A stretch of DNA of 64,000 nt from Mytilus trossulus (taxonomy: Eukaryota). The notes beneath the pieces were generated by a model that saw only the letters and a program-made list of their open reading frames with translations, had not been told where the DNA came from and made no database searches. Position numbers and translations under genes: made by a program. Location: NCBI RefSeq assembly GCF_036588685.1, contig NC_086377.1:7812001-7876000 (forward strand), given 5' to 3'. Of the stretch, positions 1 through 64,000 are shown piece after piece (position 1 is the stretch's first letter; each line of letters starts with the position of its first letter).

Positions 1-337
1 ATCCGTATCCTTAAATGAGGAGAAAATAATGGTTGGTAATGAGACAACACCACTTAAAATTAATGTATAAGACACTTTTCACCTTTGTGCTTCTTTTTTT
101 TTCAATGTTATTATAAAACAATATTTGAAGTCGATAGCATACGCTTCTATGAAACTCTATTTCATACTGAAGGTAAATTATGCAACAGGAGAAGATCATA
201 TTGAGTATTGTTCTCTCCACTAGGTTATATAAATGAACTGTTATTGAAAAAAAATTATTTGTTCACCATTTCTACGTGATGTTTGAGGTCACTTCGAAAT
301 AATATTTGATCAAATTGACACACCATATTTTGTTTAC

Positions 338-1993
338 CTGACCCGGATTCACAAGTACACGAACGGCATCCATCATGTCCAACAGGTCCTAAAGTGTAGG
401 AATTTTTACATGATGACATACATAATATTTGTCCTAAACATTGCTTTTCTCCACTTCCGTTTCCGGTTGTTGAACTTCCTGTATGATAATTTCCTGTTGT
501 TGACGACATGATAGATGACATCATATTGTTTTGGGGTAACGCCAATCCTGCAGCTTTTAAAAAAAAAGAAGAGCAGAAACATATCAATTCCGTTTACTAA
601 TAATAGCTCTTTCTGATAATTAAGTTAAACAATAACTCATGCCATATGTTTTGTATTAGAAAAAATCTGTTTCATATGTCATCGATACTCACTAAAGGAG
701 ACAAAGATGAAAAGAATAGGATTCTTTATATTATATTCAAAAGATGAAATCTATATTGTGATATTATATAAAGTATCCGCTGAAAAAGATTAAACATCTT
801 ATCTTATAGTTGTAAGACATGTCTGTATTTTTTAGTGACGGGAAAAGGCATGATTGTAGATGGCATTCACACTTTTTATTCCAGAAGATTCAAGAAAGTT
901 CCTAAAACAGCAAATTGTGCTTTTCTATCTGATATTACATATACAAATAACGATGTCGGAGTGATCGTCATCAATCGAAATAAATCAGAATTAAAAGAAA
1001 ATAACAAATACGCGGAAAACATAAGTTAAACATGTTAAATCAATATTAATTCGTTAACACTCCAGAATATATTAATAACATACCAGGACCACACGGACAG
1101 GAGTGACATCCCATTTCATCAACGATTAAGCACCACCGTGGGCAAACAATTTGATGACGTACACAGCCAAAACTTGAACCACTAAACATCGATGTGTGGC
1201 CGGGTGAATGTGGTCCTGACATAGCCGGATTATTAGAACGTCCACCTCCAGTCATTGGTCCTTGCATAGGACTGCCACCTCCGCCACTCATCATACTCCC
1301 CATTCCTGGACTAGACATTTGACCATGATGAAAAGGCCCTCCTCCTCCCATGGGACTTGATCCTCCATAACTTCCTCCAGGTCCACTAGGCATGCCCATT
1401 GATCCTCCAAAACCCCCGCCGGATCCACTAGGCATTCCCATCGGCATATTAAATCTTTTACTAGTTTTAGATCTTACTCGCTCAGGTCTTTGTTTCCGTG
1501 AGGTTTCTTTTGAAAAACAAACTGAAAATAATACAAATTGTAAATAAACGGGATTATATCGCATAGGTTATATAGCGTAAATAGGAATAACAAAGCACAA
1601 ATATATTGCTGCTAATGATTTTCACGTTTAAGACGAATATAGCAAAACATGATAATCCTTATAGACTCTCACGGCGAAAAGATAAAGAAATATTCTGCAG
1701 TATTGGCTCCTCAAAAACAAACCATATTGGCATAAAATTCATTTGTTGACAAGTTGTATATGAAAAAAAGAAGACAGAAAATATTGGAAGTTCAGATTTA
1801 TGAATCGTTTGCAATTGATAAGTGCAGTGCATATACTTTTTGCTATATTCTTATTTTTCACACTCATCATAAAAATGAACAATTTTACATTCCTTTTCTT
1901 TGTAAAAATCGAAAACAACACAATAATGTTCATAAATGATACGAACTTACCTGAAAGTATCAGACACAGTAAAAACAATCTGCATAAAAACAT
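338..1993 (-). CDS. Secreted Gly/Met-rich protein with antistasin-like Cys modules (partial; 3' exons probably lie before the window start)
   Basis: Exons 1993-1951, 1521-1084 and 547-338, all GT-AG with phase-1 junctions. The spliced protein starts MFLCRLFLLCLILSVCFS (signal peptide), then a basic segment ending SKR, then a G/M/S/P-rich region. Module CVRHQIVCPRWCLIVDEMGCHSCPC ends exon 2 and CLGQILCMSSCKNSYTLGPVGHDGCRSCTC ends exon 3. Both fit the C..C-x3-C...GC-x2-C-x-C antistasin-like pattern. Confidence 0.7.
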
Positions 1994-2854
1994 TATGTCA
2001 AAATAATAATAAAATATCCAATATTTAAATTTGTAAAGCTTTTAACGTGATTTTCAGGCAAATAATTTCATTTTCTCTGTAGTGGTCGTATCTAAATAAC
2101 AATGATAATATAGATGATAGCATTTCACTTCTCCATAAAGGGAGATAACAACGTGTCTCACAAAGCAGATATGTTATTTCGCAGATATGGAGGTTGTGGC
2201 TAAAAAGGAAAAACATTGAAGCAGGTGTTCTGGTCTTTTGAGATATCGTTCAGAGAGAGAGAGAGTGAGAAAATTCTATATATACAATTAACTCAGAATG
2301 TGTATGTTGTTAATAGGGTGAAAGATATATTTATAGTATATGGGGAGGGGATGAGTCTTACATTGGAGATAGTGTGTCTTCATTCGGAAGATATGGCTGT
2401 TGTGACTAAAAATTAAAGAGATTTGGAGGCAGATGATTTTTGTCATTTACATACTATAGATACAAGATTGTCGGACACCTATCTTTTTTTTTTGTTACAA
2501 TACAAGTGTGGACACAGATCAGTGTGGATAGTATGTTTGGATGTTTGACAGTGTCTTATGACAAAAGGAGTTCTGTTTTTCCTATATGGTGTTATTAACT
2601 GAGTTGCACGGTGACAACAAATCTGAGCATAAGCAGTGTTATTTATTTAATATTTTTGTATGTTCAAGACAGGCATGGGGGAGACAGTAATTACATTAGT
2701 TACAAAATGATTATGATAGAACATGCTCCTACATCTTTGATTTTGGATACATTTTGTAGCTAGGAGAGCAACACATAATAGGTTAATTTTTTCACGTGTT
2801 TTTTTTCTAAATTGGAGATGATATCTAGATTTGAGAACATGATATAAGGAGTCT

Positions 2855-3112
2855 ATAACCCAGTGGTTGTCGTTTATTTATGTGTTACATATTAGTTTTT
2901 TTTGTTTATTTTTTTAACATAAATAAGGCCATTAGTTTTCTCGTTTGAATTGTTTTATATTGTCATTTCGGGGCCTTTTATAGCTAATAAGGCGGTATTG
3001 GCTTTACTCATTGTTTATGGCTGTACAGTGACCTGTAGTTGTTAATTTCTGTGTCGATTTGGTCTCTTGTGGAGAATTGTCTCATTGGCAATCATACCAC
3101 ATCTTTTTTATA
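2855..3112. repeat. Abundant dispersed repeat family (motif gagagttgtctcattggca(a/c)tcataccacatct); further copies near 14140, 15535, 17000, 34575, 37575, 39645, 54985, 57250
   Basis: The same motif and adjacent sequence recur many times on both strands. Class not determined. Confidence 0.8.
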
Positions 3113-3703
3113 TGTACTGTATTTGCTTACTATTGGTATGGTTCTATTTATATTACTTTGTTGTGGATCGTCAGTATCATTAGTAAATGTGTTGGCTAAG
3201 ATGTCGAATTGGTTCCTCAGATTAGAATACATTTATTGGTTTCAAGTAATGACAATGCTTGACATGATGATTGGGGCTAAATGAGATAGGAAGTAAACCT
3301 CTGTGCTGATTTATATAAATTCTTTAATTATATCTCTTCCATAGCTGGTCGAAGCAAAGACAAATTTTTACCAATATGAAAATGATTTCACCAAAAGAAT
3401 CTTTGTGAGCATGCCCCAAAGACTCATAACTGCTCCAAAAGTAATCTGATAGAATTGCAAGCATGTCAAGCAGATATTATCAACATCTACTTAATTAGTC
3501 TTAATAAGTCTAAATATCTAAAAATCTATAGTATTCAAAAGGTATTGCAAAATTATTCCTTTTCATTTTTTGTTTTGTTATATGGATACAAATATAAGTG
3601 ATACATATACAATATTTGTTGTGGTATGAAAGTGTAGTAATTAACATAAATTTAACTGTAACAATGTTAATTCACACAAATTAAGAAATAAATAAATGAA
3701 TGG

Positions 3704-5465
3704 AACAGATGCTCCGCAGGGCGCAACTTTATACCACTACAGAGGTCGAACCCTGAACAGTTGGGGCTAGTATGGACACAACATTCAAGCTGGATACAGC
3801 TCTGTATTTGGATTGTGATTAAATAGTTGACACAGCTTAGGTTTCTGACACAGAATGAATGTGGTCTAATTAACTTAAAATATTTTTTTTTCTTTTGTGC
3901 AATTCACCAAGCTGTTGAATATTAATCCTTTCAAAACAAAATTACTTAAAGTTATTTTCTTTTTAATTTCTGAAATCTGAAATGAGAAAAATTCCCCTCC
4001 CCTTGTCCCCCAATTTTTCCCCCTCCCCTTTCCCTTATTCCAACCAGATGATCCACAGGGAGCATCTTTATACGACTGCAGAGGTCGAACCCTTAAGAGT
4101 TGTGGCAAGTATGGACACAACATTTAAGCTTGATACAGCTCTAAATTTGGATTGTGATTAAATAGTTGACACAACATATGTATCTGACACAGAATGATTG
4201 TGGTCTAAGAACTTCAACTTAAAAAAATTAAATTGGACATTTACCTATTATGGTCCAATATCCAAAATCTAAATACATGGTAAAATTCAGCATATCATTG
4301 AACCCCAAGAATTCAATTTTTGATGAAATCAAATAATGTTTAATTTAAACCCTTTAGACTTCAATGTGGACCAATTTGATAACCGGGCCAAAATATTAAA
4401 AATCTAAATACACGGCTAGATTCAGCATATTGAAGAACCCCATATATTCAACTTTTGTTGAAATGAAACAAAGTTCAATTTTAGACCCTATGAACCATAA
4501 TGTAGACCAATTTGAAAACGGGACAATACTGAGCAATTGAATATTTCTGGCTATTGGCAATACTGTGCAATTGAAAATTTCTTGCTATTGCGCAATATTG
4601 TGCAATTAGATATTGCTTGCTATTGCGCAATACTGTGCAATTAAAGATTTCTTGCTTTTGCACAATACTGTACAATTGAAGATTTCTTGCTATTGTGCAA
4701 TACTGTGCAATTGAACATTTCTTGCTATTACACAATACTGTGCAATTGAAGATTTCTTGCTATTGCAGAATACTGTGCAATTGAAAAATTCTTGCTATTG
4801 CACAATACATAGTATAATAATTTTGGACCCCGATTTGGACCAACTTGAAAACTGGGCCCATATCAAAAATCTAAGAACATGTTAAGACTCACCAAATCAA
4901 AGAACCCCAAGAATTCAATTTTTGTTAAAATCAAACAAAGTTTAATTTAGCCCCTAATTCCTTGGGACCAACACCCCCAAAATCAATTCAAACCTTCCTT
5001 TTGTGGTCATAAACCTTTATAGATTTCTATTAACTAACACTAAAGTTATTGTTCAAAAACCAAGAAAAATGCTTATTTGGGACCTATTTTGGGTCCCTCA
5101 ATCCTTAACTGTTTGAACTAAAACTACCAAAATTAATCCCAACCTTCCTTTTGCGGCCATAGACCTTATAATAAAATATCATAGCTTTCTGTTTACTAAT
5201 ACCTAAGTTATAGAGCAAGAACCAAGGAAAATGCTAATTTGGTCCCTTTTTGGTCCCTTATTCCTAAACTGACGAGACCAAAACACCCAAAATCAATCCC
5301 AACCATCCTTTCATGGTCATTAACCTTGTGTTTAAATTTCATATATTTCTATTTACTTTTACTTAAGTTAGAGTGTGAAAACCAAATGTCTTCGGACAAA
5401 GACGATGACACCAACGTGATACCAATATACAACCAAAATATTTTCATGTTTTGCGGTCGTATGAT
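3704..5465. mobile_element. Non-autonomous Helentron-like (HINE/DINE-type) element with internal duplication and minisatellite
   Basis: The 5' block (cagatgctcc...agaggtcgaaccct) occurs twice, at ~3705 and ~4045. The motif atacgactgca is inverted near the far end (tgcggtcgtat, ~5452-5462). A tandem array lies inside. The class assignment is inferred from the layout. Confidence 0.5.
4525..4810. repeat. ~35-bp minisatellite (caatactgtgcaattgaagatttcttgctattg..), about 8 copies
   Basis: Directly visible tandem units; explains the repetitive ORF 4481-4735. Confidence 0.9.
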
Positions 5466-7169
5466 CTCAAATCAAATTTCTAATGGAGTTTGCAACAATA
5501 ATTATTCAACTACTCATTTAAATACATCATAAAGTATTAAAATATAAATTGTCATACAGTCATGGGGATGATGTTCCCTCTAGCATATATAATATATAAA
5601 GGTATATGAATCAAGAACTGTAAAAGTGAAGCTGCCAAAAATTGAACTTAACTGAGTTTAGAGGTAATAAGCATTATATACACATTTCACTAAATTTAGT
5701 TGAGACAATCTTAAGAAACTAAATAGTTCTTCATTTTTTTCCATTTGTAAAAGGGAATAACCCTAGAATGATAATCAAAGTGCTTGTAATCACTGAATGG
5801 TTATTAAAGACTGCTTTAATTTATCAGTTAGTAGTAAAGTGAATTTTGCATTGTACATTGTATATAGCATTAATTTGAGTTGATTCAACTACTATTCTGG
5901 ACAGAGAAAGATAACTCCAATTTTCAAAGAAGATTTCATAAAGCATTGGTTTACTTACAATACAAGTTAGAGAGAGCAAATATTCCTGTCGCTTTTACAA
6001 ATTTCGTTCGTCGAATTAAAATGTAATTCGAGACAAAATAGTAGTCATTGGTAGTTAAGTCAAAATTGCACATTTGACATGCTTTGTGAATGATAAATTG
6101 AATGTCAATGAAGAATGTTTCAAAAGGAAATAAATGTTCGAAAGTCACAATACCTATATTCTAACATGATTAAGTTGGTTGGGCTAAGGATTTAACTTTC
6201 AAGCCATTTTATTTAAAACAAAACACAAAAAAAAATGAATTTCAAAATCTCTCACAATTTGGATAGTATATATTCAGACTTTTTTTCAATTTGTTGATTG
6301 TTTGACTTTAAGCCATTTGGAACATCTACAGATTATCATGAGACTTCAATGAGAACTAGAGTAATGATTTAAATCATTTTTAGCGTGTTACGAAAGTGTT
6401 GAAAAAAGAAGGGCGAATGAAATCAGAAGGACAGTCAAACTCATAGATAAAAAATAAACTGACACCTCATGGCAAAAAAAACCAGAAAGACACAAACATA
6501 CAAATAGTAGTACACAAGAGACAACATAGATAATTAAACACAAACGGGGGTGATCTCAGGTACTCCGCGGAAGGGTAAATAGATAATGATTCACATGATG
6601 AACGTAAAGTCTGTACAAACACCGGTCTGTTATTGGAGACTCTTATGTTTTTAAAATAAAAGTGCATGTCGTTAGGGTTGAGTCACAGTGACATTAACCC
6701 TACTTTACCGTTTATTTATAGTTCTCTAACATTTTATCAACTAGTAACTAGAAACTACTGTAATTATTCTATTTTAGTTATAATACAAGTGTTTGTAATA
6801 ATGCAGAACAGTATACTTTGTATTCGTATTTTTCTTCCTTTATCATTTGAAATGACAATAGGTCACGTGTCTTACGCCTCCTGCGGTTTTTCCAATTTCA
6901 TATGACAATGCAATAATTTAATTTGCTACAAATTAGTCTTTATTTTTAAAATTCATTTTTTAACAATTTCAATTCAATTTCATGTATATACACACGCACA
7001 CATTTAAAGCCAAACAATTTTTAAAACAATACATCAAAGACAATTATGAAATGTTAAAGGTCCTCGGAAGTTCAGTACGAATATCTGTTAGACTAGTTTC
7101 AAGTCACAAGTATTAGATACCTAGAGAAGAGAACAGGGGAAATATTTGCTGCAGTGAACAATAACTGAA

Positions 7170-10004
7170 ATGGATGCACCGTCTGCAAAACGTATACAAA
7201 GAAATCTAGTTTTCTTCAAGGAAAATATCACTCAGTTAAGTAAAGTAATGGACAAGTTAATCGAGACGGACTCTATACGTATGGAGGAAAAGGCGGAGAT
7301 ACTAACAGAAAAAAGTCTGGACACTCAATGTCATATTTTGCTAGAATTGTTGATGAAGCGCGGTGGATTTGATTCATTGATTGAAGCTCTGAAAATATCT
7401 GGGAACGGTCACGTGGCTGACAAAATACTGAAAACTGATGTTTGCTGTCGTAAAGGTATGAATAATCAAGACAACAAGTTCTTTAAGCGTTTGGGATTTG
7501 GGTACTTTCATGTCACTCAAGTTAGATAATATCATAACAACAACAAAAATCCACGTCATTTTGAACTCGGGTGGAAAATTGGCTCATTGACAATCATAAC
7601 TCAACTTTTGAAATATATTTGTAGATAACAATATTGGAAATTTTGTGAAGTGTGCGGTTTCTCTTTTGTCATCAAACATTCTTTAACGACTTTGTATAGT
7701 TGAGGAATCTCGTCTATTTGTTATTTTTTTTAGTTCATTTTTCTCTAGCCTTTAATTTTTGTACGTTATTCTCTTTTAGGTAAAAAGTAAAATCACAAAA
7801 ATACTGAACTCAGAGGAAAACTATTTGGAAAGTCCATAATCACATGGCAAATTCAAATAACAAAACGCATCAAAAACGAATGGAAAGAACTGTCATATTC
7901 CTGACTTGGTACAGGCATTTTCAAATGTAGAAAATGTGGATAAGTCACATGCATACCCTCCTAATTAAATAAAAATGATAGCAGATACATTTATTTACAC
8001 GTCAAACAACTAAAAAAATAAATGCATTTTCGTTGTCCAAGCAATACTACACGTTTCATCAATATCTGAATATTCATTAGCTACAATGTATATACTAGTA
8101 TGTTGTTAACTAAATCACAAAGATTGGTTTCGTTATTTAAAAAATAACCCCATGAATGGTTTTAATAACAAAAAACGTAATTGTGGACGTCGCTTATACA
8201 TGTTCGTTTGTTATATTTTAGATAAAAATCAATTACAGGAAGAGGATACATTTTATGTGGTAAGCATATTAAAGTCAATTGAAACGAATGACGATTAAAC
8301 CATTATGTTTATGCAATTCTTGAAACAATGCATGCATATATCAAATGCTTTAGTCTTCTACGCACGATTGTATTACTTTTTATGCACACATATCGTAGAA
8401 TCGTAAAAAAAAACTCTCGGTCTGTTATGATGTGAAAATACGGCAGCTAAATAAATTGTCTTGTCGTAGTTTATCAGTTGTCACCTTATAGTAAACAATA
8501 AACAACAAAGCATGAATATTGAACACGTGTTTAAAATACTGCAGATTTTGGTTTAAAGAAAACGAGATAAAGAATAGTATCATTTAGTAACTGTAAAGCG
8601 AACAAACTATTATTAGAAGTTTGATACGTCTTTAAACTAAATCCAGATATTGCATGTGTACTGAATGATAGTGAAGTCTACGATACATGACTTTTTTATT
8701 AGTTATTCGTTGCTTTAATTTAGTTCACATTAATTGCGAGTAATCGTAGCTCTTTGCTTTATGATTTTTGTTATGAGGGATGTAAAAATATATACCCTGC
8801 AATGTCAAACATTTTGGACACCACCAGAATCTGTATATAGAACTAAGAAGATGTGGTGTCCAAGTCACAATGTGCAAGAAGTTAACAATTAAAGGTCAAA
8901 GTACAGTCTTCAACACGGAGTCTAGTTTGTTCTTGTGTTGTGCTGTTACACCACTGTCCAGGTTTAGGGATCAAGTGGCGCCTTGAGCCATTTTATTTTT
9001 TTGCGTTCAGCAGTTTACATTTTAGATCACACATTTAATTCAACAACCTGAATTTTACGAGTTTCATAAAAGAATTAGCAGCTGTTTTGAAATTTATTCT
9101 GAAAATGTACGCAGTCGTAGATACTTCGTGAATTCGAACACAAAAACGTGGTTGTTGTGTATTAATCAAATTATTGATCTTTTTTTGTGATCTTTTTCAT
9201 AATGTAATAATAAAAACAATTTTATCTGCGTTGTAGTTTGATGACCGGAAGGAAGAAATAATTCAATTAATTAAAGAGAGAGAATTGGTCAAAATGAGGT
9301 ACACTGCACTGTCTACTAAGTATAAGACGATCAAAACTGATAATAAAACCAAATCGGAGGATATACAAAGTTTGAACGAGGAAATCAATTCGTTACGGTG
9401 TCAGTTGGCAGAGGTTGAAGAGAAAGCTTCAAATATAAAAGACGAACTTAAAAAGCGAGACAAAGAAAAGGACAAACATGTCGAGCCCAGACCAAAGTTG
9501 TTTAAAGACCGAAAAGATGTTGGAATTGATGCGGTTGATGGTCCGCTGGAAGAGGTTCCGAACGATGTAAGGGATCAAGTTGATTCCGAAGGATTACTTT
9601 GCAGAATGGAAGAGCAGACTACCACAATTCAATTATTAACCGAAGAGGCGACACACTATAATAATTTGATCGCGACATTAGAAGACCAAATCGAAGAACT
9701 TAAAGCAACCGTAGATGAAAAGGATAAAGATATTATGACTCTCCGTAATAATGTTGGGAAACTACAAGTACATCTTCAAGCTGGGCGTCAAGAAAGAGAG
9801 AAGATGTCGGAAGAACTCCGCAAAGATATGGAAAACAATATGAAAATTCACGATGAAAGATTTGATCAAATAGACGACAAAATGGAGTATGTAATCAAAC
9901 TACTTACAATTAACAGAAATTCACCGAGACAACTGGAAATCAATCCGATAAAATCTCCCAGAAACCAAAAACAAAACAAGTACAATAAAAAGTTTGGTCG
10001 TTAG
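7170..10004 (+). CDS. CARD + coiled-coil protein, paralogue A (3 exons, 363 aa)
   Basis: Exons 7170-7455, 8222-8259, 9237-10004 (intron phases 1, 0; 1092 nt). Exon 1 is a CARD (..LLELLMKRGGFDSLIEALKISGNGHVADKIL). Exon 3 is a heptad-rich coiled coil ending RFDQIDDKMEYVIKLL plus a basic tail. Confidence 0.85.
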
Positions 10005-10410
10005 GCATGATGGACCACATAATCGAGGGCCTAGAAGGATGGACCCCAACTACTTTTTACCAGTCGATTTGTATACCCCTTTTCTTTATTATATATTTTT
10101 TTTAAACAATATTCTATATTTTGTATTCTAATATGACGTCCTTATAACACATGCGCACGAACCTACTGTGTATATTAACGTTATTTCCATCGCTATCCTT
10201 TAAAATGTATACATTTAAGCAGCTAGCATAAATTTTTATTATATAATTTTATAAAACAACATATATTTACCCTGCTCATAGTTTTTAAACTTATCAAATA
10301 TGGAAAGTAATGCACAAACTTCTCGGGGAGGAAACGGGAAAAGCCAAACATTTTTACAGTATTTTCGTACTCTTCGATTTATAAATTACTGTATTTGTCC
10401 TATTAGAATC

Positions 10411-10572
10411 GAAATAATTCCTTCGTATTATGCTCTATGCTCATTTTAACATGGGTAGGCCTTATATTTGACCACATTTTACACCTCGCTAACGTTCAGT
10501 GTAAAATATCGACAAATATAATGCCTACCCATGTTAAAATGAGCATAGAGCAAGACCTGAAGGATTTATTTC
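10411..10572. mobile_element. Palindromic (foldback) MITE downstream of the CARD-CC A stop codon
   Basis: The arm tgctctatgctcattttaacatgggtaggc is matched by its reverse complement gcctacccatgttaaaatgagcatagagca. Confidence 0.7.
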
Positions 10573-11784
10573 TTAGTTATTTTTGATAATTGGTCTCTAT
10601 TCTTTATTTGTTGCCCTCTTTTCTGCACCTTTTGCGTATTATTTTTTATTATTCAAAAATTCATACATACCTTCACCAATAATGTTGTTTAAGGAATTAC
10701 TGTTATATTTGTTTCTGTCTATGTTCAGTTTAATATATAGAGCTTGTTAATTACTTGAAAAATAAATGCCACTTCTTTGATGTTATTTCGAATATATGGT
10801 TTCTGTATACTTCCCCCTGTAATAATTGTTATATTAGGTACTTCATGTTAAGTGAAGGTCACATCCAGTCTCTTTTGATAGGTTTATGTAATATGTATGC
10901 ATATTCAAAAAAAAATTACTATATAATACTAAACATTCACATAGTTTCGAACAAGATACTAATAAAGAGCTTCTGTTGTATTGGTTTCTATGTACTTTTC
11001 CAAGGGCTAAAATGGCTTCTTCCGATTCCTCAAGGTCATTTACGGGTGATATTTATCAATGTTTCAACCAACAGTTTGCAAAAAAATAAATATGGCGTAA
11101 GCATGTACTATGTTGGTGAAATAATCAATTGACAATTGAATCATTTCAGGAACAATAACTCCTAAAAGATTTTATTGGATTGTTTTAAACTAATTGGATA
11201 ATATCTTCAGTCCAATGAGGAAAGCATTTGGTTCTTTGTAAATATATCTTTAAGAGTGTCACACGAGATCTCGGAACATTGAAAAGTCAAAACATACAAG
11301 ATGATATTATCCTTTTACCCTGACCTCAATTTCATTTTTATTAATTTTACCAGGATTTTACTCACCCTTCATGTGATATTTGACATAACTTTTGTCAAAT
11401 TCAGAAGGGGAAATAACTGTAATATGGAGTCTTCGAATTGATTTCGTTAAAATTTGTAAAACTTTTCTTTGGATAACGAGCAATAAGGTTAATTAAATAT
11501 GGCGCTTTCTTTTACGGTTACGGAAGAGATGTCAGAACAATGAAAAGTCAAAATTTAGAACTTGGTCAATATTTATATCACATATATCAAGCATGTACTG
11601 ATAATGTAAAGTGCATTATCGCTATTTTGTGCATTTTTCCATTGATCTTTTTTGTGATAATTTCATATCATGCTTCTCGCTTGAGATGGAAAAACTATCG
11701 CTAAAAAATAAGGAGGCCACGTGGCGTTGCTAACGAAATTGACATGAAATTGACAACGTCTTCATAGGTAAAAAAGCGATAAAC

Positions 11785-11883
11785 AGATTATCATTGGTCA
11801 TCTCAACTCGATTGCTTTTCTCACTTTCGCTGTACCAGCTCAAGCGAGAAAATCAATCTCGTTGAGATGATCAACGATAATCT
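11785..11883. repeat. Imperfect inverted repeat (foldback MITE-like)
   Basis: agattatcattggtcatctcaac ... gttgagatgatcaacgataatct. Confidence 0.6.
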
Positions 11884-14800
11884 ATAATACACACATGTAC
11901 ATACAGGAACAATTGTTTTATTTCATCTAGTTGTTTGTCTTGTCTTTGTTTCTTTTGTTTATTTGTTTGTTATAGTTTTCTATTTTTCTTTTACTGTTTG
12001 TATTGTTGTAAAATTTTGTTTATTATTTATTTATTTATTAAAGAATAGTTTTATATTAACATTCCTTACTTTTTAAGTATTGTTTTGATTTTGTTATAGT
12101 TGGGGTTCTGACGACTTTTTGCTAATGTTAATCTTATGGGGGAAAAGTAGCCTCCTGAGAGGTAGCCTCCCGAGGTGAGGCCAATTTTTATGACGTCATT
12201 TTTAGGAATAACGACACAAAGAAACAAACACAGAGCCAGTGAACCATATCCATAGAGCAATTATGCATATCCACCGCCGCCACGATCCAACTACTTAGGT
12301 AGTTCGTGTTTGGCTTGACCAAAGCAATTATGTTTTTTATCTGTGAGGTCAACTGTCAAATGTGATTTTTTTTCTACATTTCATTTTTGTGTAGACTGGT
12401 CTGATGACTTACAAAGGACGACCTCGTAAACACATCAATACTTTTCATTATTTCATTCATTTATTATTCTCAACTCAAACATATATATACTGTATTGGTT
12501 TTTCTATTTGTTTTGCTATTCGTTCGTAAGGTGAGCCGATTTCTTCTGTATTTGTTAGTTGTCTAATATGCTCTTCAACTTTTTTACTTGCTTGGCGTAA
12601 TAAATATTTTGATATGAGCGTCACTGATGAGTCTATGTAGACGAAACGTGCGTCTGGCGTACTAAATTATAATCCTGTTGCCTTTGATAACTAATTGCAA
12701 TCATACCATTTTTCCTAATTTCTATGTTAATTTTATTTCCTTTTAGGTTTATATTTCTTTAAACCCATAATGTTATTGACATGTATTGTATTACTCGTAC
12801 GTATTACGGTTAAATTGGCATATTGATATTTATCAACCAACTAAGTCCATTATAGCCATTAATGGCTGGTTATTAAAAATTACTTATTTTCTGTAATGGC
12901 CCTGTTTTTCTGTAATTACCATGTTTTTTTTCTGTAATGGCCCTGTTGTTTTCTGTAATGGACCTGTATTAATGCCCAGTTTGTCTGTATTAAGCCAAGT
13001 TAGGGTCTTTGTTGATCTTTGATAAAGTTAATAACAATAAGTTGTAAAGAGTATAATACCTTTTTGTATTTTATTTTATTTAGTAACCATATACAGGGAT
13101 CACTGTTCATCCAGTTTTCAACACATAACTTCTTTCAACTTAATATCTTGGATATTTGGTATATTTAAAAGCTTTATCATGGTGAAGTACACATATTTTT
13201 TTTCAAACTAAACTGTCTTTAAAAGAGTGAAGAGTAAACCAAATTGGCAGCAACACATACACTGTTGTTCAGTTGGTGAATAAATGTATTAAACATTGGA
13301 TGTTTTTATAAGGCCTTTTTATATGTCCTCGGTCAGTAATAATGGCCTCGGATGTCTATACTGGCCCTCGGCGTTGCCTGGAGCCATTACAGACTTCCTC
13401 GACTATTGTTACAGACCTTGGACACATAAAAGGGCCATTATAAAAACACCTACATGTATTCATTAATACTATAGTACATGCTGGTTGTTAAAGTAGTTTT
13501 TTCACAATTACAGTGTTAATATGTTAATCATAAGGAGAACCTAACGGTTGTTGTTTGTTAGATGAATTATATGTTTTAATTGTCAAATTAATTTGGCTTA
13601 ACTCCTGTCCTTATACGCTATTGGCAAAAATATCCTAATTTCACCCAGTACGTTTGGGGTACGGAATGTATACAAGTACGCAACCAGTTCGATCAACATA
13701 GGGACATTAAACATGATGCCTAGTGTAGATAGAGTACACTCTGTGTGATTACCATACGACGACTCTTTAAGGGGATCGTAGAAGGGCCTTTAAATTTGCT
13801 AGGCAAAATGTGTGTCCCTATTCAATTTACCTTTATATCCCAGTAGCAGTTAAAATTTCACCGACCTTTATCAATTATGGCCTCTATAGTACAGAACCAT
13901 TATTGAATTTATTGTTTTTTGTTCTCGTCCTTAACATGCATGAAATATTATTCACTGGACGTTAGGCAACCAACAATCCACCAATCATTCCTTTGCAATC
14001 TTTAAATAAGGTTTGGTTTAATAATTTGTAATCTGTGGAGGATTTTCAGTAAAAGTTGTGAAAAGAAAACATGGGAAAACAAGGCCGTATATTGACCTGT
14101 AATGGTTTACCTTTTTTTTAAATTGTTATTTGGATGGAGAGTTGTCTCATTGGCACTCACACCACATCTCCCCACATAGATGTAAAAATTTCACATAGAA
14201 AAGAAAAAAGAACAAAAATATTGCAGTGTGAATGCAGAATGAAAGAGTGTAAAACTATTCAAACGGGAAAACCAACGATCTAATATGTTCATTATAATAA
14301 TAATTTTCTGATAAACACCCGGCAGTTAATTTACACATGATATATAATTTTTATGTAATTTGAAGCAAAATTGTATACCATAATACGCCAACTAAAATAC
14401 TTCTACCAGTAAAACGTTCGTGCACAAATCTAATTTACTTTCTCTTCTTTCTTATCCGTTCATCTCAAACATTTTCAATACTCATAAATGTATTCAAAAT
14501 TTGTTAATTTGACATTATTATGACAAGTTTACAACAAATAAACTAAATAATGAATAATTAAAGATTATAATAACATTTAAAGACAAAGCACGGTACAATT
14601 GATAGAAAAACATCACAAAAGAAAATAAGAGTTCTATGTCCTTTACAAACCGGACAACATTCAGTTCCTTTATTAATATTCTCAAACTGCTTATTGTTAT
14701 CTAGCTAATGAAAAAGGATATTTGCCAAATTTGACAAAAAAGTCCTCAGCGCTAAAACACTTTGTTTGACGTTTATTTCAGATTTTAATTAGTATAGAAC

Positions 14801-14912
14801 GTAGTTTCACACAAGTTGTAGTAGAATTTTCGAAACACTTTGTTTACTTTAGTTTAGGTTTTAATTGTTGCAGAACGAAGTTGAAATCGAAGTGAAATTT
14901 GTTTTTTTCAAA

Positions 14913-17900
14913 ATGGATCCATGTCTGTCCAAGAAAATAACGAAAAATTGTGATTTTATCGAAAATAATCTCGTCCGCTTGTCTAAAGTTGTAGACAAAT
15001 TAATGGAAGATGAGATCCTAACACTTGTGGACAAGACAAACATTCTCTCAGCACCATCAAAGATGACTCAGATTAACATCTTACTGGAGAAGCTTATCAA
15101 TGTCGGCGGCACAGCCTTCACCTCTTTTGTAGAATCGTTGAATGCCACCGGAAACGAACGTATAGCAGATCAGATACTACAGACAGATTCGTCGGGTGAG
15201 TAAAAAAGCAACTGTTCTAAGTCAGCAATCTGATGTTCAGTAGTTGTTGTCTCTTTGTGTGGTTCATAAGTGTTTCTCGTTTCTAGTTTTTTGTTTAGAT
15301 CGTTGGTTTTCCCGTTTGAATGGTTTTACACGAGTAGTTGTTGGGCCCCTTTATAGCTTGCTGTTCAGTAAGAGCCTAAACTTCGTGTTGAATACCGTAT
15401 CTTAACCTACAATGGTTACATTTATATAATTGTTACTTGGGTACTAGTTAGTTGCCTCATTTGCACTTATATATCTATGTTAGAAGCAGCAATCAATCAC
15501 TGTATGTGTATGTGCCTGTTTTGGTCTCTTGTGGAGAGCTGTCTTATTGGCAATCATACCACATCCTCGGCTCTTTATATGACGGTTGTATTTGTAGTGA
15601 TTCTTGTTAAAATTCTTACAGTGACTTTGAGACGAAGAACAACAATAATGAAAGCGTTGTTCTTTTGCTTTTTTGGTGTTTTTTTTTTGTGAGTTTTTTT
15701 GCTGTTCATTTGTACATTCAAATTATTGCTTTTAATTGAGCTTATTTCAATTGTATCTTCATGTCAAGATGACAGAATCGTACAGCATATTTTCTCTATT
15801 TTCTCCTGCAATATTTTTTTTAACATTCATAGTAAATTATTATTGTGCGTTTTTGAATAATAAAAAAAAACAGCATATGATTGCATTGCATCTCTCAACC
15901 ATTGCTGGACTTCGGCTGTCATTTTAACTCTGTGCTCGGGTTCTTGTCTCTTTGATGCATTCCGTATATCCATTCTCTATTTCATATGTTATGTAAAAAA
16001 AAATGTAGAAAAAATATCGATCTTCTGAGAAATATTTGATATTAAACCATCGTTTATAAGATTATGTATTTCATATTGCAGAGGACACAGCCATGTCAAG
16101 AGAGGAGACTTCGTTCAGTGATAGCACGGTAAGTTGAATGATTACTATTATAGCAAGTTAGATGGCTCGTGAAAAGCGAAAAAAAACAACAAATTTAAGT
16201 ACATGTAACAATGATACCATTAACGTAAATACGAGACTTGGTGTCAATAAAAATCTTGTCTATATCTTATGAAGCATTAATGCTGTACTGCTCAGCCAAA
16301 GCGTAATTTTTTAGTATAAATTTGTATAATTGGTGTGTTGCTAATAATTTCAATATAGAGATGTATATAGTCTGACACATTCTGTCTAATAACCTTTTCT
16401 AAATAAAACAATCTCTTTATTCTTAATCGTTTCAAATTATAATGTATTGCCCGAAACGAAATTGTTAGGGTTGCTAGCTAGATTATAATATTTACCTTTT
16501 TAGTTCGAGTGCTAAAGTGTCACCCTTTCTTGATTAATTGTTTCAGTCTTGTTTTGCGTTTTTCGTTTATTTATACACAGATTAGATCGTTGGTTTTCCT
16601 GTTTGAATTGTTTTCAATTGCGATTTTGGGGCTCTCTATAGCTCTTTATAGCTTGCTGTGCGGTGTGAACCAAGAATCCGTGTTGAATATAAAAATGAAG
16701 ATGTGGTATGATTGTCAATGCGACAACTGTCCACAAGAGACCAAAATGACACAGACATAATCACATTAACAACTATATATAGGTAACCGTACGGCCAAAG
16801 CTCATACCGTATAGTCAGCTTTAAAAGGTCCCGATATAACAATGTAAAACAACGAAAAAACTAACGGCCTTATTAATGTACAACAAAATGAACGAAAAAC
16901 AAATATGTAACACTTAAAAAAAACCGACAACCACTAAATTACAGGCTTACTTTGACATATAAGTGTTTACTTTTTACACATTGAGACGTGGATGGAGAGT
17001 TGTCTCATTGGCACTCATACTACATCTTATTTCTATTGTAGACCTTTCAAAGGTTGAATTAATTATTAGCGAAATATATAAGAGGAAAATTCAAACGCAT
17101 TAATCGAAAAAAAAAAAACCAAAACAAAACGACAACACCATGGCTTAAAAAGAAAAGGACAAACAGACAAATACATGTATTAGTGCACAAGATACAACAT
17201 GGAAAACTTAAAACTTAGCAACAAGAACCCCCCTTAAAACTTAGGGTGATATCAGGTGCTCAGGAAGGGTAAACTTTTCGTCAAGGAATAACGCATTATT
17301 CATATCAAGGTGTTTTTTGTTACTTTTAGGCAGCAGCTTTCTAATACACAAAACATGAAAATATATTTATTTCAGTCTGGTGACTTCCGGGAAGACGAAA
17401 TACTCCATCTTTATAAAGAAAAGCAGATGTATAAAGTGAAGCTGTCTGACATGACAACTAACTACAAGCAGCTCCAGTCAGAACTGACCGTCAAGGAACA
17501 TAACATAGAATGTCTGAACAAAGAGATACACAAACTACAGATCGACCTTGAGGAGAACAGGAAGGGGTTGTTAGAGAACAGTTTCGACGCATTGGAAGGC
17601 GACATATTCCGCAGGATAAATACCGGTGCAAATACCAGGGAACTGATGAGAAAGGTATTGAAAATTCATCATTTATCGCGTCACGTGTTTGATGTCAAAT
17701 ATTTCCTATAATTGTAAAAAAACGAAATTCAAAGAAATAAATTTAGAAGAACACGTTATAATCACTACCATATATGAGTTTTCTGTTTTAATATAGAATA
17801 AATAGGTATGATACTTGCATAAAATATATAGCCTTTAATGAAATTTGATTGATTACCCAGTGAACAGATTTAAGCTGTGTAAAAAAAATATGAAGTTTTA

Positions 17901-19976
17901 TATGACTTTGTTTTCTTTGTTGCAGCAAATGAAAATTATTGGTTCGGCCGTCGTCATAAGGGATATGGGCTCATAGAATATAAAACACTGACTGGATATA
18001 CGATTTCTTATTTCCTTCGTTTTTGTCCTTAATTAACGACCCCCTCATTAACATACAATACACCCCTATTCCGGTTCACTTGAACCGCGTTCATCTTCAG
18101 TTTTAAAATGTCCGTCTTAAGTATTCGCATCTTTTACAAAAAACAATTTAATAGTCTTCGGTCTAAGGTTTCGTTATCTCATTATGGCATGTTTGATCTG
18201 TATTACTTCAAACATTCATTAATTTGCTCGGTTATTTAGAACAGTATGCGATATTTTACGAAAGAAGAACAACACAATATGTTGATGGTTAGTCGTGCAC
18301 CCTAATCTATCCTCTTGGCGACTGTCGAGCAGTGCGCCAGAATCTCAGGCTTATTGTGTATACGTATTTAGATGTAACCAATGAGACAATAACCCAACAA
18401 CAATCATTTTTATTCGCAAGTTAATCAAGTTACAAATTAAACGTGTGTTTCAGGTACGTGACCTACAGTTAGCGTTAGACGAAAAGGAGGAAAAGGTTAA
18501 CAACTTGCAAAAGGATTTAGATTACTACAGAAGCCAGCTCGACATTGTAGAAAAACAAGTTAAGAAACAGAAAGACGACAACAGTGAAAAGGATACTAGA
18601 ATAATGATACTTAGAAACCAGGTATTTACTAAATACAAGAGACGAAAGATACCAGACGGACAATCAAACTCATAAATCGAAAAAAAACTGCAAACGCTAT
18701 GACTAAAAATGAAAAAGACAAACAGGCACACAACAGCACACACGACACAACATAGAAAACTTTAGAATAAGCAACACGAAACCAACCAAAAAACTAGGGG
18801 TTATCTCAGGTGCTCCGGAAGGGTAAGCAGATCCTGCTTCACATGTGGCACCCGTCGTGTTGCTCATGTTATAAGTAATTCGATAAATAGTCTAATTCGG
18901 TAGTTCACATTCATAAAACGGGAAACGGATTGTAGTTACGACGTAAGGAACATATCCGATTTCATCTGTGATAGGGAAAGTACAAAACAAATTATCCTTT
19001 TCTTTTATAAAGCTCACATTGAATTGGCATGGCGTGAACAACGAAGAACAAAGACCTATAGACCTAATAGATATATCTACGTCATTTTGTAATCATACCA
19101 CATCTCCTTGGTTTATTTGCAAAAGGACAGACAATCATAATGGTCCACTTGTCTTTAATTTACGTGCACTGTCCAATCAAAAGAGACACAAGGACTATAG
19201 TACATACAGTACACTAATGCGACTTTCACAAGTGTTGTGAATGGTTGACAAAGTCGTTTTTTACAAACATTTGTTTTCTTATTTAACTGAAAATGATTGC
19301 ATTCTCTGTTTTACTTCTTTATATAGACGGGATGATTTGAAGCTTGATGTGTGATATAATGTAATGAGCATTTGACATGACACCGCTCCATTTCTACTTT
19401 AGTTTTCGCTATAATTGTTTTCAAAGGAGATTTAAATTGACTTTAAATAAATAGGTTTCCGAAGCATTTAAAAATATGAAAAATATTAAAAAACTACATG
19501 CAATGTAACTTTTCAACGAGGTAGTTTATTTCAATTTTAAAACAGTTAAATGCATGTACACAGAACACGAGAAATCACTTTTGCAACTCGTTTGTTACTC
19601 CTATCAAACTTTTTTTTCAACTTTTTAAAATTATTGCGTATTCTTATAGGTAGGGAAACTCCAGAACTACCTACAAGCCAGTAAACAGAACCTATCACGG
19701 ATCAATAACGAACAAAAACGCATAATGGACCAGTGGAATAAAGAACAGCTGGAACGCTTTAAAGAGATGGAAAACAAGATGGAGGGCGGGAAGAAAGACA
19801 ACTCCAAGCGATTTAATACACTGGAAGACAAGATAGATATCTTGATAAAGATGATGTCAGCGCAAGGACCTGCAATACCGAATCTGGTTAAGAGTGTTGA
19901 AAAAAGCAAACCTTCCGTAAAAAGTCATAAAGATGCGTATGGAAAAAAAGGAAAATCTAATCGATATAAGAACTAA
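14913..19976 (+). CDS. CARD + coiled-coil protein, paralogue B (5 exons, 367 aa)
   Basis: Exons 14913-15195, 16082-16128, 17376-17654, 18454-18621, 19650-19976 (phases 1,0,0,0; 1104 nt). CARD in exon 1 (LLEKLINVGGTAFTSFVESLNATGNERIADQIL). The exon 4/5 junction gives LRNQVGKLQNYLQA, matching LRNNVGKLQVHLQA in paralogue A. Confidence 0.85.
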
Positions 19977-20182
19977 ATCAAATATTGAAAAATCTTTCAA
20001 CCCTTAGGGATTTGTAAAGATGGTTTTCTTTTACTGAACTATTTTATAGTCGTCTTCTCTCCCTTTTTTTTACAGCTACAAATTCGTGTTCTCAACAATT
20101 GTAAGAAATATGACAATTGTACATGTATGTTATGTGTCGACAGTTTTCATCAAAACATTGCTAGTTTTGTTGAATTTTTTAT

Positions 20183-20460
20183 TACACCTACGATAGAAGG
20201 GGGCATTATGTTTTCCGGTCCGTTCGTCTGTTCGTCCGTTCGTCCATCCGTCTGTCCCGCTTCAGGTTAAAGTTTTTGTCAAGGTAGTTTTTGATCAAGT
20301 TGAAGTCCAATCGACTTCAAACTTAGGACACATGTTCCCTATGATATGATCTTTCTAATTTTAATGCCAAATTAGAGTTTTAACCCCAATGTCACGGTCC
20401 ACTGAACATGGGAAATGATAGTGCGAGTGGGGCATTCGTGTACTGGGGACACATTCTTGT
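20183..20460. mobile_element. Short Helentron-associated/Pearl-like element (other copies, reversed, at ~34655-34937 and ~41576-41793)
   Basis: Terminal hairpin-like motif, (GTCC/GTTC)n microsatellite and shared body ending ggacacattcttgtt. The three copies in this window are recognisably homologous. Confidence 0.6.
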
Positions 20461-21492
20461 TTATTAGTCTTTAACTAATAGTTAAAATTATGTCCTTTAT
20501 CAATAATAATAAAGATTAACTTACACATCTGTAATGTTTTTTTGTTGTTTTATTATCATTTTATTTTAGTGTTATCTAATGTTAGCCAAAAGTTGGCGGT
20601 CTTGGCTACATTTCTCTTCTTCAAATACCAACGTTTTTAGATGGTCTTGATTCACTTTTATATTTCAAATACTAGTTGCTTGAATTTTATCGGGAACCAG
20701 AAAAAGGAATGAGTTACCCGACGTCATAGAACTAAAGAATATTGTTCAGAGGCCAGTTGTATTGACGAAAGTAGAAGACCTTTATACGACGTATCTTACA
20801 TACATAAATATGCGTAATCTTCTACAGTTTTTGTCTGGCATATATCCTTGTTCTCATTTGTATAGTTGAGCGACTAAGAATTCAAGGCGTAAGCTAACGT
20901 GCATTAATCGATGTCAATATACTAATATAGGCACATATCTTGGTATCTAAAATTGAGAATGGAAATGGGGAATGTGTCAAAGAGACAACAACCCGACCAA
21001 ATAAAAAAACAACAGCAGAAGGTCACCAACAGGTCTTCAATGTAGCGAGAAATTCCCGCACCGGAGGCGTCCTTCAGCTGGCCCCTAAACAAATATATAC
21101 TAGTTTAGTGATAATGAACGCCATACTAATTTAAATTGTACACAATAAACTAAAATTAAAATAATACAAGACTTACAAAGGCCAGAGGCTCCTGACTTGG
21201 GACAGGCGCAAAAATGCAGCGGGGTTAAACATGTTTGTGAGATCTCAACCCTCCCCCTATACCTCTAACCAATGTAGAGATTTAAACGATCTACAATGTA
21301 TATGAAATATGATAATGTAAATAAATATAGTATACCTACCTGTCATAGTACTATTATTAGCAAAATATGGTCTCAAAATACAATAATTATGACCTTGGTA
21401 TACTATACATGTTTGTGCAATAAACCATGCAGTCTTGTTGTCTTCGGTTTCAAAAACGAAATTATATGTCGTCCGACCACCAGCAATCTAAA

Positions 21493-24400
21493 ATGGAACC
21501 CATAGAATCAAAATGCATAACGAAGAATTTATTATTTATCAAAGACAATATCACACAATTAGAGAAAATCATGGATAAACTTATAGAGGATGATTGTCTT
21601 GGAATGGACGAAAGAGCTGATATTTTGTCTGCCAAGAGGACAGATAAGCAATGTCATAAGCTTCTTGATATTTTACTAAAGCGAGGCGGTAATTCTTACA
21701 CATCATTCATAGAGGCTTTAGAAGTATCGGGGAATCATCACGTGGCTACGCGAATACAACATAAAGACTTACAGAAAGGTAAATTGAATATGTTTCCACT
21801 TAACTAACCTCAAACTGATCCTGATTATTTGTATATCGAAAGTACTATTTCGATATCTCAAGCCAGTAAAAAATGAAATTTGTCAATTCCGGAATGTCAA
21901 AGTTGTCGCGCACAATGTTTAATTTAAGATTCCTCTTGTCTAATTTTACGGATGTCGAAAAAAAAAGTTCACTATTTTTTATCATAAAAAGTCAGATTTG
22001 CCAATTCAAGAATGACAGATTCGCACCGCACAATGTTTAGTTTACTCAATTTGCATTGGTATCGCCATAATTCAAATGATTCTTCATATCTGTATATGTC
22101 CAGTTAATAAAACTACATATGTATGTGTTAGTTCTAAAACTAAGTAACTGCCAGAAGTAAGCTCTTATCTGATAAGGAAGGTCGTACGGTAGCATGTACG
22201 GATATACTTTTGTATTTGCTTAGATACTTTTTATATGAACTTTGGTGAATACTTGTCGCATTTGCAACCATACCACAAATCTGTATAGGTATATGCATGA
22301 AAAAGGCATATTATATTACTTTGCGTTATTTTTTTATCATTTCTGCAAGTTTTTTTTTTTTTTTTTTTTTACGTTAGAATTACGGCTTTGAATAGGACCA
22401 AGAACATAATAAAGCGGTGTTTTATAATGACTTGTATCCCCCCCCCCCCGATAAAAATCAAATGGTAGCTCCCTAACGTGTTCCACGCAAATAAAGAAAC
22501 TGTTTTTAGCGGTATTCTGGACTAGTTGTGACCCATCCATACAAGATTATTTCTGTGCAATGCTTTGGTATGTACCCTTCCTGTCTATCTGTTGTTAATA
22601 TGCCTTTTCTTATCCGAAATTTGTTTTCACATCATATTTTTATCTGACTTCATGCTCTTTTTTTCGTCAACCAGATGGATATTACATAAATGTCCAAGTC
22701 TTCAAGATTTATTTTGTAAAATGCAGTTGCGTTTTTAGATTCCGCAATTTTTAATAGGAACTCTTTCTGTTTTTACCAATATAATTTGTATTATTATATT
22801 GGTTTTTGTTTATAATAAACATTGTAAAATTACAATATTTATGTTACTATCTTTGTATTTTGAATTTTAAACTTATAATACTAATGAGATCGACCTGTCG
22901 ATTAAACAATTAAAAAGTAAAATAATTATGTGTATTGTATCATGCGTGCGTAGCACCATTGTTTGTAGATAATAGTTTAAAGTTAGTTTTCAATGTAAAT
23001 GAATTTAAATATATTTCTTTGTTTACACAATAATTGTAAAATCATCCACCGAACAAATTTAATGGATTTAAAATGGGTTTATTTTATTTTACATTGCAGC
23101 AGATGCATATCAACTTGCAGACGACACAAGCTTTTTGCACGTGAAAGAAGATACATTTACAGTTAATGGAAAGGTACATATGAAGTTATATGGACATTTT
23201 GACATATAGATACGCTCTAACATTGGCTGATATGAGGGCACTAGACTTTAAATTCAATAATTGAATTCAAATCTACGTCGAAATCAAAAACAAATACGAG
23301 CATATTTGAATTTAACAAGGAAACATCTCTTTAACATGAAAATTATCTCGGAAATAAATAGATAAATGAGAAAGTTAAGTCAAGTCAATAGCCTGAAATA
23401 TAAATAATCTGATTGAAATACGAACGTGTAGTTATCAAGTTTAATGAATGCATGAACCCACAGGAATAAGTCTCTAATCTATCTTCATTCACGTAGAAAC
23501 CATAAGATATAAGAAGCTGTCGTATATATAAGTGCATATGAGACAACTCTCTATCCAAGTCACAATTTGTAAAAATAAACCATTATAGGTCACACACTGA
23601 ACAGCAAACTATAAAGGGCCATACAAACTACTCGTGTAAAACCATTTCAACGGTCTGATCTATATGAAAAACGAGAACCACTGATGAACCACATCAACAA
23701 ACGACAACTACTGAACATCAGATTCCTAACTAAGGACAGGTGCAAACAATTGCAGCGGTTTAAACGTTTTAATGGTACCAAACCTTTTCCCTTATTTAAA
23801 ACAATAGTGTAACATCACAATGCCTACCTTTTATGAATTATATTTTAAGGTTGAGTTTGAAGAAGCTGAGGTGATCCAGCTCTATGAGGAAAAAGAAATG
23901 TATTTAGAAAGAGTCAAAGAACTGGAAGTCAGCTGTACGCTTTTACAGAATGAAAATTATCTGAAAGAACACAAAATTGACAAGCTGAATCAGGACGTAC
24001 GACTTTTAAAGCAAAATGTCCAACAGAAGTATGATGAGATAGACAATGTCGACGAGACATGCGTAGAACATCTCCGGAAGTTGGATCAAGTTGAGGCTCA
24101 GTGTAAAACGCTAGAGGAGGAAAACGCTCATTTAAAAATAGTTCAAAGAAATCTACAGGAAACTATCAGCGATAAAGAAGTTACAATGAAGAATTTGAAT
24201 CAAGAGAGAGAGTTTTATAAAAAGCAGATGAACATTCTTCAAACTGATCTGAGACAGTTACAGAATGAAAGTGCAGAAAAAGACGCAAGGATTCAAACAC
24301 TGAATGAGCAGATACGAGAACTTAAAATTGATCTTCAGAATACCCGCCAAGCCATGGACAAAGCGGCGACTGAATCACGCGTTGCTATGGAACAATTGAA

Positions 24401-24620
24401 AACCGATCATAGCAATCGATTTAATCAGCTAGACAATAAGCTCGATTGCGTCTTAAAAATGTTGAAAACAACAAAGATGGGTGATGGAAACGTTTTAAAA
24501 TCAGCAGATGTAAATAAGAATACAAGGAAACAAAGCATAGGGTCACACAAATCTGAGAATCGTCCGGGTACTAATGCTTCCAAAAATAAACCGGGTACCA
24601 ATCGTAATCAAAAGATTTAA
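21493..24620 (+). CDS. CARD + coiled-coil protein, paralogue C (3 exons, 376 aa; 385 aa if ATG 21466 is used)
   Basis: Exons 21493-21778, 23100-23173 (NAGNAG acceptor, 23103 is an alternative), 23850-24620; phases 1, 0. CARD: LLDILLKRGGNSYTSFIEALEVSGNHHVATRI. Micro-exon motif KEDTFTV matches EEDTFYV in A. The coiled coil ends RFNQLDNKLDCVLKML. Confidence 0.85.
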
Positions 24621-24679
24621 GCATTCTCCTGTACAATGTCATGACGAGTGAGCGTGTTATATATCTGTTTTATTTATTA

Positions 24680-24808
24680 TACTTGTCTGAGAAAAAAATC
24701 CTTGTTATATCAAGGTATAAACACATAGGTCTTTTTTCTGAGACAAGTGCCTGTGTTATATTAAGGTATATAGGAATGTTTGGTTTTTTTCTGAGACAAG
24801 TGCCTGTG
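24680..24808. mobile_element. Degenerate copy of the CACAGG foldback MITE just 3' of the CARD-CC C stop, right arm duplicated
   Basis: ctgagacaagtgcctgtg occurs twice and matches the right arm of the intact element at 53710-53800. Confidence 0.65.
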
Positions 24809-26378
24809 GACTGATTTTAATAAATTAATTTCTTTAAAAAATTCCTTCATGAGATTAATTGTATCGTTAACATATATTTTATATTTGTCATCAAGTCGAA
24901 AACAGTGGTTAAAAATTATTTGGAGGGATACTGCTGCTTGTGCGAAATCATTGTAAATAAACTCATCATAGATACCAGGACTAAATTTTGTATATACGCC
25001 AGACGCGCGTTTCGTCTAAAATAACTCCTCGATCTACCATAAATTCTTTAATGGGAGTTTTAATGCTCTACCTGTAGTGTTTTGCGCAGTGTTTGTTTGC
25101 GTCTTGTTTTCCTTTTTGTCGTGGTGCTGTTTATTTTTTTCTTTGAATAGTGACTTTTGATTGCCCCTCTTGTAATCACCTGTCAGTGGCAAATATCTTA
25201 TTTGTACTCAGGGTTAATTTTATGTGAAGTACGAATTTGTGAAGTCTGCTCTCACCGTCGCTTCAGGGTTCCATTATTTGTTATACTATGACGTTTATTT
25301 ATGCATCATTGTCGCCATATGTTTTCTAGATGTAATAACCTTTTTAATCCAGGGACGCTTTGATCTTTTTATCACAAGGACAATTCTGTCCATTTTATTC
25401 TTTTGAAACGACAAATAGATTTAAAATTTAATTCCGTACTTGAAGTTCGCCTTAGTTTGATATGTATATTTAATATAATCTAATTGATTTTCCGAAAGTG
25501 TGATTTTAAAACTGATAATGACACAGTCCACCAATAAACTTCAATATAAGATAGCCTTAGACAACTTTGGCTGATAACACAGATAACGAAGAGGAAGGGT
25601 GCATTGTTTTATCTCATTGCAGTGCAAACTACGATAATGTCAAATACCTCCCGAATGATTAACTCCTTTTAATTACAAGGTAAGTTGCTTACTTATTTTA
25701 TAAGCTAAAAAATATATATATGTGGAATTCATTCTATGATTGGCAATTAAAATAGTTCTTGTTTGTGGTTTAATAAGATAAATGTCGACTGGTTTCCGGT
25801 CAATCTTAACTGATAAAGGTATTTCAAACAATCACGTGTGGTGAATGTACATGTACTACACGAGTTTAGAACCTGTAAAATTATTAAAGCAGAAACAAAC
25901 CCGTTGCTGGTACAGTTGTATTTATTTTTTAAATGTCAGAATAATTAAGGACCAGACGTCAACAAGACAGCAATCTAAAAACAATTATTATCCATTTAAG
26001 ACGTATGTACAAATTGTATACCGGTCAGCCTAATGACAGCCTCATTCACAAAGTCTTCAAATATTTTCAAAGTCCTTTTAGCCACTGTTTTGAATCGGGT
26101 TGAAAACTATTTTAATACGGCCATATTCAGCTTACAGCAAAGCTTTTAGTCTTTGTTAAAGGTCCATTAGAGACCAGTAATAATTTTCTTATTTCAATAA
26201 AACGACATCCCCATATTTTTACAGTGTATGTAAAGTACATTTTGGTATCAGTCTCAGAATTTTATGATATTCGATAAAGTAATAAGGGTCTATCTTAAAA
26301 TACAGATTTGCAATTTTCGGTAGGAAAAAAGGGGTCTATCCTTTGTAAAAACTTTGAGATATTCTGTAAGATAATATA

Positions 26379-26586
26379 GGTTTATCGTTTATTACAACTT
26401 TGTTTTTTTCGGTAACAGAACAGAGGTTTATCGTTTATTACAACTTTGGTTTTTTCGGTAACAGAACAGAGGTTTATCGTTTATTAAAACTTTGTTTTTT
26501 TCGGTAACAGAACAGAGGTTTATCGTTTATTACAACTTTGTTTTTTTCGGTAACAGAACAGAGGTTTATCGTTTATTACAACTTTG
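26379..26586. repeat. 46-bp minisatellite (tttatcgtttattacaactttgttttttcggtaacagaacagagg), about 4.5 copies
   Basis: Units start at 26427, 26473 and onward; near-identical. Confidence 0.95.
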
Positions 26587-27095
26587 AGAATTTCGAGAAA
26601 ATGGGTCTACAGAGAATATAGGTCTATAGAAAATATTGGTCCTTAGAGAATAAGGGAACAGTATTAGTTTATTGTATGTGTCTTGCTTGTTTGACTAATC
26701 ATGGTTGCTCTGTCTTGTTATTGTAAAAATAGAGAAGGTATCAGTATTAATACGAGACAAAATTTCAATACACGCACATAAAAGAACAAACATTCATACA
26801 GATTTAATTGGTATTCTGATATGAAAGTCACATTAAAACATTCAGCCACGTCACAATAAAGCCATCAACAGTGACAGTGAGACCTTCAACAAAATAACAA
26901 TGAAGCCATCAAACGTCACTGTGAGACCATCAACAAAGTACAACAAATGTACATGTAGCAATGATGCTGTCAACATAATGACGCCGTCAACAGTCACAGT
27001 GAGATCCTCAACGAAGTAACAAATATGAGGACTTCAACAAAGTCCTATATTAGAATTGCATGAAGTCACAGTAATGGCGTCAAGTTCTAATAATG

Positions 27096-27241
27096 ACTTC
27101 AAAAAAGTCACAATGGTCGAAGCCTTCAACAAAGTCACAATGGTCGAAGCCTTCAACAAAGTCACAATGGTCGAAGCCTTCAACAAAGTCACAATGGTCG
27201 AAGCCTTCAACAAAGTAACAATGGTCAAGGCCTTCAACAAG
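27096..27241. repeat. 27-bp minisatellite (aagtcacaatggtcgaagccttcaaca), about 5 copies, with degenerate units back to ~26820
   Basis: Directly visible; gives the (KVTMVEAFN)n and (LLKASTIVT)n ORFs. Confidence 0.95.
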
Positions 27242-28687
27242 GATACAGTTAAGCCTTAACTAAACGAAATCAAATTAAAGTTAACATAGCCAAAGTGAGG
27301 CCTGGAATAAACTCATATTGAGACCGTCAGAATATGGCCTTCAGTGTCCTTTGGACGAAATTTGTAACTTGTTTTACTGTAGTTCGTTATGCATTTTGTA
27401 GTTCAATGTCTCAATGTCTATTGTTTGTTTTTCTCTTTTGTTTGTCTATATATATACACCTGATGCTGAATATCTCTTTTATTATGCATTGTTCTAGTGA
27501 CTGCTTTCCTTTGTAAAGTCCCATGGCGTTTTCAGATTGTCTTCAACTTATGAGTTTGAATGTGCATTTGGTATGTTCATCTCTCTTTTAACATATTAAA
27601 ATCACTTCAACAAGTTTAATAAGTTTTTAAGGGCCTTCCATATAAGGTTTTAATCAGTTATATTATTCATGCGCTTGTAAGACAACAAGAAAACGTAACC
27701 ACAAAGTAATTTAGCTTCGGTACTATAGAACTTGACCAATAGAAAAGTTTGAAGGAAGACATTTAGAAATTTGTACAAGAACGCAGTTGAGTTTAAAATA
27801 AGAAAATCGCAATAATAAGTGCAAGCAATAATTTCAGAATTTACAGTACTTTCATTGGTTTGATAAAAAAAAAAGTGTCCAATCAGAACGCGGTATTAGG
27901 TTCTTAAATATGAAAAGTTTTTGGAAAAAAACATCCCTTTTATGATTATAGTATCAAAAATAAAATCTTGAATTGATATAGACCTGTTTAGTTTCACCAG
28001 GTTTGTAAACTAATATTTCTTTGTTCTTTAGTAAGTTAAACATGTTTTTGAGTTTCATTGCTTTTATGAGTCAGAGCAAGCTTCTTAAAGTTAAAATTGT
28101 GAGAAAAAGTTTGAACTTGACATAATTTAAGTCAATTAAAGTATCGTGTATTGTGCTAGTACTCTGTGTATGGCAATGCATCTAACTTTTAAGTTTAGTT
28201 TGCTTTATATATGATGACTTCAGGTATTAGGGAGAATGTTGATAGAAAACGGATACACTAGAAATGTAAGCAATTGCCATACTTAATAGATGTAAAGGAA
28301 ATTTGACAAACATAATTGTCGTTGTAAATTATGCAGCCCGATAAAATTGTGTGCTTTTGAACTACACTGAAAGAACAAGTACGACTTGTGTTTAATTTTG
28401 TTGTCTCTGTTCGCTAGCCTAAGAATGTTTGTAACAATTATGGAAATTAAAGATTCAACCACGTTTTATTTTAACGCATGCTGATAATTTCTATTTTTTT
28501 TTAAATTTTAGATAATTTCAGCAGTTTATGGAATTTATCGAAATATTAAAAAAACTGTTACATTTTGATTGTACAATGAAACTGTTCCAATTGACACGTT
28601 TGTTACTCATTGTATTGTTTTACTATTTATGTTAATGGTTTTGATTATTTTTGGGTATGGCTCTTTATACTAAGTTATTTGTTTATT

Positions 28688-28800
28688 TTTATAATTTCAG
28701 AATGTGGCTATTACTGCTAATTTATTTTGTTATTATTTCAGGATGTGGCTATTACTGCTAATTTATTTTATTATTATTTCAGGATGTGGCTATTACTACT
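28688..28800 (+). repeat. 41-bp tandem triplication of a splice acceptor plus start codon (tttcag-R-ATGTGGCTATTACT)
   Basis: ATGs at 28702, 28743 and 28784, each one base after a ttcag acceptor. Confidence 0.9.
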
Positions 28801-31800
28801 GTACACTGTGTTTGTATCGATTCTTCCACTGTATAGTATACCAACAACCCCTCCTAAGCTTACAAGTATGTTTATATACCATCTAATTATTTTATTCTGA
28901 TAACTTTTTAAAAACTTCAAGCAGACAGCTAAACATCGACAAACACGAAAAGATAAGACATCTTTATTATACATGTAATAAAAAAATGGAGCTATTTTCT
29001 AAACTTTTACATTATTTTCAGTATTGGAATTTTCTTGTGTGTAAAAATAAGACACAATAAAGTGTAGTGACCAATGTTCGATTGTATGTATATAACATTT
29101 ATTAGAAGAAGAAAAATAGCACTCTGCAGTACACAAATAATAGAAATAACAGCAGAGGATTGGAAATACATGTTTCGGGACGTCGGAATTACATGACTGT
29201 ATACCTCTTTTGCGGGAATTCGGGAAAGATCCTTTATTTTTGCGGGCATTAAAATTTTACCATATCGGGATTCGGAAATCATTGCCGAATGAATTTTTCG
29301 GGAACCGGGAAAGATTTTTGTTTATGGAATTCGGGAATAAATGCCTCCAGTCGTCTCTCGACAGAGTAGTTTCCAGATTTTCAAAACTCCTAAAGGCATT
29401 TGGAATATACAAAACATGAGATGAATCATTAAGGGATCATTTTCAAACGCAACCTTACGGAGTGAGTCGAGTGTTATCGTTTTCTGCTATAAATGTATCA
29501 AAGGTCATACTCGGAAAACAAAATTACAACAAGAAACAAACAAAATCAGTTAAATGTTAATGTTGATGCCACTTTTCTGGTGTGATAAGGTTCTAGACCA
29601 CAAAAACAAGTCTCGTGATTAGTGACACAGATACAAGTCTAAATCTAGTTATGAGCGCATTACTGATAATCGAAGTAAACATGCGTGCGCGTTCACGTCG
29701 TTTTCAATTTTAAGTTTCTTAAAATAAGAATAAGATAATTTGATGAGTATATAACATAAATGGTTACTCATTCTAAATATAATTATAGACTGTGAGAAGA
29801 TGGCAGACGGAACCCCAGGAATTATATCGAAGGTAACCATCTATAATATAAAACTATCGACCTATAATACAGCTGTCGGTACCGTCGCCAAAGTCAGTTG
29901 TCTGGATGACGCATTGGTAGTGAGTGGAGCTGATACTCTAACATGTCTTCCAAATGGTCGATGGAGTAGTGCCAAACCCACATGTAAAGGTAAGTTTGAA
30001 AATGCAATTGAAAACATTCACACCTTGAAACAAATACAAAATAAAATTAAAAACCAATTGTTCAGAGAACCATTGATGGTCTTTCCACCAGTAAGAATCT
30101 TTTTTTATATGAAAATATTAAAATTTGGTTTTAAATGTCAATTGTACCGTCAAATGACAGCTTATTGAACGCTGATCCCCAAAATGTATGTTTTCTATGG
30201 AAAAAGATATAGTTAAGGGAGATAATTGTTTACTTCCGGTTCAAACGATGTTATTTCCGGTATAGTTTGATAGTTTAAGTGACACTGATTCCAAAAATAT
30301 ATGGTTCTATATACTTTTACATTTATTTAGAACAAAAAATAGCTACTTCCGGTAAACAAAAGGTCACTTCCGGTTGGCTTTTACAAGGTCACATTGCTTG
30401 CAACTCATTGCAAAAGGTCCCATGTCTTTATCATGTATACATATGAGGTAAAAGCAAAGGTCAAAATCTAGAACGTTAATTTTGCCTATGACCTTGAGCT
30501 CAATTTCAAGGTCAACAACCAAGGACCTCAAATCAAAAGACCCTAGGTTCCTCTACTGTATATTGTTAATGAGTAATATTACCATACAACTAATATAAGA
30601 TATAAAAGGGGAAAAACTCGCATCAAATGTTTACGTACCCTTTTAACTAAAATTTACGTGTTACGACATGTCGCAACTCACAATTGTATGAAAATATTTT
30701 GTCGATATCTTATATGATTGCTGAAAATAAGTGATAACAAGCCAAAATCAAAATTTAGAATTTGACCTTGACCTTTGACCCTGACCTCATCTTCATTTTT
30801 TTGGACCAAGGATCTTAAATCAAAAGACCCTAGACCTCTATCACTTATGGTTTTCCAGTTTTAAATACATTTCAAAATTTCAAATACAAAAGGGCAAATA
30901 ACTCTCATATGGAATCTCTATACGGCTTCGGTCAAAATAAAACAGAACATCCTGAGGATATAACGAGCAATTTGGAAAAATAAATTTGTCTGTTTCTTAT
31001 ACGGTTGCGAAGCCTTAGAGATAACAAGAAAAACAGTGTTCGGGGAGATAACTCTTATTTGGGAAAGTATTCGGTTAAGCAGAGTTGGTTTCAAAAGCGT
31101 ATAAACTGTTCGATATCATATTAAAAAAATCTAAGCGACATCTTGCGAAACAAAAAAACAGCGAAGGAAAAAATTAGGCGGAAGAAAAAAAAAAAAAAAT
31201 AATAATAATCAGAAGAAATCCAATAGGTCTTTCCACGGAAAAGTGGAAAGACCTAATAAGAAAAACAAAGCTTGAAAAAAAGAGCAAAAAATGTACGAAA
31301 GCACTATTCTAATCGCCTATTCCAATTAGAAAAGAAAACGAGACTGATGTTCTGTATGTTCTGTTTACGAACTCTCTCTTAATATCACCAAATCACAATG
31401 CCTTTTATGTAATCCCTTCATGTGATTAAGCGATAGAAATGTGATCAGGCGCGGATCCAGGGGGAAGGGGCGGGGTTTGGAACCCCCATTTTTTTTGCCG
31501 ATTTAAGCATTTGAAAGGGGGCCCTGAACAAGTTGGAACCCCTTTGGCTGGATTCGCCCTTTTTTCGACTGGCAGTGAAAACCCTGGTCAGTGGTCGTCC
31601 GTTTGACTGTGCGAGTTGACACGGCCAAGTCCGTTCACAATTTATACATCTTCGGATTTCAAATGTTTGGCTTTGATCGTTCCTGATGAAGGTGAATCCA
31701 TAAAAGCGCTTCGGACGCAATAAATTATAAAACGTGTTGTTTTCCATTTTTTAAGCGTTGAATACGACCCCCGGTTAAGAGAGATTGACTAAATCTCTGC

Positions 31801-34800
31801 ATATAAAGACCACTTGAAACAACTTTTTGATTGGCCTGTGAGTGACCTTTTTTCGCATTGAAACGGGGGTCACTTTCAAAATTTAGGCGTTGAATACGAT
31901 CCCCGAGTAGACAGATTGCCTCGATCTCTGCATGTAAAAACCACTTGAAACAACTTTTTTATTGGCATGTAAGTGACCTGTTTCAATGCAAAATTGCTTT
32001 CCTTATCTAAGCAACCCATCCTATTGAAAAATATCAAAACTGGGAATGAAACGACGTCTATATTGAAGCATAGGGTAAACTTAAATGCAACTTTATTTTC
32101 TACAGAACCAGAGATAGTAAAGCCGAAAGACTACAAGCTGATCATTGGACTCTCGGTGGGAGGGGCGTGTCTTGTTCTTGTCGTCATAATTACTGGTATC
32201 ATAGTCAGGAACAGACAACAAACCAAACAATTACCTTCAGAGCAAACAGACAAAAGGTAATTATTTACAGTCCTAACACCCATTAAAGACATATACAATG
32301 CATATTTTAAAAGTTTTATGCATATGAATAAGAATATTTATCTAACTAAAAACAATTTTTGCTGGCGTACTAAATTATAATCCTGGTACCTTTGATAACT
32401 ATTTGATGGGCAAAATGACAGGCGAAATATACCGAAGAAATATCCAAAAGCCAAAGTCGAAAACAAACCGAAGTTTCCGTGTAAAAAATCACATACATGT
32501 ACATTAACAATTATTCACAACAAAGAAAACCAAAGACTGAACGACACGAACATCATAAAAAACAACAAAAAATGCAATTTAACATGCAAATTAACAAACA
32601 AAAAAAAAACACCATATAACAAGCAGGACAAATAAGCAATGTTACAGAGTAAACATAGCATATGAAAAACGAAACGAAAACAAGGTCAGAACTAAAGATG
32701 TTTTAATACACGGTAGGGGGAAGAATCATTTCTTTATCCCGGACCACAATCTCGAATACTTGAGAAAAAAACTTAAGTGGTGCTATTACTGAAACATCTG
32801 CCCTTATAGAGATAAACATATAGATATTGATGTCGAATCTACATATCTATGTAAACAAGAAATGTTCAGGTATTTGTGTGACGTATCATACTGACTGATA
32901 TACACGAAAGAATGTTTTATCATTTGACAATGGTGTCTTTATCAGTAAAGATTAACATGTTCACTAGATGTAAATATTGGGGACTTATATTTGAAGTGGA
33001 CGAATTATTTCCCTGTTTGTACCGCCAGATGTACTTCTGAAATAAATATCAGTGTTGGGGTTACTAGATATAGCTATATATAGGAATATGTGGTGTGAGT
33101 GCCAATGAGATAACCCTCCTACCAACACTATCAAATAATTAAAAAAAACTTAACAGTTATACATTGTATCCTATTCTTATCAATATATTGAAATGCTATA
33201 AGTGTTTTTTTGTTGTTTTTTTAGTCTGTATTTTGGGCATTTTTCCTAATTTGTTTCAAATAGTGTAAATGAATTGTAAGCATTGAGTCATCCTCTCAAA
33301 TGATCTCTTAGTATATATGAAAATGTTTCTATGGTCTTTTGATAGTCTCGAGTGGTAGATTTGAAATGAAGAGTTCCAGAATGACACAAATATACATATA
33401 AGAAGATGAGGTATGAGTGCCAATGAGACAAATTTCCACCCAAGTCACAAATTTTAAGAGAAAACACAATATGTATTTATATGCGGTATGCAAACAAACT
33501 TATAAATAGGGCCGTATTTTCCCCATTTGAATTGTTCAAATACATTCGTCATTTCGGGGCCTTTTATAGCTGATTATGCAGTTTTGGCTTTTATTATTGT
33601 TGAAGGCCGTACGGTGTCTGTGTCATGTGGTCTATAGTGGAGAGTTAGTTGTCTCATTTGAAATTATACCACTGTTATGTATCTGTATTGTATGGTCGTA
33701 TGTGTTTTGTAGTTCAGTCGTGTGAGTCGTGTCCCTTTGAATGATGATGATGCATGTTATGTCTATTTAAAATAAACATGCTATGGTAATAAATGTGTTG
33801 TTATTGCTCTTAAACAAATATAACTTTAGCGTCCATGTACGGAATATGGTGGAGAACTTCAAAACGACCCCTTTGATCTTCTTTTTTTTTATATCTGATT
33901 GTGTTTTCCATGTAGACTGAATGCAGGCAACAGACAGAAAACATACTCAGCAGAAATGCAAACAAGATACACGGAACAAGAAACGAATCTCGAAAATCAA
34001 CCGTAAGATTCACTTTCATGTGTTGTTATACATATACTAATTATAGTTTGTCCATTTAGTACACCCATCCTTTCAAATTTAATGCCGTTCTTGTTGTTTT
34101 AAGATATGACATACACATATTGTAATAGAAATAACAACGGAAACTTTTCATTACTGACGTGAATGGTTATGAAAATTAACAGAAAGACCAAGGATTCCAA
34201 GACAAACAATGAACAGCATGGGTAAAATAAAAAAAAAAACAGCAAAACGACAAGAAAACTAATAACAAAACTCTACACAGAAACTGAAGACTACAGGTGC
34301 GGTCAGGTGATCCAGAGGGTTGATCAGTTTCTGTTCCATTTCATGTAGTCAAGAGATAACTTTGACGTCCAATGGCTGTTTTGAAAGACACCAGTCGTGT
34401 TAAATGACATAACCTAGCCATAACCCTTCATTTTTTAATAAGGCCGTTAGTTTTCTTGTTTGAATTGTTTTACATCATTTCGGGGCCTTTAATAGCTGAC
34501 TATGAGGTATTGGCTTAGCTCATTGTTGAAGGCCGTATAGTTGTTAAATTCTGTGTCATTTTAGTCTATTGTGGACAGTTGTCTCATTGGCAATCATACC
34601 ACATCTTCTTTTTTATATACAGCAAATTGGATAAATGAAAAAAATAAAAAAAAACGAGAATGTGTCCATAGTACACGGATGCCCCACTCGAACTATTATT
34701 TTCTATGTTCAGTGGACCGTAAAGTTGGAATGAAAACTCTACTTTGCATTTAAATGAGAAAGATCATATCATAGGGAACATGTGTACTAAGTTTCTAGTT

Positions 34801-36291
34801 AATTGGACTTCAACTTCATCAAAGACTACCTTGACCAAAAAGTTTAACCTGAACAGGACAGACGGACGGACGAACGAACAGACTCACAGATCATAAAACC
34901 GTGATAATGCCTCTCTACTATCGTAGGTAGGGCATAAAAATGACACAAAATTATACACAGAAACTGAAGATGTAAAAACCAGTCACTTTAACGTTAGAAA
35001 ATGTATTAACACACATATAAAATTACATAACTATTGTATTGAATTCTTTTAATTGTATTTACAGACATGTTTATAAAGTATGGTCACAAGATAGATCGTT
35101 GAGAAAGTTTATAACTGCATTCGATTTGATCGACTTAAAACAAAAAGGTAATCTATAATTATGATTTTATTGAAACCATTTTGTATCCCCACAGATCTCT
35201 CACTTTTATTTTATCTAATGTACAGATGATAGGTCACTTGGCCCTCTGGATCATTTAATCCTTTATCTAATCTTAAGTTCCTCGATTTTTATAACGTTTA
35301 TCCAAAGTGTGTATTAAGTTCATTTTTAAATAATTTAAATGTGAATACATCATTGAAGAGAAATTAATATTCTGCATGGGACAATGTTGTCAGAACCACA
35401 AAAAACAAGGCTGAAAGAATATCAAATACTGTGGATTCATTATTATTTGTTGAATACCAATTTCGTGGGTTTCGTTGTTACACATGAACTACGAAGTCAA
35501 ATGGTAAACGAATAATATAGTTTCAAGAGGCTTTGCGTACATTATTGGAATTGGGATTGGCAAAATCACGAAATCAAATGTTAACGAACATTCAAGTTTT
35601 CAGCAATCCACAAAATTTGATACCCGCGGAAAAAAATGAATCCACAGTATGAATGTGTTTCAGAAATTTATGATAAACACAAAATCAAATATGCATGAAA
35701 ATACAAATTTCTGAATCCCGAAAAAGTGAAAAAAGTACCTATGCAAATAAACGAATCTACTAACGGTGTCCTATAGTTGTTAATTTCTGTTTAATTTGGT
35801 CACTTGTGGTGAGTTGTCTTATTGGCCTCATACCACATATTCTCTTTTGAATCTACCAAGTTCAGTAAAATTGAGAATGGAAATGAGGAATGTGTCAAAG
35901 AGACAACAACCCGACTATAGTAAAAACTACAGCAGAAGGTCACCAACAGGTGTTCAATGTAGCGAGAAATTCCCGCACCCGTAGACGTCCTTCAGCTGGC
36001 TTCTAAACAAATATATACTAGTAAACTGTTAAACCAATTTCATGTGATTTATTTTCAGCTAGTAAAGTGTTTGATGTAACACATGCCTATATAGTCCTAG
36101 AGGATGACGGTACAGAGATAGATGATACTACAGCATTAGAAGCCTGTAAAGATAAAACACTACAGGTCCTGTCAAAACATCAGTCATGGACTAGAAACTC
36201 CTACTCCTCAAACGGAAGCGAGGTTATGCTGGATTTAAGAGGTGGTGACAATTCAAGTACTTGTGGAACAATTAAAAGCTTCCGTTTATAA
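28784..36291 (+). CDS. Type I membrane protein: signal peptide - Sushi/CCP - TM - cytoplasmic CIDE-N domain (6 coding exons, 278 aa; alternative last exon possible)
   Basis: Exons 28784-28865, 29789-29989, 32106-32256, 33916-34002, 35065-35147, 36059-36291; phases 1,1,2,2,1 all compatible; 837 nt open. Signal peptide MWLLLLYTVFVSILPLYS. Sushi C..GTVAKVSC..VSGADTLTCLPNGRWSSAKPTC. TM LIIGLSVGGACLVLVVIITGIIV followed by RNR. CIDE-N PHVYKVWSQDRSLRKFITAFDLIDLKQKASKVFDVTHAYIVLEDDGTEIDDTTALEACKDKTLQVLSKHQSW. Confidence 0.8.
30078..31256. mobile_element. Helentron-like non-autonomous element in intron 2 of the Sushi-TM-CIDE-N gene
   Basis: Subterminal motif ggtctttccac at ~30078 is repeated at the 3' end inside the hairpin ggtctttccacggaaaagtggaaagacc (~31226-31253); internal tgacct/aggtca repeats. 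Confidence 0.55.
35065..36190 (+). other. CIDE-N domain-coding exons (exons 5-6 of the Sushi-TM-CIDE-N gene)
   Basis: Matches the CIDE-N pattern: (F/Y)KV..DR..RK.I.A..L..L..K, then (I/L)VLE(E/D)DGT.(I/V)D, then L.VL...QSW. Confidence 0.85.
35427..35649. mobile_element. TA-flanked MITE (second copy at 46077-46289)
   Basis: TIRs tactgtggattcatt / aatgaatccacagta in both copies, with homologous internal sequence. Confidence 0.75.
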
Positions 36292-36300
36292 ATTTTCATC

Positions 36301-36445
36301 CAGGCGCAGATCCAGAGGGGGGTTCCGGGAGTTGGAACCCCCTTTTTTTGGACGATCAATGCATTTGAATGGGGACATGTAATCGGAACCCCCCTTTTTA
36401 TGGGTTAGGAACCCTCCCTTTTTAAAATGGCTGGATACGCCCCTG
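36301..36445. mobile_element. GC-rich ~145-bp MITE (a reversed, interrupted copy at 42636-45165; related fragment at ~31446)
   Basis: Imperfect TIRs caggcgcagatccag / ctggatacgcccctg. Confidence 0.7.
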
Positions 36446-38924
36446 TCATCGATCATCAATCTGAGGTTATAGTGACAAAAATTTTTAACACTGTAGCAAA
36501 AACCGATACATCTACATGATGACCATTTCTTTCTTGAATACACGTATGCAACCATTTTAATGAATAGCAAGGTGTAATAATATAACAGACCAGCGATTTC
36601 TGTGCTTCTGTCTAAAAGACAAGCCTATTTTCATGAGTTTATTGACTGATAATTATGGTGTTGGTTTTGTAATCAAACAAGAGTAACTGTGGTATTTAGA
36701 TAACATATTCCATATATTCTTTATAAAATAGTTTGTTCAAACAAATTAGTTATTTAGGTTTTGATATTAAAAGTCAGTCATATGATACAGTAAAAGTAAA
36801 AACACAAAAATACTTAACTCCGAGGAAAATTCAAAAAGGAAAATCAAAAATCAAAAGGCAAAATCAAAAGTCAAATCACATCAAACAAATGGATAACAAC
36901 TGTCACATTCCTGACTTGCCCGTAAAATGCCCGTCAATAGCACATACATGTACATATGTTTCTCTTCAATTTTGGACAATAGTCCCATAACATTGTCATT
37001 AAAGCTCTGTCCCATAACTATTGCCCACTATCAATATTTTGAGATGTATGAAGTCAATGGTTGGTAATGCCTGATGGCTCTATTTTGTCTTTAGGTATAT
37101 GCATATTGCAAGAACCTAACAATATACAGGGACTGACCGACATCGTCAAAATAAGTTATATGTTGTCTTTTTGTTTTTAGACATATGTTAATTAATCAAT
37201 TGACGTTTCAAAATTGTTATATATCAGCTGGTCTGAATATATCTGCTGTAATTACATTAATTATTATGTATGTAAACAATTATTGTATAAAAATCTCATA
37301 AATTTATGTATTTTATTTTTATTTTTAAATAAATATAAAAATTATTCACCATTTCTATTTATATAAATGTGTAAAAGAGAGTTGTTGGTAGATCTTTGAC
37401 AGTTTACTGTTAATCCAAACCAAATTAGACCGTTGGTTTTCCGTTTGAATGGTTTTACACTAGTAATTTTTGGGCCCTTTATAGGTAGTTTATGGTGTGA
37501 TCCAAGGCTCTGTGTTGAAGGCCGAACATTGACCTATAATGATTTACTTTTTTAAAATTGTTATTTTGATGGAGAGTTGTCTCCTTGGCACTCACACCAC
37601 ATCTTCCTATAGCTATCAAATCTGTTTTTGTAAACAATATATGGTTGTGCTTTTACACCATTATGCAAGGTTAGGGGAGCTTTAAGAACCAACAAAGTTT
37701 CAAATATTTGAACCAACCACATTCTGTACGTTCGTTTCAAGTCAGGACACTGTACTCTATTGGTGGTGGTTGTTGACAGTCTATCAGAATTGTTCTCCAT
37801 TACATGTTGTTTGCCTAAATCATGACGTTTCACTTTTGAAATTAATAATTAAGAGAGGGACCTGAGATAACAAAGTGACATTCAAACTCCTAAACCAATC
37901 AAAGTGATGGAAATCACTCATGGAAAGATTAGAGGAGTAGTTTGAATTATCTCATATTAAGGAATGGGGGGGGGGAATGAACATAAGAATCATAGGGAAC
38001 TATATTTCATTGTATATACATTTAGAAACCAATGGTAACAGTAGCTAACCTGTCCTGTTGTTAGGGAGGCTGGTGCCTAAGTAAAGATTTAGAACAAGTT
38101 CTTATCTTTCCAAAAAACAAACTAACAACGCTATGGCAAAAATCGAAAAAGGACAGAGTTAGAAATACAAACAATGGTATACACAAGACACAACATGGAA
38201 AACTAAAGACTGAGGGACATGGACCCTACAAATAACAGGGATAATCTCAGATGCTCTAGCAGGGTAGCCAGATCCTGCTCCACGTGTTGCACATCACCAA
38301 GTTGCCCACATCTGCTATAAAAGATAACAAACTACATTTGTCATTTTTGGGATACTTTTGTTAACTGGTCTGAATCTGTTTTCAACTGACCAAAACACAG
38401 AGTTCTCCAAAAATGGTGGTCCAAAGGTTTTTTACAAGGACTCACACAATGTTTTGGACATTGCAACGGAAATACATGTTATAGTGAGGACTAGCAAATT
38501 ATATTCAAAGGCCACAAAAAGAGGGGAATTGAGAACGTTCAAATAAAAAATCTAAATACCACTCTAGTAAAATATATTATGTCTTTGTGAATGACAGTTT
38601 ATTATAAATTCAGGAATTGTTAAAAATTGGACAAGATTTTTTTTCAAAATAATATTTGTTCCAATGAAAAGGGATTGTGCACATCCAAACTTGAATTTGT
38701 CACTGGTTCATTGGACCACAACTGTTCAATAACAATTACACCCCCAGCATGATAGAAATTGACAAGTTTCGATGGTTGAGTACTGATTCGAATGGTCAGT
38801 TCAGTATCCATGATACTGTGGGTAACTTCATAGTACTGCCCAATAGGATCACAACAGTCTATTGATCTGAATGGTTAGTTCTATACAGATACTGTATTTA
38901 AAATCATAGAACTGTCCTATATAT

Positions 38925-41900
38925 TCACAACAGTTCATTTACAATTACATTAATAGCTTGCTGGAAATCGTCAACAACTTTAAATGGCGGAGGGCTGATT
39001 TTGTCTTCATCTCCAATTCTATACTTTCCTGAATAAAAAAATTATAATAAATGTAAAACAACAATAAGGCCTTTCTCTTTATACATATATATGTTATACT
39101 TTTTTTATAAACAAGATGCTCCAAGGATGATCATGGACACATTGGTTTCAATTGGCCCTTTAATGTTGGAACATATTTGTAAAATTTATCAAAATACAAT
39201 TGATGACAGAGGATGAACAACAAAAGCAATATTAGAAACGGTGGAAAAGCAACAGAACAGCCCTTTTAATATTGTTCTTCATCTTGATATGTCAGACATT
39301 GAAAATGGATCAACCACACACTACTCACCAAAATTATAATACTGACAATAGCACCAGTTAAGACATAATTAATAGCTAACTATATCTGTATAACTCAACC
39401 TACATATTATATTTAAGCATCGAGGTACAAAGAGCACACCAGTGCTTATTATTACCTGCTCTTACCATAACACCTAGCCAACAACCTGTTCTAAGCAGAA
39501 TTCCAAGCATGTCACACTTGAATTTTACCTGTTGCAATAAGAATTCAAAGCATATCAGACTATGCGCTATGTGCTTTGCTCATTGTTGAAGACTGTACAA
39601 TTACCTATAGTTGTTAATTTCTGTGTCATTTTGGTCTCTTGAGGAGAGTTGTCTCATTGGCAATCATACCACATCTTCTTTTTTATATTCACTATCACCT
39701 GTTTAAACAAAAATTCCTAGCACTCCAATAATCAGTGTTACCTGTTCCAACTAGTATTCCTTGCAAACCAGTGTATTGTACAACCTGTTTTAACCCAATT
39801 TTCTAGCAACCCCATAACTTTTCAAAATGCCCACGGGGGTTTTGCATGCAAGATGGCTGTCTTAGTCATAAAAACCGTCAAGGGGGCTTTGAAATAGATT
39901 TGAATGTTGCTTTTTGGCTTCTTCATACTTTTATAAGTTTAAAGATATTGTAAAACTAGTTGTTTTGTTTAAATTGTGGACAAAATTGCTCTTTCAAAAT
40001 TTCAGTTTGGGAACCTCCATGGGGGAAATCCCCTGAAAAAAGTGACAGTTGGCAGGTATGCAACCCAGGTTTGTATCACTTCAGTATTACCTGTTTTTAC
40101 TAGAATTCCTAACATACCAGTCTTTTGAGCACCATTAATGTCATCTCTCACATCCTGAAATATCAAAATGTATTTAAGTTCCTTTAATCATTTTATTTTT
40201 TCTAAAAATTCAGAATTTTTTAAAATAGTAATGCCATTTCTTTTCTTCAGCAAAACAATTTTGATAAACTACCTTCAAGTTTATTTTTTTATTTGCAATG
40301 ACATACTGTTTTAACATGTTGAAATCTTCACTGTAATAAAGGGCAGGATATTGATTTATACAAAATTCTTACAAAAAATGTTTTTATTTCAATTTAGAAA
40401 AAAAGTACAAAATATCAATTAACTTTAACAACAGTGCAACAAAATTGGTGGTATTATCCCTACTAGAAAAAAAAGAACAAAGACAGACAACTGTTGTAAA
40501 ACTCTGGAGTAACTGTTGAGAATTATGAAGATATGTCTTTACCCCTACCCTGCTCCCCCCCTCCCAAATTAAAAAAAAAACCCACCAAAAACAAAACAAC
40601 ACTAACTATCTTTAAACTGATGAATTTAAAACAGGCATGTTATCCTGTTATTTAATTTCGGTTCATATTTTTGGAACCCTGTACACCCAAGTTTCAGTTA
40701 ATCTGTTTTAACTTACATCTCCAATCATAACACATTCCTCTGGTTGACTGTTGAATTCTTCCACTGATGACAGGAAGAAGCTAGCCTCAGGTTTACCTAC
40801 AATGTGTGAGGTTGTATCTGTAGCATACTCTAAAGCTGTTACAAAGGGACCTGTTAATGTAAAAGTAATAATTCATTCATTACAAAGACATGCATGCTAA
40901 ACAAAAATAGTGGTATTTTTTTAAACTTTCACTTTTCCCTAGAGGGGTGGACCTATGTTTTCTAGGAAAATGGTAGATTATTATCCCTATTGGTTAAAAC
41001 ACTGATTTTGTTTATGACTTAAGCCTACAAATGTTGTTATTTTTTCTGATCTAAAACAACCTCTAAGTTTGTCTAAATCTGCACTGGCCTATGATTTAAT
41101 ACAGCACTTAAGTTTCACTGCTTGCCAATAATGAAAAATAGACAAGAGTGTTGTAATTTATTTCGAACTTTCCTGTGTAAAACATATTAAATACAAGAGG
41201 CTCTAAAGAGCCTGTGCCACTCACATACATGTTAAAAAACTACTGTGTGGTAAAAGAAACATTAAAGGGTGATAACTCAAATAAGAATTTAACTGATGAT
41301 TTTTACAAGATTGTAGATCTTGTCTTGCTGTTTATTCAATTTTAAAGTTTCTCCTTATTTTTTAATCTTCAGACTTTTATTTGTTTGTGAGTGAGTTGGT
41401 CGAGTTTATGCACCAATAAATTCCTTTAAAAGGGCATGTAATCCCATAATAATCTTAATAAATCATATGAATAGTATTCCACAATCAGCAGTTTTAAAAC
41501 ATGTTGTTGTAACACCATTGTATCCTTTAAAATTGAATAGAAAATATTCAAAAAGATAAAATAAAAGATAAAAAAGAATGTGTCCATAGTACACGGATGC
41601 CCCACTGGCACTATAATTTTCCAAGTTGATTGGACGTCTGACAAAAACTTCATCAAAAACTACTTTGACTAAAAACTTTAACCTGAAACAGAATGAACGG
41701 AAGCACGGTACAACCAACCCCAGACAGACAGACGAACAAACATACGGACTAACAGAAAACATCATTCCCCTCTACTATCTTAGGTTGGGCATAAAAAAAT
41801 AAGATGTAGTATGATTGCCCATAAGACAAGAGGGGTATCAGGGCCAATTGTATCCCATTTTCATGCCCTTACTTTATCATATTATGTTTTAGTACTTTCT

Positions 41901-44900
41901 TTAGTATTTTTGAGTTGACTATGTTAAATACCTGGTCCTAGAGCTAGTTCGTCTGTCTTTTTATAATATCTGGCTTTGTGGATAGCTATCAAAGGGCATC
42001 CATCTTGGATCAATCTGTAAAAAAATGTAAACACAGTTTAATTGTTAAGCTCATGAATGATACAAATAATATTTCTCTAATTCTTCGTCAATTTATCCCT
42101 TTCTGCAAAGATTGTATAAAAAAAATTTAATCTCAGTTCTTCATTGGTTAAAATCTAATTATGACGTCAAGTTTTCTTGTTTTCCTCTGAATTTCCTATT
42201 GTGACGGCACATAGAAAGTACGCATCTTTTTGCAGATCATTCGAAAAGAAGGAATACTTTTGCCTGCATATTGTTTGAAAATCATTAGAGAAACAGATTC
42301 TACCACCAAATCTTGTGTAATATGATATTTATCCACTCTCGACTGTTAAATTTTAAATATTTAAAATTTAATTGTCTCGAGTGGATAAATATCCTATCAC
42401 GCTCTATGCAGTGGTAGAATCTATATTTACAGCATAAGAGGTCATCTAAATTTGAACTTTCTTTCTGATACTAAAATTTTCACATACATATAAAAATTGA
42501 AAATTTTCACATACATATAAAAATTGCTAATTCTATAAGTTCTTTTAAAAAAGTAACAACTATATTATTGAGGAATCAATACCATTTATAGCATGGCATA
42601 TGACATAAACTCTGTTTGTTATTGTAAACCTTCAGCAGGGGCGGTTCAAGCCATTTAAAAAAAGAGGGGTCCCAACCCAGGTCAAATGGGGGGGTTCCAA
42701 CTATATGTCCCCATTCAAATGCATTGATCGGCCAAAAAACAAGAGGCTCTCAAGAGCCTGAATCGCTCACCTTAATTCTTTTGGTTAAATCTCTCAATGA
42801 TTATTAAATGTTTTTTGGATCGTCCTATTTTCTTCAAAAGCCAAAAAAAATAATCATTTTCTCCTATGTTCTATTTTAGCCATAGGAGCTATGTTTCTTG
42901 ACATACAAGGAAATAAAATATAAAATTTATACTAGATACTCTGAAACTCATTTAGCCTAAGTTTGGCTGAAATTGATACAGCAGTTTCAAAGGAGAAGAT
43001 TTTTTAAAGTAAGTCAACATGATGAACAAATTGTGAAAAAAAAGTCTTTAAAGGGCAATAACTCCTTAAGGGGTCAATTGACAATTTTGGTCAAATTATT
43101 TCTATCAATAATTATATTCAAGATAATAAACAAAAACAGCAAAATTTCCTTAAAATTATCAATTCAGGGGCAGCAACCCAACGCAGTGATTAGTAAAATT
43201 TAACGACTCGTTTAATTTAACGACAAGTTGAACAACAGACCCCAGGTTGTCTGATTCATCTGAAAATTTCAGGGCAGATAGATCTTGACCTGATAAACAA
43301 TATTTCCCACGTCAGATTTGCTCTAAATGCTTTGGTTTTTTAGTTATAAGCCAAAAACTGCATTTGACCCCTATGTTCTATTTTTAGCAATGGCGACCAT
43401 GTTTGTTTATAGATCAAAACTTTAGATACAATTTACTAACTAGATACCATAAGGAACATTCAGTTAAAGTTTGGAAGTATTTGGCCCAGTAGCTTCAGAG
43501 GAGAAGATTTTTGTAAAAGATTACTAAGATTTACGAAAAATGGTTAAAAATTGACTATAAAGGGCAATAACTCCCAAAGGGGTCAACTGACCATTTCCGT
43601 CATGTTGACTTATTTGTAAATCTTACTTTGCTGAACATTATTCCTGTTTACAGTTTATCTCTATCTATAATAATATTCAAGATAATAACCAAAAACAGCA
43701 AAATTTCGTTAAAATTACCAATTCAGGGGCAGCAACCCAACAACAGATTGTCTGATTCATCTGAAAATTTCAGGGCAGATAGATCTTGACCTGATAAACA
43801 ATAATACCCCTTGTCAGATTTGCTCTAAATGCTTTGGTTTTTGAGTTATAAGCCAAAAACTGCATTCGACCCCCATGTTCTATTTTTAGCAATGGCGACC
43901 ATGTTTGTTGATAGATCACAACTTAGGATACAATTTACAAACAAGATACCCTAAGGAACATTCAGTTAAAGTTTGGAAGTATTTGGCCCAGTAGTTTCAG
44001 AGGAGAAGATTTTTGTAAAAGATAACTAAGATTTACGAAAAATGGTTAAAAATTGACTATAAAGGGCAATAACTCCTAAAGGGGTCAACTGACCATTTCC
44101 GTCATGTTGACTTATTTGTAAATCTTACTTTGCTGAACATTATTCCTGTTTACAGTTTATCTCTATCTATAATAATATTCAAGATAATAACCAAAATCAG
44201 CAAAATTTCGTTAAAATTACCAATTCAGGGGCAGCAACCCAACAACGGGTTGTCTGATTCATCTGAAAATTTCAGGGCAGATAGATCTTGACCTGATAAA
44301 CAATAATACCCCTTGTCAGATTGCTCTAAATGCTTTGGTTTTTGAGTTATAAGCCAAAAACTGCATTTGACCCCTATGTTCTATTTTTAGCAATGGCGAC
44401 CATGTTTGTTGATTGATCACAACTTCGGATACAATTTACAAACTAGATACCCTAAGGAACATTCAGTTAAAGTTTGGAAGTATTTGGCCCAGTAGTTTCA
44501 GAGGAGAAGATTTTTGTAAAAGATAACTAAGATTTACGAAAAATTGTTAAAAATTGACTATAAAGGGCAATAACTCCTAAAGGGGTCAACTGACCATTTC
44601 CGTCATGTTGACTTATTTGTAAATCTTACTTTGCTGAACATTATTCCTGTTTACAGTTTATCTCTATCTATAATAATATTCAAGATAATAACCAAAAACA
44701 GCAAAATTTCGTTAAAATTACCAATTCAGGGGCAGCAACCCAACAACGGGTTGTCTGATTCATCTGAAAATTTCAGGGCAGACAGATCTTTACCTGATAA
44801 ACAATATTACCCCCATGTCAGATTTGCTCTAAATGCTTTGGTTTTTGAGTTATAAGCCAAAAACTGCATTTGACCCCTATGTTCTATTTTTAGCAATGGC

Positions 44901-47900
44901 GACCATGTTTGTTGATAGATCACAACTTCATATACAATTTATAAATTAGATACCATAAGGAACATTCAGTTAAAGTTTGAAAGTATTTGGCCCAGTAGTT
45001 TCAGAGGAGAAGATTCTTGAAATAGTTTACGACGACATACGACAGACGACGGACGACGGAAGACGACGGACGCCAAGTGATGGCATAAGCTCACTTGTCC
45101 CTTCGGGACAGGTGAGCTAAAAAGGGGGGTTCCAACCACTGGAACCTCCCCTGGAACTGCCAATGTTCAGTCTTTTCCGTATGTGTTTGATGTTTTGTGT
45201 TGTTGGTGCGCTGTTTCTTTGACATATACCCAGTATATTTTTTCATGTTTTGTGTTTATCAACACTTAAGTAATTTGAAATGCGCACACAAAGCATGAAT
45301 TATATTTGTTACTATTTTTTCAGAACACTGTACTAAATTTAACCTATAGTCAATCAAGTTATTTTTCTTTGAACCTGTAAAAAAACATATAAAAATGTAG
45401 AATATAATATACATGTCAAGTGACATGATAATTCACGTGTAATACACGCTTTTTCAATGGTTTACATGCGTATTCAATATATAGTATGTTTCTGGTACCT
45501 ACCTGAAGGCTGTATTCATTGTCTTGTAGTTAAACTTATCAGGTGCCAGCCCAATTAACACAGCATTGGGATTGTCTGTTTGTATTCCTAAAATAAATTA
45601 TGTCTATTTGTTATAAGGGGAATAACTCAACTTTCTATAATAAAGTAAAGCATTAGTAACAGCCTTAAAATTATTTTTTGAAGTGGGATCTGAAGTCCAT
45701 TTCTTTTTTGTGCACTACCATAAAGCACAATGCATGTGTATAATGTATTAGGTACAAGGAATTATGTGCAGAACTGCATTGTAAAAACATTTCTTCAACT
45801 TCTGTTGGTGAACTTTTTATTTTCAAATAATATACAGTTTATTTTGTTTAGGGGCCAGCTGAAGGAAGCCTCCGGGAGCTGGAATTTCTTGTTGCATTGA
45901 AGACCTGTTGGCGACTTTCTGCTGTTGTTTTCTCTATGGTCAGGGTTGTTGACTCTTTGATACATTCCCTTTTTTCCATTCTCAATTTTAGTTTCCCTAA
46001 GGATATTGTTTTCTCATGACCATATGAATTATCTGGCATTTCTAAATACTTTTGTATTGATGGATTTATAATTTATATACTGTGGATTCATTATTATTCG
46101 TTGGATACCAATTTATGTGGGTTTCGTGGGTACAGGTGAACCACGAAATCAAATGTTCAACGAAACACATATTTTAATAGGCATTGTATACAGAGATTGC
46201 CAAAACCATGAAATCAAATATCCACCAATATGCTAGTTTTCCACAATCCACTAAAATTGATACCCACCAAAATAAATGAATCCACAGTACTGTAGTGGTT
46301 GCTCTCAGAGTCTGTAAACTTACAAGTTTTGCCAAAGATGTGACTTGGTGATAATCACAATAATAAAAACTTTCATTCAATATTTAATGCACATAAAATT
46401 ATGCAGATTTTCCTGAAATAGTAATAAAGGAGTAGGTTCAGTAAGACCCCTTTTTGGCCCAAAAATATAGCAGTTTTTCAAAATTGTGAAAATATAATCT
46501 TTTAGCTATTAACTGGAAAGAAGAATGCTTCTGCTACATAAATATGAGCTGTTTTTACAATGAAATGCAAATATATCCTGTACTAGCATCATCAAGTCAT
46601 GCTAAATTACTCAAATCTTCACAATTTTAGCAGTTTAGTTAAATTTTAGACGGTTTTCTTCTTAAATGAAAGTGGCCACATTCATGTTCATTCATAATAT
46701 TTAAACATAAGTTGTATTTGATGATAATACATACATGACATATATAAAGGTTGAAGATGAACAGCAGCTACTTTTATTTTTGACAAAAAGTGACTGAAAA
46801 GTGAGTTATTTTTGGCATATTTGATAGATTTTTCATATTTAAGCTTGAATCGGAGCGTTTTAAATGACTTAATCAGTTACAATCTTTCACATAAACTAAT
46901 TGAATCAGTTAAAATAGACACTTGTTTAAAAAGTGTTCAAAATCTTTCGTTAGATGAACCTGAAATTTGAGGCCAAAATTGGCCCTTACTGGACCCACTC
47001 CTTTGCATTATTGTACTTTCTTCAAAAAGCGCAATTATTATAATAAATGCATGCAATAATTTCAAAATTTACAGCATCCCTTTTTTATGTATAAATTTAA
47101 CATTAGGGAATTTTCTTGATCCAATCACTGCTTTTGCTAACAATTAACTACATTTACCTTCAAAATCTTCCAATGCTCTATCATCCACTATCATTAACGG
47201 TCTCAAATCTCTCTTCTCTATAAGATGTCGTGCTGCTGTCAGTGAGGTGAATATCTCATTTGGTTTGATGTTGAACCCTATACCAGTTAGTCTATTCAGT
47301 AAACATGTCTTTGATTCTTTGGTTGTGTTCGTCACAAATTTAATATTTACATTCTGGCTTCTTAATCTGTAACAATGAAACATTTTATGTTAGTATTGTG
47401 GCTTTTTTAATATAACATCCTCATATTATTATGAGACAGATTTTATCCATTAGATCACCAGTGATGGTGATTCAAGGCTGAAATACATTCTGTATATAAT
47501 ATATAATTTGTCTTAATATCAGTCCAAGGCAACAATGTTTCATCTGTAAATTGCTGGCCGGGATTTGTTTCATTCATGATGTCACTAATAGTACTCACTT
47601 TGATTTTTTACCCTTAAAATTTCATTGATTCTTGGCCATTGTTGGACAGGAAACAAACAGAGCATAGACAAATAACATCTTTTAAAATGATGTTTGTATT
47701 AATCTTAAGAAGACATTTTACATGACCTACTTGAATATTTAGTTTGTCGAAGCCTTCATTCTGTTTCTTAATCTAAATTTGGTTGAAACCAGATTTAATC
47801 CAACTGATTTTGTCAAATTTCTCCAAAATCTCAAACATTTATTGTGACCTATTTCCAGAGGCAGATTTAGAGGGTTTTTCAATCCCCCCCCTCTTTTTGT

Positions 47901-50311
47901 GGGAAAAAAATTGGTTGATTATAAAGGGAATAACTGAAGCAGGCCAGAATATTTCTGGATCCACCACTGACAATGACTGATTTCAGATGTAAAAATCAAC
48001 ACTTTAGCATGTTAAGAATATTACTTTGACACTCACAAATCTCCATTCAAGGTGTAAAAACTTACATTACTTAGTTAAATCACAGGTATTTGGGGAATGG
48101 ACCCCCCTTTTTCTTGGACCTCACTAAAATAAAATTTTGGCGTTTTTTTTATTCATTTACAATTTTCTACAATGTATAAACATATATCAAGTCTCAACAA
48201 TCCATTGCTAGTCGATTACAATATTTTTTTTACTATCCATATGAGCCCCAAGTGAAAAAAGAAGCTTCTTTTTTCACTTGGGGCTCGTATGGATAGTAAA
48301 AAATTATTGTAATCGACTAGCAATGGATTGTTGAAGCTTCTTTTTTCACTTGGGGCTCGTATGGATAGTAAAAAAATTATTGTAATCGACTAGCAATGGA
48401 TTGTTGAAGCTTCTTTTTTCACTTGGGGCTCGTATGGATAGTAAAAAAATTATTGTAATCGACTAGCAATGGATTGTTGAGACTTGATATATGTTTATAC
48501 ATTGTAGAAAATTGTAAATGAATAAAAAAAACGCCAAAATTTTATTTTAGTGAGGTCCAAAAAAAAGGGGGGTCCATTCCCCAAATACCTGTGAGTTAAA
48601 TATAGTCCGAGTTTACTCTGATGTTCAACTGCTGTTTTGCCAGACAAGCTGGTGTAGTGGTTCCAAAGCCGTTAGTTGGCTCCAGAATCGACAATGCAGT
48701 GCATCTACTTTGGACAGGCAAATATCCACTTTTTGAAATGGGACAAGCTCTGACGTACCATGCCCCAGCTATTTGGCAAAACAGCTGTTGGATGTCAGAT
48801 CCGTCAGAGTTTAAATCTCTGACCATGCTGACTATCAGTAAGTTGAAGAAAGAAGGCAGAAATATTTTTTATAGCCGATAGATCCAGGGGCGGATTTAGG
48901 CGGGGGCGTGGCGGGCGTGCGCCCCCACTAAAATTTTCAAAGCATGGGTTGTCTTTAACCTATTAATGTATTAGAAGAGACCATTCTATCTTTTTTAACA
49001 TTCAAAGTATATAAAACAGTTCGTTTAACAGAAACAACTGATTACTAATAAGCCCTAATCACCTAACCTGCGATTTATTTAAGTTCTCTAAATATTATAT
49101 ACTTAAAAGGAAGGTGTCAAACATTTTGCCAACTTCTGTACCGTATTACATGCATGGGATTCCCAGAAAATAAACATATTAACTTCGTAAATGCATCTCA
49201 TTCTGATTTGAGTGGTTTGTGGCAAACACAGTATATATAAAGTCTGGCACGACCTCTGAAAATCAAAAAAGTAAAAACCGATATTATGATAGCGATAATT
49301 AAAAATCACGGAGAAAAGTGGAAATTTTCGTTTGCAAAATCTTATACTATAGTATTGGTCAGGTGAGCTGTTGTGATCTATCTCGTCTCACTTTGCTGCC
49401 GTCGGTCAGCCCTTCATTACACTTTGTTGAAACCATCTATACAATTGGCTTAGACACATTGACGACGTGCAAATAAGGGTTATTTATTGTTGTGATGTTT
49501 CTGTATTTCTTTTGTCACAACTACCAGCACCATGTCTTTCAAGGATTAGTTGATATATTTATAACCTTAAATTGCTATATAGATCTTTTTACAACAAGTG
49601 CTTGTGTTTTGATTGTTGATTGCTTTGCAGAGGAACATAAAATCAAGATAAATGTTCGCATGATCTTCAGCTTTTTTTTTTCTTTTTTTTTGGCTTCAGC
49701 TTTATTAACTCGTATATATATATGAAATATGAATCTCTGAGTGCGTAAGTAAGGGGTGCTAGATTATTGTTGTAGATTTTTCTAATTTGAAGTAGACCTT
49801 GCCATCATAACTCCAAGGTTCTTCACGAAAAAGGGACATATTGTTATACATCTGTACGTCCATCCGTCAGTCAGTCACTAGTGATTGTAGATTGTTGTCA
49901 GAGTGGATTTGGGCGGCTTCTGCTTGAAACTTTAATTTCTCTCTAATTTTATCTCACAATAGTTGGAATATTGCATCCCTATAGAAGAATATTTCAATAA
50001 TTTAACCTCAAAATTTTTCGCCTCGCTCCGCTCGGCAAAATAAAAATTCAGCCCCCCCTAATCTCAAATCCTGGATCCGCCCCTGAGATCTATGTAAAGT
50101 TTAACCTGTAATAGATGGTGAGTGATTGCATCTAGCAACCTCTAGTATATAAAATGTATAAAACCTACAGAATTGAAGGATTTTCGTATAAGTTAACCAG
50201 AGAAACTTTTTACCTCTTGAGAGAATCTTTTGAATTATGAATTTCCTGGTCATCAATGTGAATTGTCCCACTAAGATCAATTAACACAGTCTTTATCTTA
50301 TTTCCTGACAT
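38925..50311 (-). CDS. HDHD2: Haloacid dehalogenase-like hydrolase domain-containing protein 2 (7 exons, 258 aa)
   Basis: Exons 50311-50214, 47366-47158, 45587-45503, 42014-41932, 40850-40717, 40154-40091, 39028-38925; 777 nt, phases consistent. Motifs: [10 protein letters not shown] (HAD motif I as in HDHD2), [84 protein letters not shown]. Confidence 0.93.
39450..39815 (-). repeat. About six degenerate tandem copies (mostly ~43 bp apart) of the HDHD2 exon 6 3' end plus splice donor
   Basis: acctgtt...(g)aattcc(t)a.ca units at ~39453, 39482, 39526, 39695, 39739 and 39781 resemble the true junction at 40088-40122. Confidence 0.65.
42295..42422. repeat. Imperfect palindrome (foldback MITE-like)
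   Basis: agattctaccac..atatttatccactc / gagtggataaatat..gtggtagaatct. Confidence 0.65.
42739..45120 (+). mobile_element. Helentron-associated element carrying a ~502-bp tandem array (about 4 units), inserted in a MITE within HDHD2 intron 3
   Basis: Unit marker aagggcaataactcc at 43051, 43560, 44062, 44563. 5' hairpin aggctctcaagagcct, subterminal gctcac/gtgagc inverted motif, (GACG)n tract, 3' hairpin tgtcccttcgggaca, A-rich insertion site. Confidence 0.8.
46426..47004. mobile_element. Non-autonomous TIR element (Kolobok-like termini; superfamily uncertain)
   Basis: Imperfect TIRs aaaggagtaggttcagtaag / cttactggacccactccttt. Confidence 0.6.
48081..48593. mobile_element. Foldback DNA transposon derivative with ~185-bp arms, 8-bp TSD and a triplicated inner right arm
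   Basis: Ends CACAGG...CCTGTG; TSD agttaaat at 48073-48080 and 48594-48601; palindrome centre aagctt at 48262-48267; a ~73-bp unit occurs three times on the right. Confidence 0.9.
48885..50085. mobile_element. ~1.2-kb non-autonomous TIR element in HDHD2 intron 1
   Basis: Termini caggggcggat / atccgcccctg, with agatc directly repeated on both flanks (48880-48884, 50086-50090). Confidence 0.55.
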
Positions 50312-50649
50312 CGTCCTAATACATTTGTTTGTCTTTAACGAACCAAATTTGATACATTTCTTCAACAACAGCATGCGAAAATGTGTGTCCTTGTCAAAAT
50401 GAAAGTGAAAGTGAAAGTAAAAGTATGAAATGTGCCGGAACAACGACGGAGCGACTGAGGAATATCCGTGTATTGAACTTATTTAACATTTAAAAACGAA
50501 ACGTGTTGTTCTGAAAAATCAGTATCTCGGTTATAATACACAAATAAAGCCTCTTACTACCCATTTTTCCTGTCCAGCATATAGGGGTGGCGGAAATTAA
50601 TACAATGCCAATGAAAACTAGAACCATTTACCAGCTAATACATGTAACA

Positions 50650-51976
50650 CAAAAAATTATACCTACTTGGGTGTTAAATTTAGTATTAATGGCAAATTTA
50701 CAGATGCCCAGCATGAAATGTATAATAAAGGGTTAAAGGCCTTATTTAAACTTAAAAAATGTTTCTCAGGTCATAAACCAAAAATAAAAACTCTCATTCA
50801 TGTTTTTGACCATACAGTTAAATCAGTCTTAATGTATGGCAGTGAAATATGGGGTGACTTTAACTTTCACAAACTAAACACTCAAGGGGATAACTATTTT
50901 AAAAAACTATGTGGAGACCTGGCAGTAGAGAAGGCTCATTTAAGCTTTTGTAAATTTATACTTGGAGTAAGTAAAAAAGCAACTAATATTGCAGTTATGG
51001 GTGAACTTGGCAGATATCCTCTATTTTTGGAGGTTTTGTTAAATATGTTTAAATATTATATACGTTTGAAAAAATCTGATGACTTATTATTAAAAGAAGC
51101 TTTCAACCTCTCAAAATCTCTACATGATGAGCACAAAAAGAGCTGGTATACCAGTATTCAAACTTTATTTAAATACTTTAGCATCAATGAAAATTATGCA
51201 CTTAATTTAAAGACTAAGTTAAAAAACTATTTATGTAAAAAGATGCAATCAAAATATGATTTAATATGGCAAACTGAGCTTAATAATGATTTCAGAGGCA
51301 ATAAACTATATGGTAACAAGCTCAGAACTTATAGACTTTTTAAAAGCAGATTTTGCTTAGAAAATTACCTTTTGCAGGAAAATTTTAGATATAGACATCA
51401 TTTAACAAAATTCCGTATCAGTGCTCACGATTTAGAGATTGAGAGGGGAAGGTACAAAAATCTGACAGTGTCAGAACGTATCTGTAAATTGTGTGGTACT
51501 GAGGTTGAGGATGAAATTCATTTTCTTCTTCAGTGCCACAAACTTTCAAATATTCGTTTCAATTTTTTAAATGAAATAAAACAACGGTTTAAAAATTTTA
51601 GTGGTTTAGATATTAAATCACAATTTATTTGGCTAATGTCCTCTGAAGATACTTTCATACTCCAGAAACTCGGAGAATTATTGCAAAATTTATCCTCATT
51701 TAGGAAAGTTTCCTTAAATAATATATAGATATAGAAATGCCCAGTGACCCCCCCCCCCCCCCCCCCTTATATTGTTAAACACTGTGCTTGTTGTATTCTT
51801 GTATTTGTGTTGATAAATATTTTTTTTTTTTTTTGGTTTATTTGTCTTTTATAACATTGTGTCTTAATCATATTGAATCACTTGTAATCATTTGTATGTA
51901 ATTAATGTTGATTGTTCTGCTCCTTGTGGGCGCTTTGATTAGCAATAAAATATATTTGAATTTGAATTTGAATTTG
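50650..51976 (+). mobile_element. 5'-truncated non-LTR retrotransposon (CR1/L2-group-like)
   Basis: Begins at the last RT motif (YTYLG), intact ORF to 51728, 3' UTR with AATAAA (51944-51949) and a (TTTGAA)n tail at 51955-51976. Confidence 0.9.
50667..51728 (+). CDS. C-terminal part of LINE ORF2 (RT thumb plus C-terminal CCHC zinc finger); no true start codon
   Basis: Motifs LMYGSEIWG, AVMGELGRYPL, KLRTYRLFK..ENYL, FRISAHDLEIERGRY, RICKLC..EDEIHFLLQC. Confidence 0.85.
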   Translation: MGVKFSINGKFTDAQHEMYNKGLKALFKLKKCFSGHKPKIKTLIHVFDHTVKSVLMYGSEIWGDFNFHKLNTQGDNYFKKLCGDLAVEKAHLSFCKFILGVSKKATNIAVMGELGRYPLFLEVLLNMFKYYIRLKKSDDLLLKEAFNLSKSLHDEHKKSWYTSIQTLFKYFSINENYALNLKTKLKNYLCKKMQSKYDLIWQTELNNDFRGNKLYGNKLRTYRLFKSRFCLENYLLQENFRYRHHLTKFRISAHDLEIERGRYKNLTVSERICKLCGTEVEDEIHFLLQCHKLSNIRFNFLNEIKQRFKNFSGLDIKSQFIWLMSSEDTFILQKLGELLQNLSSFRKVSLNNI

Positions 51977-52726
51977 TATGAAGATCATTATGACTTTAAC
52001 TTTTTATATGAACTTGGAAAACACAGATTATAATCATAAATAATCATAAAATTAAAATGTCTACATTCCAATAACTTAAACAATCAAATCTCAACAGGTG
52101 ATACAGTTTTGATTAAATTTTCATATTCTAACCATTAAAGAAAGAAAATAAAAATAACTTGCATATATTTTCAAGAACATGATTTATAACAATGTTTCCT
52201 AAAAATGATAATTTCACATTTCAGTCAAATATTTGTTTATTGTGAATTGTAAATTATTCAATACCTTCGTTGCAGGATAATGAAATTGTTTGCTTTTAAA
52301 ATTAAAAGAAAAATGTATTTGGTTTGTATGAATGTAAGAACAGGTCAACGGCGGAAAAAAGTCATGGATAAAAATGAACATATTAATTCAAGTCGCCAGA
52401 GATTAGACTATTCGCCTTTTGCCATTTCGCAATTCATAATTCTTAAAATTGCGTATCATTTTCAAATCAGATCATATCTATACAAAATCTTCAGAAGTGG
52501 GTAGACCAGTAATTGACAAACGCAATAAGTAAAAAATACGAAAAATGCAAAATCGCCGCGAAAACTTAAAATTGTTTCGTTTACCTTCTTACATGTATGA
52601 ATACTATAGTCGTGAAGTTAGTCGTTACATAAATATATTATTGCTATTTAAACTTTAAAGTTCGTTGTACTAAAAAAAACTCATTTTGTAAGCAAATAAT
52701 GAATTGGTGTGTCTGTTCGCGCTGTC

Positions 52727-53409
52727 TGTTCCAGACCATATGAGTGTTTGGACCGTACTCGTACCATGCGTACGATCCGGAACGTATACGTATACTCGTA
52801 CGGTCTGACCATACGCCGCGTACCGTCGGACCGTATGAGTCTACGCGTATACGTCCAGTACAAACGAACAATTGAAATTAAACATTTGTTTATTGTATAT
52901 CTGAATCTTATTTCGGTACACTAGCCCAATGTGACACTTTCTACAACAAGTAACGTAATATTTTTTACTTTAAAAATGTACATGCTTGCTGTTCATGCAT
53001 GTTCCTTTGCGTTTGCAGTCTTTTTGTAAAGTTGCTAAACATTCCCAAATAAATGACCTCCCATATTATGTTTACTTCATATATCTTCAATTTCAGGGAT
53101 CGTAATTTAATAAATGTATAACTGATCGACATGCTAAATAAAAGAGATTAACAGAGTTTATAAAGCATGATTTTTTTGAAATAGTTAGAATATAAAATTT
53201 TATTTCAATTACAATTGAACTTTTTTATATTAATTTGAGAGTAAAGTTATGGTGATCCGTAATATGCATTTGATTCTAATAAACTTGTTCAACTTCTTAG
53301 TATTAGTCAGACCGTACGCATACGGTCCGACCGTATGAGTATTTTGAAAAAGTACTCATACGGTCCAGACCGAAAGCGTACGGTCCAAATGCTCATACGG
53401 TCTGGAACA
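52727..53409. mobile_element. MITE with TIRs and palindromic subterminal repeats (gaccgtac/cgtatacg)
   Basis: tgttccagaccatatgagtgtttggaccgtac at the left end versus gtacggtccaaatgctcatacggtctggaaca at the right end. No TSD recognised. Confidence 0.75.
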
Positions 53410-53709
53410 TGTGCACATAGCATTCGTAGACTCAGTCTGTATCATTGCCTCGCCTTCCCGTAGTGGAGTGGGTATTAAGGTTTACCTATGTCCGTCCTTA
53501 AATCCACCTGTATGTCCCGAAGTTTGATTCCGTTTTCTAACTTTAGTTTCCATCAACCAAATGTTATGAAAGTTTGAATTTAGGTGGCGTCACTTTCACC
53601 ATTCTAGACTTATACCCCTTTCCAAATGATAAAACATGATAATGACTATTTCGTTTCTGTTTTATAACTTAAGTTTGACCCAACTGAAGGTTATAAAACT
53701 CTTACATCA

Positions 53710-53800
53710 CACAGGCACTTGTCTCAAAAAAAAAATTCCTGTATACCTTAATATAACATTAAGGTATACAGGAAATTTTTTTTTGAGACAAGTGCCTGTG
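53710..53800. mobile_element. 91-bp hairpin MITE with 8-bp TSD
   Basis: cacaggcacttgtctc..gtataccttaat / attaaggtatac..gagacaagtgcctgtg; TSD ttacatca at 53702-53709 and 53801-53808. Confidence 0.9.
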
Positions 53801-54479
53801 TTACATCACACTTAATTATTACCACAAACATAAACAAAAAGATGTGGTATAATTGCCAATAGTACAATTCTCCACAAGAAACCAAAGGACATCGAAATTA
53901 ACAACTAACAGGTCACCTTACAGCCTTTAACAATGAGCCAAGCCCACGCATATAAAAAGCACTGAAATGACAAATGTAAAAAAATCAAACGAGGAAACTA
54001 ACGGCCTTGTTTATGAACAAACAACCAAAAATATAACACAACAACAAACGACAACCACTGAATTGCAGGCTACTGACTTGGGACAGACACATATACACAT
54101 AATGTGGTGGGGTTAAACAGGTTAGCGGGATCTCAACCTTCCCCTAACTTGGGACAGTGGTGTGACAGTTAAACATACGGCTATGGTTATCTATGCCTGG
54201 GATAAGAAAATCCTTAATTTAAAAAAAATATCAAACTTTTGTAAACAGGAAATTTATAAAAAATAACCACATTATTGATATTCATGTCAACATCAGAGTG
54301 TTAACTGCTGGGCTGGTGATACCCTCCGGGACGAAACGTTCACAAGCAGTGGCATCGACCCAGTGGTGTAAATAGTTGTCAAAGGTACCATGATTATAAT
54401 TTAGTACGCCAGACGCGCGTTTCTTCTACATAAGTTAAAGACTCATCAGTGTCGTTCATATGGAATGGAAATAGCTTGA

Positions 54480-54912
54480 TACATGTATTCATGTATCCCA
54501 GAGTGGAAATGGTCGGATACATGTATACATGTATCGTAGAGTGGAAATGGTTGGATACTTGTATACATGTATCGTAGAGGGGAAATGGTCGGATACTTGT
54601 ATACATGTATCGTAGAGGGGAAATGGTCGGATACTTGTATACATGTATCGTAGAGAGGAAATGGTCGGATACTTGTATACATGTATCGTAGAGCGGAAAT
54701 GGTCGGATACTTGTATACATGTATCGTAGAGGGGAAATGGTCGGATACTTGTATACATGTATCGTAGAGCGGAAATGGTCGGATACTTGTATACATGTAT
54801 CGTAGAGCGGAAATGGTTGGATACTTGTATACATGTATCGTAGAGGGGAAATGGTTGGATACTTGTATACATGTATCGTAGAGCGGAAATGGTTGGATAC
54901 TTGTATACATGT
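54480..54912. repeat. 38-bp minisatellite (gtatacatgtatcgtagagNggaaatggtYggatactt), about 11 copies
   Basis: Units at 54561, 54599 and onward; explains three overlapping minus-strand ORFs. Confidence 0.95.
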
Positions 54913-57900
54913 ATGATATATCCAAGTAATATAAAGACGCTAAGTATAATAAGTTAATGTTTGTTTCATTTTGGTCTTTTGTGGATAGTTGTCTCATTGG
55001 CAATCATACTACATCTTCTTTTTTATATGCTCTGAGACTACTCGCAGTTTTTGACAGCTAGTTCAAAGCCACTAACAACTAATTAAAAAGCTTGTATCTA
55101 AGACAAATAACATAAGGAAAAATCAAAGACAAGAATACAAGAATTTACACATTGCACATTGATAAAATGACGGGATGTATAAGTAAAGAGCCACGTGAAA
55201 TAAATAATCACCAAATCAGGCTAAAAAGTAAAAGTAATATTCATAAAGACAAATAATGAAAATGGCTCATTAGATGGATAAAAATAGAAATACATCTTTC
55301 AAAAACACAAAAACGTGGCTTAGTATTTATACATCCCAAACCACAAAGACACTAAGTACAGTCAAAGCCATCTTCGCTAACCAATGGTTAAGATCCACTC
55401 TCTTCCCCTCCACCTTAGAGGATTAAAAGAGAATTTCAGATCCACGAGGTAATGAATTTCATTGATTGCAATATTCGAAACAAGCTCCATTTAATCAAAA
55501 AGCGTCGATAAAATGATAACGTGTTTACAAATGTAGAAATGCCGCTATCTCCCAAAACATACAACGATATTAAGTGACAATTGGATTGTTCTTAATCAAC
55601 TAATATAATTTTCTGCTACGTTTCCTGCTCCACCAAATTTGTAAACTCTAGCGCTATCATGTTTTCAACTCCACCATTGGTCAAGAATAATTTATTCCTA
55701 ATGGTCGCCACTTTTCTGAACCGATAGATGGCGCAACATTGTTATAACAAATGTTGGATGAATACCGCAAGGATGGAGAGGATTGTAAACATTTGTTAGT
55801 GCAAAGGGTTTAAAGCCAATAACAACAGAAGAAGAAGAAATCATGTATCTTACACTAAAATAACAATCAGTACACACCTAAAACCAATGGATTTAGTTTA
55901 AGATGCCATTAACAGTCTGAAAAACACCAAAATGTTTGAAAATCCAAAGATTATAAGAATAATGAAGAGCTATAAACCAAAAAAAGGACAAAATAGTATA
56001 GCCAAACCTGGGCAAGGAACCAATTGCATTAGGGAAAGACATTCAGGCTTTAAATGGTATTTCACATCCTAAATTTTACGGTAATGTTGTACTTAAAGCG
56101 AGGAAATCACCATGTGATCCGTGTACACTTATCGAACCTTTAAACAAACTTATAAGTAAGGGTTCTCGTACCAATATTGCAATTAGATCTCTGAATATAG
56201 TTTACATTGACACTAATATCGATTTTGTCATTAGCAAATCAAAACATAACTAAATTGTATCTTGTTTTGAGGCGGGATGTATAGAGACACAGACACGTTA
56301 ATATGTATCTCCATATAAGTCGCTCCTCACTATCTTTCTACCTGTCGTTCCTTTTTTTTTTGGCATTGCACAAGTCATGTCTTCTCGGACTGTTCGTGAC
56401 GTTAAAATACTAAATCCCTGGGATGTGTTTTAGTTGATTTTAGTCTCTGATGCATGATTTTTATAATTAATTGTTTTTGGCTTTTAACTAGCTGTCAGTA
56501 ACTGCGAGTACTCTCAAATCATATGTTCTTGTTTATTCGACCTGTTGATACTGTTTATAATGCTTTTTTGTTATTCTATATTAATATGGATCTTCTATAT
56601 ATACCAGCTTTGATTATTTGGAATATCTTCAAATTTTCACATCTTCGTACTACATTTGTATAAACTTCAAGATTTTCCTGTATTATTAAAACCGGTTGTT
56701 TTCAAAAGTGATTATTTTCGAAGGATTACACATTTCGCAGTGGTGTCGTGCCATGGCTTTGTTTGGACTTGTTTGTTTGCTTTTTGACCTTGAATGTTTG
56801 TCCCTTATATTTTTTTAACTGTGCATTTGCATTCAGATATCGCAGATCAATTTTATTCGTTCAGTGTGTTAATTTACATTTTTTGATTGAGTTAAGCCTG
56901 CTAATTGATATTTTATCGTGTGTTTTCTATGTTGTGATGTTATGCTATTGTTTTAGAAAAAGGGAGAAGGTTTGGTACCATTAAAACGTTTACTCCCGCT
57001 GCAAATGTTTGCACCTGTCCTAAGTCAGGAATCTGATGTACAGTAGTTGTCGTTTGTTTGTGTAATTTATACGTGTTTCTCGTTTCTCCTTTTTTTTTAA
57101 ATTTATATTAGACCGTTGGGTTTCCCGTTTGAATGGTTTTACACTATTAATTTTGGGGCCCTTTATAGGTGTGAGCCATGGCTCCGTCATGAAGGCCGTA
57201 CATTGTCCTATAATGGTTTACTTTAATAAATTGTAACTTGGATGAAGAATTGTCTCATTGGCACTCACACCACATCTTCCTATTTAATTTTATATATTAA
57301 AGTTTGTTTATATATTGTACTGTTCCATCACTCCCCAATATTAAGGTAGGATTGGTATGTTAAACACCACAACATTCTAAATGTATTTTATTTCGTTTGA
57401 AATAGGGTTTTACCCGTTTGCTATTTGTAGTTAATATTTACAGATGGGAACTAGTATAGCTAGTTCGGATACTGGTTTTGTAACAGTATGTACTATTTAT
57501 AAGTTTGATGTTAGGTGCAGGAGGCACGAGGAAAGTTTTGGCGGTTTTTATGGGTGGTGTTTAAAGGTACTATATAAAGTTTGGGACTTAAATGTATTAG
57601 TATCGAAGGTGCTCGCAGTTACGTCGAATTGAAGTTGGTCACATAGGTATATGTGCAGTTGCTGCTATGTTTATTGTACGTACAGGCGTTCGAGGCATTA
57701 GCCGGGGAAAAAAGAAACGATACGAAAGAGGAACAATGTTATATGTCATGTGTTTATATAATGTTTCGATTGAAGAAATATGTACAATTCAGTAAAATAA
57801 AATATTGTATCGCAAGAGAAAATAAGATGTTACTGCGAGCAACTAATCCTATATCTGTGTTTGTCTTGTATATAGCCTATTGAATTAGAGATTAAATACT

Positions 57901-58885
57901 TTAAATTCGGACGAGCAGGGCGAGGGAGAATTTAAATATACTTGTATGAAGCCTGCAGACTGTAAAAAAGTGGTTGTAGTTTGTTGTTGTACATCATATT
58001 TGCTATTTAACTACCATTTGAATAATATATTTAAGTTAAAGGACCAGATGGTATATATTGAAATTGAAAGGTGTTTTAAATATTGTATAATATTGATAAG
58101 GAAACCTAAGTATATAGATTTTCTTTTTAACTCGATAAAGTTCAGTAACTAATCAATTTAATTGATTAAATTAAAACACGCATTTGTAACATAAATTGTC
58201 CCCCAAAAGGAGAAGATTTTTCTAAATATGTTTTCCTTTTATTTTTTTTTAAGAAATTATATTAATATAAAATGCGAAGACATCTTCTTTTGTTATCAAA
58301 ACCTATATGTTTCTGCTCGAAAGTGACGGTGGTGGAATCTGTTACTTTTTTTGTCGTTACGAACATGATGAATGCAAACTTTGTTTTTATATTATAATTT
58401 GTAATAAGAGTGTGTCCTTTTTATGTAACAGTCTCTACAAGGTCGTAAACTCGTTTTATTGACAGTATGATTTAAATTGTATAAAGTATGTCAATGTCAA
58501 AACTGCAATTTACAAATGACTGCTTCAAAGAGTCACATTGCATATCAAATAATAACCTAAATAACTTTGTATATTGTTGAAATGCAAGGATGCATATGTT
58601 ACGGGCTTAAGATTTCTCAAGGTCACCGAAAAGACATAACTTTAGGAAATGCAGATCGGGTGCAGTAAACAAGCATTGTTATTTAAATTTCAATTGTAGG
58701 AATATGATCACACCGAATAAAAATTAGTAAGCACTAATTTGAGGTAAAAAGAGCGTTAAAATATTGCATCTTATACCGATAGAAGGCAATGCATATAAAC
58801 ATTCATCACGACATCGGTTGTAGTACTATTAAAATTATTTCGCCTCTGAAACAATTCAATTTTAGAAATGATAACCTGAGACTAA

Positions 58886-61800
58886 TAGTCCGGCCGATCG
58901 GTGAAAAAATTGCTCAAATAATGAGGAAAGCACCAATTTTTGCATGATGGTACATTTTTGTGTACTGAGCAATATTAGCTATGGACCCATCTCAAAATTC
59001 AATATGGCGGCTTATTTCAAGATGGCTGTCGTACGTTCTAAAATAGTTTCCAGTATTGCACAAACCACAGTGGATTTGGTGCTGGGTGCACAAAAATCAA
59101 CATATTTGAATGACTTGGTGTCAAGATTATGTTTTGATCTATTTTTGAAATACAAAATGGCGGCTATTTTCAAAATGGCCGCCGTGAAAAATAAGCAAAT
59201 ATTCATTATTGAGAATTGACCTGAATATAAGCATTTTATTGATGTAAAGCGTCATTTGGTATCTGTCCCAGTTCTGTCCTTTCTGATTTTGCCTTGCTTG
59301 TCATTTCATACACAAAGTAGTAGCTTTCATAAAAAGCTGCAGTAGTAGCTTTTATTAAAAGCTGCACTATTTGTTGTCTTGGGTCACACAAAAAAACTAT
59401 GATTAGGGATTTATCTGCCTTAAGATATTAATCAGTGCCTATCTTATCTCTTGGTCGCAATATTTTGCAATTTGAGACATTAAACTGTGAATTAAGAATC
59501 AGTTAAACACATATCAGTGAAATGGCAGGAATTGAGGACAACAAGGACAAGAACATTGAAATGGCAGAAACTTAATCACTTGGGGATATTGAGAAACCCA
59601 CAGCTGAAGACGCTTTAACAGAGGACAGCTCAGAAATGACTATTAAACAATTGTACCAAGAATATTTAACAAATAGAAATCAAATGCTAAAAGAACAGCT
59701 GATGCTTACCGCAATATAAAACAGAGCGAAGCGCGAATAGATAAAATATGTGTTGGTCTCATTACGTTTCAAGCTGCACAGAAAGAGGCAATCAATATCA
59801 ATAAAAAAAACAGGTGAAAGCAATATCTCAGCAACTTCAGCTGTCTGAAGACAGGATAGACCACAAGGCTAGTAATAATTGCTTGGCGGAATTGATGGTC
59901 AGACCAATAAGATATTCAATGTTGTGGTGAGACGAATGGACAAGCTAACAACAACTGAGGAAGGAGACACAGTTCTATTTCAAAGTACATTTGAACAGCA
60001 GGGTACCTTCCAACAACTGGCATCTGTTTTGAATGAATCAGTGGACAATCGAAATGAAGAAGTTAATATTTTTGCAATGGACACATCATCTAAGCCAAAA
60101 TTTGACCTTAGCCAGTACAACGCAAGTTTACCAAAAGTACACATCAAAATCCATGCCGTGGGTCTTTCCACAATTGTAGTACGCATGAACCATAAACCGC
60201 GCCAACTATGTTGAAGGTCTCTTTACCCTAAGTCAAAAGTCCTATGTCAGGGCCCTTGGCCCTGCATGAAACAGTTCAAATTATTCAACAACAATCTCCA
60301 TTTAAGAACATACTATAAACCTCTAGTACTATTCAAGGATACCAGCAAAAGGCTTATGTGTCCTCTTACGCACACTAACCATATACTATGAGTCTATAAT
60401 ATTTGGTTTAGATCAGCACACTATTACAGAAACAATTAGCTGCACATGGATTCTATCAAGTTTCTCCAATGTTGAATGCAGTGCCTACTTACGGTATCAT
60501 CCCCGTCGAGTCAATGGCAAATCCCACATTTATCACTCCAATTATGACAACAACGTCCGCATCTGGAGCTCTAATATGCTTCACATAACATCAAGTTGGC
60601 TCCATTGACCGATCCAGGAAAGGGCAGAGGAAAGAAAAAGAGTGTGACAACACCTCTTCTTCAGTCTCTTCACTGGAGAGAGAATATACCATGTGGCAAG
60701 AAAATCTTTGTGCAAGGGACCAGAGCCGAAGCCCACAAATGCCAAAAATTCAAAAACTCAATTGAAGAGGATCCATCTTTTGGGAGGCGCTCATTTACCA
60801 ATTTGAACGAACTGCCGGTAGATGACAATAGGAAATCAGGAAAAATGTGTGTAGGCCCCAGATTGCCAGGCCGATGTTGGCTGTGAGTACGCTCGCATGG
60901 TAAACGCAGATGATGATTCCAAGGCCTTAAAAAAGCATTCATTAGGAGCAGCACTTCAGCAAGGAAGACGATCAAACCAGATTGGAACCAAAACATTCCG
61001 TCGAGGATGTAAAGACAAAGATTCTTCAAGGCATGTAATAGAGAGGAACCCAGAAACATTCAACAAGGCGTTAAAACAATTGAAAACCTCAAAAGCAAAC
61101 CAGATGGCGATATATGGATAAAAAAGTGCCAATTATGACCATCGACCACCGATAAAGAAAATATAAGCAGTCCTTTGGATTATGAGTTGCATAACCTCAC
61201 ACAAATTGTCACAAAACTAGATGATGTTATGCTGTCAACTAATCAGAATAACTTTGGATTGGCCGATCAATATAATCTCGGTTCTTTTGTTAAAAAATTA
61301 TGGAAGATCACCAGTTCAATGGAAGATCACCTGATCAATATAAACGTGGAAGATCTTTAGAGCAATACAATCGCGGTAAATCGGCAGATAGAAGTACACC
61401 CAAGCTTAATACCTATCGATCAGCATCACCCCCACTAAGCTAGAGATCATATAGTCCCTAAAGACAACGGTTAGCATCTCCACGGACAAACTCCAGAAAT
61501 CCCGAATATTTCAGACAACGGTCACCTTCACCAGGATACGGAGCAAATCAAAGTGTAACCTCAACAATGGAGCAAAAGGTCGGGCCAGTAGGACAACTCA
61601 GATTCCAAAGTCTATTGGCCATGAAACATTATCTTATCACGAAATCGAACAGAGTCCCACTGCCTCGTCCAATATTGTCATCAGTCGAGTAATTTAAAAG
61701 AGCTTAGTAGTACGAGGTTCTACACATGACCAGAATGTGAGCATGATTGTGGACACTGCTGAAATGAAAACATTAAAAATGGAGATTTGGAGAACGTAAC

Positions 61801-62887
61801 GCTACATGGTTTGGGTTAACAGATGTATTGAGAAGATTATAAGGAACGACTCTCGACATTAATAGAGTACACAAACAATGGGATGTGTGCAAAGAGCCAT
61901 TAACAGACTATGTTATACTTAGGCTAGTTATTTTAGACACACTGATCGCAGTGATAAACCTGAGTACTCTCACAACCACCATTAACAGAAAGAGATAAAT
62001 GCATCATTTGTTAATAGTGGAAACGAGATTTTAACTTAGCTAGTTTCCATAAAACGAACCATCACAGTTCCGCCAAATTCAAACATGACTGTTACAATTA
62101 AAACTAATAAAAGAGCTGACCAGGATTGCATTTTAGGATCATGCTCGCTGAAATGTTGCAAATTGGTTAAGCACGTAGTTGGAAAAGGAAATACTTGCCC
62201 CTTAACCATTTTAAAGGATGGCAATCATCTAATCCGCCTGAAGAAAGGTACACCTATTGATTACATAGAATATTTTTACGATGTAGTGGGGTACGGCAGA
62301 TGCAAACGCGATAAGTGACGTAAGACGTGGCATTGAAGAGACACGAGACAATGTGGCCTCGGCACTGCCTCAATGTTCAGATGAGTTACCTACTATTCCA
62401 CCACATTTAACCGACCTATATTAACGTCAATCGACTCGTTTTAACCTATTTCATTCCAACCATTAAAACTGAAAGCGTTTAAAGAACAATTACAATAACA
62501 TGTAACATAATGATATTGATTAACATTTTTAATTTCACTATTTGTTTTTGTATATGCAGCTATATTTGCAACTTATGTGTTATAGAAATACCCAAATTAT
62601 TTGTTTTATACTTTAAAATTAATTGATAACAAATTTAAGAACATGAAGTCCATTTTTAAAGAATCATTACTTTTAATTTCCGAAATTATATAGAATACTT
62701 TTAGGACAATCTTGAATTTTATACCGTTTTTTCCGCCATCTTGAAAATGGTAGCCATATTGGATTTTTCAGAGTGGGTCCATAGCTGAAATCAAAGGGTA
62801 TATTACCAAGAACTACTATGCAAAGTTTCATGCTTTCCTCATCAAGTGAGCAATTCTGCTCTATATCTGCACCAATCGGCCGGACTA
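58886..62887. mobile_element. 4-kb non-autonomous TIR DNA transposon (TAG...CTA ends, 3-bp TSD TAA; Academ- or Harbinger-like)
   Basis: tagtccggccgatcggtg / caccaatcggccggacta; imperfect inverted similarity extends ~150 bp; subterminal aaaatggc repeats; taa at 58883-58885 and 62888-62890. Confidence 0.8.
59520..62425 (+). pseudogene. Decayed Gypsy-like LTR-retrotransposon gag / N-terminal pol fragment inside the TIR element
   Basis: Frameshifted fragments: FRRGCKDKDSSRHVIERNPETFNKALKQLKTSKANQMAIYG (gag-like), an RSPSP-rich stretch, RTITVPPNSNMTVTI..LIRLKKGTPI and ELPTIPPHLTDLY (protease-RT linker-like). No RT core or LTRs seen. Confidence 0.55.
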
Positions 62888-63159
62888 TAACTTAAAACTT
62901 ATGTTTACGATCGAGAGTGATGAAATATTACAACGCAAGTGATGCAATGGTGGAATATGTTCCTTTTTTAAATTTATTGTCACTATGAATGCAACCTTTA
63001 TCTATTTGTTTCAATTAATTGAATTAAGAGCATGTTCATGTTATGTTACATTCTCTACCATGGTCTGACGCCTCAATGGTTAAATCAGAAGAAGATAGAA
63101 ATAACTGAGGTACAAATCGAGTTTTGATTAATATTCAACTAAGATCAAGCAAAATTCAG

Positions 63160-63450
63160 AGCCGTGGTGTAGTGGTCAGTGGATCGCACTTCTAACACGA
63201 ATGTTCTTAATTGGATCGATCCCCGGTCCTGGGAGAACATTTCAGGGACTGAATTGTTGGCTCTCCCTTGACCACATTTAAGAGTATGTAAAGGAAACGA
63301 TGATAGTCCATCGGAAGGGGTGATAAATGGCTGACCCTGTGTTAATAGAGAGTCATATATCCTGCATTTAAAAGACACATTTGTAGATTCCTTAAAAGAG
63401 CAGGCTTACGCAACTACAAGGCATCACTTGCATCCGCAAAGTTGAAAGGA
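63160..63450 (+). mobile_element. Degenerate tRNA-derived SINE
   Basis: A-box-like tggtgtagtgg at ~63165 and B-box-like ggatcgatccc at ~63212, followed by a non-tRNA body; does not fold as a full tRNA. Confidence 0.55.
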
Positions 63451-63469
63451 TTTTTTTTTTTTTTTCATT

Positions 63470-64000
63470 AAAACTAAGTTTTATTAACATATTTACATTT
63501 GTTAATATATATACATCAAATACCGGTACCTTATCCCGGGCTCGTTAACATTAGTATAATACATCTAAAATTATGGTTTATTATGTTAGTACGTGTGGGT
63601 GTACACAAATTTTCTTAAATCCGGATATAATTCATGTCTTTGCCTGAATGATCTTCTAAACTAGTATCTTTGTTTACAAAGAAGGTAGATAACGCGTGCA
63701 GGTGGCACGGTAGTATTTCCTGGCCATAAGGGATAATGATAGCCTTTTTAGAATTTTCACCACTTTCTAACACTGCAAAAAATTCTACATTCACAGTTAA
63801 CTGAAGTACTTTCATTTTACCATTCAGAAATGAATTTGGATATGTACCATGACCGTTTACCTTTTTTGCTATTTTTAAAATCCTAAGGCCACTAGTACTT
63901 TTAGGTCTTTTATGGTGCAGTGAATGCAAAATTTTAAAAAATTCTCAAAAAATAATTTTCATCTGTATATAAAATTATTTCATATTTTTCTACACCTGAT
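63470..64000 (-). mobile_element. Possible decayed L1/Tx1-like ORF2 C-terminal remnant
   Basis: Minus-strand fragments (..WKIIF..CTIKD.., VYINKCKYVNK) faintly resemble Tx1 ORF2 ends and precede an A-tract. Weak evidence. Confidence 0.25.

What the first reader, a model, noticed from the sequence alone, without database searches (positions are those of the whole stretch)
28784..36291. A single-pass surface receptor with an extracellular Sushi/CCP domain and a cytoplasmic CIDE-N domain
Seen: six exons join with canonical GT-AG sites and matching phases (1,1,2,2,1) into one 278-aa ORF: signal peptide, complete 4-Cys Sushi domain, 23-aa TM with an RNR stop-transfer, ~45-aa linker, then a complete CIDE-N. 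Three of the six exons are not in the ORF track in their coding frame, so the fusion is invisible without splicing. Known: CIDE-N occurs in DFF40/CAD, DFF45/ICAD, CIDEA/B/C and Drosophila DREPs, none of which is a type I surface receptor, and it oligomerises head-to-tail into helical filaments. Sushi domains mediate complement-type and cell-surface recognition. Inference: this may be an undescribed receptor class using CIDE-N as its signalling or polymerisation module, as TIR or death domains are used. It could nucleate CIDE filaments or bind and sequester DFF40/DFF45, linking extracellular recognition to DNA fragmentation or cell death.
Basis: partly seen in the sequence, partly recalled or inferred. 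Interest (0 to 1): 0.92.

Follow-up and report, generated by a model that had tools for sequence, protein, structure and literature searches.

The report
Mussel membrane protein with Sushi and CIDE-N
A real, expressed mussel gene encodes a single-pass membrane protein with a complement-type Sushi domain outside and a CIDE-N domain (known only from soluble cell-death and lipid-droplet proteins) inside; it is the shortest member of an uncharacterised family found in mussels, scallops and oysters.

Summary
The six exons, GT-AG sites and phases 1,1,2,2,1 are as described. RNA-derived contigs from four runs show joints 29989/32106, 32256/33916 and 34002/35065. One 844-nt contig links the Sushi, TM, linker and first CIDE-N exons.

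All six exon translations are exact pieces of RefSeq XP_063438461.1, an "uncharacterized protein" of 278 aa from Mytilus trossulus. The model is therefore already in databases, but it is unnamed.

Pfam finds Sushi and CIDE-N above cut-off. An AF2 model matches solved CIDE-N domains (TM 0.83-0.86).

The gene is not an isolated fusion. Collinear relatives occur in Mytilus, scallops and oysters, with signal peptide, one or two Sushi(-like) modules, a TM segment and usually three CIDE-N domains. CIDE-N is the best conserved part (74% against 20-55% elsewhere in a distant ortholog) and keeps a basic and an acidic half.

The searchable literature holds no description of this architecture.

Function is inferred. 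The most likely role of the cytoplasmic CIDE-N is a clustering-dependent, head-to-tail homotypic assembly module. A link to DFF40/DFF45, both present in the genome, is untested. Surface location is also untested. A homodimer prediction gave no verdict.

The parts
28682..28797 (.). A 41-bp tandem repeat (2.9 copies) whose last copy holds the start codon. The two upstream copies carry out-of-frame ATGs at 28702 and 28743.
   Evidence: Tandem Repeats Finder; ATG and frame listing. The transcription start was not determined.
28784..28865 (+). Exon 1: ATG and a hydrophobic N-terminal signal-like segment (aa 1-27). Donor GTATGT, ends in phase 1.
   Evidence: It is an exact piece of P0017 at residue 1. 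Kyte-Doolittle gives 1.97 over residues 1-21. It was not covered by read laying, but it is present in 948- and 986-nt contigs that encode the full ORF.
29789..29989 (+). Exon 2: one complete Sushi/CCP module (4 Cys and the Trp) on a symmetrical phase 1-1 exon.
   Evidence: Pfam PF00084 at 31.2 bits against a cut-off of 20.7. PDB sequence hits to CR1, C2 and beta2-GPI. Joint 29989/32106 seen in X1, X3, X5 and X8.
32106..32256 (+). Exon 3: short stalk, 23-aa TM helix (LIIGLSVGGACLVLVVIITGIIV, glycine-rich first half), RNRQQTK stop-transfer and the start of the linker. Ends in phase 2.
   Evidence: AF2 helix at 104-135. Joints on both sides seen in RNA contigs.
33916..34002 (+). Exon 4: polar cytoplasmic linker, predicted to be disordered.
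   Evidence: pLDDT below 50 over residues 135-170. Joints 32256/33916 and 34002/35065 seen in X1, X3 and X5.
35065..35147 (+). Exon 5: N-terminal, basic half of CIDE-N (VYKVWSQDRSLRKF...LKQK). Ends in phase 1.
   Evidence: Pfam CIDE-N profile positions 3-28. Residues 174-206 hold 7 K+R against 3 D+E. Spliced to exon 4 in RNA contigs.
36059..36291 (+). Exon 6: C-terminal, acidic half of CIDE-N (IVLEDDGTEIDD...SW), a 32-aa tail ending GTIKSFRL, and the TAA stop.
   Evidence: Pfam CIDE-N profile positions 38-76. 99% identical to residues 203-278 of P0001 and an exact piece of P0017. The AF2 CIDE-N (175-240, pLDDT 79-89) superposes on FSP27, DREP3, DREP2 and DREP4 CIDE domains.

Best explanation
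This is Mytilus trossulus LOC134719385, an expressed six-exon gene for a 278-aa type I membrane protein. One Sushi/CCP module faces the outside or the lumen. It is followed by a single TM helix with a glycine-rich first half, a disordered linker, and one complete cytoplasmic CIDE-N domain. It is the shortest member of a family found in mussels, scallops and oysters, whose typical members have the same N-terminal layout followed by three CIDE-N domains. All of this is shown.

The rest is inferred. CIDE-N is a homotypic interaction module that polymerises head-to-tail through a basic and an acidic face, and it does so as a function of local concentration. When the ectodomains are brought together by a ligand or by contact, the cytoplasmic CIDE-N domains should therefore assemble with each other. 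They could also co-assemble with the three-CIDE-N paralogs or with other CIDE-N proteins of the cell, including the DFF45/DFF40 orthologs. On this reading the protein works like a death-domain or TIR receptor, with CIDE-N as the assembly module. With only one CIDE-N, the short form may act as a co-receptor, nucleator or cap of mixed assemblies.
For: - Architecture and splicing.
- Identity with RefSeq XP_063438461.1, and orthologs in M. edulis and M. galloprovincialis.
- Both domains score above the Pfam cut-offs.
- CIDE-N fold: TM-score 0.83-0.86 (on target length) and rmsd 1.3-1.5 A to 4mac, 7v6e and 4d2k.
- The layout is homologous, not a chance fusion. P0017 aligns collinearly from signal peptide to CIDE-N 1 with the 681-aa P0003 (E 5e-24).
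- Sushi + CIDE-N recur in P0003, P0006 (Argopecten), P0009/P0038 (Mytilus) and P0048. P0046 (Mytilus) has a Sushi hit below the cut-off (18.7 bits).
- P0047 (Mizuhopecten) and P0041/P0042 (Ostrea, Saccostrea) have a Cys-rich ectodomain + TM + CIDE-N domains but no Pfam Sushi hit at E <= 0.01.
- CIDE-N is the most conserved segment: 97-100% within Mytilus and 74% to the distant ortholog P0037, against 20-55% for the other segments.
- Charge is bipolar: 7 K+R against 3 D+E in residues 174-206, and 3 against 9 in residues 207-246.
- E216, D218, G219, E221 and R184 are invariant across the family alignment.
- The head-to-tail, charge-driven and concentration-dependent assembly of CIDE domains is published (PMC8647176).
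- DFF40 and DFF45 genes exist in the same genome.
Against: - There are no data on localisation, ligand, oligomeric state or partners.
- The homodimer prediction of residues 170-250 scored 0.00, which is no verdict.
- No soluble multi-CIDE-N adaptor was found. The one candidate, P0008, is a mis-modelled copy of a TM paralog.
- A single CCP module is a weak basis for calling the protein a pattern or ligand receptor.
- The protein could reside in internal membranes.
Confidence: 0.6

Rival explanations
1. The protein is a membrane tether or adhesion organiser, not a signalling receptor. CIDEA/B/C concentrate at lipid-droplet contact sites, where their CIDE-N domains pair. In the same way, the cytoplasmic CIDE-N (one here, three in the paralogs) would cluster the protein into patches or tie membranes and vesicles together on their cytosolic faces. 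The Sushi module would mediate adhesion or matrix contact.
For: The closest solved relatives by sequence and fold are the CIDE-N domains of FSP27/CIDE-3, CIDE-B and CIDE-A, which are membrane- and droplet-associated proteins. The glycine-rich TM half is conserved across the family. The C-termini are conserved within the short forms, and the long forms end in aromatic residues, which could be docking motifs.
Against: There is no CIDE-C region; the tail after CIDE-N is 32 aa and disordered. Nothing links the family to lipid droplets. Sushi + TM proteins are usually found at the cell surface.
Confidence: 0.17
2. The protein is a decoy or anchor for the DNA-fragmentation machinery. Its single cytoplasmic CIDE-N would bind the CIDE-N of DFF40/CAD or DFF45/ICAD and hold it at a membrane, damping or timing apoptotic DNA cleavage without any ligand-driven step.
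For: DFF40 (C12:504507-510711) and DFF45 (C12:14184074-14187512) are present in the genome. CIDE-N domains form heterotypic pairs such as CAD-ICAD (PDB 1f2r and 1ibx are among the fold hits). A single domain suits a capping role.
Against: The domain is nearer to the CIDE and DREP types (25-33% identity) than to CAD or ICAD (21%) in the fold search. The family norm of three CIDE-N domains plus a conserved ectodomain is more than a decoy needs. No interaction was tested.
Confidence: 0.1
3. The model is an artefact: a chimeric gene model or read-through joining a Sushi-TM gene to a separate CIDE-N gene.
For: An older M. galloprovincialis annotation splits the locus into two models (VDI39637.1 of 145 aa and VDI39638.1 of 144 aa), and a newer one gives only 120 aa.
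Against: Spliced contigs from four runs, labelled as three organisms plus a gut metatranscriptome, join the exons, and one contig carries exons 2 to 5. Full ORFs sit on contigs of 948 and 986 nt. The same collinear layout is conserved in distant bivalves.
Confidence: 0.02

Closest known systems
CIDE-N (CAD) domain proteins: DFF40/CAD, DFF45/ICAD, CIDEA/B/C (FSP27), Drosophila DREP1-4
   Same: The cytoplasmic domain is a full CIDE-N by Pfam (46.7 bits). By fold it matches FSP27 4mac (TM 0.83, 32% identity) and DREP3 7v6e (TM 0.86). It has the basic N-terminal half and the acidic (L)E(D/E)DGTE(I/V)DD motif that these proteins use for head-to-tail assembly (PMC8647176).
   Different: All of the known proteins lack a signal peptide and an ectodomain. 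This protein has no DFF40 nuclease domain, no DFF-C domain and no CIDE-C region. Its CIDE-N lies behind a signal peptide, a Sushi module and a TM helix. In the paralogs it is repeated three times.
Receptors that signal through homotypic assembly domains (death receptors with DD, Toll-like/IL-1 receptors with TIR)
   Same: Same logic of layout: an extracellular recognition module, a single TM helix, and a cytoplasmic domain of a type that forms open-ended homotypic assemblies.
   Different: The fold is unrelated; CIDE-N is a ubiquitin-like alpha/beta roll. No adaptor or effector is known. This is a functional analogy only and was not tested.
Single-pass Sushi/CCP membrane proteins (CD46/MCP, CR1/CR2, IL-15R-alpha-like, SEZ6/CSMD)
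   Same: An N-terminal signal, CCP module(s) on phase 1-1 exons, a short stalk and one TM helix. The best sequence hits of the ectodomain are CR1, CR2, C2, beta2-GPI and MCP.
   Different: There is only one CCP here. In the searches made here, CIDE-N turned up only in bivalve proteins and never in these named families. There is no evidence of complement-type ligands in this protein.
Long bivalve paralogs and orthologs (e.g. M. edulis P0038, M. coruscus CAC5401758.1, Argopecten XP_069102870.1, Ostrea LOC125650241)
   Same: Collinear homology from the signal peptide through Sushi, the glycine-rich TM and CIDE-N 1. The intron splits CIDE-N 1 at about the same place. Most of the family copies located in this genome lie on contig C5.
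   Different: They carry three CIDE-N domains, the third lacking the acidic EDGT motif, and long low-complexity tails. The window's protein stops 32 aa after CIDE-N 1.

Membership tests
CIDE-N domain (Pfam PF02017) | Profile HMM score above the curated cut-off over the whole domain | tested here: met
   46.7 bits against a cut-off of 23.5, covering profile positions 3-76 at residues 176-246 of P0001. In the window the two halves fall on exons 5 and 6.
CIDE-N domain (Pfam PF02017) | Alpha/beta roll fold that superposes on solved CIDE-N domains | tested here: met
   AF2 pLDDT is 79-89 over residues 175-240. Foldseek gives 4mac TM 0.83 with rmsd 1.4, 7v6e TM 0.86 and 4d2k TM 0.84.
CIDE-N domain (Pfam PF02017) | Oppositely charged basic and acidic faces used for head-to-tail contacts | tested here: met
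   At sequence level only. K178, R184, R187, K188, K199, K201 and K204 stand against E216, D217, D218, E221, D223 and D224. The acidic motif is invariant in the family. The mapping to DREP3 K122, K132, K145, K149 and D162-E170 (PMC8647176) is by motif register, not by a printed alignment.
CIDE-N domain (Pfam PF02017) | Homotypic or heterotypic oligomerisation | tested here: inconclusive
   Complex prediction on two copies of residues 170-250 gave no verdict. This needs biochemistry.
DFF40/CAD and DFF45/ICAD | C-terminal nuclease domain (PF09230) or DFF-C domain (PF09033) after the CIDE-N | tested here: not met
   Only Sushi and CIDE-N are found in the protein. The true DFF40 and DFF45 genes lie on contig C12.
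Vertebrate CIDEA/B/C | CIDE-C region following the CIDE-N; no signal peptide or ectodomain | tested here: not met
   Only 32 disordered residues follow the CIDE-N. The CIDE-C region is reported from vertebrates only (PMC2426694).
Sushi/CCP/SCR domain (Pfam PF00084) | Profile score above cut-off, four Cys and the conserved Trp | tested here: met
   31.2 bits on exon 2 and 25.9 bits on P0001, against a cut-off of 20.7. C29, C65, C80, C93 and W86 are nearly invariant in the family.
Type I single-pass membrane (surface) receptor | Cleavable N-terminal signal, one TM helix, N-out/C-in topology | tested here: met
   By hydropathy and model only. The hydrophobic stretches are residues 1-21 and 103-131 (TM span taken as 104-126), RNR follows the TM, and the disulfide-bonded domain lies N-terminal to it. 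No SignalP or DeepTMHMM was available.
Type I single-pass membrane (surface) receptor | Located at the plasma membrane, binds a ligand and transmits a signal | not testable with these tools
   No localisation, ligand or signalling data.

The most novel reading that the evidence does not exclude
In bivalves CIDE-N serves as a receptor-proximal assembly domain, a further class beside DD, TIR, CARD and PYD. Clustering of Sushi-TM-CIDE-N receptors would nucleate CIDE filaments at the membrane. These would recruit or release the DFF45/DFF40 pair or other CIDE-N proteins, coupling extracellular recognition directly to DNA fragmentation or to an immune or cell-death response. The single-CIDE-N form encoded here would tune that assembly.
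Probability: 0.2. Interest if true: 0.85.

Novelty: new variant of a known kind. Interest (0 to 1): 0.66.

Why it matters
CIDE-N domains are known as modules of soluble or droplet-bound proteins acting in apoptotic DNA cleavage and lipid storage. Their filament-forming behaviour has been compared with that of death-fold signalling platforms. No receptor that uses CIDE-N has been described, however.

The family found here is conserved and expressed, with CIDE-N as its best-kept part. That gives a concrete and testable case of CIDE-N placed directly under a membrane and behind an extracellular recognition module.

If the domain assembles on clustering, it would add a new module to the set of receptor-proximal assembly domains. 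It would also open a route from the cell surface to CAD/ICAD-type effectors in an animal group known for large, shuffled immune and apoptosis gene sets.

If it does not, the family still needs a name. The RefSeq and UniProt entries are all 'uncharacterized' or 'Sushi domain-containing'.

Tried and rejected
- **Homodimer prediction.** Complex prediction on two copies of residues 170-250 scored 0.00 and gave no verdict. It is not used for or against binding.
- **ESM Atlas.** The search of P0017 gave only generic Sushi clusters at 0.75-0.77, below any useful level.
- **Exon 5 against PDB.** The 27-aa piece gave no hit. As a result, the residue-by-residue mapping of the basic face to DREP3 rests on motif register.
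- **Spurious hits.** P0007 and P0012 from the representative search are bacterial WD40 or repeat proteins.
- **Soluble adaptor idea.** P0008 looked like a soluble multi-CIDE-N adaptor. It is 90% identical to the cytoplasmic part of the TM protein P0049 and has a different, probably mis-modelled N-terminus, so the idea was dropped.
- **Limits of the search for homologous proteins.** Its word filter missed known family members (one search did not return P0003 or P0006). The taxonomic range given is therefore a lower bound.
- **Joined protein not built.** Exons were searched one by one by reference. Whole-protein steps used the database proteins P0001 and P0017, whose pieces match the exons exactly.
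Full report
**1. The observation**

The window is AT-rich eukaryotic DNA (GC about 0.33) with no N. Reading the six proposed exons on the + strand gives:

| Exon | Coordinates | Length (nt) |
|---|---|---|
| E1 | 28784-28865 | 82 |
| E2 | 29789-29989 | 201 |
| E3 | 32106-32256 | 151 |
| E4 | 33916-34002 | 87 |
| E5 | 35065-35147 | 83 |
| E6 | 36059-36291 | 233, ending in TAA |

Every intron begins with GT and ends with a pyrimidine-rich tract plus AG. The phases are 1,1,2,2,1, the split codons read N, E, R, P and A, and the total is 837 nt.

I searched the exons one at a time and by reference, and made no joined sequence. E2 is a Sushi module (31.2 bits against a cut-off of 20.7). E5 covers CIDE-N profile positions 3-28 and E6 covers positions 38-76.

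**2. Transcription and splicing**

I laid the contigs of four public runs on window 29700-35699, which is 6000 letters as allowed. One run is on record as RNA-seq and the others were guessed to be RNA. Three exact GT..AG joints appear:

- 29989/32106 in all four runs
- 32256/33916 in X1, X3 and X5, with a variant in X8
- 34002/35065 in X1, X3 and X5

In X1 the three joints share the depth (6.16) of one 844-nt contig, and the listed pieces of that contig cover E2 and E3. The Sushi, TM, linker and first CIDE-N exons therefore sit on one spliced molecule. Intron bins are either empty or flooded by high-copy repeats.

E1 and the E5/E6 joint lay outside the stretch that could be laid. They are supported by the continuity of the CIDE-N profile across E5 and E6. 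They are also supported by two public contigs of 948 and 986 nt that encode the whole 277-278-aa ORF (P0001, P0019). Contigs of that size cannot be genomic copies of a 7.5-kb gene.

**3. Identity**

A whole-library HMMER search with the E6 translation returned a 278-aa protein, P0001, at 99% identity. Its 90% cluster holds:

- XP_063438461.1, 'uncharacterized protein LOC134719385' of Mytilus trossulus (P0017)
- XP_071140952.1 of M. edulis
- fragmentary or split models of M. galloprovincialis: VDI39637.1 (Sushi part, 145 aa), VDI39638.1 (144 aa) and XP_076082049.1 (120 aa)

All six exon translations are exact, ordered substrings of P0017. From here on I used P0017 and P0001 as references for the whole protein.

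**4. Domains and fold**

On the whole protein, Pfam gives CIDE-N at 46.7 bits (residues 176-246, profile 3-76) and Sushi at 25.9 bits. PDB sequence search hits complement CCP proteins with the N-terminal part. With the C-terminal part it hits the CIDE-N domains of CIDE-3/FSP27, CIDE-B, CIDE-A and DREP3.

An AF2 model built on a 12-sequence family alignment shows:

- an N-terminal helix at residues 2-16
- beta strands at 48-94 (pLDDT about 76-80)
- a long helix at 104-135
- disorder at 135-170
- a beta-beta-alpha-beta-alpha-beta unit at 175-240 (pLDDT 79-89)
- a disordered tail

Foldseek places the C-terminal unit on FSP27 (4mac, TM 0.83, rmsd 1.4 A, 32% identity), DREP3 (7v6e, TM 0.86), DREP2 and DREP4. 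CAD and ICAD come further down the list.

Hydropathy finds two hydrophobic stretches, residues 1-21 and 103-131; I take the TM span as 104-126, and it is followed by RNRQQTK. The topology, with Sushi outside or lumenal and CIDE-N cytoplasmic, follows from these features and from the disulfide-bonded nature of CCP modules. It was not measured.

**5. A family, not a one-off**

The same search and two word-indexed searches found relatives with the same order of parts.

| Group | Proteins | Ectodomain | CIDE-N |
|---|---|---|---|
| Mytilus | P0009/P0038 (471-491 aa) | two Sushi-type modules (one Pfam hit; Cys pattern) | three |
| Mytilus | P0048/P0049 (465-497 aa) | Sushi | three |
| Mytilus | P0045/P0046 (751-752 aa) | Sushi (P0046: 18.7 bits, below the cut-off) | three |
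| Scallops | Argopecten XP_069102870.1 (598 aa); Mizuhopecten LOC110462036 (623 aa) | Sushi by Pfam in Argopecten; no Pfam hit at E <= 0.01 in Mizuhopecten | three |
| Oysters | Ostrea LOC125650241 (504 aa); Saccostrea LOC134258405 (527 aa) | Sushi-like by Cys/Trp pattern, below Pfam E 0.01 | three |
| Unknown origin | P0003 (681 aa) | Sushi | three |
| Unknown origin | P0050 | a different Cys-rich ectodomain | three |

All have a TM segment between the ectodomain and the CIDE-N domains.

P0017 aligns collinearly with P0003 from residue 3 to residue 246, which runs from the signal peptide through Sushi, TM and linker to CIDE-N 1 (31% identity, E 5e-24). It aligns more weakly to repeats 2 and 3. 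The fusion is therefore old and shared. The window's protein is the short form, ending 32 residues after the first CIDE-N.

P0037 (285 aa, 53% identity) finds only the window's own gene in this genome, so it is an ortholog from a more distant species. In the own genome a long paralog lies at C5:33058478-33068310 and another at C5:58797312-58804443.

**6. Signs of function**

Against the distant ortholog P0037, identity by segment is:

| Segment | Identity |
|---|---|
| CIDE-N | 74% |
| Sushi | 55% |
| TM | 52% |
| Tail | 47% |
| Linker | 45% |
| Signal peptide | 33% |
| Stalk | 20% |

Within Mytilus the CIDE-N is 97-100% identical, while the signal peptide, Sushi and linker vary.

The domain is charge-bipolar. 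Residues 174-206 hold 7 K+R and 3 D+E, and residues 207-246 hold 3 and 9. R184, E216, D218, G219 and E221 are invariant in the family alignment.

These are the features that published CIDE structures use for salt-sensitive, concentration-dependent head-to-tail filaments (DREP3: K122, K132, K145 and K149 against D162, D165, D167, D168 and E170; PMC8647176). My mapping to those residues is by motif register only.

The genome also holds one DFF40/CAD gene (CIDE-N plus PF09230 exons at C12:504507-510711) and one DFF45/ICAD gene (CIDE-N plus PF09033 at C12:14184074-14187512). Possible CIDE-N partners therefore exist.

**7. Most likely mechanism**

Shown: this is an expressed, conserved type-I-like membrane protein with a CCP module on one side of the membrane and a CIDE-N domain on the other.

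Inferred: the CIDE-N acts as a homotypic assembly module. Its polymerisation would be driven by local concentration, that is, by clustering of the ectodomains or by TM association through the conserved glycine-rich half of the helix. It may co-assemble with the three-CIDE-N paralogs or with DFF45/DFF40.

This works like a DD or TIR receptor, but it is not a member of those families.

I hold two rivals: a structural tether or cluster organiser in the manner of CIDE proteins at droplet contacts, and a membrane anchor or decoy for CAD/ICAD. An artefactual gene model is excluded.

The single attempt to predict a CIDE-N homodimer gave no verdict and is not counted either way.

**8. Comparison with what is known, and novelty**

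Published CIDE-N proteins (DFF40, DFF45, CIDEA/B/C, DREP1-4) have no signal peptide, ectodomain or TM helix of this kind (domain schemes in PMC8647176; the evolutionary survey PMC2426694 lists only counts of mollusc ESTs).

Full-text searches gave nothing relevant. 'CIDE-N' with 'Sushi' returned two unrelated papers. 'CIDE-N' with Crassostrea returned only the 2008 survey. The wider searches with transmembrane, mollusc, Mytilus, oyster and bivalve terms, and with 'domain architectures', added none.

The proteins themselves are in RefSeq and UniProt as 'uncharacterized' or 'Sushi domain-containing'. The sequences are therefore not new, but the architecture is undescribed. I rate it a new variant of a known kind: the CIDE-N domain in a new membrane-receptor-like setting, conserved across at least mussels, scallops and oysters.

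**9. Limits**

- No signal-peptide or TM predictor was available beyond hydropathy and AF2.
- The taxonomic range is a lower bound, because the word-indexed search misses members.
- The transcription start is unknown. The ATG sits in the third copy of a 41-bp tandem repeat whose upstream copies carry out-of-frame ATGs.

**10. Earlier notes of this scan**

Notes s1-827460 and s1-827241 flagged three CARD + coiled-coil genes directly upstream on the same strand. I confirmed the three CARD hits (23.3, 29.4 and 39.4 bits). I did not test any functional link to this gene.

Noticed in passing
window 7170-24620 (+): Three CARD-bearing ORFs lie directly upstream of the Sushi-TM-CIDE-N gene on the same strand (7170-7529, 14865-15203 and 21427-21807; Pfam CARD at 23.3, 29.4 and 39.4 bits). 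Long coiled-coil ORFs follow the first and third (9285-10004, 23820-24620), and a shorter ORF (17310-17711, not scanned) follows the second. Together they form a small cluster of homotypic-assembly-domain genes.
   Followed up: partly
window 28682-28797: The start codon lies in the last copy of a 41-bp tandem repeat (2.9 copies, 93% matches). The upstream copies carry the same ATGTGGCTATTACTGCT start in other frames (ATG at 28702 and 28743). These would act as upstream ORFs if they are transcribed.
   Followed up: partly
window 32300-32499, 32900-33699, 34300-35099, 35300-35699 (introns): RNA contigs pile up on these intron stretches at depths of thousands to hundreds of thousands, with many 'goes back' and loose-end joints. 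These are high-copy, transcribed repeats, not exons of this gene.
   Followed up: no
alignment A1 (P0003, P0006, P0009, P0010), third CIDE-N repeat: In the long paralogs, CIDE-N repeats 1 and 2 keep the LE(E/x)DGT(E)IDD acidic motif. Repeat 3 keeps the basic YKVWSKD..K start but has NEDVVISDD or NDDVPIFDN in place of EDGT. It may be a one-faced domain that caps a head-to-tail chain.
   Followed up: no
P0017 residues 104-116 and the family TM segments: The outer half of the TM helix is glycine-rich in all members (IIGLSVGGA, YIGGGLGGG, IIGGSAGGG, IIGGTLAGC). This GxxxG-like pattern suggests helix-helix association in the membrane.
   Followed up: no
C-termini of P0017, P0037, P0002, P0004 and of the long forms: The short forms end in a conserved (F/C)GT(I/V/L)(K/R)S(F/Y/S)(R/H)L. 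The long forms end in SDV(L/Y)(F/Y), (N/D)TYF, S(Y/F)(R/H)A or SVYSA. These conserved C-terminal peptides could be docking (PDZ-type) motifs.
   Followed up: no
G000 contig C5 (7.84, 12.0, 33.06, 52.0, 58.80, 72.4, 86.0 Mb): The short gene, two long paralogs and several further CIDE-N hits all lie on the same contig, C5. The DFF40 and DFF45 genes are on C12.
   Followed up: partly
G000 C6:59295287-59295439, C10:71715354-71715506, C11:25618499-25618651 (L003-L005): Three CIDE-N matches have identical score (49.9 bits), identical profile range and one TAA inside each. They look like dispersed copies of one broken or intron-split CIDE-N exon, perhaps carried by a repeat.
   Followed up: no
M. galloprovincialis entries VDI39637.1, VDI39638.1, XP_076082049.1: The ortholog is split into a Sushi half and a CIDE-N half in one annotation and is cut to 120 aa in another. 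This hides the architecture in that species.
   Followed up: no
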